Made by a program: the position numbers and the translations under genes | The notes under the pieces: model-generated | The model's database searches: none | Seen by the model: the letters and a program-made list of their open reading frames with translations, nothing else | What the model was told of the DNA's origin: nothing | NCBI GenBank assembly: GCA_044892505.1 | Contig: CM097882.1 | Span: 163,680,001 to 163,744,000, forward strand | DNA from: Schmidtea nova | Taxonomy: Eukaryota | DNA length: 64,000 nucleotides | Reading direction: 5' to 3' | In this document: piece after piece, positions 1 through 64,000 of the stretch | Layout of the letters: each line of letters starts with the position of its first letter | Position numbering within the stretch: position 1 is the stretch's first letter

Positions 1-169
1 TTTAAAAAACAAAGTGACTGTGTGTAACAACTCCACAACAATAATGTAATAATGTATGCTATGGAATGTACATGATTACACAATACACACAAAGTATTGG
101 TTAGCAATGATTGGTTAGAAAATTGTATTTTTATTAAGTGTAAGCTGATGGAAACGAACATCATTTTAA

Positions 170-520
170 CTCACTGCATAATATTGAACAACTCAGTCAA
201 AAAAATCACCAGATTTAAATTTTGTGCTTTGCGATGCGATCGAAATCAATTATTTAATAGGAATGAAACCCTCGTTTTCAAACCTTTGCATAGATATGAA
301 TTTTATTACCAAGCATTATTTGCTACATGTCGAAGTACGGTGGCTTTCAAGAGGGCTAAGTTTAAAGAAGTTATTGTAGGTGAAAGATGAAGTTTTTATC
401 TTTTACTATGAAAAAATCTAATTTTGATGATTTTCACAATGAATTATGGATTTTAAAACTATTTGAAAAATTGAATGATTTAAACATGTCACTTTAAGGA
501 AATAATAGTAACATATTTAT
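170..520 (+). pseudogene. hAT (Buster/Charlie-type) transposase relic
   Basis: A frame other than the listed ORF reads FSNLCIDMNFITKHYLLHVEVRWLSRGLSL (cf. LLLHTEVRWLSRG). THCII lies upstream and FEKLNDLNMSL*GNNSN downstream; stops and frameshifts present. Confidence 0.65.
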
Positions 521-2419
521 GTTGAGGTTCCGAGAATCTAAACTTGATGTTTTTTATATAAATTAAAAACAAAACATGGTTCTTTAAAATTTTATTTTAT
601 TATGGCAGTTACAAATTAAACAAAAGTAACAATTACCTCAAAAAATGTAATAACTTTGATCTGTTTTATATCTATGTATGTATATAAATATTTGCAGTTT
701 ACTGAGCTCGGATGTGTAAATCTATGTGCTCTAATTTTTGTTGTAATATCAATCTACTGAATTTACAACTCTTCTTAAAAGCTTTGATTTTTGGAGTCAT
801 TAGACTGAGAAATCAGTCTGCTTATATACTAAATTTCTGTTTTAACACCATTTCGAGTGTCAACACACTGTGTTTTGTGTAGATTTATTTTTGATTTTAG
901 TAAATAAAATTATTAAAAGTCTTGCACAAAATGTGCTTTATTTGCTTTTTCTTGGCACTAAGTGCCTTTTGTTTATATAAGAAATCTTCTTTCTTGGCAC
1001 TAAGTGCATTTTGTTTATTTTGTAAGCTTTTATTGCTCTCAAAATTTCTTTCTTTCCAATAATAATAATAATTTTAGCGATAATAATTTTAAAATAATGA
1101 TAATAATAATAACAATAACCACAACTGGTCGCGCCTGCTTATTAAAACGATTTAAAAATTAACTAAAATTAAATTAAATAATTAAAGGCGGAGCTTGATT
1201 GCTGTGAGAGATCGTCGAGCGAGCCTGAAACCGTTAAACGGTCTTATCGAAATCTATAAATAAATCTTATATTACATTTAATCTCAATTAGAAGCCTTTT
1301 TAATTGTATTACAAGTCTAAATGGCTCTAGCAAATTTGGAAGCAGTCTGTCAATGAAATTCGTCGCGTCTGTGTGCGGGTAGTGATAATTAGTGGTGTTT
1401 AGTCGGTGCGCACACAGACGAGAGTGGTTCAATTTTTCGTTGATTTGTGAAAAGATTGGTCCGATGAAATTATTGGAAATTCGAATTTTGAGGTTTTATA
1501 AAAAAGATTAGTTATTGTTTTACTGGATAATTGTGAATTTTTGGATTGTTAGGGCGGAATTTTGAGATTGGGGCTTTGTGAGAGTGAATTTGTAACTTTA
1601 TTATAAAAAACTTCAACATTTGTGGTTTTACCGATTCTTTGGGTGATTTTTCGAATAAAATTGGATTGATAATTTGGTTTGTAAAATTTTGAATTGTAAT
1701 TTTTAGGAGTTTATGTTTTTCGAAATTGTGATGAAGTGTGAATTTTGGAGATTGTGAAGAATTTAAAAATAAACTGCTTTGTGGATTTCTTATTGAATTT
1801 GTGGAATACTTATACTTTAATTTAAATATATATCTTTTTGAAAGCGTTATAAAGACTTGTGGAAAATTTGATATGAACGTTCATTATGTTTAAATATGAA
1901 TGGTGAAATGGAATCTGATCACGAACTATATTCTGACAATGATTCAAATTATAGTTTATGGGAAAGTGCTGACTTTTCCAGTAGCTTGGGAATTCCCTTT
2001 ACAAAGAGCCTGGATAAAGCTGCTTGTTATGAAGAGAATCCTAATTCGAATGTGGTCAATGGAATCGAGAGCTCTTTTGTTGATGATTTAATTAATGTGA
2101 TGTCTTCGCGAGATTCAATCATTTCTGATAAAGTGCGATCTTCAGTAATTGTAGAAAAGCTACAATTTAATTCACCGATATCTGACAGTGATTATTGGTG
2201 CAAATTGAATGTTGGTCGAACACCTCTTACAGAAAAACTCCAAAATTCTCCAATTTGTAAACTTTGTTATAATTTTCGAACGGGCATTTTGTCCAATCCC
2301 AGACTCATTCTTGATGATATAGAAGATAGATCTGAGGGAAATTATACTAATAAAACTGATGATATAAAATTGATGCTCGTAAATCGAAAAGACAATTCAA
2401 TCACTTCTTTCCAATCTCA

Positions 2420-2817
2420 GTTCGACAAATGACCAAATTCGTATAAAAACAGACCATATCTGAGGAAAATGATCAATAAAGGACGCAAGAATTATCTAAA
2501 ATTATACGCCTCAAAAGAGGACTTACCTCTGTCACGATTCTTAGAGAGTTTTGGAGAAGCAATGAAGTCAAATCCAAGGACTGTTTTTCTTTCGGAGCTT
2601 CTAATCAGCGTCAGGACACTTTTAGAGGATCCTCGTCAAATGGATATCAATCATGAGTCAAAAGCTTTATAGATTCTCGTAGCGGCCTCGAAGGATTTTT
2701 TAAAATCGAAAGGAAACGATTCATTGCCACTGAGAGGAGACATTCCGGAGATGACAGCTGACACTGAGCATTATGCAAGGAATCAGAAAATCAATCGCAG
2801 CTGGACGCGGCGAACCA
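2420..2817 (+). pseudogene. NAE1: Fragment of NEDD8-activating enzyme E1 regulatory subunit (NAE1/APPBP1)
   Basis: The frame of ORFs 1896/2469 continues past the TAG at 2670: ESFGEAMK...VRTLLEDPR.MDINHESKAL*ILVAASKDFLKSKGNDSLPLRGDIPEMTADTEHY. This resembles NAE1 ENFEEAIK...[36 protein letters not shown]. Confidence 0.7.
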
Positions 2818-2818
2818 T

Positions 2819-2836
2819 TGGTAGCAGAGCGTGGTT
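2819..2836 (+). promoter_or_regulatory. Primer-binding site complementary to initiator tRNA-Met 3' end
   Basis: TGGTAGCAGAGCGTGGTT, preceded by ...CA-T and followed by a CCC-TTCG-GGG hairpin. Confidence 0.7.
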
Positions 2837-3240
2837 CCCTTCGGGGGTCATGCGAAGCGGGTAAGCTCTATAATTTCTCATAGCTCTGTATTTTATAAAA
2901 AATTTAAAAAATTAAAATTAATAGTAAATTTAATGGGGGATTTAAGATTGTTGCGATGGGCCCCAGCGATCATCCCCACCCCTTAGTTGCGACTGATGAG
3001 CATAAAGATTGTTCACATAATAATCCTTCCATGAAAGATGTTATTAAGCTTGATAGTAGCTGTAGTGATACATCAAGCATTCCCTTTATTGAAAAACTTA
3101 AGGATACTTATGATAATCCCACAAAACCTGCATGGGGTTACGATAGCGATGAAAAGCAAACTTTACGTAAAGATTTTAATAAATCTAAAAATAAAAAAAG
3201 ATCATTTGATGAATCAAATAGACAAAGGGATAGTAGGTGG

Positions 3241-3546
3241 ACCGGTTATGTCAGTGAAGATTTTCTATTGAATATCAACCGGGAAATGTTGCAACAAAAT
3301 AGAATTTTGAAAGTAATCAGAAAAGAGTTAGGGGGAAAAGGCTTAGAACTTTTTGAACGAATAATAGAATACGAAGCTAATTATAAAAAGTTTTATGATC
3401 AAGTTGCTAAAAATATTAAAGTAGGTATTCATGAAGACAGTGTAAATGAAGCTAAAGTAGCGGAATGTTTGTGTTTTTATTCAATGCCAAGTGGTGATGC
3501 AAGTACAAGTTTAAAAGAGTATAGTCCGCGAATGAAAGAAAATAAA
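3241..3546 (+). pseudogene. HSP90: Hsp90 middle-domain fragment (captured, intronless)
   Basis: [24 protein letters not shown]...[21 protein letters not shown]...[18 protein letters not shown] matches Hsp90 [24 protein letters not shown]...[20 protein letters not shown]...SLKDYCTRMKEN. Confidence 0.9.
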
Positions 3547-3816
3547 ACGGAGTCAACTTTGCAATTGGGTTTACGATTGAGAGGTGGGATACAGATGTTT
3601 GTGAAGACTTTATCAGGGAAAACTATTACCCTGAAAGTTGAATCAAGTGACACAATCGAAAATGTAAAAGCGAGAATACAAGACAAAGAAGGCATTCCAC
3701 CTGACCAGCAAAGGTTGATCTTCGCCGGATAACAACTGGAAGACGGACGAACATTATCTTATTATAATATGCAAAGTGAATCTACCTTGCATTTGGTGTT
3801 GAGATTACGAGGAGGA
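3547..3816 (+). pseudogene. UB: Polyubiquitin fragment: tail of one unit (3547-3588) plus a full 76-codon unit (3589-3816) with TAA at codon 48
   Basis: [13 protein letters not shown] | [75 protein letters not shown]. Confidence 0.95.
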
Positions 3817-4900
3817 ATGGATACCCAAGATAAACTAAAGCAGTTAAAGAATGGGATTGAGAAGCGCCGCTCTCAGAAGACGCAACTCACCAAACTATTC
3901 AGGAGATCCTCAGAAGACCTGTCGGTAGAGGATCTTGTGCAACGCCGAGAGAAATAAGAAGAAAAGTTTGAAGAAGTGCTGGAGGACTGGAGCAGGCTAA
4001 AGAGCTTAGCAGAAGAGTTGGGAGACCTGAAAGTCGCGAGAAGCTTTGATCAGGATTTAGAAGATATTGAAGAGCGTAATGAATATTTATCGAGGAAGAT
4101 GGTAGAAGTAAGTTTTAAAGTAGGTTCGCAACGGGCTCTATCCGAGGAATATCAAGTAGAAGTCCATTCAAAAAGAGATTAGAGATTAACAAGAGCGTAG
4201 TTAATGAAGCGAATCGCTATCCAGAAAAAAGAATGATGGACAGAAGCATTGAAAGCCAAGAGATAGAAGAACAGAATTTATTAGTCCAGGAAGAAAATAT
4301 TCTTAGAGCCAAGGGGAAAAGTTATGAAGGCTTAGTATTGAAACGCTTGGATAAATTAAAAAAGATAGAGATTCCAGTGTTCAATGGAAAAACGTTAGAA
4401 TATGCTCAGCGGAGCAACCTTTGATGCCTGTGTGGATTCGGCTTTTGGAACAAAAGTAGAGAAGTTGCTGAATTTAAGGCAATCTTTAAAGGACGAACCA
4501 TATAGGGTTGTAAATCAACTCGGGTTTACAGCAGATGCGTATGAAGCAGCCTTGGCGTGGTTAGACAGGCGATATGGAGGTGTCGAAAGAAGCTTTCTCG
4601 CAATTTCAGAGGAATTAAATCGTTTTAATCCTGTTCGGTCAGATTCGATTGGTGAACTGGAAGCTTTTCAAGAGTTAATAAGTTCAGTGATGATAAGGCT
4701 TAAAGCGCTGGGCAAGAAAATGAGCTTGAAAGTGGATTTTTATATCAGGCGCTAATAAAGAAGTTATCTGAGGATTAAGTGTTCCAGTGGGAAAAACGGA
4801 GAACGGATAATAGAAAGGAGAAGAATGTAGAAGCAGTCGCTGAATGGATATCTCAATTAGCAGAAATGAAGCGAAACGTGTTGGAAGAAGTATATGGTTT
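3817..4900 (+). pseudogene. gag: BEL/Pao-type Gag (DUF1759-like), disrupted
   Basis: The Met directly follows ubiquitin GG. N-terminal coiled coil, then IEIPVFNG...EKLLNLRQSLKDEPYRVV...YEAALAWLDRRYG; stops and frameshifts present. Confidence 0.75.
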
Positions 4901-7900
4901 TACCGATCAACGACTAGCGTCTAGAAATGAGCAAATAGAGGTGAAACCATCTTGGAAAAATAAGAATCAAGGTAATTTCAGGACAAAGGGAGAAGAAAGA
5001 AGAACATTTGTGTCCAGAGAAGTACCGTCAGAAAGAATAATTTCAGAACTGAACAAAGAAATAAATAGCTTGAAAGAGAAAAATGGGAATTTGATAAATG
5101 AAAAAGTAAATAATAAAAATGAATTCGAAAATAGGAAAAATATTTTGGAATTGGAATTAGACGAAGAAATAATCAAGACATTGTCGTTAAAATTGAGAGA
5201 AAATGAGGTTGCCGATTCAGAGACTGAACTGAAATCTTGCCAAGTTAATTATGAGAGTTTATCGAAAAGCAAGAATGAATTTCAAAGTAAATTGGAATCT
5301 TTATTTGAAGAATATTCAAAATTATTTGACGAGCTGGCATTAGTTAAAGCTGGAAAAGAATTTGAGGAATTATGAAATCGAAACAAAACGCGCTCTTGCT
5401 GACAAGTCGGGTTTAATAACACAGCTTCATTCAAAAAAAAGTGCTTCAAAATAACATAGAAACGATTGAATTAGAACATAAAAAGGAAATTAATGAATCA
5501 GAAGTAAAATTTGAGAATTTGGCTAAAACTGAGAAGAAATTTTATCCGCTGAGATGGAAAATGTAAATGATATTAATGACAAATTGGCAACTGTAAATCG
5601 GGAACTAGAAATAAAAATTGAACGAAATGAAATCGATTTAAATGAGCTTACTGCAAAAGAAAGGCATTTTAAATGTGGAGATGAAAGAAAAGGAAAATGA
5701 TTACCTAGAACAACTTCGAGAGGCTAATGACAAAATCGCTTCTCAGCAAACCTTGGTGAAGGATTTGACGGAAGAAAATGGTAATTTAATTAATAAACTA
5801 AATGGTAGTCTGGGAATGATTGAAGATATTAAATTAAGCTTGAAGTCTTCAATGATAGAAAAGGATTTCTTGAAAATGGGACTCAATACTAAAAAGGAGT
5901 TGATTAAAGAAGTCTCAAGGAAATTGGAAATAATTACCGAAGAAGAAATTTGAATTTGTAACAATGCAATGAATACTGACGATAAATTGATCGAATCCAA
6001 AAGAGATGGAGAAGTAATTGAGAGTCATTTGGTTAAATTAGAAAGTAATTTTCTACGAAGACTGATCAATGACTCTATACACAAGTTATTTCAAATAATT
6101 CACTAACATCGATAAACACTGCATCTTATTAAAACAAGGTCTTTCATAACGCGAGTGTATATTTAAATATGCAAACTTTAAAAAGACTTCATTCTTACCC
6201 TATGATTTTTAGTGTAGAAAAACAGTTTTAGATCATTTAAAGATAGGTAGTCACGCGCTTGTTTTCTTGGCAATATTTTATTTTTGATATAATAAATAAT
6301 TTACCAAACTTATTGATCATTTCCGTTGTTAATTTATTAGTGTTTGTAATAAACTCCGTTTTCATATGCATTTTGTTCGGCATTTTTTGGTTCGTAGAAT
6401 TTGCTCTAACCGCAATAACATTGCTTCCATTCTAAATAACCATAATTAGCGATCAACTAAATTAATAAATAAATTTTAAAATCACGAGTCCAGTAACAAT
6501 AAATATTGTTTATTTATTAAAATTTATTGATTAAAAGTAAACTGTATGAATTAAATAAAAAATATTAAATTTACTAGATTGTTTATGTAGCAAGCAAAGG
6601 CGTATTAAAATTTTGCTATAACCTATTAACACTCGATACGCGAGAGATATTTTCAATTTTTTGTTTAAAATTTCGATTTATTTCTATTCGCTATTAATAC
6701 TAATTAAAAATGTTAGTGAATATAAAATCAAAGATTTAAGAATGGTGTTATGAGACGGAGATAATGTTATAGTAAAACACCTTACGGAATACTATGAAAT
6801 AAGTAACACGCGTTGCTATCAACGTTGCCGCTACTGAAGATTTCTTTAGAAAAGTATTTTTAAAATTTAAGAACTGTTTAAAATTAGCGCTGTATCTCAC
6901 TAAGTCAACACCACTTAANNNNNNNNNNNNNNNNNNNNNNNNNNNNNNNNNNNNNNNNNNNNNNNNNNNNNNNNNNNNNNNNNNNNNNNNNNNNNNNNNN
7001 NNNNNNNNNNNNNNNNNNNNNNNNNNNNNNNNNNNNNNNNNNNNNNNNNNNNNNNNNNNNNNNNNNGTAAATAATAAATTAATAAACACTTAACTAACTA
7101 ACAATTATTACCAATAACTAACTATGAACCAAATCTGTATATAGTCTTACTAATAAATTAGCTCTATACTAAACAATCAACTAACTTATTAATCCTCACT
7201 GAACAGCTAATTACTAATACTAAACAATCAAAGGTTAACTACTAACCAACCAACTCCACCGACTAACTTTACTAACAATTGACTAACCATCTCAGTCTAC
7301 TGACTAACCTTCCAAATACCTGCTTAAAAATATATATGAATGTTATCCCTTATATAGGGTTTCTCATTAGGTAGTGTTAAGATTTCATTTATTAGTGTTT
7401 TTCGTATTTGTGATTATTTATTAATAATTTTTAGATAAATAAATTAACACAATTATCAGAAAATACTAATAAATGAAAAATTAACACTATCAAGTGCAAA
7501 GGTCATACTATAAAATGAGAAACCCTATATCCGGAATATAGAAAGGATTCACATAAAACCTGAAATTAATAAAATATTCTATAACCTCTGATGTCTGCAT
7601 AATACTTTTGACTCTAATTGCCCTTTGATAGGTACAAATCCATGATTAATGAAGTGTGCACGTTTTGACCCATTTTATTTTTATTATTAATTGCGATGGT
7701 GATATTGGTTGAAGCTCCAAAATATGGTCCTTTTCATAATGTGTATTATAATGTATGTATTAAGCTGTACCTCCACGCACTGTTTTTATTTATTATTTTT
7801 TTATTTTATCGATTATTATTTTATAAATTATGATATAAATATAATAATTTAACCAAATAAAAAAATCAATACCTGAAAAACAAAACACAATGGATATTGA

Positions 7901-10485
7901 AATTGAAATTAGCAGGGAAAATAAAATTAACAGAAATTAAAAATTTGAATTGACAACGAAAATAAAATAAAATTGATGGAAAACTTGAATGACAAAAAAG
8001 AAAATTCTTTTAAAAACAAGAAACAAAAACCTACAAACAAATAAACTTGGAATAAGATTATAAATTTAATAACATTATTTACTGTGAGTAACTTATTAAT
8101 TTTGTTATTTTTAATTAAATAAAAGTGGTTTTTTAAAGTTTTAATTGTTAATTGTTGATACTATACATTCATCGTAAGCACACGCACACATCCAGACAAT
8201 TGCATAACATTTACCCAAACAGTCCCGATACAATTTTTACAGGAGACTCTGCTGGGCTCAACAAACTTCTTTAAAACGCATTTATATTATATACTCTACA
8301 TATATTACATATACTTATTACATACTACACCATTAATAATTAAATTGAACGCATATTTTATCATTATCATAAATTACAATATTATAATTACTTACCACTA
8401 TAATTTATAAAATAAAGCAATTAAATTTATTATTTTATCACCCGAAATTACTTTAGTCCCTAATTTGCTCAATTATAATCCTGATTTACCATGAATAACA
8501 AAGATAAATTTCTAATTTTCATTCAAAATAGAACGTTCTTAAGTCTTTAAAATGGATCTAAATTAAAAGTTAATTAACAACTTAATGAATTTTCCGATAC
8601 ATGTTGGGCCCCCTTCAACGGTTATTTAACTAAACTATTAAGCACACTGTAATTCAGTTAACCTGGTTATCATAACAACCCTTTAATTTAGTCCATTTGA
8701 TTATTTTATAAAGATCAATTACAACATGCCTTTACACTCTATAGCATCTTCAGAATTTTTTTCTGCTGCACTTCTCTGCAAAAATGTTAACAAGTTCATC
8801 AAAGTCTAGTATTTTTTACGTGTTCTTTTTTTATACCGAAAATGGCTAAACCAGATAGTCTTTTTCACAACAAGGTGCTAAGCAGATATTTTTTACTGAG
8901 CTTAAGCTTGGAGAACGACCTATCTGCTGTTGCCGCAGTTGCCGGTAAAGTGAGGAAGAGAAGATATGCAGCACAGACATCCAAGAGTTATATACCAAAA
9001 AATATTTTCGTTTATCGAAAGATAACTCAACTTTTTGATTGTGTTTACATTTTTAATTTCCGGTTTGAGAATTATTCTAAATCATTGTAGTTACTCGAAG
9101 AACGATGGTGTTATGTTATTTAAATAATGTTTCAACTTTTCGCCTTCGAGAACAGTTCCTCATCGATGATGACAGTCGATTGGTTTGAGAATGTTGGGGT
9201 TAATTAAAATTAGTAAAATACAAAAATAAAAACCATAAAACTTAGTAAAAAATCAATAAAAATATAAAATTAAAAAAAAAGTAATAGTTAAATCGTGAAA
9301 ATTAATTGAAAATTTAGAAAATTTAAAAAATAAAGATTTAACATGGGAATTTGGTATGGGTGTATGCCGAATCGTGAGACAAATCTAAAAAAGGGTAAAA
9401 TAGAATTAATGGGGGGTCCCCTAAAGAAAAGAATTTTTAAAAAATTAATTAATTAATTGGCTAATGGTAAATCCGAGCTAATGGGAAACCCGAGATAATG
9501 GAGAACCCGAGTAATGTGGGAAGCCTGGATGAGCAGAGAGATAGATAATTATCCATAAGAAAATTAATTTCGCAAGGAAACCGGGGAAGCACAATTAGCG
9601 GAGGGAGAATTGGGAGTCTTATTTCTAATTAAGTTAATTAGGAAATATCAAATTGCGAGACACCACCAGAAAGTTTGAAAGAGAGCAATATATAAACTAG
9701 AAGAAAATCCCAGAACTTGCTAGAGTGACTGAACAAAAAAAGGTGAACAAAGAATTATAATAATGGAAAAATTTAAACGAATTAACAAGGGGAAAGTTGA
9801 GAGTAAGAAGTCGAATTCATTCTTCACAGAGTACCAGAAAGGGAAATCTTCCTTTTGGAGACTTATCCCTACGCTCAATCGAAAAAAACAGTTCAAAAGT
9901 TATTTTGAATTTATATTACAGAGACTTGTTGTTGTCAGAAGTTGTATTAAAAATTTGTATTAATTCTAATTGCGAAAAAATTTTCTGTTTGGGTTATTTT
10001 CGTGAATCAATCTTAATAACACCAAGGAGTCAGATAAATAGTACCGACTAATTGAATAAATACCCAACAAGAAGCTGCACCATTCAGAACTAAGTTTAGA
10101 TTATCTGCAACACATGGAACATAAAGTGTTTGAGACTTTTTCCAAAATACGTCATTGGACTCAGTCTCTTCATTCGGTCGACTTTCAATTCAACAGAAAT
10201 AGATTGAGTTTGCTTAAATGCTATTGATCCCCCAATTTTAATTAAAATGTATATTGAACCAAACCAGATACCAAAACTAATTTTCAATAAACTCCATAAG
10301 GAAAAAGCCCAACAGCAAATACTTATTGGCAAAACAGCGAGCAATAAACAAGATAGAAACACAATGAAAAGTTTTCGTTTATTCTAATTTCATTTTCAAA
10401 ACAGATTCGTGAAATTTTATGAAAAAAATTTATATTAGTGAAATCTGTTCGAAATTTAGAGCACTGAATATGCTTTCTATAATGC

Positions 10486-10530
<45 letters not shown>

Positions 10531-12151
10531 AATATTATATCTTGTTGTCATTTTTATTATTATTATCATTATTATTATTGTTGACGCCGTCATTATTATG
10601 GTAACCCCCCCACTTTTATTTTTACCTTGCCGTGGTCGAGGAAATATTATTAAATAAAAATCCAAAAAATAATAAAATTAAGAAATTACAAATTCAAATA
10701 AAAAGATCAATAATCTAAAAATATAGAAATTTGACAAGAAGGATATTGATCAGACAACGGAGACAAATAACAAAATTCCTTAATTCAAATTGTAAATTAC
10801 TAAAGTAGAGTTGGATAAAGCTATTACCAATTTCAGAAAAATTTATAGTCAATAGGGAAATAGCAAAATTCCAAAATACAAATTGTAAATTACCAAAGCA
10901 GAGTTGGATAATAACTATTACCAAGTAACCATAAAAGAAACTCTGACGGTGTCCAATTATTAAGTAAGTATAAGTTCACTGCTGTTGTGTTAAATAATAG
11001 AAGTGTTATATAATTTAGTTTTGGTTCTTTGGCTGTGAGTACGCATACACCTACATACACACGCACGCAGACATACAAATACATAGGATGCACCCCAGCC
11101 ATCCATATATCATATTTATAGGCGAAAATATTATTAAAAAATGAATTAAATAATAGGGAAAATATCAAAAATTATGTTAAAACTATATTTGAGAATAATA
11201 GAAATTATATTTTATTTGTAGAAATTATTGCAATTTGAATAAACGCCTGAATAATTGATTAATGTAATAAATGAAAACAAACTATAACCTTTTAATTGAT
11301 ATACAATCTCTGCCACATGAATAGCCGTATTCAAAATATATTTATATTTAATCTATAAAAATCTTAAATTATTTCACTTATTTCGAAAACATTTGTTATA
11401 GGGATATAGAAAACCTAACAATAAAATATACTCCCAGTTTGCAAAAATTATAGTATATTTCAGAATTTTTATTGTTTTTAATTGGGGGTGCATAAACAAT
11501 ATCACTATTTTTCTAAATTTATTTAAATATATTATGGATTTTCATTGATTTTAATAATTTCCAATTATAAGATATTAATTGTATACAGAGCAGCAACCCC
11601 AAAGAGCTTTCCGTATTAAAAAAAAATAACTCAAACATGTTTATATAAATGCGAACACTCGCTATTATTTAAACAAAATTATTTAATGTCTATAATATTA
11701 GTTCGTAATTAACTTTTTACTATTCCTATAATCTATATTATAGATAAAACTGTTTGAAGCTTACATAATTTTGAAAAGCAAAAATTTTGGAAATCGAACT
11801 TATTTTAAATAACCGAAGACCCCTCAGAATAATATCCTGGATATGCCATTGATTTTATGGCTATGTTTCGGCACATTTACGGGCAGGTTATTATTAGATA
11901 TTATGTAGAAATATTTGTTCATGCTTTGTACTTTCTTTAAAATTGTTATCATGTGTTTATAATTTTTCCTTAATGAGTCTTAATATAAATTACATAAATT
12001 TAATTTCAAGAAAGACGATTTCTGATTATTATTTGAAGTTCTATTGATATGACAAGAGGTTGAATAAGAAAATAGATTAAAAGAAACTAATATAATTTTA
12101 TATTTCATAAAATTTTTGTTATAATATGTCATTCTAATCATTGTTTATTGT

Positions 12152-12571
12152 TTATTTTAAAGTAAAAAGGAATGAATTTTGATTATTCAAGCTGTCATTA
12201 TTTTTGACAATTTCACTTATTAAAAGTTTAGAAATTCGAAGCGAACAAGAATAACTAACCATGTCTAAAGTATCAATTTCTAATATATCTTCATCATCTG
12301 CATCGAAAATAAGTGAATCATTATTACTTAAATTCGTTAAAATGTTAAACGCTACATCATTTGGACTTAAATTATCACTCCAGGCATTTGTAGTGTGAGT
12401 TGATGAAGAAGGAGTGTGCAAACTGTTTGAATTTGTTCCAGTGAAATTTTCTGATGAATTTTTCGTTGATAATTGATGATCCCAATTGTATTTTCCAGAT
12501 GAATAACCATCTTGTTTCGACTGACATCGATCACTCCAACTTTCTCCTTTCATTTTTTTATCCGCATAAAC
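12152..12571 (-). CDS. gli: Gli/Ci transcription factor, post-zinc-finger exon (3' end uncertain)
   Basis: Acceptor TTGTTAG|GTT gives HGPQ-VYADKKMKG, matching the motif after ZF5. A possible internal donor ATG|GTTAGT lies near 12260. Confidence 0.75.
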   Translation of the reverse strand, partial: VYADKKMKGESWSDRCQSKQDGYSSGKYNWDHQLSTKNSSENFTGTNSNSLHTPSSSTHTTNAWSDNLSPNDVAFNILTNLSNNDSLIFDADDEDILEIDTLDMVSYSCSLRISKLLISEIVKNNDSLNNQNSFLFTLK

Positions 12572-12703
12572 CTAACAACACAAATCAGGAAATTTATACT
12601 TGAAAATGCTTTTATTTTTAATTTACTATTATTTACGGATATTCAAAATTTACTTCAAACTAAATACGTTTTAAATAGAAACTCAATCGAAGTAAATCCT
12701 TAC

Positions 12704-12961
12704 TTGTGGTCCATGATTTGTTTTAACGTGTTTTCTTAGAGAGCTAGGATCTGTGTACCTTTTTGCACATCCTTCTACTTTGCACACATATGGTTTAGTG
12801 TTACTGTGAGTTCGATTTTGGTGTTTAGCTCGATCGGACGCATTACTAAAAGCTTTATGGCATCCGGGGAATTCACACTCATACGGCTTTTCTCCCGTAT
12901 GAGATCTGATATGAGTTTTGAGATTCTCTAATCGTGAATAACGCTTGTTACAATTAGGAAA
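12704..12961 (-). CDS. gli: Gli/Ci exon encoding zinc fingers 3-5
   Basis: [86 protein letters not shown]; 258 nt, phase 0/0, TTTAG|...|GTAAGG. Confidence 0.97.
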
Positions 12962-14245
12962 CTAAACTCAAAAAAAATTGCTTTAATTTTCTAAATTTAA
13001 TATCAATTACATTTTTTTTTAAATTTCTTAAAATTTTTTATAAAAGAATAAAAATTAAATCACATTCAAAGTTTATCTATACTTCTCAATGACAATTTCT
13101 CTTCTAACTAATTCTTTTGATGTTTCTGACAATTTTTTAGATTTAGTAGCAACACAAAATAAAGTGGAATTACATTATATCTGACATTTTAGGAAATTAT
13201 AAATCATACAATAGTAACGATTAGCTTTCGTATTTTTAGTATTAATATCATTTTTTAAATTAAATAATAATTTAAGATTGAAATTAATTTATATTCAGCA
13301 ATAGAACAATATTTAAACAAATAATATTTTACTAGGCAGTTTTAATAAATGGCAGTTTTGGTATTTTAATAAGAACAAATTATCATACAATTCATTCATT
13401 TTATGAAAATGGAATCGTCAAGTTATAGAATATTTAGATTTTTTTCGGTCTCTGCGTCAACTGTGGATAACGGAATTTTCCGTTTTTAAAAATAAATGCG
13501 CTAGCTGCAGACACCAGATTATTCGTTTTAAAATATATATAAAAAATATTTAACAAAAAAATTGCTGTTAGAAATAGGAAAAGTAGTCAACTTATTTGAA
13601 ATTAATGATGACTACAGAATAGGAAGAAAATATATAGAATAAATGTACGCGTAGAAGGAAATCAAGATCAACCAATGGATTGAATGACAATTTATTTTTA
13701 AGAAAATAAATATGACAATTTATCAATTTACAATTTGTTATCTTGCGAACATTTTTTAATATTATGATGATGGACAATTAGGGATAAAATTTTATGTATT
13801 TTTGAAAGAATATTTTGTTTTGAAAATATTTTATGTAAATTAATTTTTTAAACTTAGGAAAATGCTTTATATTTTAATTCAATAAAATAAATAATAATAA
13901 TAAAATAAATAATACTGATTGTTTAAATAAATTAAAATAAATAATTACTGTTTGTTTAAATAAATTATATTTATGACCTACAAAGGTCAGCAAAATGAAA
14001 TAATATTCCAAGGTTAAAAAACAATTCTGTTTTGAAAACAATTTCAATCAACTCAAGTAGAAAAATAACAAACATTATTGGCAGATTAAGTACCTTAAAC
14101 ATTAATATATAAACTCATTGATTTTTCAGTCAAATCACACCTAAAATTTTCGCTTAAGAAGAATTTCATAGTTGTTATCGATTATTGAAAAACGAAACTA
14201 GAGCATACAGTAAATCGAGCCCAGGACCGCATTCAGCATTATACA

Positions 14246-14249
<4 letters not shown>

Positions 14250-14314
<65 letters not shown>

Positions 14315-14480
14315 AATACAAAAAACAATTAAATTGGTGTATGTAATATTATTTTATTTTAGTAATGGTTATATTTGTTTTAATTAAATAAAATATACAC
14401 ACAAAAAATACACACAAATACAAAAAACAATTAAATTGGTGTATGTAATATTATTTTATTTTAGTAATGGTTATATTTGT
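14250..14480. repeat. (TA)n microsatellite followed by an ~85-bp direct duplication
   Basis: The sequence cacaaatacaaaaaacaattaaattgg...aaataaaatata occurs twice. Confidence 0.85.
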
Positions 14481-16622
14481 TTTAATTAAATAAAATATAT
14501 TTCGAACCAATGTTGACTTATTTATTTATATAAGATCATCAAGTTGAGATTCTTGGGAACCTCAACATTCCTCTTTTTTAATAAATTAGCCTGCTGAATA
14601 AATATTATTTAAATTTTATAAATAATAAATTTTTTGAAAGCATTTAACCTTTCGGGCGTATTTGAACACATATGCGTACGTCAAAATCCTTCATCGGGGC
14701 TATGAACGCATAAGCGTATTCACAGAACCATTTAAGTTTTAATTTACTATATTTATAATATTCATGTTATTATTATTTAGTGAAGTAAATGATTCTATTA
14801 AGGTTTCCGCAGTCACTGTTCAAATTAACTTTGCTTAACCCTTTTGCTCAAAGGGTTACATTAGTAATGTTAATCAGTCATTAAAATTTTTATTTTCGTG
14901 ACCTTTGATATCTTTTTTTCAATTTCACATATTTAATTTTTAAGGCAATAATTTTTTTCTTTGACAATTCGTTTTGTGTAGAAAAAAGTTGATCTAATGC
15001 CTTAAAAATGAAAATATCTTTTTATAAAAATTAATATTTTAATATTAACTCTTAAAAAAATAAAAGAACGTTATTTTTTAAAATATATTCTTACAATATA
15101 TCTTGACAGTTCAGTTCACATCATCAAGTCCTTAACCTAGTCAATAAAAATTTATTATATTTGTTGGGTTTCAGTAAATTGAGCAAAAATGCAAAAAAAA
15201 ACACTAAGACAATAATTTCGCAAAATTCAAAAATAATAATAAATTAATTAAAAAAAATTAATTTCTTCCGAGTGAATCGAATATGGCAGAATGGAAAATG
15301 ATGAGCTAAACATGAAAATAGTAATATAAAATCGATTGGGGGTTCCTAGACAAAGTTATAAAAAATACAAACAGATTATTCAAGTAATTTAGAAAAACAA
15401 ATAAATTTAATTAGGAATAGAATCCCCGAACTTGACAGGAGAAATGTCAGCCTGTCAAAGAGAAAAACAAAGTAATGTATATATATAGTGACAAAACGAG
15501 AGTTCTCTATAAAAAGAACTCTCAATTCAGTCAAATGGTCTCTCTGATCGAAAGGATAACGAGGAGTTAAAGTAAAGAAAATGACAGAAAAAAGAAAGAG
15601 ATTTTATCAACGTTGATAAGATTCGCATAAAAAATATAAATCATAAAATATATCATTTTTTTGTTTAAGATTTAACTAGCAATTCTACATCTGATTCTTT
15701 GACACTCTCTAAAGTCATTTAACTTATTTAGGGACACTGCAATATCTTTTAATATATAAAGTAAATATTTTTCTAGATGGTAATGGAAAAATATATCTTG
15801 AAAGAACTTTGATGTAATTATTGTACTCCCTTGTCTTTTCTAAGAACGATAAAACCACAAAATATAAAAATAAGAACTGTTGTTATTATTACTAACTATA
15901 TTAGAATAATAAATAATCGTATCCCTGATTACATGATAAGCAAGAACAAATCCGCTAAACATTATGAATTGCGAATTATGAGAAAATACAAAACAATCCG
16001 CAAAAATTTAAAAATACTTATTTTCAATATATATTTGTTAATGAAAATAGAAATATGCTTATATCATTTCCAAGTTAAATCTGCTATAAACAGAAAATTT
16101 AAGCGTCATATTAACATGACATTTTATGTAGTTTGATAAGTCAAAGTCAAAAATAACAGTTGGCTCATTTGTAAATTTTTAGGTTCGTATTAATTTGGAT
16201 ATATTTAATTTCCACTTTTTTGGATTGTCCGGTGATTTTAACTGCATGTGACTACTAAGTATGTGCATCTGCATCGAGCAGTGTTTGTAATTTTCTGTCT
16301 ATAGTTTATTGAATTTAGAAATGTTGTAAACATGAAAATAAATATCTACTAAAAAATATATCATTGACCAAGAAGGAATAATAACATGAATGATTTTCAC
16401 ATATTTATATTCTTTATTATGATTCAAAAAGTAAATCGCACTGCAGTCCGCAGTAAAAAAATCTGAAAAACACTTAGTAAAAATTTCTTATAAATTAAAT
16501 TGGCGTTAAATTGAATAATTTTGTAAATATTAATAAAGCATGTTATTTAAAGTTGAAGCTGTTAATAAAATTATTTAAAATTTTCTATGATAGAAAATAT
16601 GCTGCAACTTTTAAAAACGTAC

Positions 16623-16775
16623 TGTACATTGATGTGGTTTCTCACCAGTATGTCTTCTCATGTGGACCACCAACATATATTGTGCTTTAAAAGGTCTACC
16701 AGATCGAACGCAATCTTTCCACTGGCAAACAAAAGTTTGCTTTCCACTTCCACTAATATGGATTGTTGAAATGTG
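16623..16775 (-). CDS. gli: Gli/Ci exon encoding end of ZF1 and ZF2
   Basis: HISTIH...[37 protein letters not shown]; 153 nt, canonical splice sites. Confidence 0.97.
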
Positions 16776-16822
16776 CTAAAAATTTATTAATTTATGTTTG
16801 AGTTAAGAAAAAGTTGAAGTAC

Positions 16823-17082
16823 TTTGACCAATTCTGCTTGTGAATCAAATGCTTTTACGCAATCACTCCAATGGCAATTTGTTTCTGAAAAATCTGGATC
16901 ACCTTCTTGTGGTTTTGAACAAAGTTTGTAAGGATTGACTGAGTGTTTTTCAACTAATTTATCTGCATCTGAAACATGAAAATGTTCTAGTTTTTCATTT
17001 GAGTTGTCATATCGAAATGATTTTGTATCACCAGACTGTGGAAACGTATACTGATTAATTCCTGGTGGGCTACCCATTGATG
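16823..17082 (-). CDS. gli: Gli/Ci exon encoding start of ZF1
   Basis: ETNCHWSDCVKAFDSQAELVK; flanked by 46-nt and 47-nt GT-AG introns that keep the frame. Confidence 0.93.
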
Positions 17083-17128
17083 CTTTATAATATGGTTTAA
17101 TATTTCAAAATTATTTAAAATTACAAAC

Positions 17129-17472
17129 CAGCTGATAAATGACCAATTGATCCTATACTAGATCCAGCCCCACTTCTTGAATGTAGACTTCGAACAGCTA
17201 AAGAATCTTGTGATACTCTAGTAAGTGTTTGAATATCTATAAAATCAGATAATGATGACTGTGTTCGTGGGCGCTTTGATCCCATTAGTGATCGAAAATT
17301 GCCATTATAGTGATTGTCAGATTGGCATCCAGCTCGAAAAGATGTCGAATAAGGTAAATGAAAACCAACATCCATAGGTTGAAAATTGTGTGAATTTTCA
17401 GCATTAGAATTGTCTAGGTTATTGAATAATGAGCTTGAATTAGGGACTGGCTCGTTTGCTGGAGTGGCATTA
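17129..17472 (-). CDS. gli: Gli/Ci N-terminal exon with repressor and Sufu-binding region
   Basis: KRPRTQSSLSDFIDIQTLTRVSQDSL and GSIGHLSA resemble Gli KRALSISPLSD.SIDLQTMIRTSPNSL and SYGHLS. Acceptor TTTAG|T is phase 2. Confidence 0.88.
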
Positions 17473-20400
17473 CTAAATTTGCAAACCATAAATACAATTA
17501 GGTTTTAAAAAATTCAGTAAATTATTAAAGTAGTGAAAAACTGAACAAAGGACTATATGCAAAGAAATTAAAATACAAAATTATTTTAAAAATTAAAAAG
17601 CAATATTTTTCAGGGGAAACAGATATGGATAGATAGCATATGAAAAGACGAGTGCAAATATAATAATTTAAAATCTATGGTGTCTTAATACAATGTTATT
17701 TGAGAAATACAAACTAATTAATTGATATAAACTAATAAATTTAATTAATAAACAAAATCTCCGAGATTAGTAGGTATGGTAACAAAGAACTATGTGTAAG
17801 CTGAAATAAATTTATGTTTTAATTATGTTTAGATTTTTCCGTTTGATGAAACATGATAATTTCATTTCAAAAATGAGTGAGGCGAAGAGAGCCTTATGAA
17901 AGGAGCGAAAATAAAGTCAAATCAGCAGTGTGATCGTAGACAAATTCTGTAAAAAAGAAGACTATAATCAATTGTCAGCATGCTAAATAAAGAGTTAGTA
18001 AAGAGAATAGAACTAATAACTGTTATGAAACTGAATCAATTATGTAAATAGATGATTTTTCATGTGGTTACAAACCATCATAGTGGAAAAGACAAACGTG
18101 CATATTCTAAAAAATGTATACTAATCAATGTGTAGCAGATATATATATGAATATATTTAAAAAATAAATTTCATTGTTTTAAAATATCGTTATTTCATGA
18201 CAGCTTCTTTAACAGTCCTAACATTACCCAACTACATTTTTTCGATTTTCATACAATTTATAAATTAATAATTTAAAAAATGATAAATTTTAACGATAAT
18301 ATTTTTATTATATCTTGTGCTCTATGTACCAATTCTTTATTGACTTGATCATTTTATTTTTCAATGACATCAAATATGCCTGTCTACAGTGTATTTTTGT
18401 AATCATTTCAGAATAAAATTTGTTAAATTTATTAAACATCTGACTTTTATTTAGTAATCCTTATAAAGCTATAACTATAGGTACAGATATTGAAATTAAA
18501 TTATTCAAACATACTTTAAAATATAATAAAGATATTTAAAGTATATTTTATTGCATTACCATTTAATACCTGTCACTAGATTTCGATAAATTAAGTTTTC
18601 TATATTGAAGTTTTCTATATTTTATTTTTTTCATTTTTTTTTAATAAACATTATTCAATAATAAATAAACATTATCTATATTACAAAACGCTAAAATTTA
18701 CTACAGTGCTTATCAATATTTTAAAATTTATTGAAACGCAAATCTATAAATATCTCGTTATAACAAAAATGGACTTGCCTCATTTTCAAAAAAACCGGTT
18801 CAATTATTAAAATAATTATTTTTTAAATAATGAAATTTTTAAAATTAAACATCCTTTTATAATTAAATAAATTCTAATAAAATTTTACTCACACTTTATT
18901 ATTAAATTTATCAGGAGCAAATGTAATTAAATCAAAAAATGAATAACTAATAATGTATTTTTATCTAAAGTTTTGTTGAAATTATAAATTTAAGTTTGCC
19001 ATAACCCGAAAAAATTGATGGATCTTTGCATAAATATCATACTTTATCAAGACAAACACAATTTTTATATATCGTAATTGACAAACATATATACTTGCTC
19101 ACATATCCAGATAATTATATAATTTGATTGGTATGAAATTAATTCAAACCCCTAATTTTTTTATGAAACAAGCAAGTCGTTGTGGTGGACGNNNNNNNNN
19201 NNNNNNNNNNNNNNNNNNNNNNNNNNNNNNNNNNNNNNNNNNNNNNNNNNNNNNNNNNNNNNNNNNNNNNNNNNNNNNNNNNNNNNNNNNNNNNNNNNNN
19301 NNNNNNNNNNNNNNNNNNNNNNNNNNNGTAATAATTATTATTATAACAATTTTAATTAATAATTAAATTAATAATAACAAAAGTCGAATACATGTGCAAC
19401 ACTTACAAAGACATACACCCGCATCAATTTCAAATAATAATATTGATAATATATAAAAATGCAATGCAAATGTAATCTGAGTTCAATACATGTGCATGAA
19501 TAATAAAGACATACACTCACAACATTTTCATATAATAATATTTATAAAATATCAAAAATTCAATACAAATGCAATCTAAGTGTAATACATGAGAATGACT
19601 AACACACACATACAATAATAACAAATTCAAAAAACAATATTAAAAAAATTATAATAAAACTACAAAAATGCAATTCAAGTTCGCATATGCAGTAGAGTTG
19701 TTAAGTTCTCAATATTCCAACTTAATCCATCACCTTTAAAAAGAACATGTTGATGAACATCAACAAGAAATTAACATGAAATGAAACAATATTTATCAGC
19801 AGGAAAATTTATTTTCATGAAGCATTTCAATCCGTTGAATTTATGGATAATGAAAATTGGTTTATTGATATATCGATTCAACGTAATAAAATAGATCCAA
19901 AAAAGAAGCAAAGTCTCCAATTTGAAAAATTAAAATTGCTTAATATATATATTTTTTTTAATAAATGTTGATAATATCAGTTTTGACTTTTTTCCATGTT
20001 TTTTGAATTTTTAAGTTTTTAAAAAGTTTAACCTTAAAAAGTTTCACTTTGTCATTAAATGACCTTGACCTTAAACCTAAAACTCAGTATTACATCATCG
20101 ATTACGTGATATTTTTAATATGATAAAATCATAAAAATTGGGAAGTGTGCTAAAAAATCGGGGAAGTGTGTAAAAAAGCCCCCATCGGGAATCACTCGAT
20201 TGGTTGACTCGTCGATTACTTAATTTTCTTTGTTCCTCCGTCCACAAGACTCCCTAGTTTCCACAAAAGCAAAAATATTTTAAAATGCTGAATTAAAATT
20301 TAAATTTCATAATAGAACTTATTATTAGAAATAAAATTTGCTTATTTCTCAAATCTCAGCTTGTTAAGATGGTGTTAGAACATCTTCTAGATTGTTTTCT

Positions 20401-20697
20401 AAATCAGATTGAGAAGTTGAAGTCATAATTCCAAGATTTATTTTATGAAATATTATATAATTTTTAAACAAATTTTCAGCCTTGAACAAAATATTTTAAA
20501 ATATATAAATTTAAAATTATTTATAAAGTTATATTTTATTAAAATTTAATTATACATTTTACAGCCTTAAAAATAAATATTAAAATTATTTAAATTATAA
20601 AATTTTAAATACTTATTTAATTATAATAATTATTTTAAAACTTCTTAAATTTTTAAATTATTTGTCATTTCAAATTATTTTAATAAATTATTAAATA

Positions 20698-20757
20698 TTT
20701 AGTTCTCAGCTAATTTAGTTCTCAGCTGATTTAGTTCTCAGCTGATTTAGTTCTCAT
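20698..20757. repeat. 16-bp tandem repeat (tttagttctcagctga), about 4 copies
   Basis: Read directly from the sequence. Confidence 0.85.
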
Positions 20758-21933
20758 TCTTTTGTTCTTATTGAATCTTTACATTTATCTACAATACCAT
20801 TTTATTTAAATTAGTTCTAAATTAGGAAAATTTAATTAGTTTAATAAGAAAACATGTTTAATCACTTTATTTATTAAAAAACTGATAAATGAAAAAAAAT
20901 ATTTTGAAATTCTTCAGTATTTTTATATTTCAATATTTTTTTCAAATTATCATATTTTTTCACTATAATTAATTTATAAATGTTTTATTCACTTTAAATC
21001 TATGAAAAATTATCGAGCGGCTCTTGGCAAATAATTTTTAATAAATTACAGCTTGTGGAAGTTATTGGAAAGTTTTAATAAGATAAATTTTTTTCAGGAA
21101 ACCTATATAATTAATACAGTCAATAAAAATAAAGCTATGACCCGATTACGAAGCACATTATAAAATTCATAATTCAAGTGCAAAATTTAATTCTACTCAT
21201 GATATCGGAATTTATATAAACAACGACATGTAAATAAATAAAACTGTTATTAAATAAGTGATTGACAATTTGTATATAAATATACAAAATAATTCAAAGT
21301 TTTTAATCTTTGTTCATTAATAAACAAAAATTTACTGTCATTCTCTACGCAGTGTTTATCGCAATAATAGAAATTTGCAAAATATAAAAAATCGGTGGTA
21401 ATTAAATTTTTGTGTTCGAAAATTTGCATAAATTACCTTTACAATGACAGCTAATTCGAAATAATAAACATCATTTAATCTATAAGTCCATTGCGGTGTG
21501 AACTAACGAATGTTCACTCGTGTAAGTACGTTAACTAATTTAGGGTGTCATTGCAGACGGCTTATCTCAATTCAATTCACGAAAACAAAAGATTGAGGCA
21601 TTTTAAAAATAATTTCAATAAAAATTATAGTTCAAGTGTACTCTCTATACTACTCTGAAATGACATTGGTTAATCAAGTAATATATTATTGACTAACATT
21701 TGACAAAATACAAGTTGACTATTACCAGATTATTAATAATTAAAATTGGTAATAAATCTGTTTCCAATAACAGTTTTAATCAAATAACATCTAACACTAA
21801 TGATACTAACCCTACACGACATCCTGCATCATTGGAGATACATTTTCTTGTTTGATAATCTGTAAAGAAATCGTTTTTCTTTGTGAAATCTACTTGAATG
21901 TGCTCCTTGTTATTTATTTTAACATCTGCTAAC

Positions 21934-22210
21934 CAACGTTCGCTCTAATTTTTTCACAACATGAGCGGCAGAAAATTTATGTGGGCAATTATTTGTTAGT
22001 AAAAGAAAAACTGCGAAATATTTTGAAAATATGAAAAATTCAGAGCAGAAAATTGTCAAATTGTCAAATCTAATTTTTTAGAACAGAAAGTAAAAAGTTC
22101 TGAAAATTTGCAGAAAAAAACTTGAAAAAATTTCAGGTATGCGGAAAATTATTTGGCTGGGCAGAAATATCATTTTAGGTGAGTGGCCGCTCAGCTTAGA
22201 GGGAACGTTG
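21934..22210. mobile_element. hAT-like MITE
   Basis: TIRs CAACGTTCGCTCTAA / TTAGAGGGAACGTTG (1 mismatch); no TSD preserved. Confidence 0.6.
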
Positions 22211-22230
22211 CGACGGTGAATACATTAAGT

Positions 22231-22749
22231 CAGTGGTTCTCAAAGCGTGTTCCGCGGAACACTGGTGTTCCGGCGATCACTTTCAAGTGTTCCGCGAAAA
22301 AATCAAATGTACAATTCAATTAAAAATTGTTCGCAAATAAAAATCAATTCAATATAAAATTTATACGTACCATTCGGCTTTGTATAAATACGAATCGGGT
22401 TAAAATTATTTCTTGGAAACATAAAATATTATTGCAGTTATCAAAATTCAACTTATTAGATTCAACAATTAACATTTAATGTCATTTCTCGCAAGCGCCC
22501 GACATCTGCCCGACTTTGAAACAGGGGGTTGCCAATTACAAGCTGCAACACGATTCCGTTTCCTTTTTTGTTCTATAATAATGGAGTGTTTTTGCGAACA
22601 TTATTCTATTTTTTTATTGCTCTTTTGATTTTAAAAAGGATAACTACACGCGCCCCCTGTTTTAAAGTTTATGTTGTATTGTAGATGTTCCGCCTAAAAA
22701 TGTATCAGAGTTTAGTGTTCCCCGACTTCAAAAAGTTTGAGAACCACTG
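22231..22749. mobile_element. hAT/Charlie-type MITE
   Basis: TIRs CAGTGGTTCTCAA / TTGAGAACCACTG; 8-bp TSD cattaagt / tattaagt. Confidence 0.85.
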
Positions 22750-23214
22750 TATTAAGTAATTCAATTTAATTACTTTATTTTTAAATGAATCTTAAAAGTA
22801 CAAAATTGTAAAATGAGAAATATTTAGTGAAATTCAAAGTTATAAAATCTGCATTTTAAAAGTTCTGAAAATTATGAATACTGACATTTTAATCTGCATT
22901 TTCGCTGAATTTCGGAAGCTTTAATTAACTTCAAATTGTTTTTCTGGATTTGTGATTTTATTCTTTTTTCACCGTGTCTCCTTTCAGCATATTTCATGTT
23001 AATCTATCAATTTTAATTTTTTTAAAAACTGGTAGTGAACTACTTTTGAATCTAAATATAATCGTTTATAATTTAAAAGATTCTGAATATGTTTATAATC
23101 AACGTCGGTTCGAGGGCTAGGAGAACACTGCTCCTGCATAGGGCGCAGTATCTCAAGAGGCGCAGAAACAATGATCATTTTTTAAATAAATATTTCTAAA
23201 AAAAATTTGACAAT

Positions 23215-23335
23215 GTCAGCAACATCTACATCATGTGAAAAATATTTCAGTAAATTGAAATTAATAAAAAAACTTATTAAGATCAAAATTAGGGCAAGAA
23301 AAATTAACAAATTTAAGCATTATCTCAATTTAGCA
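23215..23335 (+). pseudogene. hAT transposase C-terminal dimerisation-domain relic
   Basis: TSTSCEKYFSKLKLIK(frameshift)LLRSKLGQEKLTNLSIISI. Confidence 0.65.
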
Positions 23336-24244
23336 GATTAAATAAAATTAATTTTGATTAGATAATTAATGAATTTACTTAAAGTTAATTTGTAATAATT
23401 ATAGGGTAGCTAACTATCTTTTGATTGCTCTTTTCAATAAAAATATTGTTATAAAATCATGCATTTATTATTACACTGGGAAAAAAACTGATTGGTTTCT
23501 TAATGAATACAATTTTCATTTAAAATGCGTAAATTTTAATACTTGTTTAGGGCGCAACTTTATATTGCCCGTCTCTGTTCATAATATATATTCAAGTAAA
23601 AATTACTTAAAAATCAAATAAAATTTCGAAAATAATATTTTGAAAATTTATTTAAATAAAGAGTTGAACTAAATGTCAATTTTGCAATGATATTTCTATA
23701 TATTTCAAATACTTCTACAGGTAAACATTTTAATTAATGAAATAATCATTGAGATTTGTGAAATCCATGTTATAGTTTTCGATAAAATGGGATAAATAAT
23801 CGCTTCCATCAAGTATAATAAGGAAAGTGTACTTGATAAAATATTAATTTTTAATTAAACAATAAATATAATAAGCAGTAATATCATTAAAACTCATTGA
23901 TATGTCATAATCATTATGGTATCAAAAATAATAAACATGTAAAAAATTTTTAACACGAATCAAGTAAAAAGCCTAGAAATATATCCTCTGAACTTGATTT
24001 CAGATATGAATCAGTTAAATGTGTAAATAAAAAAAAAGAAAACCGAAAACTTAAAATTAAAAAATCCTCAAATTAAAGATTAACGACTTTTCATATTTTT
24101 TCCAACCAATAAAATGAACAAAATCATTAGTTTTATATCATAGAAAACATACCTACTCACTCATAAACACTCACTCGTGTGTTTATGAATTTGGTTGGTA
24201 CAAAAATAATGCAGTTTTCTTATGTGTAAGTTTAACATTAATAA

Positions 24245-24312
24245 TGCTATAACTAATAAGCTATAACTAATAAGCTATAACTAATAAGCTAAACTAATAA
24301 GCCATAACTAAA
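24245..24312. repeat. 14-bp tandem repeat (ctataactaataag), about 5 copies
   Basis: Read directly from the sequence. Confidence 0.85.
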
Positions 24313-24519
24313 TTACATTTCGGTATAAAGCTTATTTTATCATCATTTTTATTAGATATATCGTTTTTAATTAAAAAAAAATTACTTACTTTTATTAATT
24401 AAAAAATATATTTCAAAACAGGATTTTCGTCAAATTTATTATTACGAATTTAAACTCGGACTTAATACAATTCAAACTGTTCAAAAGCCCTAACGAAGTT
24501 TGGGGGGAAGTAGTGTAAA

Positions 24520-24925
24520 TGTCTGCAAAGTCATTCGTTGACTTTTAAAATTTCGAATTGGAGAAATCAATATTGGAGACAATGAAAGTCACGGCCACTC
24601 TCTCTGTAGTTTCTGATGACAAATTGAAGCTGACCCACTCAAATCAACACGAGAAGTAGCGAAAGAAATCAGTGTTGATCATATCATCAGCGCTCGTAAT
24701 TGAAACAAATCAGAAAGTTCAAAAATTTGGGATAACAAACTAAAATGGAATCAAAAGAATCACTGCCACAAAGTCTGTAATGCGCTTCAAATACGCAACA
24801 ATAACAACTCATTTCTAGATCGTATAGTGACGTGTGATAAAAAATTGATTGTTTAGAGTAGCAAAAAGTTAAAAATTAATGAAGCCCCGATACACTTTCC
24901 TAAGCCAGTTCCATCAAAGAAAGCA
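24520..24925 (+). pseudogene. mariner transposase relic
   Basis: RNNNNSFLDRIVTCDKKLI (cf. FLDRIVTGDEKWI) and a HFPKP-like segment; heavily decayed. Confidence 0.65.
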
Positions 24926-26571
24926 TCAACCTAATATTATTTGAGGAAATTTAATGTATAAAATAAAGTAACTCAGAAAACTAAATAAAATAATTACTGT
25001 TTATTCGATTAATTCTTGTTTTGCTACTTTCAATTTAATCTCCTCAAATTCACATTTTCCAATAATATGATTTTAATTGACTCGATAAGTTTCTTTTTAA
25101 TTTCCTCTATTACAATTTCAAATTCTCCGATTTCTCTTATCTAAATTCTCCAATATGAACTCTCTAATCTGACTTTTATCCAAATTTGAATTCTAATTCA
25201 TTTACTATGGCTTCTCTCTTTTATAACTCCTCCGTCTCTGTATTTGAGATTATTTTTGTTTTCCCCTCGTTCTTAGCCTCCAGCATACTCCATACTTTCT
25301 TCATGGCTCTTGCACTATCTCTGACAGCTGTCAAAACATGCAATTGTTTTCTTTTTGTTGTTCCGACCTTTTCCTTTGTACTCTTGATATCTCTGACAAG
25401 CTGTCAAGATATGAATTTTCTTCTTGTTTTTGTTTTCCAATTATGGAATTCTTTTTTTTTACTTTGCACTTATTAATTATCAATGACCTTTTCTTAATTT
25501 ATTTTTGATTTATTGTTTTTGCTAATACTTTCTCATTTCTCAATTTTAGCTCTTTCTTCTCCTTCTTCTTGTTCCAGAACATTGTCTCGTTTATCATGTA
25601 AATTTTACCCCAAAATCTTTTATTTATTATATGATATTATTTAATTTTATTATTTAGGTATCCTCAACAGCTCTATGGTAATAACAAAACTAGTAATAAC
25701 AAGACTAGTATTTTATGAAACTCTCGATTGCCATACAAACTTTTGCAATTTATTGCGTAGCGAGTAGAGTCAAATTTTGAACGCTAAGGAATATATATTC
25801 CGAAAGCATAGTATAAGTTATTAGATTGGTCAAGGTTGTAAATATCAAATAGAGTTTCATGTATAGGATTTTAAACTCTTCATTAAAATAAAATATATCA
25901 TTTGATTTTTATATTTTGTACATTTAATACTTTTTGAGATAAGGTAGTAAGAAAAATCTAATTTAGATTAACCATTCATACTTATTTTTGTGGGGCAATT
26001 CTGAATAACTCGTTTTTTTTCCTTTACATTTAATATTGTTCAGTGATATCTGATATTAATTTTAAATAAATTTAAACACTATAAAAAATACAAGTTAATT
26101 TTACAACAAATTTATCGAAATTTTTTTAGACAATAAATTAAAACAAATAATTTTCTTTTATTTTTTTCTATATTCAACACAAACCTTTGGCATTGGAATT
26201 TTCAAGTGTTATAAAAAGTAATATAATTTTTGAAAATAAAGTGCTGAAAATCTTTCTTGAATAGGAGAAATAAAGAATTTTTTAATGTATCGTCTGAAAA
26301 AATCAAAGTAAATAAAATCGAAGAAAAATCAAAGGCGAAAACTAAAAGCTTATAACAAAGATAAATATTATATCATAACATTCATAGAAAAATTTACCGT
26401 AACAATAAAATTAATTCATTATTATTAAGTTAATTTAGCACAGCTATAATGTACATAAAATGAATAATTTCAATAGTTGCTAATGAATTAATTTAATATT
26501 ATGTTTATTTTATCTATTTAAATTATATGCATAATATTATGGGTACTCGCTGTATAATTATTTTTTAAATA

Positions 26572-26754
26572 CATTTAGCCCTCGATTTACGTGGTAGATT
26601 GGTAAATAGAAATCGTTTAAATTGAAAACGTACAATTTAAAAAAAGTGTTTATTCTTTGTCATCTTCATTTGTTATTAACGCGACAGCTTTGTGGAATTT
26701 TCCACATTTCTTCCATCGTGTTAAACCGAAACCGTGTAAATCGAGGGCTAAGTG
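26572..26754. mobile_element. pogo/Tigger-type MITE
   Basis: TIRs CA(T/C)TTAGCCCTCGATTTAC with TA on both sides. Confidence 0.75.
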
Positions 26755-27362
26755 TAAAACTAATACAAATTGTAATTCATAATTTTTCGTACTTCACTAT
26801 CTACCTTTTCCTTATAAAAATATATTTTGTTTCATATGGATACTATAAAAATTTCGGCCTAATCTAACTGTTCGATTTATTAAAAGTTTTGATAGAGACA
26901 AAATTTAAATCTGGCTTCATGTGCTTGCTAATCGATAACCAAGACCAAACAATATTGAAATTTTATTTAGAACATAATTTCACATAAGGTCTAATTAATA
27001 GAAGATTCTCAAGCATAATTAGTTCCCAGTTACTCAGTAGATAAATCATTCAATGGGTAATCATATCTATTTAGTAATCGTTTTGGCAAATTAATTTTGT
27101 CTGAGTTTATCTTATTTGCTTTCTTGGTTGCACATTTCTTGTGAAATTGTTCTAAAGTTTTTGTAGTTAAGTCTTCCCATTAATTTCCAGATATTTTTAT
27201 CACTTAAACTCTCCTCATTCAATCGTTTTCCTCTATTTGTTTAAAAAATAAATTAAATTTGAAAACCAAATTTTCTGTTATCCCTTCGGTATCAAACAAC
27301 AATTTTTATTTTTCAAATCATAATGAAATTTGACTTAAGCAATTCAATATTTACTTAATTTG

Positions 27363-27482
27363 TATTAATATCAATAATTCCCATAATGGTAAGACTATAG
27401 ATCAAAATTTCTTTAAATAAGTACTTGTTTAAAGAAATTTTGATCTATAGTCTTACCATTATGGGAATTATTGATATTAATA
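27363..27482. repeat. 120-bp near-perfect palindrome of the Penelope-associated dispersed repeat
   Basis: 60-bp arms centred on GTAC at 27421-27424 with one T/G mismatch. The same repeat family recurs at 36.7-37.7, 39.9-40.1 and 44.5-46.5 kb. Confidence 0.8.
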
Positions 27483-28806
27483 TTAAAAAAAGATCAAAAG
27501 TGAAACAAAAAGATAATTATGTTAATTTGTATTGTTGAGTTTAAACTTTTTAGGGACTCCTGGGTAAGCAAAAATTAATTGATACATATTTAAATTATCA
27601 TAATTATCTTTTTGTTTCACCTTCAATCTCTTTTTTTAAATCAATAATTTTCATATCATGTGCCTAACAACAAAAAATAATTTTGATCTATAGTTATACA
27701 ATTATTATTATGAAAATTATTGACTTAAAATATTTAAATTAATTGAAGCCACCTTTTTCCACCTAAAAATATTGATTTATTCATTTAAAATTCAATAAAT
27801 TAATTTTTTTTCCAGTCTGGACATTGTTAAAAGAAATAAATATCAATAATAAAAAACATCGTATAATTCAAATAATAATATTTTTAGTTTTGCGATTCTC
27901 CAATCGCTGGATTTAAAATACACCAAAAATTAATAATTCGTATTTCCAAAGAAATTATCCAAAATTATAATACATGCCATCTGCTTGTTTCTTAATTAAC
28001 CTTGAAATTATAATTTATTCCTAGTGAAGGAAATTTGTTGTTTTAGTATTTCAAATTATTCTTTGATACTTCGAATTTTATCCGACTTATCAAATAAGAT
28101 ATAGATTAATAAAATAAAGTCAACAATTAGCGCTTTCGCAAAAAGATTAATATGATATGTTTGAACTCATTAATGGAATAGAAAACATCTGTTGCTAAAA
28201 TATGACAAGTAGCATACGAATGATAATAATCATTGATAAAACAATCATCCTGGAAAAAAATTTTTAAAAAATATTTTATTAAAGGTATTTGTTTTTTTGA
28301 GTAATTTTAAGGTAGTCTTCATTAAAGTTCTATTGAAATTTTAATAAAAAATGTAGTACTATTTGAAATTAATAGTAAAATTAGTAAAGTTAGCAAACCC
28401 TATCTAAAATTTAATAAATTGAATAATTCTTTTTTTAAAGATAAAATATTTATTCATTCATTAAAACTTTTACTACTGATAAATTTTTATGAATGAAAAT
28501 TCCTACACAAATTTCAATGAATTAGTTCAATTCTAAAAAGTCAACTAAAATATTTAAACTCAATCAGGACATTACCCTGCCTGGACCGTCACGAGAGCAG
28601 CCAATTACATGGTAAAACATTCACTACAACGGCAATAGGTTAAATAAAATTAGTATTAACTTTATTGTATTTTGTCACAAATTCCAAAACTTTTCACAAT
28701 TTCTCTAACTACCAGACTTATTCCAATGAAAATGGTAACTATAAATATGTTGAAAGGATTTCTGCACTTTTTAAGTCTTAATATAAAGAACTGAAAAGGT
28801 TATCTT

Positions 28807-28944
28807 TATAAGATTCATAAAAGAAGCACGCTTTTTAATTTAAAAGTTTTTATTTTCTCTAACACATCATATTTAAACAAATCAAATTGTTTAAAATATT
28901 GTTTTTAAAATAATTGTGTTGAATAATTAATTAATGTTCCAACA
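28807..28944 (-). repeat. 3' LTR (138 bp)
   Basis: TGTTGGAAC...GAATCTTATA, preceded on the minus strand by PPT AAGGGGGAGTTG (28945-28956). Confidence 0.95.
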
Positions 28945-28954
28945 CAACTCCCCC

Positions 28955-30010
28955 TTAAGATTGCGGAGCAAATTCATCAGCTCCAATCCATGGCTTAAGA
29001 CGGTCGATGCTAACATTCTTTATTTGGTCTCCAATTTTGATTTTTAACGTTTTATTGTCATCGGATCTTTCTATAACGTCGTATGGTCCAGTGTACGGAT
29101 CTTCTAACGACTTCCTAAATTCAGCTCGAAGCCACACTTTTTTGCAATTAACAAATAGTTTGCTTACAAAACTATGTTGTTTTGGTTGGCTTGTTTTTTT
29201 GTTACTTAGTTGTGAGTCGATTTCCACTTGAATCGATGCTAAATTGTCTTCGATATTGGTTAATATTGGTTCACTAATAACAAAATCTCCGGGTAATCTG
29301 GCTCGACAACCAAATGTGAGTTGCGCTGCCGATGGAGACGCATTAGACTTCGTGCAGTTTCTTAAACTGAGTAGAATCTTGGGGAGATCATGGGCCCACG
29401 TCTTGGATGAGTTTTCTGATGCTGCTCTTATCGAGTTTTTCATGGCTCTGTGCCATCTTTCTATCTTCCCATTGGATTGAGGGTGATATGCTGTTGTTCG
29501 CTTCCTTTCGATTCCCATTACCTTACAGAAATTGGAGAATTTTTCTGATTCAAACTGTGCTCCTTGATCTGTTATAACAATTTCTGGAACACCAAAACGA
29601 CTGATCCACTCTCTTTCAAACGTTCTTACTATCATATCTGTTGTGATATCATATATAGGAATTGCTTCAACCCATGACGTTCCTCGGTCTATCATAGTCA
29701 TGATATATCTTTTGTTGTTGACGCTCGGCAGAGGACCCACTATATCTAGATGAACTGTGATAAACCTTCCTTTGGTTTCTATGGTACCTAACGGAGCATG
29801 TGTGTGTCTTGTTATCTTTGCACCTTGACATCTTTGACATTGTCTACACCACTCTCTGATGTCACTTTTCATCTGTGGCCACACATATCTCGCTTTGATC
29901 AATTCTATCGTTGGTTTGGATGCTGGATGAGATATGTTATGAATTCTTAGAAATTCTTGATATCGGAATATTTTTGGCAGTACTATTCTGGTCTCCCCCG
30001 TAGAGTTGTA
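28955..30010 (-). CDS. int: Gypsy integrase, separated from RT-RH by a 1-nt frameshift near 30011
   Basis: The frame upstream of ORF 29902 reads STGETRIVLP...HNISHPASKPT, then HLDIVGPLP, ITDQGAQFES, HPQSNGKIERWH and GPYDV. One extra T in the TTT run at 30010-30012 would restore a single pol frame. Confidence 0.9.
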   Translation of the reverse strand, partial: YNSTGETRIVLPKIFRYQEFLRIHNISHPASKPTIELIKARYVWPQMKSDIREWCRQCQRCQGAKITRHTHAPLGTIETKGRFITVHLDIVGPLPSVNNKRYIMTMIDRGTSWVEAIPIYDITTDMIVRTFEREWISRFGVPEIVITDQGAQFESEKFSNFCKVMGIERKRTTAYHPQSNGKIERWHRAMKNSIRAASENSSKTWAHDLPKILLSLRNCTKSNASPSAAQLTFGCRARLPGDFVISEPILTNIEDNLASIQVEIDSQLSNKKTSQPKQHSFVSKLFVNCKKVWLRAEFRKSLEDPYTGPYDVIERSDDNKTLKIKIGDQIKNVSIDRLKPWIGADEFAPQS

Positions 30011-31935
30011 AATGGGATGTCATCTATAGTACTACATAACTGGAGACTTGCATTTTTCAGTGTAGATAAGGTCTGATCTTTCCTTTGTTCTTCTTTTAAA
30101 CTTTCTTTAGTGAATTCAACGAAATTAATCTCCACAGTTGATACTTGTAGGTCTTGATTACTGCATTGTCTGGACAAGAGATCGGCAACTACATTGTCTT
30201 CCCCTTTTATGAATTCGATGGTGAAATCAAATTGATCAAGGTATTCGATTATTCGCCATTGTCTTGGCGATGGATCTTTCATATGTCTAGCTCGTAGTAA
30301 AGGTTTGTGGTCCGTCATGACTGTAAAATGAGAACCGTCTAAGAAATGCTTAAAATGTTTTATAGCTAAGAATATTGCCAATAACTCCCTGTCGAAAGTA
30401 GAATACTTCTGTTCGGTTAAATTTAATTTCCTGGAAAAGAAGGCAATAGGAAATGATTTATTTTCTTCGTTGATTTGACTTAGACTTGCTCCAATTGCTT
30501 TAGACGATGCGTCAGTGCATAATAGGAATGGCTTGGATGGGTTAGGGTATGAGACGTTGCTGATTTCGCGTACGGAATTTTTGGCATTCATGAAGGCCTG
30601 TGTATGGCAGTCTTGCCATAAGAGATCTTCCTTTTTATCGGCCGATTTTTGTAACAAGTCATGCAGTGGACTCAGTGTATCTGACAGTCTTGGAATTAGC
30701 CAGTGATAATAGCCGATGCCACCAATAAAACGTCGTAAATCTTGACTATTGGTTGGCTTCTTTAAATTGCTAATTGCTAAGGTGCGTTCCTTCGATGGTT
30801 TGATTCCCTGTTTTGTTAATTCGAAACCCAAAAAATTTACCTTTTCGGTTTGGAATTCGCATTTGCTCTGGTTGACTATGAGACCAGCTGCTTGAAGACT
30901 GGCCATCACACTCGACACGTGTGCTTTATGCTCTGCTTCAGTCTTGGAGAATATCAAAACATCATCAATATAGGACAAGGAATGTTCTTGATGTTCTCGG
31001 AGTACGTTGTCCATGTGTCTCTGAAAAGTTTGAGAGGCGTTTCTAAGTCCAAAAGGCATCTTTGTATATTCGAACAATCCAAACGGTGTTATGACTGCTG
31101 TCTTTGAAATGTCTTCGTCACAAATCGGAATTTGATGATATGCCTTTTCCAGATCTAACTTAGTGAATATATGAGGGTTGTTGATCTTGTTCAGTAAGTC
31201 TTGAATCCTCGGAAGTGGATATCTGTCAGGCTGGGTTATTTCATTTAACATTCTGTAGTCTCCACAAGGCCGCCATGACCCATCCGGCTTCTTAATTACT
31301 ACTAATGGAGATGCCCAGTCACTCTTGCTTGCCCGAATTACACCTTCATTTAAGAGTCTGTCAAATTCTTTCTTTGTTGCAACTAATTTTTCTCCAAAAA
31401 GTGGTCTTTGTCTTTGGGCTACAGGGGAACCGTTGGTGATAATTTGTAGTTTCGTGGTTAATGTAGTTTGATTGTTGATTGTAGCACAAATTTTATCGCA
31501 TAGTCTTTTCCGCGCTTCTGCCCTTTCGTTACTGCTAGGGCAACATATTGATCTGGAATAACAACTAACATCGATTTTGTGACGGGCCAGGAAATCTGCA
31601 CCCAAGATTGGACGAGATATGCCGGCTATGGCAAAAGACCATATAAATTTAGTTCTGAATCCTTCAATAGTAAATTCAATTGTTTTCTGCCCGTGGTATG
31701 TGATTGATGAATTGTTGGCGGATACTAAAGATCGATGTTCTCCATTTCTATCAGGCTTGAAACGGTTTGCGGGAAGGATACTGAGATCAGCGCCTGTATC
31801 TATGAGAAAATTAACTTGTTCTCCATTTATGATTGCTGGTATTTCGAATATTTGTGAGTTGCTTTGTCCCGAGAAAGAGGATATGATTTTGTAGGTTTCA
31901 CTGTTCGGGTTCAATGAAACCTTCTCTCGTTTCCC
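29983..31935 (-). CDS. pol: Gypsy Pol (PR-RT-RNase H), reached by -1 frameshift at G GGA AAC (31935-31929)
   Basis: LIDTGA protease motif, YIDD RT motif, CTDAS...ELLAI...TDHKPL...NVVADLLSR RNase H. The listed ORF start is TTG, and the slippery heptamer is in the correct phase. Confidence 0.93.
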   Translation of the reverse strand, partial: GKREKVSLNPNSETYKIISSFSGQSNSQIFEIPAIINGEQVNFLIDTGADLSILPANRFKPDRNGEHRSLVSANNSSITYHGQKTIEFTIEGFRTKFIWSFAIAGISRPILGADFLARHKIDVSCYSRSICCPSSNERAEARKRLCDKICATINNQTTLTTKLQIITNGSPVAQRQRPLFGEKLVATKKEFDRLLNEGVIRASKSDWASPLVVIKKPDGSWRPCGDYRMLNEITQPDRYPLPRIQDLLNKINNPHIFTKLDLEKAYHQIPICDEDISKTAVITPFGLFEYTKMPFGLRNASQTFQRHMDNVLREHQEHSLSYIDDVLIFSKTEAEHKAHVSSVMASLQAAGLIVNQSKCEFQTEKVNFLGFELTKQGIKPSKERTLAISNLKKPTNSQDLRRFIGGIGYYHWLIPRLSDTLSPLHDLLQKSADKKEDLLWQDCHTQAFMNAKNSVREISNVSYPNPSKPFLLCTDASSKAIGASLSQINEENKSFPIAFFSRKLNLTEQKYSTFDRELLAIFLAIKHFKHFLDGSHFTVMTDHKPLLRARHMKDPSPRQWRIIEYLDQFDFTIEFIKGEDNVVADLLSRQCSNQDLQVSTVEINFVEFTKESLKEEQRKDQTLSTLKNASLQLCSTIDDIPFTTLRGRPE

Positions 31936-32846
31936 TGGTTCTCTCTGTTGTTGTTAAAAGTGTTGTTGTTGTTGAATTTGTTGTTGTTGTTGAATTGGTT
32001 GTTGTTGTTGAATTGGTTGTTGTTGTTGAAATTGTTGTTGTTCATTGAGGATATGTTTGACGGTTCAAGATTTTGATATTTCTCTCTGATGTATTTTTCT
32101 GATCGATAGTTGTCGTTCTGATTTGCATTCCAATCACATGGCGGCTGACATTTCCTCGCCCTATGCCCAAATTTACTATGATAAAAACATAACTTACTGG
32201 TGCTTTTATTCCTCAATTGTTGACGTATTACATTGATTTCTTCCTGTAGTTCCATAATTGTTCTCGTCTTATCTCCTAACTCTTGAGTATTGCAATTTTC
32301 GTGTTCAACTGTCTTTACTGATTGCCGCTTTGATAACATTATTCTGTCTGCTGTGACTGCTAATTTTCGAAGGTCCGTCGTTGGCATCGATAATAGGATG
32401 TCCTGAACAGAGCTTGGTAATAGTCGCATGAACAATTCCCGAGATATAGGACTGTTGAATGGATCCATGGCTGTATCTATTCTTTGTATTTGCCCCGTAA
32501 TGTGCTGAAGTGCTTCTGATGGAGATCGATCTCCAAGGCATTCTTCTCTCATCAATTCTGTTATCGATATTTTTCTTGATAGCTCAAATTCTGCTAGGAT
32601 TGCTTCTTTCAGAGTTGAGTACGGAAGCTCGGTTTCTGAGTCCAATAGATGTTCGTATTTTGATAGCATTGTTGTTGGAAGATTTGAAATTAAATAAAAA
32701 TATTTTGTAGTTTCTTCTGTAATTCTTGATATCTTGAAACTAGCCTCCACTTGTTTGAACCACAGACTCTGGTTCTGAAAAATTGCTGGAATTTTGACCG
32801 AAACATGGTCAACTTGGGAGTTGCTGACACCATTTATAAGATTCAT
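31911..32846 (-). CDS. gag: Gypsy Gag
   Basis: VKIPAIF...LWFKQVEASF...IT...KY; CFYHSKFGHRARKCQPPC knuckle; Asn-rich C-terminal repeats. Confidence 0.92.
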   Translation of the reverse strand: MNLINGVSNSQVDHVSVKIPAIFQNQSLWFKQVEASFKISRITEETTKYFYLISNLPTTMLSKYEHLLDSETELPYSTLKEAILAEFELSRKISITELMREECLGDRSPSEALQHITGQIQRIDTAMDPFNSPISRELFMRLLPSSVQDILLSMPTTDLRKLAVTADRIMLSKRQSVKTVEHENCNTQELGDKTRTIMELQEEINVIRQQLRNKSTSKLCFYHSKFGHRARKCQPPCDWNANQNDNYRSEKYIREKYQNLEPSNISSMNNNNFNNNNQFNNNNQFNNNNKFNNNNTFNNNRENQGNERRFH

Positions 32847-32972
32847 AAAAGAAGCACGCTTTTTAATTTAAAAGTTTTTATTTTCTCTAACACATCATAT
32901 TTAAACAAATCAAATTGTTTAAAATATTGTTTTTAAAATAATTGTGTTGAATAATTAATTAATGTTCCAACA
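32835..32972 (-). repeat. 5' LTR (138 bp)
   Basis: Same sequence as the 3' LTR; followed by AA and PBS TGGTGTCAG (9-nt match to the tRNA-Leu-type PBS). Confidence 0.95.
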
Positions 32973-33502
32973 ATCTTGATGATTTCAATACTCGCCTTTT
33001 TAATTACGTTTCCACATCCTTTATGTAAAAGTAATAACTTCAGAGGATCAGCCTCATGTGTATTAATGCTTTGTATTATTTTGAATAATTAACAGATATT
33101 GTGAAATCGTGTTACATTTTTTCAAGGTATAATTAACTTGACCAATTGATTGAGCAAAGGAAAAAGAAACAGTTTTATGTGGAAAATGAGTTTATTATTA
33201 TAAAAAATATCAAAATAAAAACTGTTTTTATACATAGTGGTTTTTATCAATATATTAGTAAAATTTTATTAGTTTTATATTTTGTAAAATGTTACATATT
33301 TGATACATAAAGTTATGTAAGGTTTAAACTAAAATTATATTTACTTTTAAAATCTATTTAAAAATCTATTTAAAAATAGACAATGAAGTAATAGAAAGTT
33401 CTTTAAATATCTCTTTAAAAATACTCTAAAAATACTTATAAAATATTTATTTTTCTATTTTATTTTAAGCAGGTTTAAAATCAATTTAATTTCAATAGTA
33501 AA

Positions 33503-34029
33503 AAGATGCGTCCCCGTCAGATATTGACCAGCTAGCGTGACGTAACGATACCACTGAACAACTGAATCGCTGCACTCAACTATCCTCGTTGATCGATATG
33601 ATATCGAATGACAATATCTACTGCATAAGATTAGTATATTCTTAAATGGTTTTTAGAATTTATAAATGTTAGATTATGTAATAGAATTTGCTTTCATTTT
33701 ATTTGCATAAGGATCATGAAAAAATAAATCAATATATTAAATTTTTAATTGATCAATCATTCGACTTGTATTAAATAACCCCGAATCGTCTGAATAATTA
33801 TATTAATAATTTTTCAAATTTTTTTACTAATTTAATAGAAAATAATTTAGTAGAAAACAAATAATTTTAATTAAATATCTTTCAATTTAATTCAAATTCA
33901 ATATACTGAATACAATTCCGTAAAATTATTTTTAATATATAAGGTCCAATATGACGCCCTAGGTGTAAGATATCAAACTTCACTTATTACGTCACGCTAG
34001 AGGGTCAATATCTAACGGAGACATATCCT
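33503..34029. mobile_element. Degenerate MITE with ~40-bp imperfect TIRs
   Basis: gtccccgtcagatattgaccagctagcgtgacgtaa versus the reverse complement of ttacgtcacgctagagggtcaatatctaacggagac. Confidence 0.55.
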
Positions 34030-34480
34030 ACTACTTGCAATTGTCTCAGTTAATACTATATCTGCGTATATAAACTTATTATAGCAATTAATATTAATGT
34101 CAATTCTATTATAAATACATCCATGAACAAAATAGTCAATTTCGTTTTACAATTAATTACAATTATTAAAGTAACCACATTCATTAAATAGATTACTCAA
34201 TTCAAGGTCGTTTCCAATTTTATCCATACTTTATTATTCAATCAAATTACTAAATCCAAATGTACATCGAGAATGATCAATGGCCGAAATCTGGATAAAT
34301 TTCGTAGGCTCCCTTCATAACCTTCCTAAAACCTTCTCTATGCTTAGTATTATTTTTTAATAATTAGTGGACATTGCCATAAAATGATATAGCAATCCAC
34401 ATAAATTTTGTATTTTATGAAATATCCCTAAAAAGACATCATCATTCATGATAGTACCCATTTCATATAAATCATAAAAG

Positions 34481-34484
<4 letters not shown>

Positions 34485-34558
<74 letters not shown>

Positions 34559-34560
34559 AT
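34485..34560. repeat. (TA)n(TG)n microsatellite
   Basis: Read directly from the sequence. Confidence 0.95.
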
Positions 34561-35838
34561 GTTTGAATTTTCATAAGTATCTCATGCCAACCTTAAATTA
34601 GGCAGTTTAGTAAAATAATATGAATTATGTAGCCCGCAACACATTATCATTTATATGAATGGCTAAACCTAGGAAAAAGGTAGCATACTACTGGTATAAA
34701 GTAAAAGAGATTAATTTTAAATCATTCTTATTTAAGATTGAGTTGTAAAATAATAAAATGTATGAATGAACTTTAATTTATTTACTATTTTTTAAGAATA
34801 TCAGAATATTCTAAAAAAAAAAATTTTCCAAAAAATTGTCCTGTTAAGACAATAAAACGAGACGTTCTACATGAAATCTGTCCATATTTGTCTAGTTTAA
34901 AAATATACCAATATTCACAATTTGTCGGAAAACCTGAAATATGATGTAACTTTTATTGTTTTCAATAAAATCCTCATTTTAATTCCAATAATTATTAAGG
35001 GGAAATTGTTTTTCATCTTATAGAAAGACATTTACTCTCATAATAATCAAAAGAAATATGTTACATATGTTGCCTCTAAAAGAGATGATATGCATTTGTC
35101 TGAATATAAATTAGATCTAAATACATTTAAATGCGGGTAGATAATATATTTTAAAATTTTCTTGTAAAAATATTTAATAATGCACTCTTTTATCGATCTA
35201 TTTAAAAAAAAAATCAATATTATCACGCTTTATAATTTTTGCTATTTCATTATCATAAAATAAATTCAAATTTATAAAAATAATATTCCATTTTCGATTA
35301 TTATTTGAAATTGCAATGGTAATTGAGATATACAGCAGAAACATTGAAATATCTTAAGTAAAGCAGTCTATTTATTCATGAAATTTTTAAAATTGACCGA
35401 ATTTGATTTAAGGATTTTATTATTATTTGCTTTTGTGAGCATTTTGCTTTTGGTAATAATATTTGGATAAATTTGTTAATTTTAAAATTAATAAATTTTA
35501 AAATAAATTTGTATTTGATCAATTTAACTTCCTGGTTTTGCTGATAATAATTCAATTTTATATTTTTGTTGTTTTACCAGTCTTTATCAATCACCATCAT
35601 TTAAAGTTTAATTAACTATATTTTAAATAGTTTGTCATCAATTTATTTGTATATTTATGATATTATTTCTATCAATAATTATTTGATATCTATGAATTTG
35701 ATTATTCATTATTTTCTAATAATCTGATATCTTCAATGTAATTAATATCACAAAAGGTCGAACAATGACTTTAAGAATACATATTACTAAAAAAATTATT
35801 AAAAACATTAACACCAAATGATCAGAAGTAGTCAGTTT

Positions 35839-36258
35839 GGTAAAGGTAGCGTATGGGAGGGCCAATTTTTAAAATTAAATAATTAATAAAAATTTATTAA
35901 ATAAATTGATATTATATTAAAAATAAGAAATATTTATATTAAACTTTATTATAAATAACCATGCTGTTAAAAGAATTATATGCAATTACAAACGATGCAA
36001 AAGAATGCATAACGTTTTGCGAAAATAATGGCCTTATTAAAGGTCCACCTTTATGTGAAATTTGCGGAAGGAACATGAAATTGGTAGCAGAAAACAATGT
36101 ACTGTATAAATACCTATACGAATAAATACCTATAATACTTGCTTATTTTCTTTATTGCATAATTTAAGACTTATTTTTAATATAATATCAATTTATTTAA
36201 TAAATTTTTATTAATTATTTAATTTTAAAAATTGGCCCTCCCATACGCTACCTTTACC
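35839..36258. mobile_element. Merlin (IS1595-like) non-autonomous element
   Basis: ~88-bp TIRs starting GGTAAAGGTAGCGTATGGGAGGGCC; perfect 8-bp TSD GTCAGTTT; internal CENNGLIKGPPLCEICGRNMKL zinc-ribbon relic. Confidence 0.8.
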
Positions 36259-36693
36259 GTCAGTTTCGTTGAATTTTAACTTTGAACGCTGTTCCCCTTG
36301 AAATGACAGTGATTAAAGCCTAAAATTCATTTGTACCTTTCGAAATTTATTGAAATTTGAAGATAAGATCAATTTTTTAAATAAAGTAAACCAAGATCTG
36401 TTTTTGTGCCATTTTAAAATAGTGCAGTTCGTACAAAAAATATGAAATTATTTGAAGCTTAAACAATTTTACTCACTTAATAGTGATTAATCATTATTTA
36501 AATTTTAAGAAATGTCAAATAGTACAGAAAGAAAACTGAAATATTTTTAGAAACCAAAATTTTAATATTTAACTGCTTAGGAAAAGGCGAAAATCTTACA
36601 GCAGTTAGTAAGTGTTTTAATTTAGGAGAATAAATAATACGAACTATAAAAAAATCAGTGATTTCCGGTACAGCAGTAAGTGATAAAGTTGAC

Positions 36694-36726
36694 ACACTTG
36701 ATAAAGGATGTGCCGAAATATCGTGT
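36694..36726 (+). ncRNA. Minimal type I hammerhead ribozyme, U3-A8 variant (stem II mismatch)
   Basis: ACAC-TTGATAA-A-GGA-TGT-GCC-GAAA-TAT-C-GTGT. Confidence 0.55.
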
Positions 36727-37528
36727 ACTTAACAACCATAAAACCCAAAAACAAAGTTTGATCTATGGTCATATGACAATGAAAATTATTGATACAAAAA
36801 AAAGATCAAATGTGAAACAAAAAGATAATTACGATTAAATTTCATTTTGCGAATTTTAGTCTATTTTAACTTATTTATTAATTTTGGTGCAGTTTCTAAA
36901 TGGTAAGGGACAGATCCTTAATTGTACATTGAAATATGATTTTTGTGCAATTTTTTTAATAAGATTTTTTGAGAAACGTGTCTATTGCAAAAAAATTTAA
37001 AAAAAGATTGGGATGGACACGAATTTTTTAAGTATGTTCAAATAAACACTTGAAAAGGGCTATGCTAAAAATTAGTGTAGTTTATGTAAAAATTTGATCT
37101 AGTCTAAAAAAATTTAAATTTCAGAAATAGAAAAGGAAATATCAAAGGTAGAAATAAAAGATGTTAGTGTGTTAAATAGTATTTTTTCCGCTCTGTGAAA
37201 GTAAGATAATCAATAAAAATATTAATATCATAATTATCTTTTTTCACCTTTGATCTTTTTTTATTATTATTATCAATAATTCTCATAATGATGACTATAG
37301 ATCAAAATTTTTTTTATAAACAATAACACAATATTTCGGCACAGCCTTTATCAAGTAATAAAGGCTGTGCCGAAATATTGTGTTATTGTTTATAAAAAAA
37401 ATTTTGATCTATAGTCATCATTATGAGAATTATTGATAATAATAAAAAAATATTAATATTAATAATAATTATTATTATCAATAATTCTCATAATGACTAT
37501 AGATCAAAATTTTTTTTTATAAACAATA

Positions 37529-37561
37529 ACACAATATTTCGGCACAGCCTTTATCAAGTGT
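37529..37561 (-). ncRNA. Mirror copy of the U3-A8 hammerhead
   Basis: Opposite arm of the perfect palindrome centred at 37570. Confidence 0.65.
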
Positions 37562-37578
37562 GTATTTCTCAGAAATAC

Positions 37579-37611
37579 ACACTTGATAAAGGCTGTGCCG
37601 AAATATTGTGT
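37579..37611 (+). ncRNA. Minimal type I hammerhead ribozyme, U3-A8 variant
   Basis: ACAC-TTGATAA-A-GGC-TGT-GCC-GAAA-TAT-T-GTGT: stem I ACAC/GTGT, stem II GGC/GCC, palindromic ATAT stem III. Confidence 0.65.
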
Positions 37612-37721
37612 TATTGTTTATAAAAAAAAATTTTGATCTATAGTCATTATGAGAATTATTGATAATAATAATAAAAAAAGATCAAAGGTGAAAAAAGATA
37701 ATTATGATATTAATAATAATA

Positions 37722-38937
37722 CACTCATACCTCGCTATACGGCTGCTCTTTATACGGCTTTTCGCTATAACGGCCTACTTTAATTACGGCACTTTTTCGA
37801 TTTACGGCCTAAAATGTTTCGTTATACGGCCAAAAAAAGTGTGAAAAAAGGTGCGAAAAAAACATGAATGTACATATTTTCTTGCGTTGTCGCCACAGTG
37901 TAGGTGCAATAGCCACTTTTAAGGCATATTATTTACGTAGAACATTTCGAAAACTTATAAACGTAACTGATGGTGAATCTTCGATTAAACAATTTTGGAA
38001 AAACTACAACATTAAAGATGCGTTAGACAACATTAGCGAATCGTGGAAGGAATTGAAATCAACCACAATGAACCATGTTTGGAAAAAAATGTGGCCAGAA
38101 TGCATAAAAACTGAAGATCCTGAAGTTGATTCTCTTACTGAAATAAGACAAAGCATATTGAACCTAGCGAATGATCTTGGTTTTGAGGATTTGGAAGAAG
38201 GTGATGTGCTTGATTTGCTAAATGCTGATAGAGAACCCCTTTCACACGAGGAACTGGTCTATATCGAAGAGGACCGATCACTTGATGAGGAGCCAGAGCC
38301 TGATGTATGTAAACAGCTAACCTTAAAGAACTTGTCCAGTGCGCTTTCTCATTTCGAACAAGGAATAAAAATCCTTCTTCAAAGTGATCCAGACGTAGAA
38401 CGCAGCGCTAACGTTTTTCGCGGAATTAACTCAGCGATTAACTGTTATGTAGAACTGCAAAAAGAAGCAAGAACCAAGGCAAGACAAACAACGTTGGATA
38501 AATTTCTTAAAAAATCATCTAAATCTACAACAGCGGAAAATGATGATGACATTATATTGCAGCTTACCGATTCTTCATGTTCGTCTTCAGATTAGAACTC
38601 TGTCTTTAAAAATTTTAATTTATGTATTTTATTATGTATCAATTTATTAATTTCGATTTTATTAATGAATTTGTTTTTGTTTTTTTTTATTTCAGTTTAT
38701 TGTTATATATAATATGTACTTGTTATTTATTTTTATTTTATATGTAAGCATTTTTAAATGAAATAAAAAGAAAAAAATGCATTTTAAACTAAAAACTACG
38801 TTATTTTATAAAAAATTGGAACCAATCCTATTGAATTTATATGGAATTGTATCAAAATATTTGATTCGTTATGCGGCGTTTCGCTTTGCGGCCAACTTTC
38901 CTGGAACGTATCTAGGCCGTAAAGCGAGGTATGAGTG
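37722..38937 (+). mobile_element. pogo/Tigger internal-deletion derivative
   Basis: TIRs CACTCATACCTCGCT(A/T)TACGGC with TA TSDs. ORF 37864-38595 keeps only the transposase C-terminal part (ATFKAYYLRRTF...WK...I...W). Confidence 0.9.
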
Positions 38938-50433: not shown

Positions 50434-53400
50434 TCAATATATACCGGTGGATGTAGATGGCTGATCACGCAATTGCTGCTCCATCCTCACCAGGTATTCG
50501 TGGAGTCTGCGCGATTCAGCCGTTTCGCCATCATCGAACTCCTCATCATCAAATCCATCAGGTTCGGCTGGGGTAATTGTTTCATCATAACCTATAATAG
50601 TATTTTCTACCCTATAGTGCCCATATGCAAAACTTTTGTTTTTCGACACCCAATTGCGTTTGTCGTCGTTGCAATTGAGTGCCGTTTTTGTATTTTTGAC
50701 ACTATAAACCTGATGATTTTTTGAGACTATACGAAACTGCGGGACTTTATATATTTTACTTGTTGTGTAACAGTCTAGGTAATGCGAATGGTTAAGTCCC
50801 GCAGTAGCCAAACATATGCCCTTGGCTTTTAAACACTCCTCGTCGCCAAGTAAACTATAGCATTTAGGGCGAAGAAAAACCCACTCTTCATATTTGAAGC
50901 CCTTATTTTCGTCCTTAAACTTTCCTATAACAGAATCCAAATTACGCGAAAATAAGGGATGGCTCGGGTCATAGTTCGAAGTATCTAAAAGTTGATCCCT
51001 CACCATAGCGGGCAAAAGAACAGAAAGCCTACAATTAACAATTTCAAGAAAAAAGGAGTCTGTGTCTCCTGCTGCAATATTAATCTTACAATTAAACTCT
51101 TTCCTATATTTCTCTAACTCTATATATTGTAGTTCATACATTCTTAGTTTAGACAAGTCCAAGACCGTCTGTCCTATATAACTTGGCCTATCTAAACACA
51201 CAGACTCCTTCCTCAAAAGCACTGATATAAGATTATGGTCAATTTTCGTTGATTTCCTAAAATACGGGCTACTGCTATATGTTATTAATTTACGTGCCGA
51301 ATTGCACAGTCTTAAATTTATACGTTTTTTCAGATTCTCTACGGTTTTGCCGTAGAGACTGTTATTTAATAACTTAAAATAATTTTTGTCGAGTTTCGTG
51401 GTGGAAGAAGCTCTCAAAGCAGTATTTGTATCAACGTATTTCTTAAAAAGCCTACTTTGATGGTATTTAATAGCTCGATGTATTTTGGTCACTACAACAC
51501 CTAACCTCAGAAACATCTGCAAAAGTCGCCAATGAAGCACATAGTTTTTCTTAGGCATGTGCGTCAAAAGCAACTTATGCACCTTCGAACCTGGCACACA
51601 CATCTTTTCAGCAGCTACTGGTAAATCATCCAGTAAGTCGTGAATAGATGCCGGTATCTCTAAATCCACTTCTATGGTATAACCATAGTTAAGTGAACAT
51701 AAATCAACCGTAGTGCACTCCAACAAGATGTCATGAAGCAAGTGGTCATCCGTGACCCAAACAAAGTCCCCGTCCGGTAAGTTTTGTGAAAGAGCCCAGC
51801 CATACAGATTATTAATATCTATATACAGCAACTCTGTATCTGGGCCTGATTTAACATGATGTTTATTAACGAAAGTGAGGCCGCCCCTGATTCCACCCTC
51901 AAAAAAGTTGTACATCTCCATATCTTGCAAAAGCTCGATAGGAGATTCCAAAGTCATTAATGCAGAACACCAGCTCATACCCGGTATACCCAAAAAATTC
52001 AACGGCTCAAGTTTATTATGAGCTATACTCTTTGCACGAAATTGTTGAAAATAATCAGCCAAAAGAAATATGTCGAGTTTCATGTAAACCATCATATAAT
52101 CAAATAATGAGGTACACGAATTTTCTCTCCATATTTCTTTTGCCTTTTCATAATCAGCAATTTCGACACCTTCCCAAATCGGCGGCAATTCAGTGATCGA
52201 CCTCAAGACAGATAAAGATGTAGCAACATCATATGGAAAAATTCCCTTACTGGTGATAATAGTCCCGGTAAATTCCGAAGAAGTAAGAGGAAAAGATGTT
52301 AGAGTTTTTACTAAGTTATTTAGAGATTCGCTGGCAAATTGATACGAATCGATAAACTTCACTGTGAGTGATCCGATTCTCGCAAAAAGACTGAGAAACT
52401 TCTCACTGGTGACAGGAACACAGCTAATGTTCCACGATTCGTATTTAGAAAGTCCGAATTTGAGGATATGATGTAAATCATATCCCCGTAGATTATGAAA
52501 AACTATCGGCAAAGTGTGTCGAATTTGCCTATTTATATTACATTCGTTGCATGCTGCTCCTAGGTAAGCACCTGTAAAGTGATCGTGGTCTTTAACAGGA
52601 TTTACTAAAATATTTTCACACAAGTAGCAGTGTGTTGCATAAGAAAAATGTTGCATGTCTTCGTAGGTTAATATTATTTGCTTATTTTTATTTGCGAAAT
52701 AATAGGGCGTTACAATTTTTCGACTTATATTTTCAATTTCTTGCAGGAATTTGGCAACGCAATCAAGGCCATAGAAGGATTTATATAATTTAACCCCAGT
52801 GAAATTATTAATAAGTAATAAACCCGCAGAAATGGGCAAATGTTTTTGGTAATATTTCGAGTCGCGAGGTAAAATTGCCTCAAAATCGGCATAAATTACA
52901 AAAGGAGGGGTCACTGTCTTCGTCCAGTCGCTAAAACGTAAAAATTTATTATTAGGAAGTGTATACAAAGTTGTGCCTATTTGGTTGGCATCACAAAGAC
53001 CACGATGTCTCTTGAATGTATCTGAATTACGGAAGCCATGCAAGCACCTAGGACACCATTTATTATAAATTCTCACTGGGGTTATGGCCGAAGTTTTACA
53101 ATTTAAAAATTTGTCGATGTTATATATTCCTGCGTAATGAAATTCTTTTTTATTTTCAATTAAAAGTAGGTTTATGACAGTGCCCCCCACTACTTTACTT
53201 TTATAGATAATATCGATGAATGGATGTTTCATCACTTCACTTTTATTAGTCAAGTCAACTAACGCATTTTCGTCATACGATAATACATTAATTGCATAAC
53301 CGGGGTTTGATAATTCAAATCTGCTAATGTTACTTAGCTTCATTGGCATATCATTTATATCAAAGCGAAGTGATGTCAAGTTATAAGATGTTGGTAATTG

Positions 53401-54482
53401 TCGAATTTCATCATCAACCTGATTATAATTTTTAACAGACAAGACACTATAAAGGAAGCAAAGATTGTCGGTGTTATTGACATTGATAATGCAATCCTTA
53501 TTAAGTAAAGATTTCGGTGTTGAAAGAAATTTTTTACCTCTTAATCTGGTAATTTCTGAGTATTTCGTTATTACAAAACTAATATATTCTATTTTATTTA
53601 ATTTCCAATTTGAACCCTTCTCGTTCATTTGGATAATTTTTTCGTTGAGATGTGTAACGCCCTCATCAATGAAATCAGTCGTCCATACACGCGCTGAATT
53701 TGAAATGACAAAAGACTGGTATTCATCGTCTTTCATCATTTCAACCTTTATACAAAATTGGATCTTAACAGATTTCATGGCAGAAATAATCGATGTTAAT
53801 TTTTCTAGTAAAAGAGATGGAACAGAAAGATTATTTAAATTTAAATGTGCAACATCCATCTTAACGATGATGTGCGAATTATTGAGATCAGAATCAACAG
53901 ATATTAACCCTAAACCTATTTGCTTAACAGAGTAACAGTTTAAAACTATAGGGTCTATTTCCTCTTCATCTGACGAAATAACAACCACATCGTCATCATC
54001 GTCACTTATATCAATAACCTCAAATTTACCTATTTTATTTGGTGTTTCACATACTGTTTCTGTATTTGTTCTTTTTAATAATTTGGGAACACATTCCACA
54101 TTATTGATTATTTGGTTGGGAACACAGTCCACATTGCAAGAGGTTGGGACAGAGTCCACATTAATAATTACTTGTTTGGGAACGCAGTCCACATTACTTT
54201 TTAATAATTTGGGAACACTGTCCACATTATTTTGCTTATTACTATTTTGTTGAATGTTTTTCGCGAAAATTGAATTAAATAAATTCTTTTTAGAACCATT
54301 GAATTGTGTTAAATGGTTTCTGTGATTATTATAAAATTGTGTGTAGGTGCATGTATCTAAAGTTTTGCATGTAGGGCAAATAAGATAGAAAATACTATTA
54401 TATTTGTAATAATAGTACTTTTCCATAAGACTATGACAGTCATTATGAAAAGTACTATTACAATAAGAACTGTATAGTTTAC
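50434..54482 (-). CDS. polB: Protein-primed family B DNA polymerase, main exon (exon 5)
   Basis: Exo motifs YADFE, HNLRGYD and YMKLD; KGIFPY; Pol motifs YIDINNLYG, KLLNNSLYGK and AGDTDS; C2HC finger; EndoVII-like insert. Confidence 0.97.
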
Positions 54483-54599
54483 CTAAATTTATCAAAATAT
54501 CAATATTTTATTATAAAAAATAATGTTATAAAGTATATAATAATTATTATACAATCGATATTGAATTTAAACTATAAATTCAATATCGGATGTATAATA

Positions 54600-55260
54600 A
54601 TGTCATGTATCATAAAAATTTTATAATTTATCATTTCTCATAAAATATCTTTTCTCATAAAATAAGATTGTCATAAAATCGATCATTATAATAAAATTTT
54701 CATAGTTTCATAGTCATAAAATCAATCTTTTTAATAAAATTTCATATTCATAAAATCAATCTTTTTAATAAAATTTTCATAGTTTCATTGTCATAAAATC
54801 GATCATTATAATAAAATTTTCATAGTTTCATTGTCATAAAATCAATCTTTTTAATAAAATTTTCATAGTTTCATTGTCATAAATTCGATCATTATAATAA
54901 AATTTTCATAGTTTCATTGTCATAAAATCGATCATTATAATAAAATTTTCATAGTTTCATTGTCATAAAATCAATCTTTTTAATAAAATTTTCATAGTTT
55001 CATTGTCATAAAATCGATCATTATAATAAAATTTTCATAGTCATAAAATATCTTTTCTCATAAAATTTTCATAGTCATAAAATCGATCATTTTTAATAAT
55101 ATTTTCATAGTCATAAAATCAATATTTTTAATAAAATTTTCATAGTCATAAAATCGATCATTTTTAATAATATTTTCATAATCATAAAATCAATATTTTT
55201 AATAAAATTTTCATAGTCATAAAATCAATATTTTTAATAAAATTTTCATAGTTTTATTGT
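54600..55260. repeat. AT-rich tandem array (~33-43 bp units) inside polB intron 4
   Basis: Unit aaaatcgatcattataataaaattttcatagtttcattgtcat and variants. Confidence 0.9.
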
Positions 55261-55425
55261 ACAATATTTATTTATAATTACTATTTTATTATTTAATAAC
55301 TTTGATGTTATAATTAAATAATAAAATAGAACTTATAAATAAAATTTGTACAATAAAAGTTAATTTATAAAAAAATTGAAATAAATAATTTATAAATAAT
55401 TTATAAAAAATAAATAAAATCATAC

Positions 55426-55941
55426 ATTTCTGCCGACCATTATAGCGGTCATCTTCTGGTGCAGCAACATCCCTAATAAGGGGCATGGGTTCATCCCTAA
55501 TAAGGGGCATATCAGCATCATCCCTAATAAGGGGCATATTTTCATCCCTAATCAGGGGTATATTAATTTCGGAAGTTTCTTCGGCTTTAAATTAATCATT
55601 TAATAATAATAAATAAAAGAATAAAAGAAACAATTACCATCGATATCAACGTTTAATCTTTCGTTTCTGCTAGCTGCATAGTATTGAGTTGTTAATTGTA
55701 CATTTGTTACTGTAATAATAATAATAATAACAATAATGAAATTAGTATTTTTTAAAATTTTTACCATTTTCATTCTCTTTTTCAGTATCTTTTTCGGTAT
55801 TTAAATTGGTTGAAATCTTCATGTTGAGATTCATTTTTCCTATAATTAATTTGTTATAAAATTTATAAAATAAATAAAATAAAAAATACCAAATCTATTC
55901 CTACGGATATTTTCTTTAATCGATTGAGAAATGTTGTTCAT
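55426..55941 (-). CDS. polB: Upstream coding exons 1-4 of polB (55941-55890, 55839-55765, 55709-55638, 55584-55426)
   Basis: GT-AG introns of 50, 55, 53 and 943 nt, all phase 1. The joined frame is open into the main ORF and gives 1468 aa. Confidence 0.7.
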
Positions 55942-56432
55942 TGTTTAATAATAATAATAATTTGAAATTTTTAAAAGGTTTGTTTAAATTGTGACGAAAT
56001 AATGAAAACATATAGTATATATCACGTTTATTACAAACTTTATTCACGAACCAATCACAAGCGAGATAGGGTAGAAAAAGTATGTGTGCACACTGAGTAT
56101 GTATGTTAAAAATCTCTCACCAAGTATGTGTGTTAATAATTCACTCACCAAGTATGAATCATGTCTTTGTTATATTGCACGATGCATGTCGGATGCAACG
56201 ATACAAAGACACTACGTGACTAAAGTGTTTATGAAATATCTTATGGGTGTAGATGCAGATGTGAATACACCCAAGTCGATTTATATGTGAAATAATTGAG
56301 TGTCTGCATGCGTGCTTGCATGCAATTTCTTTATGATTATCGAAAAGTATAGCTAGATGGATGTTAATCTGCAAATTGGATGTGAATTCTGCAAGTTTAT
56401 AAAAAATAATAAATAAAACACGAATAATACAT

Positions 56433-56834
56433 TTATTGTTTTAAATAATCAATTACACCAGACAAGCATCCTTTATATGCACACATACTATGATCTTTAT
56501 ATGGACATGAGATATTTTCTGGAACATCTTCAAATTCTTTAAAATTATATTTAATTAATCTCAATTTCGGGAAATATTTCTTCAAAACTTGCAACTTTTC
56601 ATTATCTGTAACATAGAATATAGCTCCTTTATTTTCAATATCATCCATTATACATTTTGGGCAAAAATAATCTTGTCCTTCAAACGATTCTATACGATCA
56701 GGCCAGAAAGATAAATCACTGTATATATAATACAAGGGTGTGAAAATACTATTTACATTCATAATGCATAATTCCTTAATAATTGTTCCTCCAATATCAT
56801 TATAACCGTACATATCAATAAAATAACAAGTCAT
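56433..56834 (-). CDS. Small Polinton accessory protein, possibly RNase H-like/DEDD fold with a C-terminal Cys/His cluster
   Basis: FIDMYGY...IIKELCI N-terminus and CPYKDHSMCA; intact ORF inside the gene block. Confidence 0.55.
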   Translation of the reverse strand: MTCYFIDMYGYNDIGGTIIKELCIMNVNSIFTPLYYIYSDLSFWPDRIESFEGQDYFCPKCIMDDIENKGAIFYVTDNEKLQVLKKYFPKLRLIKYNFKEFEDVPENISCPYKDHSMCAYKGCLSGVIDYLKQ

Positions 56835-56866
56835 TTTTTACAATAACATTTATTATACTAAATTGT

Positions 56867-57243
56867 TTATAACATTGATTTTAGCCATGCAAGGCAATGT
56901 TGTCCACAAGTGATTGTTAATGGATGTTGATACCGAATTCTATTATACACAATAGGTTTACCAATAGTTTGCAATTTTCGAACAAGTAAATTTGGATAAT
57001 AATATCCAAAGGGATCAAATACATGTATTCGATCCGGTTTCACGTAAACCGCAATCCAATGTTCACCACCCAAAGTAGAAGTGTGAGTATTTACAATGAT
57101 GGCTTGATTCATTTTCAAATAAGGAATTTTATCTAACGGAAAAACTCCAAGAAATTGGTTTCCCAATAGTTTTTTACCTTGTTGTAATACCTGAATAGAA
57201 CTAATTAAAAATAAATAATTATTCAATTAAAAACTTACTCCAT
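56867..57243 (-). CDS. pro: Adenain-like cysteine protease (5-nt exon 57243-57239, 38-nt intron, exon 57200-56867)
   Basis: GVFPLD, GEHW, FDPFG and YQ....CGQHC motifs; ATGGA|GTAAGT...TTAG|TTCT gives MDSIQV. Confidence 0.88.
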
Positions 57244-57296
57244 AATTATAATATTAATAATAATAACTTTGGTTATTTATACTGTTTGAGCTCTGC

Positions 57297-58517
57297 TCAA
57301 ACCAATACTGTTCGATTGGCAGTAATTTGTACTTCATTTTCAAACAATCCATATATAATTACATGAACCGGTTCATCAATGGGTTTTGCAAACTTTATAT
57401 CTAGCCTTAAATTACCGTTTTGTGGGATTTGACTTTGATTCAAATCGAAATCGGGAGCCAGAACAAATGTAAAGAATGGATATTTTGCTTTAAATTCATC
57501 CAGACTTATACCACAATTCAAGTTTTTATCCAAATATCCTAAATTTCGGACAAGACTTTGCATATATGTGGCACTAAAATTATCATTTTCAAAATCTTGA
57601 GTATAAGTTTCTCGATAATCGGTATTTTTCGATAATGATAATGAAGTTACATTAAAGTGTTTGAATGAAGATGAAGATTCAGCATATGATCCGTTATATT
57701 GATTTTCAGTTTGAAAAGCCACAAGAATGAAATTAGGCATTCTTCTATCTCCAAATATTTGCTCCTTGTAAAATGATGATGCACCTTTCCCAATAGCAAA
57801 CGATACGATTTCTTTGGATTTTATCGGATAAATTGCATGTTTGCTATTTAAACCAATTTGATGACCGGCCAAAACTGAAGATTCACACCGAACTCTTCTT
57901 ACCATTAATTTAGCGTCTACTAATTGGAGTATTGGTTTCCCAGTTGCCGATTTCAGTGATAATGCAGAATCAGATCGCTTCAATCTAATATGTACATTAA
58001 CTCCGGGAAGTAAGTATTTAGGTTGATCCATAAAATCAAGTTGTAATGATGAACACATGTTAAAAAGTTTCGATCCCTTGATCCACTTTTTTCTATCGTC
58101 ACTTGCACCATATCCCATTGGAGTAAGACAAGTTTCTTTTGAATCGTTCGTATAATTTAAAATAGTTTCGATTATTGCCTTGTGTGCATATGTATTGTTT
58201 CCACCCTCGATTTTTATATTATTAAATCCAAGAATCACATCTTTGAAAAGTGTATGAAACAAGTAATTATTAGGTACTACATCACTCGCATCAACTAATT
58301 TATTTTTATCTTTATCTACAACTTTGACCGTAACGGATAATAACGTATCGTTCAAATCCAAATATTCGGTTGCCGATCCATTAATGTAAAATTCAACATC
58401 ATTTCTACTATCTGTAATAGAATTCATTGGAAACACATCTTCAAACACCCCATATTCAATAACTGCTTGGGGGCTTGGTCGATCAAAAATACATAATTCA
58501 GATTTACCGCAAATCAT
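57297..58517 (-). CDS. MCP: Major capsid protein (double jelly-roll, PY/hexon-like)
   Basis: 406 aa; KSELCIFD, EYLDLNDTLL, YLLPGVNVHIRL, FKHFNV and GNLRLDIKFAKP motifs typical of Polinton PY. Confidence 0.9.
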   Translation of the reverse strand: MICGKSELCIFDRPSPQAVIEYGVFEDVFPMNSITDSRNDVEFYINGSATEYLDLNDTLLSVTVKVVDKDKNKLVDASDVVPNNYLFHTLFKDVILGFNNIKIEGGNNTYAHKAIIETILNYTNDSKETCLTPMGYGASDDRKKWIKGSKLFNMCSSLQLDFMDQPKYLLPGVNVHIRLKRSDSALSLKSATGKPILQLVDAKLMVRRVRCESSVLAGHQIGLNSKHAIYPIKSKEIVSFAIGKGASSFYKEQIFGDRRMPNFILVAFQTENQYNGSYAESSSSFKHFNVTSLSLSKNTDYRETYTQDFENDNFSATYMQSLVRNLGYLDKNLNCGISLDEFKAKYPFFTFVLAPDFDLNQSQIPQNGNLRLDIKFAKPIDEPVHVIIYGLFENEVQITANRTVLV

Positions 58518-58894
58518 TCTTCAAATATTGTTCCATGACCTTTCATTCGTTTGTTTATACGTCTTCGTTTACGTCTTGGTCCTACTGGTACAGGTTCCGG
58601 TTCATTTTTTGTAAACATATTTGTAATTGAAGGAATCATTTTTGTTACAGTAGGTATAGCTTTATTAACTGCGGCCAAAGCATTTGTTTTCAATGATGGT
58701 AATATTTTATTATCTTTCATGATAACATCCTTGGCAGTATTGAATCCAAAACTACCTAATCGCTTAAGTAGTGGAAGTGCAAATCTACCAATAGTTTTCA
58801 ACCAACCTGATCCATACTGTTTACCTACAAAATACGGTAATTCGCCACCAGTTTGGCTATTACTGTACAAAGAAACTATATCTGGATTACTCAT
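58514..58894 (-). CDS. Basic virion/core protein with QxGG and QYGSG plus amphipathic helix
   Basis: QTGG, KQYGSGWLKTIGRFALPLLKRLG and PRRKRRR. Confidence 0.7.
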   Translation of the reverse strand: MSNPDIVSLYSNSQTGGELPYFVGKQYGSGWLKTIGRFALPLLKRLGSFGFNTAKDVIMKDNKILPSLKTNALAAVNKAIPTVTKMIPSITNMFTKNEPEPVPVGPRRKRRRINKRMKGHGTIFEE

Positions 58895-59939
58895 GATGTT
58901 TTCGAAAATGTAGAGTCAAATGAGTTTTCGAATTTTTTGGAAAGTTTATTAAATTACCTTTATCATCTCGGATATTTATTTCTATATTGTTTATACAGGA
59001 TGTTGAAACAGTTACATACATTGGATTTTCAACTTGTATTTGAACAACCTCATCCTGTTCATATTTTTCAATCCATACCGATTTCAGTAAAGGAACCAAT
59101 GAATCTCCAACAATTATAGGTTCAATAATGTTACTGTAAATGAACATTTGCTGATGAAGTTTAATTATTTTCGGTTTATTTATTCCAACAGTGAAGCTTC
59201 CATTTTGAGCATATGTTGCTTTCAATAAACCCAATGTTTTTACTAGGTTATTATCAAAAGTTATTTCGCTAACATCTGGATTCAAACTGAATTTGAAGTA
59301 AGTATCATCTAACAATTCCACCGACTTAAAAATACTTGCACAATTTAGAATTAAATATGATTTCATTTCATCCAGTTTCGATATGTATAAATTATCGGCA
59401 AATGTATGGATAAATACAGAATCAGCCTTATACTCCATCTTTAATCTAATATTTTCAGTAACTGGACCATCTATACCATAATATGGTAACGGTATCTTGT
59501 ATGTATCTGTAGGACTTACAATACTCTGCTTCGTTAATCCCATTCTTTTCGCCATTGCCAAAGTATCAAATGTTATAGTGAAGGGAAAATGATCACAGGT
59601 AAAATAAATAGATTGCCTATCACTCAACATTTGAGCAATATCATCGGCAGGATTAGATGTGTCAACTTCACAAAATTGATTGTTAATAATCAAATTTTTA
59701 TATTTTGTATGTATAGTTTTCTTTTTGTATCGAATTTCAGCTTTACTGTAAAATGGAAATGGATTATACACAAATGTAAAGTCTAAGAGAGCGACTTCCC
59801 AAATCCCGTCCAAATACATTGGATTTTGGAGATTGACCATGAAATTACTTGCTGTATTATCTGGATGTATGTCTGGACAACTGTTGCTAGGTAGAATCAT
59901 ATAAAAATTCATTTTACTAGGTTTTTTGACGATATCCAT
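58887..59939 (-). CDS. mCP: Minor capsid protein (penton, PX-like)
   Basis: FYMILPSNS...NTASNF...WEVAL; C-terminal FIYSNIIEPIIVGD...LL and IEINIRDDKG...LHFRK. Confidence 0.88.
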   Translation of the reverse strand: MDIVKKPSKMNFYMILPSNSCPDIHPDNTASNFMVNLQNPMYLDGIWEVALLDFTFVYNPFPFYSKAEIRYKKKTIHTKYKNLIINNQFCEVDTSNPADDIAQMLSDRQSIYFTCDHFPFTITFDTLAMAKRMGLTKQSIVSPTDTYKIPLPYYGIDGPVTENIRLKMEYKADSVFIHTFADNLYISKLDEMKSYLILNCASIFKSVELLDDTYFKFSLNPDVSEITFDNNLVKTLGLLKATYAQNGSFTVGINKPKIIKLHQQMFIYSNIIEPIIVGDSLVPLLKSVWIEKYEQDEVVQIQVENPMYVTVSTSCINNIEINIRDDKGNLINFPKNSKTHLTLHFRKHHE

Positions 59940-60953
59940 GATGGTTCCTTATATCCATGCCACTTGACATAGTATTGTTTATCCTTACCTACCATTTTAG
60001 TTTTCAATATTTTTTGAATTCTAAATATTGTCGGTGGAGGTATAACTTGTAATTCTTGTTCATAGAATTTCCCACTGACTATATTGTTATCAGAGTCAGA
60101 AATAGTATACATGACAGGATTCTGGACTGTGTTGACCTTCGATATTTTAAATACCTCATCACTCCAATTACTATCAAAATTTTTAATGAATGGCGATGCA
60201 CTAATTTTACTAATTCGAACATGATCACCTATTTTATATTTCGGTTTCTTGATTATTGTATCACTCACGATATTTTCAGTATTAACTACTTCTGCAGGTT
60301 TCCTGCCATTTATACCTCGATGAGCAGAATGATTATAACTATGGATCATTTGTGGTAAAACATTAATCCATGTTTTATTACCTTGATGTACAAAATATTT
60401 TTTGAGCCGATCTCGTAATGTACGATTAAATCTCTCGACATGAGCGGCTTTGAATTGCGAGAATACCGAATAATGATTGATTCCCTTGATAACTTCCTTG
60501 ACTTTACTGTTGTAAAATTCCTTACCTAAAAAATATTAAATCAATAAATTATAATTAAAATTTACCCAAATCGGTTTGTAAATTTGTTGGACGATCCTTT
60601 TTCATCATTGCTTTGATCGCGATTGCCATATCATTACCAGATTTCGATTTTACTGCGATTGCCCGCGCAAAACGACTGTAAACATCAATACATGTTAAAA
60701 TATACTTGTATCCCTTGTTAATTTTTGAATACGGAATCATTTCCATCAAATCCATTTGCCACAAATCATTGATTCTATACGTTTTATATGATCTAGTTGG
60801 AAACCGTTTCAGCATCGGTTTGTTTAGACTGTATGCAAGTTGCCCCGATAACCAGCTTTGTGTCTGTTGTTTCGACTTCTGTACTTTTTTCCTTAACTTT
60901 TCGACTCCACCGAAACCGGCTTCGTCTTTCGGGTTCGTCCAGATCTTCTCCAT
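59909..60953 (-). CDS. int: Retroviral-like (rve) integrase with SH3-like region and chromodomain; 2 exons (60953-60566, 60525-59909), 334 aa
   Basis: WQMDL, CIDVYSR, TDLG|KEFYN across a 40-nt intron, VERFNRTL; YYVKWHGY...SWI chromodomain. Confidence 0.93.
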
Positions 60954-61008
60954 TACAACAAGAAGATTTAAAGTTTAAATTTAAATTAGGTAATGATTGA
61001 CCCATTGT

Positions 61009-61545
61009 TTATGACGTTCTTTTTCCCAATAAACCAGCACCACCTAATAACGATAAAGCTAGGGGTAATAATGCAGCAATAAACCCTCCTTGTTGTTTAT
61101 ATATTATTTTACGCATAAGTTTTTTATTTTTTGTTTTTACAAGTGATAACAATGGTTTTTTATGCTTGTTCAAAACCCGACGATTAGAAGGAGTTAGATT
61201 CATTTTACCTCGTACGACTTTAATTAAAATAGCGAGTAAATCATCAATAACGTAATTGGGAAACGACTGAAGAATACCCATTCTTCTAGCACTGGGGGCT
61301 TTTAGCAATGCATTAAAGAACGGAAAACTCCGATGATGTATTTGTTTAGGATTAGATTTCAAAATAGGGGGAATTTGATTTTGTTTGGGAAAATTATCCA
61401 TAATTAGTTTTTTCGAAGGAGTATAACTTGTTTTAGAAACGGGTTTCGAAACTGATTTCTTTGTTTTCTTTGTTTTCTTTGTTTTCTTCATTGTTTTTCT
61501 TGCCTTTATCAAGCGCTCAAACTTTACTCTAGATTTCATTAACAT
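61009..61545 (-). CDS. Basic protein with adenovirus pX-like C-terminus
   Basis: Lys-rich N-terminus; QQGG-FIAALLPLALSLLGG resembles adenovirus pX GG-ILPLLIP. Confidence 0.7.
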   Translation of the reverse strand: MLMKSRVKFERLIKARKTMKKTKKTKKTKKSVSKPVSKTSYTPSKKLIMDNFPKQNQIPPILKSNPKQIHHRSFPFFNALLKAPSARRMGILQSFPNYVIDDLLAILIKVVRGKMNLTPSNRRVLNKHKKPLLSLVKTKNKKLMRKIIYKQQGGFIAALLPLALSLLGGAGLLGKRTS

Positions 61546-61565
61546 GATTACTACTGTAAATATAT

Positions 61566-62189
61566 TTAACTTTGTTTATAAACCATGGCTCCTTCCTTGT
61601 TAAAAATATCAGTTCTAACTCTTAAATCATCACTGCATTGTTGCGTAAAATCCAAGAAAAGATATCCATGAGGAGATTTTGTAGCATCCTGAAACGCATC
61701 AATCAAGAAATTCCGATTAGAGGGGTATGCTTGTCTTGCCAGAAAATCAATAACTGTTGCATCACGAGGATTTTTAAAAACAACAAGATATTGAACATTT
61801 AAATTACGAGTTCGATGACTACCACCCTGATGAAATAAATTCTGAGTAATAAAAATAACTGTAACACCTTTGTGTCTAGCGATTTTCGTAAATAAATTAT
61901 TAAAATCCTTTTCTTTATTTGCTTCTTGATACAAGTCATCAATAATAATCACATCCCCTTCTCTTAATCTAGATGACCAGTTTTTATCGAAACCTTTTAT
62001 GATTGTCATTTTTATTTTACAAAACTGATCTTGAGTCATACCGCTTTCGTCGTCAGCACCCCTATGCCAATAAATTTTATTAAATTTTGATTTGAATAAT
62101 TTAGATTGTAATAATTTACAAACAAATAAAGTTTTTCCGCTCCCGCTCGGACCGACAATTTGATAAACTGCATCATTTCTTAATTCCAT
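61566..62189 (-). CDS. A32/FtsK-like genome-packaging ATPase
   Basis: Walker A GPSGSGKT, Walker B IIIDD, ARH arginine finger, ITQ motif. Confidence 0.93.
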   Translation of the reverse strand: MELRNDAVYQIVGPSGSGKTLFVCKLLQSKLFKSKFNKIYWHRGADDESGMTQDQFCKIKMTIIKGFDKNWSSRLREGDVIIIDDLYQEANKEKDFNNLFTKIARHKGVTVIFITQNLFHQGGSHRTRNLNVQYLVVFKNPRDATVIDFLARQAYPSNRNFLIDAFQDATKSPHGYLFLDFTQQCSDDLRVRTDIFNKEGAMVYKQS

Positions 62190-62278
62190 GTTTGTAATTA
62201 TTTATTAGTATTATTATTGTTTATATTGATTAAAATATTAATTATCTCTTTGTTGTTAGATTTAAAATATTTTTAATA

Positions 62279-62746
62279 ATGATTAGAAACATTAATTACA
62301 AGGGTAAGACAGATGTGTCGCACATGATATTTCCAACTGGGAAACCACAGCAAATTGTAGATAGAAGTGGAAAATACCCAATAATATACTTTAAGACAGG
62401 CAGATATAGAATAATGGGATGCAAGGAATTTATTAGTGATGAAAAAGTAAAGTCTCACGATTTAACAATACAATCGATAACTGTGACTGCAGATTTAGGA
62501 TTTATTTGTAATTTAAATGAGTTATCTAAATTGATTCCATGTGTTTATGAACCAGAATTATTTCCAGCTTTAAGATATACAAAATATAATCCAATGTGTG
62601 TCAATATTTTTGCTAGTGGTAAAGTAGTCATATTAGGATTAAAAAATAAAGACTATGCTAATATAGTTGATAATATTATTAACGATATAAAATCAATTAT
62701 AGAAGATAAAGCCTTTGTTGATTTCATACTAACATGTGACTCATGA
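62279..62746 (+). CDS. tbp: TATA-binding protein (TBP) homolog encoded by the element
   Basis: Repeat 2 IQSITVTADLG...YEPELFPALRY...VNIFASGKVVILGLK matches the TBP core. Repeat 1 IRNI...IIYFKTGRYRIMGCK is shortened. Confidence 0.88.
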   Translation: MIRNINYKGKTDVSHMIFPTGKPQQIVDRSGKYPIIYFKTGRYRIMGCKEFISDEKVKSHDLTIQSITVTADLGFICNLNELSKLIPCVYEPELFPALRYTKYNPMCVNIFASGKVVILGLKNKDYANIVDNIINDIKSIIEDKAFVDFILTCDS

Positions 62747-62923
62747 CTGCAATATTCATGCAATGGAAATGCACGATTCTGATTGGTCGAGTGTGTATCG
62801 ATAGAATAAAGACATGTTGTGCATACTTTATTCTTATTGGTTGAAAGTTGTTCATTTCGTACATGATGTGTGTTTCTATCGTATATATACTAAGAACATT
62901 CGTTCATAATTTAGATTTTAAAA

Positions 62924-63485
62924 ATGTGTTTAAAAGAAACTATGTTAAAAAGTGGTAAGGATTTTAATTAATTCTTTTCAATTTTAATATAATTTCTTTT
63001 TAGAAAAATTAATGAATGTCCTATATGGAAAGCTGGAGGAGATGTTCCCGAATTTAATGACATCCCTGACTTATACGGCACCAGAACTCTTTCCGTATAA
63101 GATTCAGGTGCTGACTGGAATTGATGTCAATAAAATCATCTTGGATCATCGGGCAAATAATCTCAATGAATTGCCAGTGGTAGCCGAGCACTTTCTCTGT
63201 GCATATCAGTGTGGAAATTGCGTGGAGAGGATCCGCCGATTCAATATTTGGCTCCTCAGAAACGCATTGAAAGAATTCGAGAATCAAAACCTCGAAACAA
63301 TTGAGGAAGAAGAAGATGCAGATATGAAGGAGTCCTGGCCAAATTCGACTCCGGATCAATCTGATTGCCCAACTTTAGATGGGCCATATCCTATCGAATC
63401 GGATGAGCCAATGGAGTCTCCCGAATCTCCAGATTGTGCGGAATGCCACCGTAAGGCAGAGGATTGTGATCCGTCAGACATTTAA
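62924..63485 (+). CDS. Unknown protein with acidic/Pro-rich tail (exon 62924-62954, 49-nt intron, exon 63004-63485)
   Basis: AGT G|GTAAGG...TTTTAG|AA keeps the frame into ORF 63012. Confidence 0.6.
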
Positions 63486-63499
63486 ATGTTGTTATTTTT

Positions 63500-63680
63500 T
63501 AGTTTAATGTCATTTTAGTTTGGTTATTTTTTAGTTTAATAAAAGTTTTTTAATGATTTTAGTTTTTTATTGATTTTAGTTTTTTAGTGATTTTAGTTTT
63601 TAGTGATTTTAGTTTTTTAGTGATTTTAGTAATAGTTTTTTAGTAATAGTTTTTAAGTATTAGTTTTTACTTGACTTTAA
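63500..63680. repeat. Short AT-rich tandem repeats (gattttagtttttagt)
   Basis: Read directly from the sequence. Confidence 0.8.
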
Positions 63681-64000
63681 GTTATTATTTGAATTTAATT
63701 AATTATTTTTAACTTTAAGTAATTAGTATTAAACTTTTTTATTTACTAAGATTAAAAAATAGTATTTGAATAAAAATTATTGTGAAATAAATACATATTT
63801 TATCTATATTTTATTATTGTGATATAAATAAATACATATTTTATCCACTAACAGAACCTTACTATCAGTACATTAGTAGCAGAACATCTTTTGTTATGGT
63901 TTTTATGTGCAAAAGCTCATTACTTGAACACACATACATACACACACACTTACAACAAAGACATGCATAACGCGTGCAATACAAATGCATGATTGTGATT

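What the first reader, a model, noticed from the sequence alone, without database searches (positions are those of the whole stretch)
2420..3830. Retroelement carrying three proteostasis gene fragments (NAE1, Hsp90, polyubiquitin) ahead of a BEL/Pao Gag
Seen: an Hsp90 middle-domain fragment runs in frame into ...LRLRGG|ubiquitin|LRLRGG|Met-Gag, and an NAE1/APPBP1 fragment lies just upstream. All pieces are intronless. Known: host deubiquitinases cleave after LRLRGG, and LTR elements can capture mRNAs by template switching. Inference: the ancestral element made a polyprotein that host DUBs cut into Hsp90-fragment, ubiquitin and Gag, so ubiquitin served as a protease-free processing signal, as in pestivirus ubiquitin insertions. 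All three captures belong to ubiquitin/NEDD8/chaperone pathways, which may reflect selection or simply high mRNA abundance.
Basis: partly seen in the sequence, partly recalled or inferred. Interest (0 to 1): 0.8.

Follow-up and report, generated by a model that had tools for sequence, protein, structure and literature searches.

The report
Ubiquitin-capped retrotransposons hoarding host mRNAs
This is a broken copy of a recently active group of jumping genes, in what is likely a planarian flatworm, whose members carry pieces of many different host messenger RNAs at their front end, followed by a conserved ubiquitin that likely lets host enzymes cut this cargo off the shell (Gag) protein.

Summary
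The three fragments are real. The window holds a decayed, pol-less, 3'-truncated copy of a multi-family BEL/Pao clade. Young sister copies (most LTR pairs 99-100% identical) have one frame running from inside the 5' LTR through the primer site, a spacer, ubiquitin, Gag and Pol. NAE1 lies in the LTR and lacks four host introns. It is one of 24 named host cargos. The Hsp90, proteasome and UBA1 pieces evolve neutrally; NAE1 is inconclusive. The ubiquitin next to Gag is under purifying selection, and its Gly-Gly persists across Gags only 30-43% identical. The upstream Gly-Gly is lost in 34 of 44 family-B copies. Best reading (0.7): host deubiquitinases free Gag from whatever is translated upstream, as in cytopathic pestiviruses. 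Cleavage is untested and no RNA data were obtained. New here: family-A LTRs carry the host spliced-leader exon directly before a variable cargo, a likely shortcut for capturing trans-spliced mRNAs. Nine literature searches found no description. The scan had no note on this genome; one note describes an analogous ubiquitin-fibre fusion in an algal virus.

The parts
1126..2817 (+). 5' LTR (TGGT...ACCA), about 1.7 kb, mostly captured cargo
   Evidence: Sister matches start at about 1126 and stop at 2817; many are solo LTRs. Paired LTRs with the same ends occur in young copies.
1230..1273 (+). Decayed copy of the host 42-nt spliced-leader exon; in sister LTRs it is followed by variable cargo
   Evidence: 3 mismatches in the first 30 nt to the form in L094. 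The same 42-mer heads three SL-RNA-like genes in L228.
1361..1420 (+). GCGTCTGTGTGCG motif block; family-B LTRs begin with this motif; possible promoter element
   Evidence: Sequence. Function inferred.
1881..2399 (+). Unidentified cargo ORF with ATG at 1899, in frame with the NAE1 piece
   Evidence: No Pfam hit; the Atlas search on a sister copy was uninformative.
2400..2798 (+). NAE1/APPBP1 mRNA fragment, four host introns absent, two stops in this copy
2819..2836 (+). Primer-binding site, 18 nt complementary to the 3' end of a host tRNA-Met
2837..3252 (+). Leader spacer, open in the Gag frame in young copies, frame broken here
3253..3549 (+). Hsp90 middle-domain fragment from host gene L115/L116; neutral passenger
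3550..3588 (+). 13-codon tail of host polyubiquitin unit 2 (L174), giving the upstream LRLRGG
   Evidence: 39 of 39 nt identical in the least-diverged sister, 35 of 39 here. Microhomology to Hsp90.
3589..3816 (+). Gag-side ubiquitin ending LRLRGG; stop at 3730 in this copy
3817..5037 (+). BEL/Pao Gag (DUF1759 at about 4450-4720), broken by stops and shifts
5038..6051 (+). Coiled-coil ORF of unknown origin standing where pol is in autonomous copies; the element is cut off at about 6051

Best explanation
The window holds a broken copy of a BEL/Pao retrotransposon clade in which one reading frame runs from host-mRNA cargo inside the LTR through a conserved ubiquitin into Gag-Pol, and host deubiquitinases likely cut after the ubiquitin Gly-Gly to release Gag with a fixed N-terminus. 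Shown: the single frame, the mRNA origin of cargo, neutral drift of cargo sequence with the frame kept, purifying selection on ubiquitin, and persistence of only the Gag-side Gly-Gly. Inferred: translation starts in the LTR cargo; cleavage by host USP/UCH enzymes; the cut-off leader is junk. Because Gag is indifferent to what precedes ubiquitin, lineages tolerate any in-frame cargo. Cargo likely enters when reverse transcriptase switches at a microhomology onto a co-packaged host mRNA during minus-strand synthesis. In family A the spliced-leader copy in the LTR would let the enzyme return to the element by homology after copying a trans-spliced mRNA to its 5' end.
For: Single frame: 24 of 29 fetched full-length copies are open from at least 104 codons upstream of the primer site to at least 1794 codons past it (chosen from long-frame hits). 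In 74 of 91 LTR stretches the longest open run before the primer site is in the Gag frame, median 186 codons against 16 and 12. Ten different family-B leader lengths keep one frame. Gly-Gly: family B keeps it on the Gag side in 45 of 46 copies and upstream in 10 of 44, the upstream loss arising through three different codon changes; every Gag-side departure in any family is a singleton. Gags are 29-43% identical between families and start with Met, Asn or Gly after Gly-Gly. Selection, shared variants N:S: family A ubiquitin 14:17 against Hsp90 22.5:3.5 (p=0.003); family B 23:16 against 58.5:12.5 (p=0.011); neutral expectation 2.3-3.3 for ubiquitin and 2.8-4.6 for Hsp90. No shared change at L8, I44, K48, H68, L71, L73, G75 or G76 in A or B. 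Precedent: cellular hydrolases cut ubiquitin from NS3 in BVDV CP Rit (PMC8310069, passages). Spliced leader: 27 of 67 LTRs with a recognised start carry it, 26 of 29 in family A, and sequences diverge right after it; SL-RNA-like genes with the same exon, a GT donor, an Sm-like run and a 3' hairpin are in L228.
Against: No protein, cleavage or RNA evidence; start site and polyadenylation site are unknown. Family B has Cys at ubiquitin 74 in 44 of 44 copies and changes at V70, and some family-A copies have Gly at 72, which may weaken enzyme recognition. The Gag-side ubiquitin is a mosaic of host units, so re-capture from host mRNA explains part of its conservation, and between-family dN/dS for ubiquitin is inflated in the synonymous term because host units differ from each other at dS above 1.3. 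Copies are related, so the p-values count variants, not independent events. Family B captures cargo with the spliced leader in only 1 of 38 LTRs, so the leader is not required. No post-leader cargo was traced to a host trans-splice acceptor.
Confidence: 0.7

Rival explanations
1. Ubiquitin is kept as a folded domain for another purpose (folding aid, sorting or budding signal, decoy for ubiquitin-binding defence) and is cut slowly, not at all, or by the element's own protease.
For: The whole fold is conserved, not only the tail. R74C in all family-B copies. The element encodes an aspartic protease. Ubiquitin on Gag matters for HIV budding (PMC3751857, search listing only).
Against: Leu73, Gly75 and Gly76 are invariant among shared variants while neighbours vary. 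An uncut fusion has no need of a terminal Gly-Gly (established ubiquitin biology). Gags of families B, C and D have no Met at the junction.
Confidence: 0.15
2. Ubiquitin is a passenger that looks conserved only because the element keeps recombining with abundant host polyubiquitin mRNA.
For: Mosaic origin from units 1-3 of L174, and a recent 39 of 39 nt tail.
Against: Family-A codons 5-50 carry more synonymous and far fewer amino-acid differences from their donor than the adjacent Hsp90 piece does from its donor (N:S 1:10 against 16:6 in L175; 4:8 against 34:8 in the window), so the unit is older yet better kept. Family B's unit matches no sampled host unit closely.
Confidence: 0.07
3. The cargo pieces are selected effectors that interfere with the host ubiquitin-proteasome and chaperone systems, or are captured with a bias toward these pathways.
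For: 12 of 24 named cargos belong to ubiquitin, proteasome or chaperone pathways. The commonest LTR cargos seen are proteasome alpha, UBA1 and NAE1. NAE1 shared variants N:S 18:13 against singletons 82:31 (p=0.13).
Against: Hsp90 dN/dS 0.7-1.9 against its host gene with deletions in family B. UBA1 N 5.5-11.5 against S 2.5-3.5; proteasome piece shared 6:3 in both halves. Cargos are truncated, chimeric and swapped freely. The catalogue started from proteostasis hits and favours conserved genes.
Confidence: 0.15

Closest known systems
BEL/Pao LTR retrotransposons (Belpaoviridae)
   Same: Single Gag-protease-RT-RNase H-integrase frame with DUF1759, Peptidase_A17 and DUF5641; TG..CA LTRs, tRNA primer site, polypurine tract, 5-bp target duplications.
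   Different: The frame starts inside the LTR and crosses the primer site; ubiquitin caps Gag; the LTR interior is exchangeable host mRNA; family A holds the spliced leader.
Cytopathic pestivirus ubiquitin insertions (BVDV Osloss, CP1, CP Rit; PMC8310069, passages read)
   Same: Host ubiquitin, sometimes with a piece of another host mRNA in front, placed before a viral protein so that cellular hydrolases make its N-terminus.
   Different: There they are described as variants arising by recombination in persistently infected animals. Here the arrangement is fixed across four diverged Gag types of a genomic element and is under purifying selection.
LTR-mediated retroposition in animals and maize Bs1 (PMC5131818, passages read)
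   Same: Partial, intronless, sense-strand mRNA pieces joined at microhomologies; multi-gene chimeras; further rounds of copying.
   Different: In the Drosophila cases of that paper retrocopies replace internal element ORFs. Here most cargo sits in the LTR of fully coding elements and is read in frame with Gag-Pol.
Planarian Burro/GYPSM1 giant elements (PMC6431247, passages read)
   Same: Planarian LTR elements with host-like domains, including a Ubi2/SUMO-like one, in a long polyprotein.
   Different: Burro is Gypsy-type, about 30 kb, with Gag at the N-terminus. These are 7-10 kb BEL/Pao elements with true ubiquitin before Gag.
Cellular ubiquitin-fusion precursors (polyubiquitin, UBA52, RPS27A, FAU, SDE2; recalled, FAU/SDE2 from PMC8013793 passages)
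   Same: A ubiquitin or ubiquitin-like unit cut after Gly-Gly frees the C-terminal partner.
   Different: Here the partner is a capsid polyprotein and the ubiquitin is itself preceded by variable cargo.
Spliced-leader copies in flatworm mobile elements (PMC12582326, passages read)
   Same: Leader sequence found in LTR and LINE elements.
   Different: That paper treats them as by-products of trans-spliced element transcripts. Here the leader sits at a fixed LTR position and marks the boundary of a variable cargo.

Membership tests
BEL/Pao (Belpaoviridae) | Gag with DUF1759 and zinc knuckles, then protease, RT, Pao RNase H (Peptidase_A17) and integrase, in that order | tested here: met
   Sister L101, 2227 codons. 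The window copy has only the Gag part.
BEL/Pao (Belpaoviridae) | Paired LTRs, primer site, polypurine tract, short target duplication | tested here: met
   (5-bp duplications at L094, L136, L153, L166). The window copy lacks the 3' LTR.
BEL/Pao (Belpaoviridae) | RT groups with reference BEL/Pao elements in a tree | not tested
   No reference RT set was fetched.
Ubiquitin processing-signal fusion (pestivirus type) | Complete ubiquitin ending Leu-x-Gly-Gly directly before the released protein, not followed by Pro | tested here: met
Ubiquitin processing-signal fusion (pestivirus type) | Ubiquitin and its Gly-Gly maintained by selection | tested here: met
   with the caveats on mosaic origin and related copies.
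Ubiquitin processing-signal fusion (pestivirus type) | Cleavage by host hydrolases shown | not testable with these tools
   Needs protein work.
LTR-mediated retrocopy | Host introns absent | tested here: met
   NAE1: four introns absent. Hsp90: a 5' UTR intron absent in the longer capture in L176. UBA1 piece lies within one exon, so uninformative.
LTR-mediated retrocopy | Microhomology at junctions | tested here: met
   Hsp90 to ubiquitin tail: host sequences share CAAAAGGAG. NAE1 3' end: 9 of 10 nt with the LTR end. No chance control was run.
Spliced-leader-assisted capture (proposed) | The LTR 42-mer is the host SL exon | tested here: met
   Three genes in L228 with this exon ending ATG, a GT donor, an Sm-like run and a 3' hairpin. 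No Rfam family matched. Identity with the published planarian leader is recalled, not read.
Spliced-leader-assisted capture (proposed) | Cargo after the leader starts at a host trans-splice acceptor | not tested
Burro/GYPSM1 | Gypsy-type, about 30 kb, Gag at the N-terminus | tested here: not met
   7-10 kb, Pao domains, cargo and ubiquitin before Gag.

The most novel reading that the evidence does not exclude
An active retrotransposon clade has evolved a two-part gene-capture device from host signals: the spliced leader inside the LTR acts as a universal landing site for reverse transcriptase coming off any trans-spliced mRNA, and a host-cleaved ubiquitin shields Gag from whatever is captured, so that fully coding elements keep sampling, translating and shuffling host mRNA pieces.
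Probability: 0.4. Interest if true: 0.92.

Novelty: new variant of a known kind. Interest (0 to 1): 0.8.

Why it matters
If true, a genomic retroelement depends on host deubiquitinases to mature its capsid, a dependence otherwise documented for pestivirus variants, and fixed here over deep Gag divergence. It would explain how coding elements can carry cargo without losing function, and it offers a concrete, testable route by which trans-splicing feeds gene capture. Practically, hundreds of intronless NAE1, proteasome, UBA1 and Hsp90 fragments in this genome are transposon cargo and will mislead gene annotation, read mapping and RNAi design.

Tried and rejected
RNA: no RNA holder listed; no read-level result was obtained, so expression is open. 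An intron between the primer site and Hsp90 was considered from a GT..AG pattern and dropped, because young copies are open across it without splicing. Between-family dN/dS for ubiquitin (0.06-0.34) was not used as primary evidence, because host units differ at saturation. IQ-TREE codon fits gave no readable omega. Ubiquitin-Gag fusions in other organisms: two protein searches were swamped by polyubiquitins, and none of the 120 listed in either carried BEL domains, which is weak evidence. The NAE1 'longer' search found nothing. Two motif patterns missed host NAE1 (one hit an SAE1-like gene, one a non-gene). The upstream UBA1 exon was not found. Atlas searches left the 1881-2399 cargo and the coiled-coil ORF unnamed. 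The 'inframe' label printed was off by one base; the counts quoted come from that call's per-frame tally. The paper on planarian SL3 was not held. No structure or complex prediction was run, as it would pass by likeness to ubiquitin.

Full report
Observation. A NAE1/APPBP1 piece matches solved NAE1 chains at E=5.6e-9. An Hsp90 middle-domain piece matches at E=1.5e-30. Pfam finds ubiquitin and the BEL/Pao Gag family DUF1759 downstream. The order is Hsp90 piece, 13-codon ubiquitin tail ending LRLRGG, one ubiquitin ending LRLRGG, Met, Gag. This copy is dead: stops at 2430, 2670, 2862, 3730, 3955, 4180 and 4198, no pol, no 3' LTR.

The element. The window lies in a 1.25-Gb genome at 27% GC in this window. 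The host is probably a planarian, inferred from its spliced-leader genes and my recollection of the published leader. A DNA search gave 2331 candidates, of which 40 were scored; all share Hsp90-Ub-Gag. The NAE1 piece gave 401 candidates, 40 scored, 93-100%. Most NAE1 copies stop at window 2817 and start near 1126: this is a TG..CA LTR, followed by an 18-nt site complementary to a host tRNA-Met. NAE1 is thus inside the LTR.

Young copies. A search with a sister's Gag-protease found near-complete family-A copies and about 88 places of a second family, B, 45% identical over that region. L094 has LTRs 99.8% identical and one frame of 2572 codons from inside the LTR to the end of pol. L101 reads ThiF (UBA1 piece), Hsp90, ubiquitin, DUF1759, protease, RT, Peptidase_A17, integrase, DUF5641 in 2227 codons. 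Of 29 full copies examined, picked from long-frame hits and so biased, 24 are unbroken from the LTR past Gag. Polypurine tracts and 5-bp target duplications are present. Two more Gag types, C and D, turned up. Gags of A, B and C are 29-43% identical.

What is constant. In 87 distinct copies (32 A, 46 B, 7 C, 2 D) Gag follows a ubiquitin directly. The first Gag residue is usually Met in A, Asn in B and D, Gly in C. What lies before that ubiquitin varies: Hsp90 pieces of several lengths, a second ubiquitin, or Hsp70. The Gag-side Gly-Gly is kept in 28 of 32 A, 45 of 46 B, 6 of 7 C and 2 of 2 D copies, and each departure is a singleton. The upstream Gly-Gly is kept in 29 of 32 A but only 10 of 44 B copies, lost through three different changes at one codon.

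Selection. Against its host donor L115 the Hsp90 piece has dS 0.09-0.15 and dN/dS 0.7-1.9: a recent capture, shared between families by recombination, drifting freely. Counting variants against each column's commonest codon, after dropping copies with a stop in the piece, shared N:S is 22.5:3.5 for Hsp90 (18 copies) and 14:17 for ubiquitin (26 copies) in A, and 58.5:12.5 (40) against 23:16 (43) in B. Singletons in A ubiquitin are 69.5:27.5, the neutral range. In each of the 30 family-A copies whose Hsp90 piece passed the ungapped-alignment check (35 tested, 5 set aside for indels), ubiquitin codons 5-50 had a lower N:S than the Hsp90 piece; these copies are related. Against this: ubiquitin units are mosaics of the host gene L174, B has Cys74, and V70 varies. 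UBA1 and proteasome cargos are neutral; NAE1 is inconclusive (p=0.13).

Cargo. The host NAE1 gene was found. The window piece spans five exons with four GT-AG introns absent, at 83-95% identity. A longer Hsp90 capture in L176, with the same 3' breakpoint, lacks a 5' UTR intron. Junctions show microhomology; I ran no chance control. Named cargos number 24. Twelve are proteostasis-related: NAE1, proteasome alpha, UBA1, PAC1, TCP-1, Hsp90, Hsp70, ubiquitin, another ubiquitin-like domain, FKBP, F-box/LRR, TRAF/RING. Twelve are not: CNH, DCB, QLQ, SAM decarboxylase, RNR small chain, p27, FHA, helicase, PAF67, ankyrin, Angel-like, MYND (several hits are below curated cut-offs). Of 49 antisense ORFs scanned (51 listed) one hit Pfam, and it was a Gag knuckle from a neighbouring inverted copy. 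Cargo next to the primer site is in the Gag frame: 74 of 91 LTR stretches, and ten leader lengths in B share one frame. Sequence is free but frame is not, which points to translation from the LTR into Gag.

Spliced leader. About 104 nt into family-A LTRs lies a 42-mer ending in ATG, after which LTR variants diverge (26 of 29 A, 1 of 38 B). The same 42-mer heads three genes in L228 with a GT donor, an Sm-like run and a 3' hairpin; Rfam has no match. Conserved terminal ATG in flatworm leaders is stated in PMC7346339 (passage), and planarian trans-splicing in PMC10899757 (passages; its supplementary figure with the sequence was not opened). I infer that reverse transcriptase, having switched onto a trans-spliced mRNA, copies to its 5' end and returns by leader homology, so only one chance switch is needed. 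This is untested: the RNA ends are unknown, no post-leader cargo was mapped to a host acceptor, and family B does without it.

Mechanism and odds. Most likely (0.7) host deubiquitinases cut after the Gag-side Gly-Gly, as cellular hydrolases do for BVDV CP Rit (PMC8310069, passages). Family A, with both sites, would also release a free variant ubiquitin; family B would leave it on the leader, whose Gly-Gly end could be a KLHDC2 degron (PMC8013793, passages; speculative for this host). Rivals are an uncut or otherwise-used ubiquitin (0.15), re-capture without selection (0.07), and selected or biased proteostasis cargo (0.15, compatible with the main model).

Prior art. Nine searches listed no paper on ubiquitin-capped Gag in a retrotransposon or on leader-assisted capture. 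I read passages of PMC6431247, PMC5131818, PMC8310069, PMC8013793, PMC10899757, PMC7346339, PMC4558846 and PMC12582326, no whole texts and no supplements. Repbase and subscription papers were not searchable and may hold annotations of these families. The scan had no notes on this genome; one note elsewhere describes an analogous ubiquitin-fibre fusion, not checked here.

Verdict. Observation confirmed, first reading partly supported. A new variant of BEL/Pao; interest 0.8.

Noticed in passing
window 50437-63500: Polinton/Maverick-like element: a 1357-codon ORF, A32-type ATPase, integrase-chromo ORF and a TBP-like ORF at 62234-62743.
   Followed up: no
window 28805-32972 (-): Young Ty3/Gypsy-type element with 140-nt identical direct repeats and three open frames for Gag, protease-RT-RNase H and integrase.
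   Followed up: no
window 37220-38592 and 39100-46550: DDE_1 transposase ORF and nested inverted-repeat elements.
   Followed up: no
L082 (G000:C1:510.09-510.13 Mb): Tandem tRNA-Met array at 458-bp spacing; 1034 matches of the 3'-end pattern in the genome.
   Followed up: partly
L228 (G000:C2:409.01 Mb): Cluster of three spliced-leader RNA-like genes. A second leader variant appears in some LTRs (L032, L055, L057, L177).
   Followed up: partly
flanks of young copies: About 27 of 43 two-LTR copies, counted by eye, sit in (TAA)n or (AT)n runs, suggesting a microsatellite target preference.
   Followed up: no
L109-L110 (G000:C1:453.34-453.36 Mb), L132: Head-to-tail arrays of whole elements sharing LTRs.
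   Followed up: no
L174 (G000:C1:378.7 Mb): Three-unit host polyubiquitin whose units differ at 32-37 synonymous codons, so little concerted evolution, unlike L171 and L173.
   Followed up: partly
L157, L164, L168: LTR cargo expanded into a 36-nt tandem repeat that keeps the Gag frame.
   Followed up: no
L013, L017: Chimeric LTRs that start the NAE1 piece and switch into the proteasome piece after about 65 nt, showing recombination between LTR variants.
   Followed up: partly
window 5038-6051 and sisters: Coiled-coil ORF replacing pol in many non-autonomous copies; origin not identified.
   Followed up: partly

Follow-up and report, generated by a model that had tools for sequence, protein, structure and literature searches.

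The terminal-protein/polymerase gene of a Polinton/Maverick element in Schmidtea nova probably consists of five exons that are joined constitutively, the first four of which would supply a leader ahead of the conserved protein. The element belongs to a clade in which short introns of the spliceosomal type, as predicted from alignments, are an established trait of the core genes. The latter conclusion is drawn because of the polymerase introns of related elements, together with the integrase and protease introns of the window (the whole stretch of 64,000 nt analysed here), and it is independent of the leader. Within the gene model, confidence differs from part to part: introns 1-3 and splicing into the acceptor at 54482 are very likely real, and we infer the link that joins exon 4 to this acceptor. 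When a regulated version is counted in as well, the five-exon model appears highly probable.

The element and the introns of its core genes

By the features tested, the element is a Polinton/Maverick, of which only the left terminus falls in the window (Table 1); at that position, 48179, the contig runs (four, from one study, of unrecorded kind) present a step in depth. Its integrase matches PF00665 (E 9.5e-09) and carries a chromodomain (E 4.4e-05), and a packaging ATPase of the A32 type (PF04665, E 1.1e-06) and a cysteine protease of the C5 adenovirus type (PF00770, E 2.4e-06) are encoded as well. The ORF at 58517-57297 is capsid-like: it resembles, with an atlas feature score of 0.98, clusters in which 15-30% of the members carry the DJR-like PF21738, and ORFs 53-58% identical to it are present in three related elements. 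No Pfam match of its own was obtained for this ORF. The taxa in these clusters, together with the genomic context, point to an animal as the probable host.

The left terminal region (48200-48990) is densely filled with arrays of TGACTCA and TGACGTCA, in units of 13 and 11 nt, and with three 120-nt repeats. We take these two motifs to resemble AP-1/CRE sites. A TATAAA(C/T)A-like motif lies 39-44 nt 5' of five ATGs of the element (57243, 62189, 61545, 56834 and 58517), and 7 of 11 relatives have it 38-56 nt ahead of the start of the polymerase. In addition, a TBP-like gene was found at 62279-62746 on the plus strand (PF00352, E 6e-15), with counterparts of about 48% identity in the related loci L002 (11357-11779) and L009 (10321-10764); relative to the ATPase gene it is inverted in the window and not in these two loci. 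Judging from these matches, this is a Polinton clade with a TATA-binding-protein homologue of its own. In L002, the segment 6518-8547 holds two tandem paralogues of a 350-aa gene, whose label, minor-capsid-like, follows from its position.

In the contig runs the element family is highly repeated, and the element is embedded in AT-rich DNA with retrotransposons. Elsewhere in the window, an ORF at 2956-3732 (plus strand) combines a fragment of Hsp90 (E 1.2e-30) with a ubiquitin domain (E 2e-16) and adjoins a DUF1759 ORF. An LTR retrotransposon-like unit (RT, RNase H, integrase and DUF7041) occupies 28805-32972, between two identical 140-nt direct repeats. Finally, 35800-46550 contains nested inverted repeats, with arms of up to 308 nt, and several N runs, a cluster that probably represents non-autonomous DNA transposons and assembly gaps.

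Table 1. Positions of the features discussed, in window coordinates; gene-model features are predicted.
Feature	Position	Strand	Remarks
Polinton/Maverick element	48179..64000		left end AGTAG at 48179; right end past the window
Candidate weak promoter, TATA-like 12-mer	55981..55992	-	51 nt 5' of ATG 55941
Exon 1	55890..55941	-	52 nt, start ATG
Intron 1	55840..55889	-	50 nt, phase 1, GC 0.06, donor 8.8 / acceptor 7.8 bits
Exon 2	55765..55839	-	75 nt
Intron 2	55710..55764	-	55 nt, phase 1, donor 5.7 / acceptor 2.8 bits
Exon 3	55638..55709	-	72 nt
Intron 3	55585..55637	-	53 nt, phase 1; 4-nt deletion at 55590 in other copies
Exon 4	55426..55584	-	159 nt, GC 0.44, four (I/M)PLIRD repeats
Proposed intron 4	54483..55425	-	943 nt, phase 1; least certain link
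Tandem arrays	54667..55252		43-nt units (8.9 copies) and 35-nt units (7.2 copies), most of intron 4
Exon 5	50434..54482	-	Cys/His motif, disordered linker, terminal-protein-like domain, vOTU, exonuclease, polymerase
Cys/His motif, putative zinc-binding	54310..54482	-	C-x6-C-x4-H-x2-C ... CxxC ... H-x2-H; first Cys split by the junction
Alpha/beta domain in terminal-protein position (inferred)	53563..53904	-	model residues 193-306
vOTU-like region	53139..53460	-	between invariant C350 and H457 (alignments)
Integrase intron	60526..60565	-	40 nt, phase 1; the integrases of L002 and L009 are uninterrupted and lack it
Protease intron	57201..57238	-	38 nt, phase 2, two bases after the ATG

Relatives of the polymerase were gathered by a metagenome scan, from which the best 80 of 342 loci were used, 19 of them being 39-53% identical to the window. 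In the tree, the window and these 19 close loci form one group with full support (100/100), L009 being identical to L014. The window itself stands on a long branch and has no supported sister, so that no order of intron gains is claimed. Introns were called with a spliced aligner; an earlier heuristic had missed known introns and given GC-rich false calls.

Within the best 80 of 342 loci, the alignments prove introns in the polymerase of 4 of the 19 close relatives (L006, L007, L008 and L013). There are two in each, at the same two positions, all of them GT-AG and phase 1, 43-48 nt long and with an AT content of 0.83-0.89. An intron shared by these four loci, at query residue 324, lies near the border of the terminal-protein-like and vOTU regions. 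The aligner also made calls in 24 of the 61 distant loci. Only L075 contains short AT-rich introns there, four in number and located elsewhere; the calls in the other 23, at an AT content of 0.40-0.78, were discarded as likely insertions of coding sequence.

Ahead of the conserved polymerase, a splice model trained on 19 introns, none from the leader, predicts introns in 7 of 14 relatives and none in the other 7. These N-terminal introns, 21 in total and one of them also part of the training set, are all 40-53 nt long, and 17 are in phase 1 (14 of 18 without the duplicate locus L009). L016 is particular in having five introns at 1590-2243, all 3' of where the Cys/His motif begins; one lies inside the motif and four are in phase 0. 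The splice sites of relatives, which the earlier note had proposed as a check, thus bear out short and mostly phase-1 introns, and they offer neither a long intron nor any comparable arrangement. Taken at the level of these predictions, runs of same-phase mini-exons in a variable N-terminus are normal for the family and need no regulatory explanation. The exon skipping that had been read from the symmetry of the exons finds no footing in this regard: phase 1 is an ordinary family trait, and skipping of exon 4 would replace the first Cys of the Cys/His motif by Gly.

The protease intron of the window recurs at the same place in all four relatives in which the start of the gene is present. Two long "introns" in the alignment of the L009 integrase were dropped, as they proved to be bridges to an unrelated ORF. 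On the plus strand, a candidate 49-nt phase-1 intron at 62955-63003 would connect, in frame, a short ATG exon at 62924 to a 157-aa ORF at 63012; it has no confirming homologue.

The polymerase gene model and its leader

Recomputation of the coordinates from the ATG at 55941 yields an open chain of five exons with 1469 codons including the stop, that is, 1468 aa, in which all four GT-AG gaps are in phase 1. Every size given in the earlier note was reproduced exactly, and so were its four (I/M)PLIRD repeats, which are located in exon 4. Its description of the gene as hidden from the list of ORFs holds for the first 138 of the 1468 residues; the remaining 1330-aa ORF, 54426-50434, was already listed. 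Exons and gaps differ in composition, with a GC content of 0.27-0.44 vs 0.06-0.16. Each of the four small exons is open in only one of the three frames, which is the frame the chain requires, and retention of any of the four gaps leads to a stop after 7-45 codons. Upstream of the start, the TATA-like 12-mer scores 5.5 bits with a matrix derived from the polymerase promoters of 11 relatives, and is the top match in 56430-54380; the relatives themselves score 2.8-16.

With the start fixed at 55941, the splice model places the five-exon structure first, with a score of 191.8. The runner-up (188.9, only 2.9 bits below) splits the long gap by two tiny AT-rich exons. Introns 1-3 are present in all eight top parses and the 943-nt intron in six. 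The model has no intergenic state or 5' boundary, and the start is therefore not fixed by it; when left free, the parses add exons 5' of 55941. Three of the four leader donors fall below the weakest donor of the training set, and two of the four acceptors below its weakest acceptor. None of 40 base-shuffled versions matched the score of the five-exon parse (the best reached 96.8), and 23 of 91 host segments did so, all of them with a GC content of at least 0.26 and richer than the leader region. Since host segments also attain it and GC content confounds the comparison, the total parse score is not discriminating.

Among the matches listed from the contig runs for 47500-64000 (15 of 809), no joint corresponding to a proposed intron was found. 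Exon and intron sequence occur together in one contig, over 55650-55853, which means that this run, at least, behaves as DNA. The summed depth is lower over the leader than over the polymerase, which was not counted as evidence. Indels carried by other copies at 55590 and 55369, among the matches listed (12 of 68), lie inside proposed introns. The one at 55369 is a 1-nt deletion that accounts for the larger share of depth in all four runs and shifts the frame of read-through from exon 4.

The predicted leader comprises 119 residues, is polar, acidic and of low complexity, and lies outside every conserved domain; 116 residues counted include 23 acidic, 17 basic and 16 Asn residues, and no Cys or His. 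Exons 1-4 had no homologue among the best 80 of the 342 loci (best E 0.21), and none of 224 candidates from a comparison of exon 4 with longer proteins was homologous. Other N-termini of the family are built along similar lines: in the database protein P0068, the same Cys/His motif follows a different stretch of about 70 residues, likewise acidic, and L007 and L008, which are devoid of this motif, have comparable polar leaders on phase-1 mini-exons.

The conserved part of the protein is consistent with the identity proposed in the earlier note, a precursor of terminal protein and polymerase. The motifs YADFE, FHNLRGYD, YIDINNLYG, KLLNNSLYGK and AGDTDS were located, which we take to be the exonuclease and palm motifs of a protein-primed family B polymerase. 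PF03175 was detected in 7 of 15 homologues, and the window ORF itself gave no match to it at E 1. A search of PDB sequences with the polymerase profile returned no matches, and neither the single protein nor the alignment matched any of the viral contigs searched. Structure modelling covered the 461 residues with which exon 5 begins. It predicts a folded module around the Cys/His motif, at residues 13-82 and with a pLDDT of about 55-80, and after it some 110 disordered residues, the alpha/beta domain and the vOTU region. With Foldseek, the alpha/beta domain retrieved nothing at E 0.001, and its weak hits (E 0.017-0.09) are mostly Y-family polymerases. These hits are consistent with the little-finger origin that has been proposed for Polinton terminal proteins in the main text of 10.1101/2024.03.18.585575, where cleavage by the vOTU between terminal protein and polymerase is hypothesised as well.

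The 54482 junction, the proposed long intron and competing readings

The long link is best judged from the Cys/His motif, whose form in relatives is C-x5-8-C-x4-5-H-x2-6-C ... CxxC ... H-x2-3-H. Its first Cys is present in all 10 copies from nine related loci, and in 24 of the 27 pattern matches among 40 database hits; as for the three matches without it, two are anchored on that Cys and one is at a cut end. The window's copy of the motif starts 5' of the first in-frame ATG; read without splicing, the frame lacks a Met and aligns Gly with the first Cys. That an acceptor at 54482 is needed is therefore supported, since the conserved coding sequence starts ahead of the first ATG in frame, and splicing at the 5' end of the gene, as put forward in the earlier note, is supported too. 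The last base of exon 4 would complete the Cys codon at this junction, and, among the four leader donors, it is the donor of this exon alone that yields Cys as the split codon; a T before the GT is found in 3 of 24 phase-1 donors of relatives. Moreover, just one of the 51 ATGs in the long gap provides a stop-free phase-1 first exon, which yields Ser and not Cys, and, out of 14 AGs 3' of exon 4, none but 54483 leads into an open frame longer than 27 codons. The restoration of Cys, together with these exclusions of ATGs and AGs, is the strongest support for the proposed long link.

As regards the Cys/His module itself, a long-protein search with this region matched none of 12 candidates, and an atlas search produced only RING-like leads, all of them below 0.9; a RING identity was not adopted. 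Small database proteins contain the motif in two or three copies, and L003 carries a second copy in a gene of its own, located upstream at 61-735, in which the motif is followed by an acidic, helical-looking region and which ends at a splice donor. Database proteins of this family start at the downstream Met or stop at intron boundaries. In L010, an AT-rich stretch with a good acceptor (274-316) directly precedes the polymerase ATG, and is perhaps a GC-AG intron or one in the 5' untranslated region.

At 943 nt, the proposed intron 4 is about 20 times the family norm (the 27 tabulated family introns measure 38-53 nt), and tandem arrays account for 62% of it. The acceptor at 54483 is preceded by 13 AGs, one of which, at 55332, scores 6.1 vs 4.1 bits for 54483, and AATAAA occurs just after exon 4 at 55290, 55272 and 55258. 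The 12 nt before the 54482 acceptor agree at 10 of 12 positions with the start region of L019, a resemblance noticed post hoc, and 35 other acceptors agree at 9 or fewer. L016, whose gene order is the same, has a spacer of 557 nt between the upstream gene and the polymerase start. We read the resemblance and the spacer as traces of an origin by gene joining, in which case the long intron may once have been an intergenic spacer, captured when two genes fused.

A decayed start in this copy would leave the same trace, so that a separate-gene alternative is retained: exons 1-4 would form a small spliced gene of their own, ending by read-through or at the 55332 acceptor and polyadenylated near 55250-55290, the polymerase start would have decayed and the AG at 54483 would be incidental. 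We regard this as unlikely, though it is the leading competitor. All nine relatives with the motif in the polymerase gene start with a Met a few residues ahead of it; small upstream genes exist in L003 and L012; and the likeness of the acceptor to a start region, the AATAAA sites, the good-scoring AG after exon 4 and a TATA-like 12-mer at 54573 (4.3 bits) all agree with two genes. Such a history, however, would need several independent hits to the start region, yet the 4-kb ORF and the neighbouring genes are free of stops, and it would make a coincidence of the Cys-restoring phase and last base of the exon 4 donor (that base occurring in 3 of 24). The alternative tails would be short and AT-rich (GC 0.08), no AG lies at the family-normal distance of 38-55 nt from the exon 4 donor, and the deletion at 55369 breaks the read-through frame in the larger share of depth of every run.

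The weak sites, the repeat-filled length of the intron, the competing acceptor at 55332 and the AATAAA sites would also suit a switch, by alternative splicing or early polyadenylation, through which some cells make a leader-only product and others the full polymerase. AATAAA is nevertheless expected by chance at 8-16% GC, the tandem arrays account for the length of the intron without any function, and relatives have no long intron or comparable arrangement; we consider the production of both forms improbable. The same low standing is given to the wider proposal that an upstream spliced gene was captured as the leader, that the repeat-filled intron gates replication through a splice/polyadenylation switch and that the lineage is spliceosome-dependent. 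A control role for the long intron, as put forward in the earlier note, is not supported. Least probable is that the 54482 acceptor serves another upstream exon (the 19-nt piece 54571-54553, or an exon set starting 5' of 55941, where the free parses run) or that translation begins without the leader, either at 54426 or from the TTG at 54495. The donor at 54552 also yields Cys and is used in the runner-up parse, but it scores only 1.1 bits, with an in-frame stop 19 nt upstream and no ATG, and a start at 54426 would lose three conserved residues of the Cys/His motif and has no TATA-like site (-1.2 bits).

Taken together, our results favour the constitutive five-exon gene. According to this model, host RNA polymerase II would transcribe the gene from just upstream of 55941 and the host spliceosome would join the five exons, presumably in a constitutive manner, to give a 1468-aa precursor composed, in order, of the leader, the Cys/His module (probably zinc-binding), the disordered linker, the terminal protein, the vOTU protease, the exonuclease and the polymerase. 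Cleavage by the vOTU would leave the leader and the Cys/His module with the terminal-protein fragment. The leader would be a lineage-specific and replaceable N-terminal addition, acquired when a small spliced gene lying upstream fused with the polymerase gene, whose former spacer and start region thereby turned into intron 4.

Implications and comparison with known systems

A clade with short host-type introns in polymerase, integrase and protease has to rely on nuclear transcription and splicing; the protease intron lies at the same place in five divergent elements. Pipelines based on ORFs would score such elements as broken or truncated. Being fast-evolving, these elements could serve for tracing the gain and loss of introns and, possibly, the fusion of genes by intronisation of a spacer. 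The leader, for its part, looks lineage-specific and is of modest importance in itself, unless regulation of the long intron is established; if the switch were true, the full-length terminal-protein-polymerase, and hence replication of the element, would be confined to cells that splice the long intron.

According to the relevant parts of PMC8097293, the ORFs of intact vertebrate Mavericks lack introns, and uninterrupted intact ORFs are taken as a criterion of activity; for nematode Mavericks, the corresponding parts of 10.1101/2022.07.12.499685 report intronless core ORFs, with introns in cargo genes only. The core gene set is the same here, whereas polymerase, integrase and protease are interrupted, so that the intronless core ORFs of these accounts, a descriptive and not a definitional property, are not a feature of this element. 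In the main texts of PMC8502044 and 10.1101/2024.03.18.585575, term counts gave no discussion of spliced core genes. The literature covered contained no account of spliceosomal introns in Polinton core genes besides introners; founding papers, Repbase and supplements lay outside its scope, and an earlier notice in these is possible.

The nearest published case, as far as the text of 10.1101/2025.03.18.643946 goes, is that of dinoflagellate maverick-polinton-like elements, which carry transposon-derived introners, mostly gained after integration. Both systems have intron-type sequence inside polinton-like elements. Unlike the introners, the introns described here are short and AT-rich, and some of their positions are common to elements that are 48-60% identical in protein.

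In adenovirus E2B, according to the pertinent part of PMC11304566, a common set of 5' exons is spliced onto one or another of the alternative terminal exons, so that pTP and pol each have an mRNA of their own. The likeness that the earlier note saw in this leader extends to small 5' exons and a long-distance splice onto an ORF for a protein-primed polymerase. The analogy fails at the acceptor: a shared leader of the adenovirus type was rejected because, of the 14 AGs that follow exon 4, a single one leads into a long frame, a fused ORF that encodes both terminal protein and polymerase. Additionally, no homologue of the 119-residue leader was detected, and the relatives here differ freely in their same-phase mini-exons, in contrast to E2B.

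In comparison with animal Polintons and adintoviruses, as presented in the main texts of PMC8502044 and 10.1101/2024.03.18.585575, the element shares the rve integrase with chromodomain, the A32-type ATPase, the C5 protease, the AG terminus and, putatively, a capsid gene of the double-jelly-roll type, and its polymerase likewise has a candidate terminal-protein domain and vOTU-like Cys/His residues before the exonuclease and palm motifs. It differs from them in the spliceosomal-type introns of its core genes, in an extra Cys/His module and a predicted spliced leader placed before the terminal protein, and in its TBP-like gene.

What the first reader, a model, noticed from the sequence alone, without database searches (positions are those of the whole stretch)
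62279..62746. The Polinton-like element encodes its own asymmetric TATA-binding protein
Seen: a 155-aa ORF with an intact second TBP repeat, including YEPELFP and IFASGKVV. The first repeat is about 13 residues shorter but keeps the F..G motif. Known: YEPELFP is the TFIIB-binding stirrup, the N-terminal repeat contacts TFIIA, and TBP is not a Polinton core gene, although TBP-like proteins occur in large nucleocytoviruses. Inference: this ~16+ kb element may nucleate its own Pol II pre-initiation complex on AT-rich viral promoters while escaping TFIIA/TAF/Mot1/NC2 control, or may act as a TFIIB decoy. Together with the AP-1/CRE arrays this suggests a dedicated transcription-control system.
Basis: partly seen in the sequence, partly recalled or inferred. 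Interest (0 to 1): 0.9.

Follow-up and report, generated by a model that had tools for sequence, protein, structure and literature searches.

The report
Virus-like element's own shortened TATA-binding protein
An integrated adintovirus/Maverick-type virus-like element carries an intact gene for a cut-down TATA-binding protein whose first half has lost its helices; this gene belongs to a large, conserved and almost undescribed viral family.

Summary
The ORF is real: 62279-62746 (+), 155 aa. Residues 62-134 match Pfam TBP at E=6e-15. A confident AlphaFold model (pLDDT 94) hits only TBPs in the PDB. Residues 1-56 align collinearly with TBP repeat 1 (hhalign 98.6%). That half keeps its beta-strands but has no helix, and is about 30 residues shorter than a normal repeat, not 13.

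The gene starts 89 bp from the element's packaging ATPase. It lies in a cluster with pPolB, an rve/chromo integrase, an adenain-like protease and conserved virion ORFs.

Relatives form a large family: 94 word-index hits, and 61 clusters (50% identity) at E<=1e-30. In three independent sets of 16-22 kb metagenome contigs the homologue lies near the same ATPase-integrase-PolB genes. Longer family members model as complete two-repeat TBPs, so the window's form looks like a reduced version.

The gene is therefore the element's own, not a host retrocopy. How it works is inferred, not shown: probably it binds promoters and recruits host TFIIB/Pol II. The right end of the element lies outside the window. 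The only prior mention found is a "TBP" label in figure legends (Starrett 2021).

The parts
62279..62746 (+). TBP-like gene, 155 aa, intact (ATG to TGA)
62279..62446 (+). N-terminal lobe (residues 1-56): reduced TBP repeat 1. The model shows four strands and no helices. It keeps the F-x-[ST]-G-[KR]...G-x-K hairpin.
   Evidence: DSSP of the model. Collinear hhalign to repeat 1 of canonical TBPs. Only a 14-column match to the C-half. Column shares.
62447..62698 (+). C-terminal lobe (residues 57-140): complete TBP repeat 2 with a canonical stirrup motif. It is followed by an extended C-terminal helix running to residue 153.
   Evidence: Pfam PF00352 E=6e-15; PDB alignments; model
62190..62278 (.). 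89-bp divergent intergenic region (11% GC) between the ATPase start and the TBP start. Presumed promoter region. Too short to hold a terminal repeat.
61566..62189 (-). A32/FtsK-type genome-packaging ATPase, 207 aa, intact
   Evidence: Pfam Pox_A32 E=1.1e-6, 28.8 bits against cut-off 22.8
61009..61545 (-). 178-aa lysine-rich ORF with a KKT repeat and no family hit. Small ORFs sit at the same position in relatives.
59909..60953 (-). Integrase (rve core plus chromodomain), interrupted. It is split over at least two ORFs in different frames.
   Evidence: Pfam rve E=9.5e-9 and Chromo E=4.4e-5 in separate ORFs. ORF pieces. Relatives have single 341-343 aa genes.
58887..59939 (-). 350-aa ORF of the virion module, unassigned
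   Evidence: ORFs of 329-373 aa sit at the equivalent place in relatives.
58514..58894 (-). 126-aa ORF, unassigned
   Evidence: ORFs of 104-114 aa sit at the equivalent place in relatives.
57297..58517 (-). 406-aa conserved ORF (candidate capsid protein, not tested)
   Evidence: ORFs of 408-410 aa sit at the same position in all three sets of relatives (405 aa in L005). No Pfam hit.
56433..57226 (-). Adenain-like protease region, in two ORFs in different frames. Only the first ORF has the Peptidase_C5 hit.
   Evidence: Pfam Peptidase_C5 E=3.1e-6, 27.4 bits against cut-off 21.3
54496..56432 (.). AT-rich spacer upstream of PolB, with tandem arrays of 43, 35/71 and 27/51 bp
50434..54495 (-). Protein-primed family B DNA polymerase with an Endonuclease VII-like insert, 1353 aa, intact
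   Evidence: Homologues carry PF03175 and PF02945. It is 55% identical to PolBs on the same contigs that carry TBP homologues. A motif B-type match at residue 1041. The window protein itself has no significant Pfam PolB hit.
48222..49068 (.). Arrays of AP-1-like (TGACTCA) and CRE-like (TGACGTCA) sites, periods 11-13, 23, 34 and 37 bp, with a 120-bp repeat between them. They may belong to the element's left terminal region; this is unproven.
63012..63485 (+). 157-aa ORF downstream of the TBP gene. Whether it belongs to the element is uncertain.
   Evidence: No homologues, no Pfam family, GC 0.44 against 0.27-0.38 for the element's ORFs

Best explanation
The ORF is the element's own TATA-binding protein homologue. 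It is a member of a large family of short viral TBPs carried by adintovirus/Maverick-type elements. These elements have no RNA polymerase gene among their annotated genes, so they must use the host's nuclear transcription machinery. Identity and ownership are shown. The proposed mechanism is inferred. The continuous beta-sheet of both lobes would sit on AT-rich or TATA-like promoter DNA of the element. The unchanged C-terminal stirrup would recruit host TFIIB and hence Pol II. The N-terminal lobe has lost both helices, and with them much of the upper surface that host regulators of TBP use. The protein could then nucleate initiation on viral promoters with little host control. My confidence is about 0.95 that this is a TBP homologue owned by the element, and about 0.5 for the mechanism.
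For: TBP identity: Pfam TBP at E=6e-15. The top 35 PDB sequence hits and the top 44 Foldseek hits are all TBPs. The model has pLDDT 94.3. The family profile aligns collinearly with both repeats of canonical TBPs at 98.6% probability, E=6e-16. Conserved residues: in 44 relatives F38, E93, F95, R99 and F111 are invariant, and E91, P92, L94 and F18 are at 39-43 of 44. The stirrup motif is identical to the invariant motif of canonical TBPs. The N-half is as conserved as the C-half, with mean pairwise identity 0.46 against 0.50, so it is constrained and not decaying. Ownership: the gene starts 89 bp from the ATPase, and its GC3 of 0.205 falls within the range of the element's ORFs (0.18-0.41; most 0.18-0.26). 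Homologues lie within about 0.1-1.2 kb of the ATPase in contigs that also carry an rve integrase, a gene of about 410 aa and pPolB. The window's PolB is 55% identical to the PolBs of those same contigs. No RNA polymerase family appears in any of those gene tables. Longer family members keep H1 and H2 of repeat 1. One of them models as a canonical TBP, with TM 0.80-0.88 and rmsd 2.3-3.0 A.
Against: There is no functional or expression evidence of any kind. The N-lobe is detected by sequence only through a profile comparison, and that alignment has low confidence in its first 15 columns. There, the position of the first DNA-kinking Phe of repeat 1 aligns with an invariant Pro (P23), while a conserved Phe (F18) lies 5 residues away. 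So only 3 of the 4 Phe positions are clearly kept. The Asn of strand S1 in repeat 2 of canonical TBPs is Ser (S66, 43/44) in this family, so the DNA specificity may differ from TATA. The window's integrase and protease reading frames are interrupted, so this copy may be inactive. The element's right end was not seen.
Confidence: 0.5

Rival explanations
1. Decoy or competitor. The protein binds host TFIIB (or host TATA boxes) non-productively. It would titrate the host initiation machinery or shift it between host and viral promoters, rather than nucleating viral initiation complexes itself.
For: The TFIIB-facing stirrup is the best conserved part of the protein. The N-lobe is heavily reduced, and S66 replaces the canonical Asn, which could weaken productive DNA binding.
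Against: The N-lobe strands, F38 and the G-x-K hairpin are invariant or nearly so. A pure TFIIB decoy would not need them. Longer relatives are complete TBP folds.
Confidence: 0.2
2. A DNA-binding role outside transcription. The TBP-like saddle would bend AT-rich DNA at genome ends or at a packaging or replication site, working with the adjacent packaging ATPase or with protein-primed replication.
For: The gene is always near the packaging ATPase (window). TBP-like folds are generic DNA benders (established knowledge).
Against: Conservation of the exact TFIIB-contact motif of cellular TBPs is hard to explain without TFIIB. The gene's orientation relative to the ATPase differs between relatives, so the two are not a fixed operon-like pair.
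Confidence: 0.1
3. A host TBP/TRF retrocopy, or a host gene that merely lies next to the element and is decaying neutrally.
For: The right terminal repeat was not found, so the element's boundary is not formally set.
Against: The ORF is intact. It is only 22-26% identical to the canonical eukaryotic TBPs aligned. There are 94 full-length relatives of 145-160 aa with invariant residues. Synteny with virus genes holds in three sets of contigs. The gap to the ATPase is 89 bp. Its GC3 matches the element.
Confidence: 0.02

Closest known systems
Cellular TATA-binding protein (eukaryotic TBP, archaeal TBP; Pfam PF00352)
   Same: Homologous. The C-terminal repeat is complete, with the canonical stirrup motif and both Phe positions. 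The order of both repeats is collinear. All top structural hits are TBPs.
   Different: It has 155 aa against a core of about 180 aa. In the model the N-terminal repeat lacks both helices. Ser replaces the conserved Asn of S1 in repeat 2, and one Phe position is unclear. TMq is only 0.58-0.72. With the family profile, archaeal and eukaryotic TBPs score alike at 79-64 bits, so its origin is unresolved.
TBP-like proteins of giant viruses (Nucleocytoviricota), e.g. the BFVD hits from Heterosigma akashiwo virus, Terrestrivirus, Aureococcus virus, Marseillevirus, an asfa-like B263R homologue and iridescent viruses
   Same: Virus-encoded proteins with the TBP fold. They are the best viral structural matches, at E 6e-8 to 5e-4.
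   Different: They are 190-550 aa with 10-22% identity. Their viruses carry their own RNA polymerase and replicate in the cytoplasm (established knowledge). The element here is about 15-22 kb with no polymerase gene in the tables. No BFVD hit came from a polinton or adintovirus.
Herpesvirus late-gene TBP mimics (BcRF1 / ORF24 / UL87 group)
   Same: Functional analogy from established knowledge: a nuclear DNA virus without its own RNA polymerase uses a TBP-like protein to bring host Pol II to viral promoters. They appear as weak Foldseek hits (BcRF1 E=1.4e-2, U58 E=2.5e-3).
   Different: They are large proteins of 570-1000 aa with no detectable sequence homology, and they work within a multi-subunit viral complex. 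The resemblance is an analogy, not membership.
'TBP' gene label in MELD-virus maps of Starrett et al. 2021 (PMC8502044, legend of Fig. 5; preprint legends of Figs 5-6)
   Same: A TBP homologue noted in mid-size linear dsDNA viruses with adintovirus-like PolB genes.
   Different: It is only a legend entry ('similar to TATA binding proteins', 'homologs of host proteins'). The text gives no analysis of structure, repeat loss, family size or synteny. I could not check whether those genes belong to this family, because the figures and supplements are not held.

Membership tests
TBP (PF00352, two-repeat saddle) | Significant match to the TBP repeat profile | tested here: met
   Residues 62-134: E=6e-15, 55.3 bits against a gathering cut-off of 22.9
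TBP (PF00352, two-repeat saddle) | Two tandem repeats, each detectable by sequence | tested here: inconclusive
   Pfam finds one stretch only. N-half against C-half gives 14 columns, E=1.2e-3, probability 19%. The family profile does align collinearly with both repeats of canonical TBPs at 98.6%.
TBP (PF00352, two-repeat saddle) | Pseudo-symmetric fold: each repeat has S1-H1-S2-S3-S4-S5-H2 | tested here: not met
   The model has strands only in residues 1-48 and helices only in the C-lobe. The longer relative P0289 does have the full topology.
TBP (PF00352, two-repeat saddle) | Two pairs of DNA-kinking phenylalanines | tested here: inconclusive
   F38, F95 and F111 are 44/44 and align with the canonical Phe positions. 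The fourth position aligns with the invariant P23, with F18 (39/44) nearby, in a low-confidence stretch.
TBP (PF00352, two-repeat saddle) | C-terminal stirrup residues that contact TFIIB | tested here: met
   E91 42/44, P92 43/44, E93 44/44, L94 39/44. The motif equals the invariant motif of canonical TBPs in A2. The contact role itself comes from established knowledge.
TBP (PF00352, two-repeat saddle) | Binds TATA DNA and TFIIB | not testable with these tools
   No complex modelling or assay is available here.
Polinton/Maverick, adintovirus-like element | Protein-primed family B DNA polymerase | tested here: met
   The 1353-aa ORF has homologues carrying PF03175, at E=0 and 41-60% identity. 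The window protein itself has no Pfam hit.
Polinton/Maverick, adintovirus-like element | Retrovirus-like (rve) integrase | tested here: met
   rve E=9.5e-9 and Chromo E=4.4e-5. The reading frame is interrupted.
Polinton/Maverick, adintovirus-like element | A32/FtsK-type packaging ATPase and adenain-like protease | tested here: met
   Pox_A32 28.8 bits against 22.8. Peptidase_C5 27.4 bits against 21.3.
Polinton/Maverick, adintovirus-like element | Double jelly-roll major and penton capsid proteins | not tested
   The 406-aa and 350-aa ORFs have no Pfam hit. The size is conserved in relatives. No fold was predicted for them.
Polinton/Maverick, adintovirus-like element | Terminal inverted repeats flanking the genes | tested here: inconclusive
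   No inverted pair has an arm right of 62746. The window ends 1254 bp after the ORF, so the right end is probably outside it.
Giant-virus TBP-like proteins | Encoded by a virus with its own RNA polymerase; protein of about 190-550 aa | tested here: not met
   No RNA polymerase family appears in the window element or in the gene tables of relatives. The protein has 155 aa. The hits are structural only.

The most novel reading that the evidence does not exclude
This family is a natural 'minimal TBP'. Small nuclear DNA viruses of animals, which have no polymerase of their own, would carry a general transcription factor stripped of the N-lobe helices. It could then seed Pol II initiation complexes on viral promoters out of reach of the host factors that normally restrain TBP. 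The longer relatives record the stepwise loss.
Probability: 0.3. Interest if true: 0.75.

Novelty: new variant of a known kind. Interest (0 to 1): 0.55.

Why it matters
Virus-encoded TBPs are known from giant viruses that bring their own polymerase. TBP mimics are known from herpesviruses. A conserved, genuinely homologous and strongly reduced TBP in elements of 15-22 kb that depend on host Pol II would be a new way for a small DNA virus or transposon to take over initiation. The family also offers a natural series, from complete to helix-less N-lobe, showing which parts of TBP are dispensable. Finally, it gives a simple marker gene for one lineage of adintovirus/Maverick elements.

Tried and rejected
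- Exact look-ups of the window's proteins found nothing, so the source genome and host could not be named. An invertebrate animal, probably an arthropod, is inferred only. The evidence is the named PolB relatives at about 30% identity (Plutella, Prorops, Panonychus) and a Bcl-2 gene in close relatives.
- A homologue search for the downstream 157-aa ORF found nothing, so it cannot show that the element continues past the TBP gene.
- TIR searches found no informative pair. Many long 'inverted repeats' at 44-46.5 kb and four-frame 'ORFs' at 49.1-50.3 kb are artefacts of masked N runs. The N runs were left as they are.
- Pfam and PDB sequence searches did not recognise the PolB directly. It was identified through its homologues.
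- Rfam and tRNA scans of the window were empty.
- The promoter/terminator scanner is bacterial and says nothing here.
- The apparent archaeal affinity of the single-sequence search disappeared with the family profile. I reject it as a composition or sampling effect.
- Literature searches found no analysis of a polinton or adintovirus TBP beyond the legend labels.
- dN/dS and a wider co-occurrence survey were not done (see referred steps).

Full report
**Observation**

Both quoted motifs are in it, YEPELFP at residues 90-96 and IFASGKVV at residues 110-117. Residues 62-134 match the Pfam TBP repeat (PF00352) at E=6e-15, 55.3 bits against a cut-off of 22.9. A sequence search of the PDB returns 35 TBP chains and essentially nothing else, the best at 4.7e-19.

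**Fold**

An AlphaFold2 model built on 44 relatives is confident: mean pLDDT 94.3, pTM 0.83. Its 44 best Foldseek matches in the PDB are all TBPs. They align over about 160-178 columns, that is over both lobes, with TMq 0.58-0.72.

In the model residues 2-48 form four strands and no helix. Residues 63-153 form a complete repeat (S1'-H1'-S2'...H2') ending in a long C-terminal helix.

By sequence the N-half resembles the C-half only over the 14-residue hairpin, residues 37-50 against 110-123 (E=1.2e-3). The family profile, however, aligns collinearly with both repeats of canonical eukaryotic TBPs: 98.6% probability, E=6e-16, window residues 16-123. A gap falls where helix H2 of repeat 1 lies.

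The first half is therefore a true but reduced repeat 1. It is about 30 residues shorter than a normal repeat, not about 13, having lost the H1 and H2 segments.

**A family, and a reduction series**

The word-index search found 94 relatives, nearly all 145-160 aa, at 40-62% identity. All come from metagenome or run assemblies, and only JGI annotations name some as TBP. The exhaustive profile search found 61 clusters (at 50% identity) with E<=1e-30 and 827 with E<=1e-10. More than a hundred full-length single-stretch matches have 140-200 aa.

In 44 aligned members:
- F38, M46, G47, E93, F95, R99, P105, V108, N109, F111 and G114 are invariant.
- N4, I5, N6, Y7, Q25, G41, E91, P92, L94 and F18 are kept in 39-43 of 44.
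- The N-half is as conserved as the C-half, with mean pairwise identity 0.46 against 0.50.

That is the signature of a constrained protein, not a decaying copy.

More distant members of 170-200 aa keep segments that align with H1 and H2 of canonical repeat 1. One of them, P0289 (176 aa), models with pLDDT 94.7 as a complete two-repeat TBP. It matches solved TBPs at TM 0.80-0.88 and rmsd 2.3-3.0 A. The window's protein is thus the reduced end of a series that starts from a normal TBP fold.

With the family profile, archaeal and eukaryotic TBPs score alike. The archaeal top hit of the single-sequence search is therefore not evidence of origin.

**Context in the window**

To the left of the gene, all on the - strand, lie:
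- an A32/FtsK-type packaging ATPase (61566-62189);
- a lysine-rich 178-aa ORF;
- an rve integrase with a chromodomain (59909-60953);
- ORFs of 350, 126 and 406 aa;
- an adenain-like protease region (56433-57226);
- an AT-rich repeat-filled spacer;
- a 1353-aa ORF (50434-54495).

Pfam does not recognise the 1353-aa ORF. Its homologues carry the protein-primed PolB domain PF03175 and an Endonuclease VII domain.

This is a Polinton/Maverick of the adintovirus kind. The named relatives of the PolB, at about 30% identity, come from arthropod genomes (Plutella, Prorops, Panonychus). The source genome itself is not in the look-up collections, so the host is inferred only: a very AT-rich eukaryote, probably an invertebrate animal.

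State of the copy: PolB, ATPase, the 406-, 350-, 178- and 126-aa ORFs and the TBP gene are open. Two genes are interrupted.
- The integrase is split over at least two ORFs in different frames (at least one interruption).
- The protease region is split over two ORFs in different frames (at least one interruption).

I did not align either to an intact relative. The exact counts, and whether any interruption is an intron, remain open.

**Does the gene belong to the element?**

No terminal inverted repeat pair with an arm right of 62746 exists in the window, which ends 1254 bp after the ORF. Four other lines answer the question.

1. Only 89 bp of 11% GC separate the ATPase start from the TBP start, which leaves no room for a terminal repeat.
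2. The GC3 of the TBP gene (0.205) falls among the element's ORFs, most of which are 0.18-0.26. The 157-aa ORF downstream is at 0.45.
3. In three independent sets of metagenome contigs of 16-22 kb, the homologue lies about 0.1-1.2 kb from the ATPase. The same contigs hold an rve(+chromo) integrase, a gene of 405-410 aa and pPolB, and further genes follow on the far side of the TBP gene.
4. The window's PolB is 55% identical to the PolBs of those very contigs.

The orientation of the TBP gene relative to the ATPase and PolB differs among the three arrangements, but its neighbourhood does not. In one set a Bcl-2-family gene sits between the ATPase and the TBP gene.

**Mechanism (inferred)**

No gene table of the relatives, and no ORF of the window element, shows an RNA polymerase. 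Transcription must therefore use the host's nuclear machinery.

The conserved features are the sheet of both lobes, three clear Phe positions (F38, F95, F111), and the C-terminal stirrup motif. That motif is identical to the invariant motif of canonical TBPs. By established knowledge this is the TFIIB contact.

The lost features are the two helices of the N-lobe. By established knowledge these form part of the upper surface used by host regulators of TBP.

The most economical reading is a promoter-binding factor that recruits host TFIIB and Pol II to the element's promoters with reduced host control.

There are caveats. The fourth Phe position aligns with an invariant Pro in a low-confidence stretch. 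The S1' Asn of canonical TBPs is Ser here in 43 of 44 members. The DNA target may therefore not be a classical TATA box.

The rival readings are a TFIIB or promoter decoy, a non-transcriptional DNA bender working with packaging or replication, and a host retrocopy. The retrocopy reading is contradicted by the evidence above.

Nothing links them to this gene.

**Comparison with what is known**

In BFVD the best viral structural matches are TBP-like proteins of giant viruses, of 190-550 aa at E 6e-8 to 5e-4. Herpesvirus late-gene TBP mimics appear only as weak hits. None of the hits comes from a polinton or adintovirus.

[quoted passage not shown] 2021 and its preprint. Other papers on polintons, polinton-like viruses (PLVs) and adintoviruses that I checked do not mention it.

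I therefore rate this a new variant of a known kind, namely virus-encoded TBP. It is real, conserved and structurally unusual, but not unprecedented in principle.

(a) Look-ups were made with protein ids of homologues from unnamed metagenome contigs. Their gene tables showed what look like near-complete adintovirus-like genomes, one set with a Bcl-2 gene, so these are probably viruses of animals.
- I could not know what the contigs were beforehand.
- Once I saw it, I made no further look-ups of this kind.
- I did not read, translate, align or search the DNA of loci L001-L006.
- I use only the tables the tool printed.

(b) Early in my planning I recalled a few short canonical-TBP motif strings from memory. 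Every residue statement here rests on tool alignments.

(d) N runs were left untouched. No repaired, joined or consensus sequence was made.

Noticed in passing
window 48222-49068: Dense tandem arrays of AP-1-like (TGACTCA) and CRE-like (TGACGTCA) sites, with periods of 11-13, 23, 34 and 37 bp. A 120-bp repeat (48513-48809) lies between two blocks. There are 26 sites in 1 kb against 4 in the rest of the window.
   Followed up: partly
window 6919-7066, 19192-19327, 41331-41523, 43740-44128, 44308-44552, 44653-44946, 45942-46213, 46306-46469, 49239-50166: Nine runs of N (2769 bases). They create false long inverted repeats at 44.4-46.5 kb and false four-frame 'ORFs' at 49.1-50.3 kb in the mechanical tools. 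They were left unfilled.
   Followed up: yes
window 54620-55563: Upstream of the PolB gene lie tandem arrays of 43 bp (about 9 copies), 35/71 bp (about 7 copies) and 27/51 bp units. This may be a regulatory or origin region of the element.
   Followed up: no
window 62747-63485: The downstream 157-aa ORF (63012-63485) has much higher GC (0.44), two CxxC pairs, an acidic tail and no homologues. Two CCAAT-like boxes and a TATATATA stretch lie upstream of it, along with a short ATG-started stretch followed by a GT...AG interval that might be a 5' exon and intron. It is unclear whether this is an accessory gene of the element or host DNA.
   Followed up: partly
L004-L006, about 9398-9775 (gene tables only): A Bcl-2-family gene (125 aa) sits between the packaging ATPase and the TBP homologue in the ~16-kb contigs, which recur in several samples. 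This points to an animal host for that relative.
   Followed up: no
window 28955-32846 (-): A Ty3/gypsy-type LTR retrotransposon coding region in three ORFs: gag with DUF7041, then protease-RT-RNase H, then an integrase with an H2C2 zinc domain.
   Followed up: no
window 2956-3732 (+) and 37864-38595 (+): One ORF joins an HSP90 middle-domain fragment to a ubiquitin fragment and looks like a chimeric pseudogene. A separate ORF is a DDE_1 (pogo-like) transposase fragment.
   Followed up: no
window 61009-61545 (-): The 178-aa ORF between the integrase and the ATPase is lysine-rich, with a KKT repeat encoded by a 9-bp tandem array (61456-61488). It may be a DNA-condensing core protein. It has no family hit.
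   Followed up: no
window 50434-54495 (-): The PolB carries an Endonuclease VII-like segment around residues 620-654 (E=1.4e-3 here). The same domain is annotated in many homologues (PF02945).
   Followed up: partly
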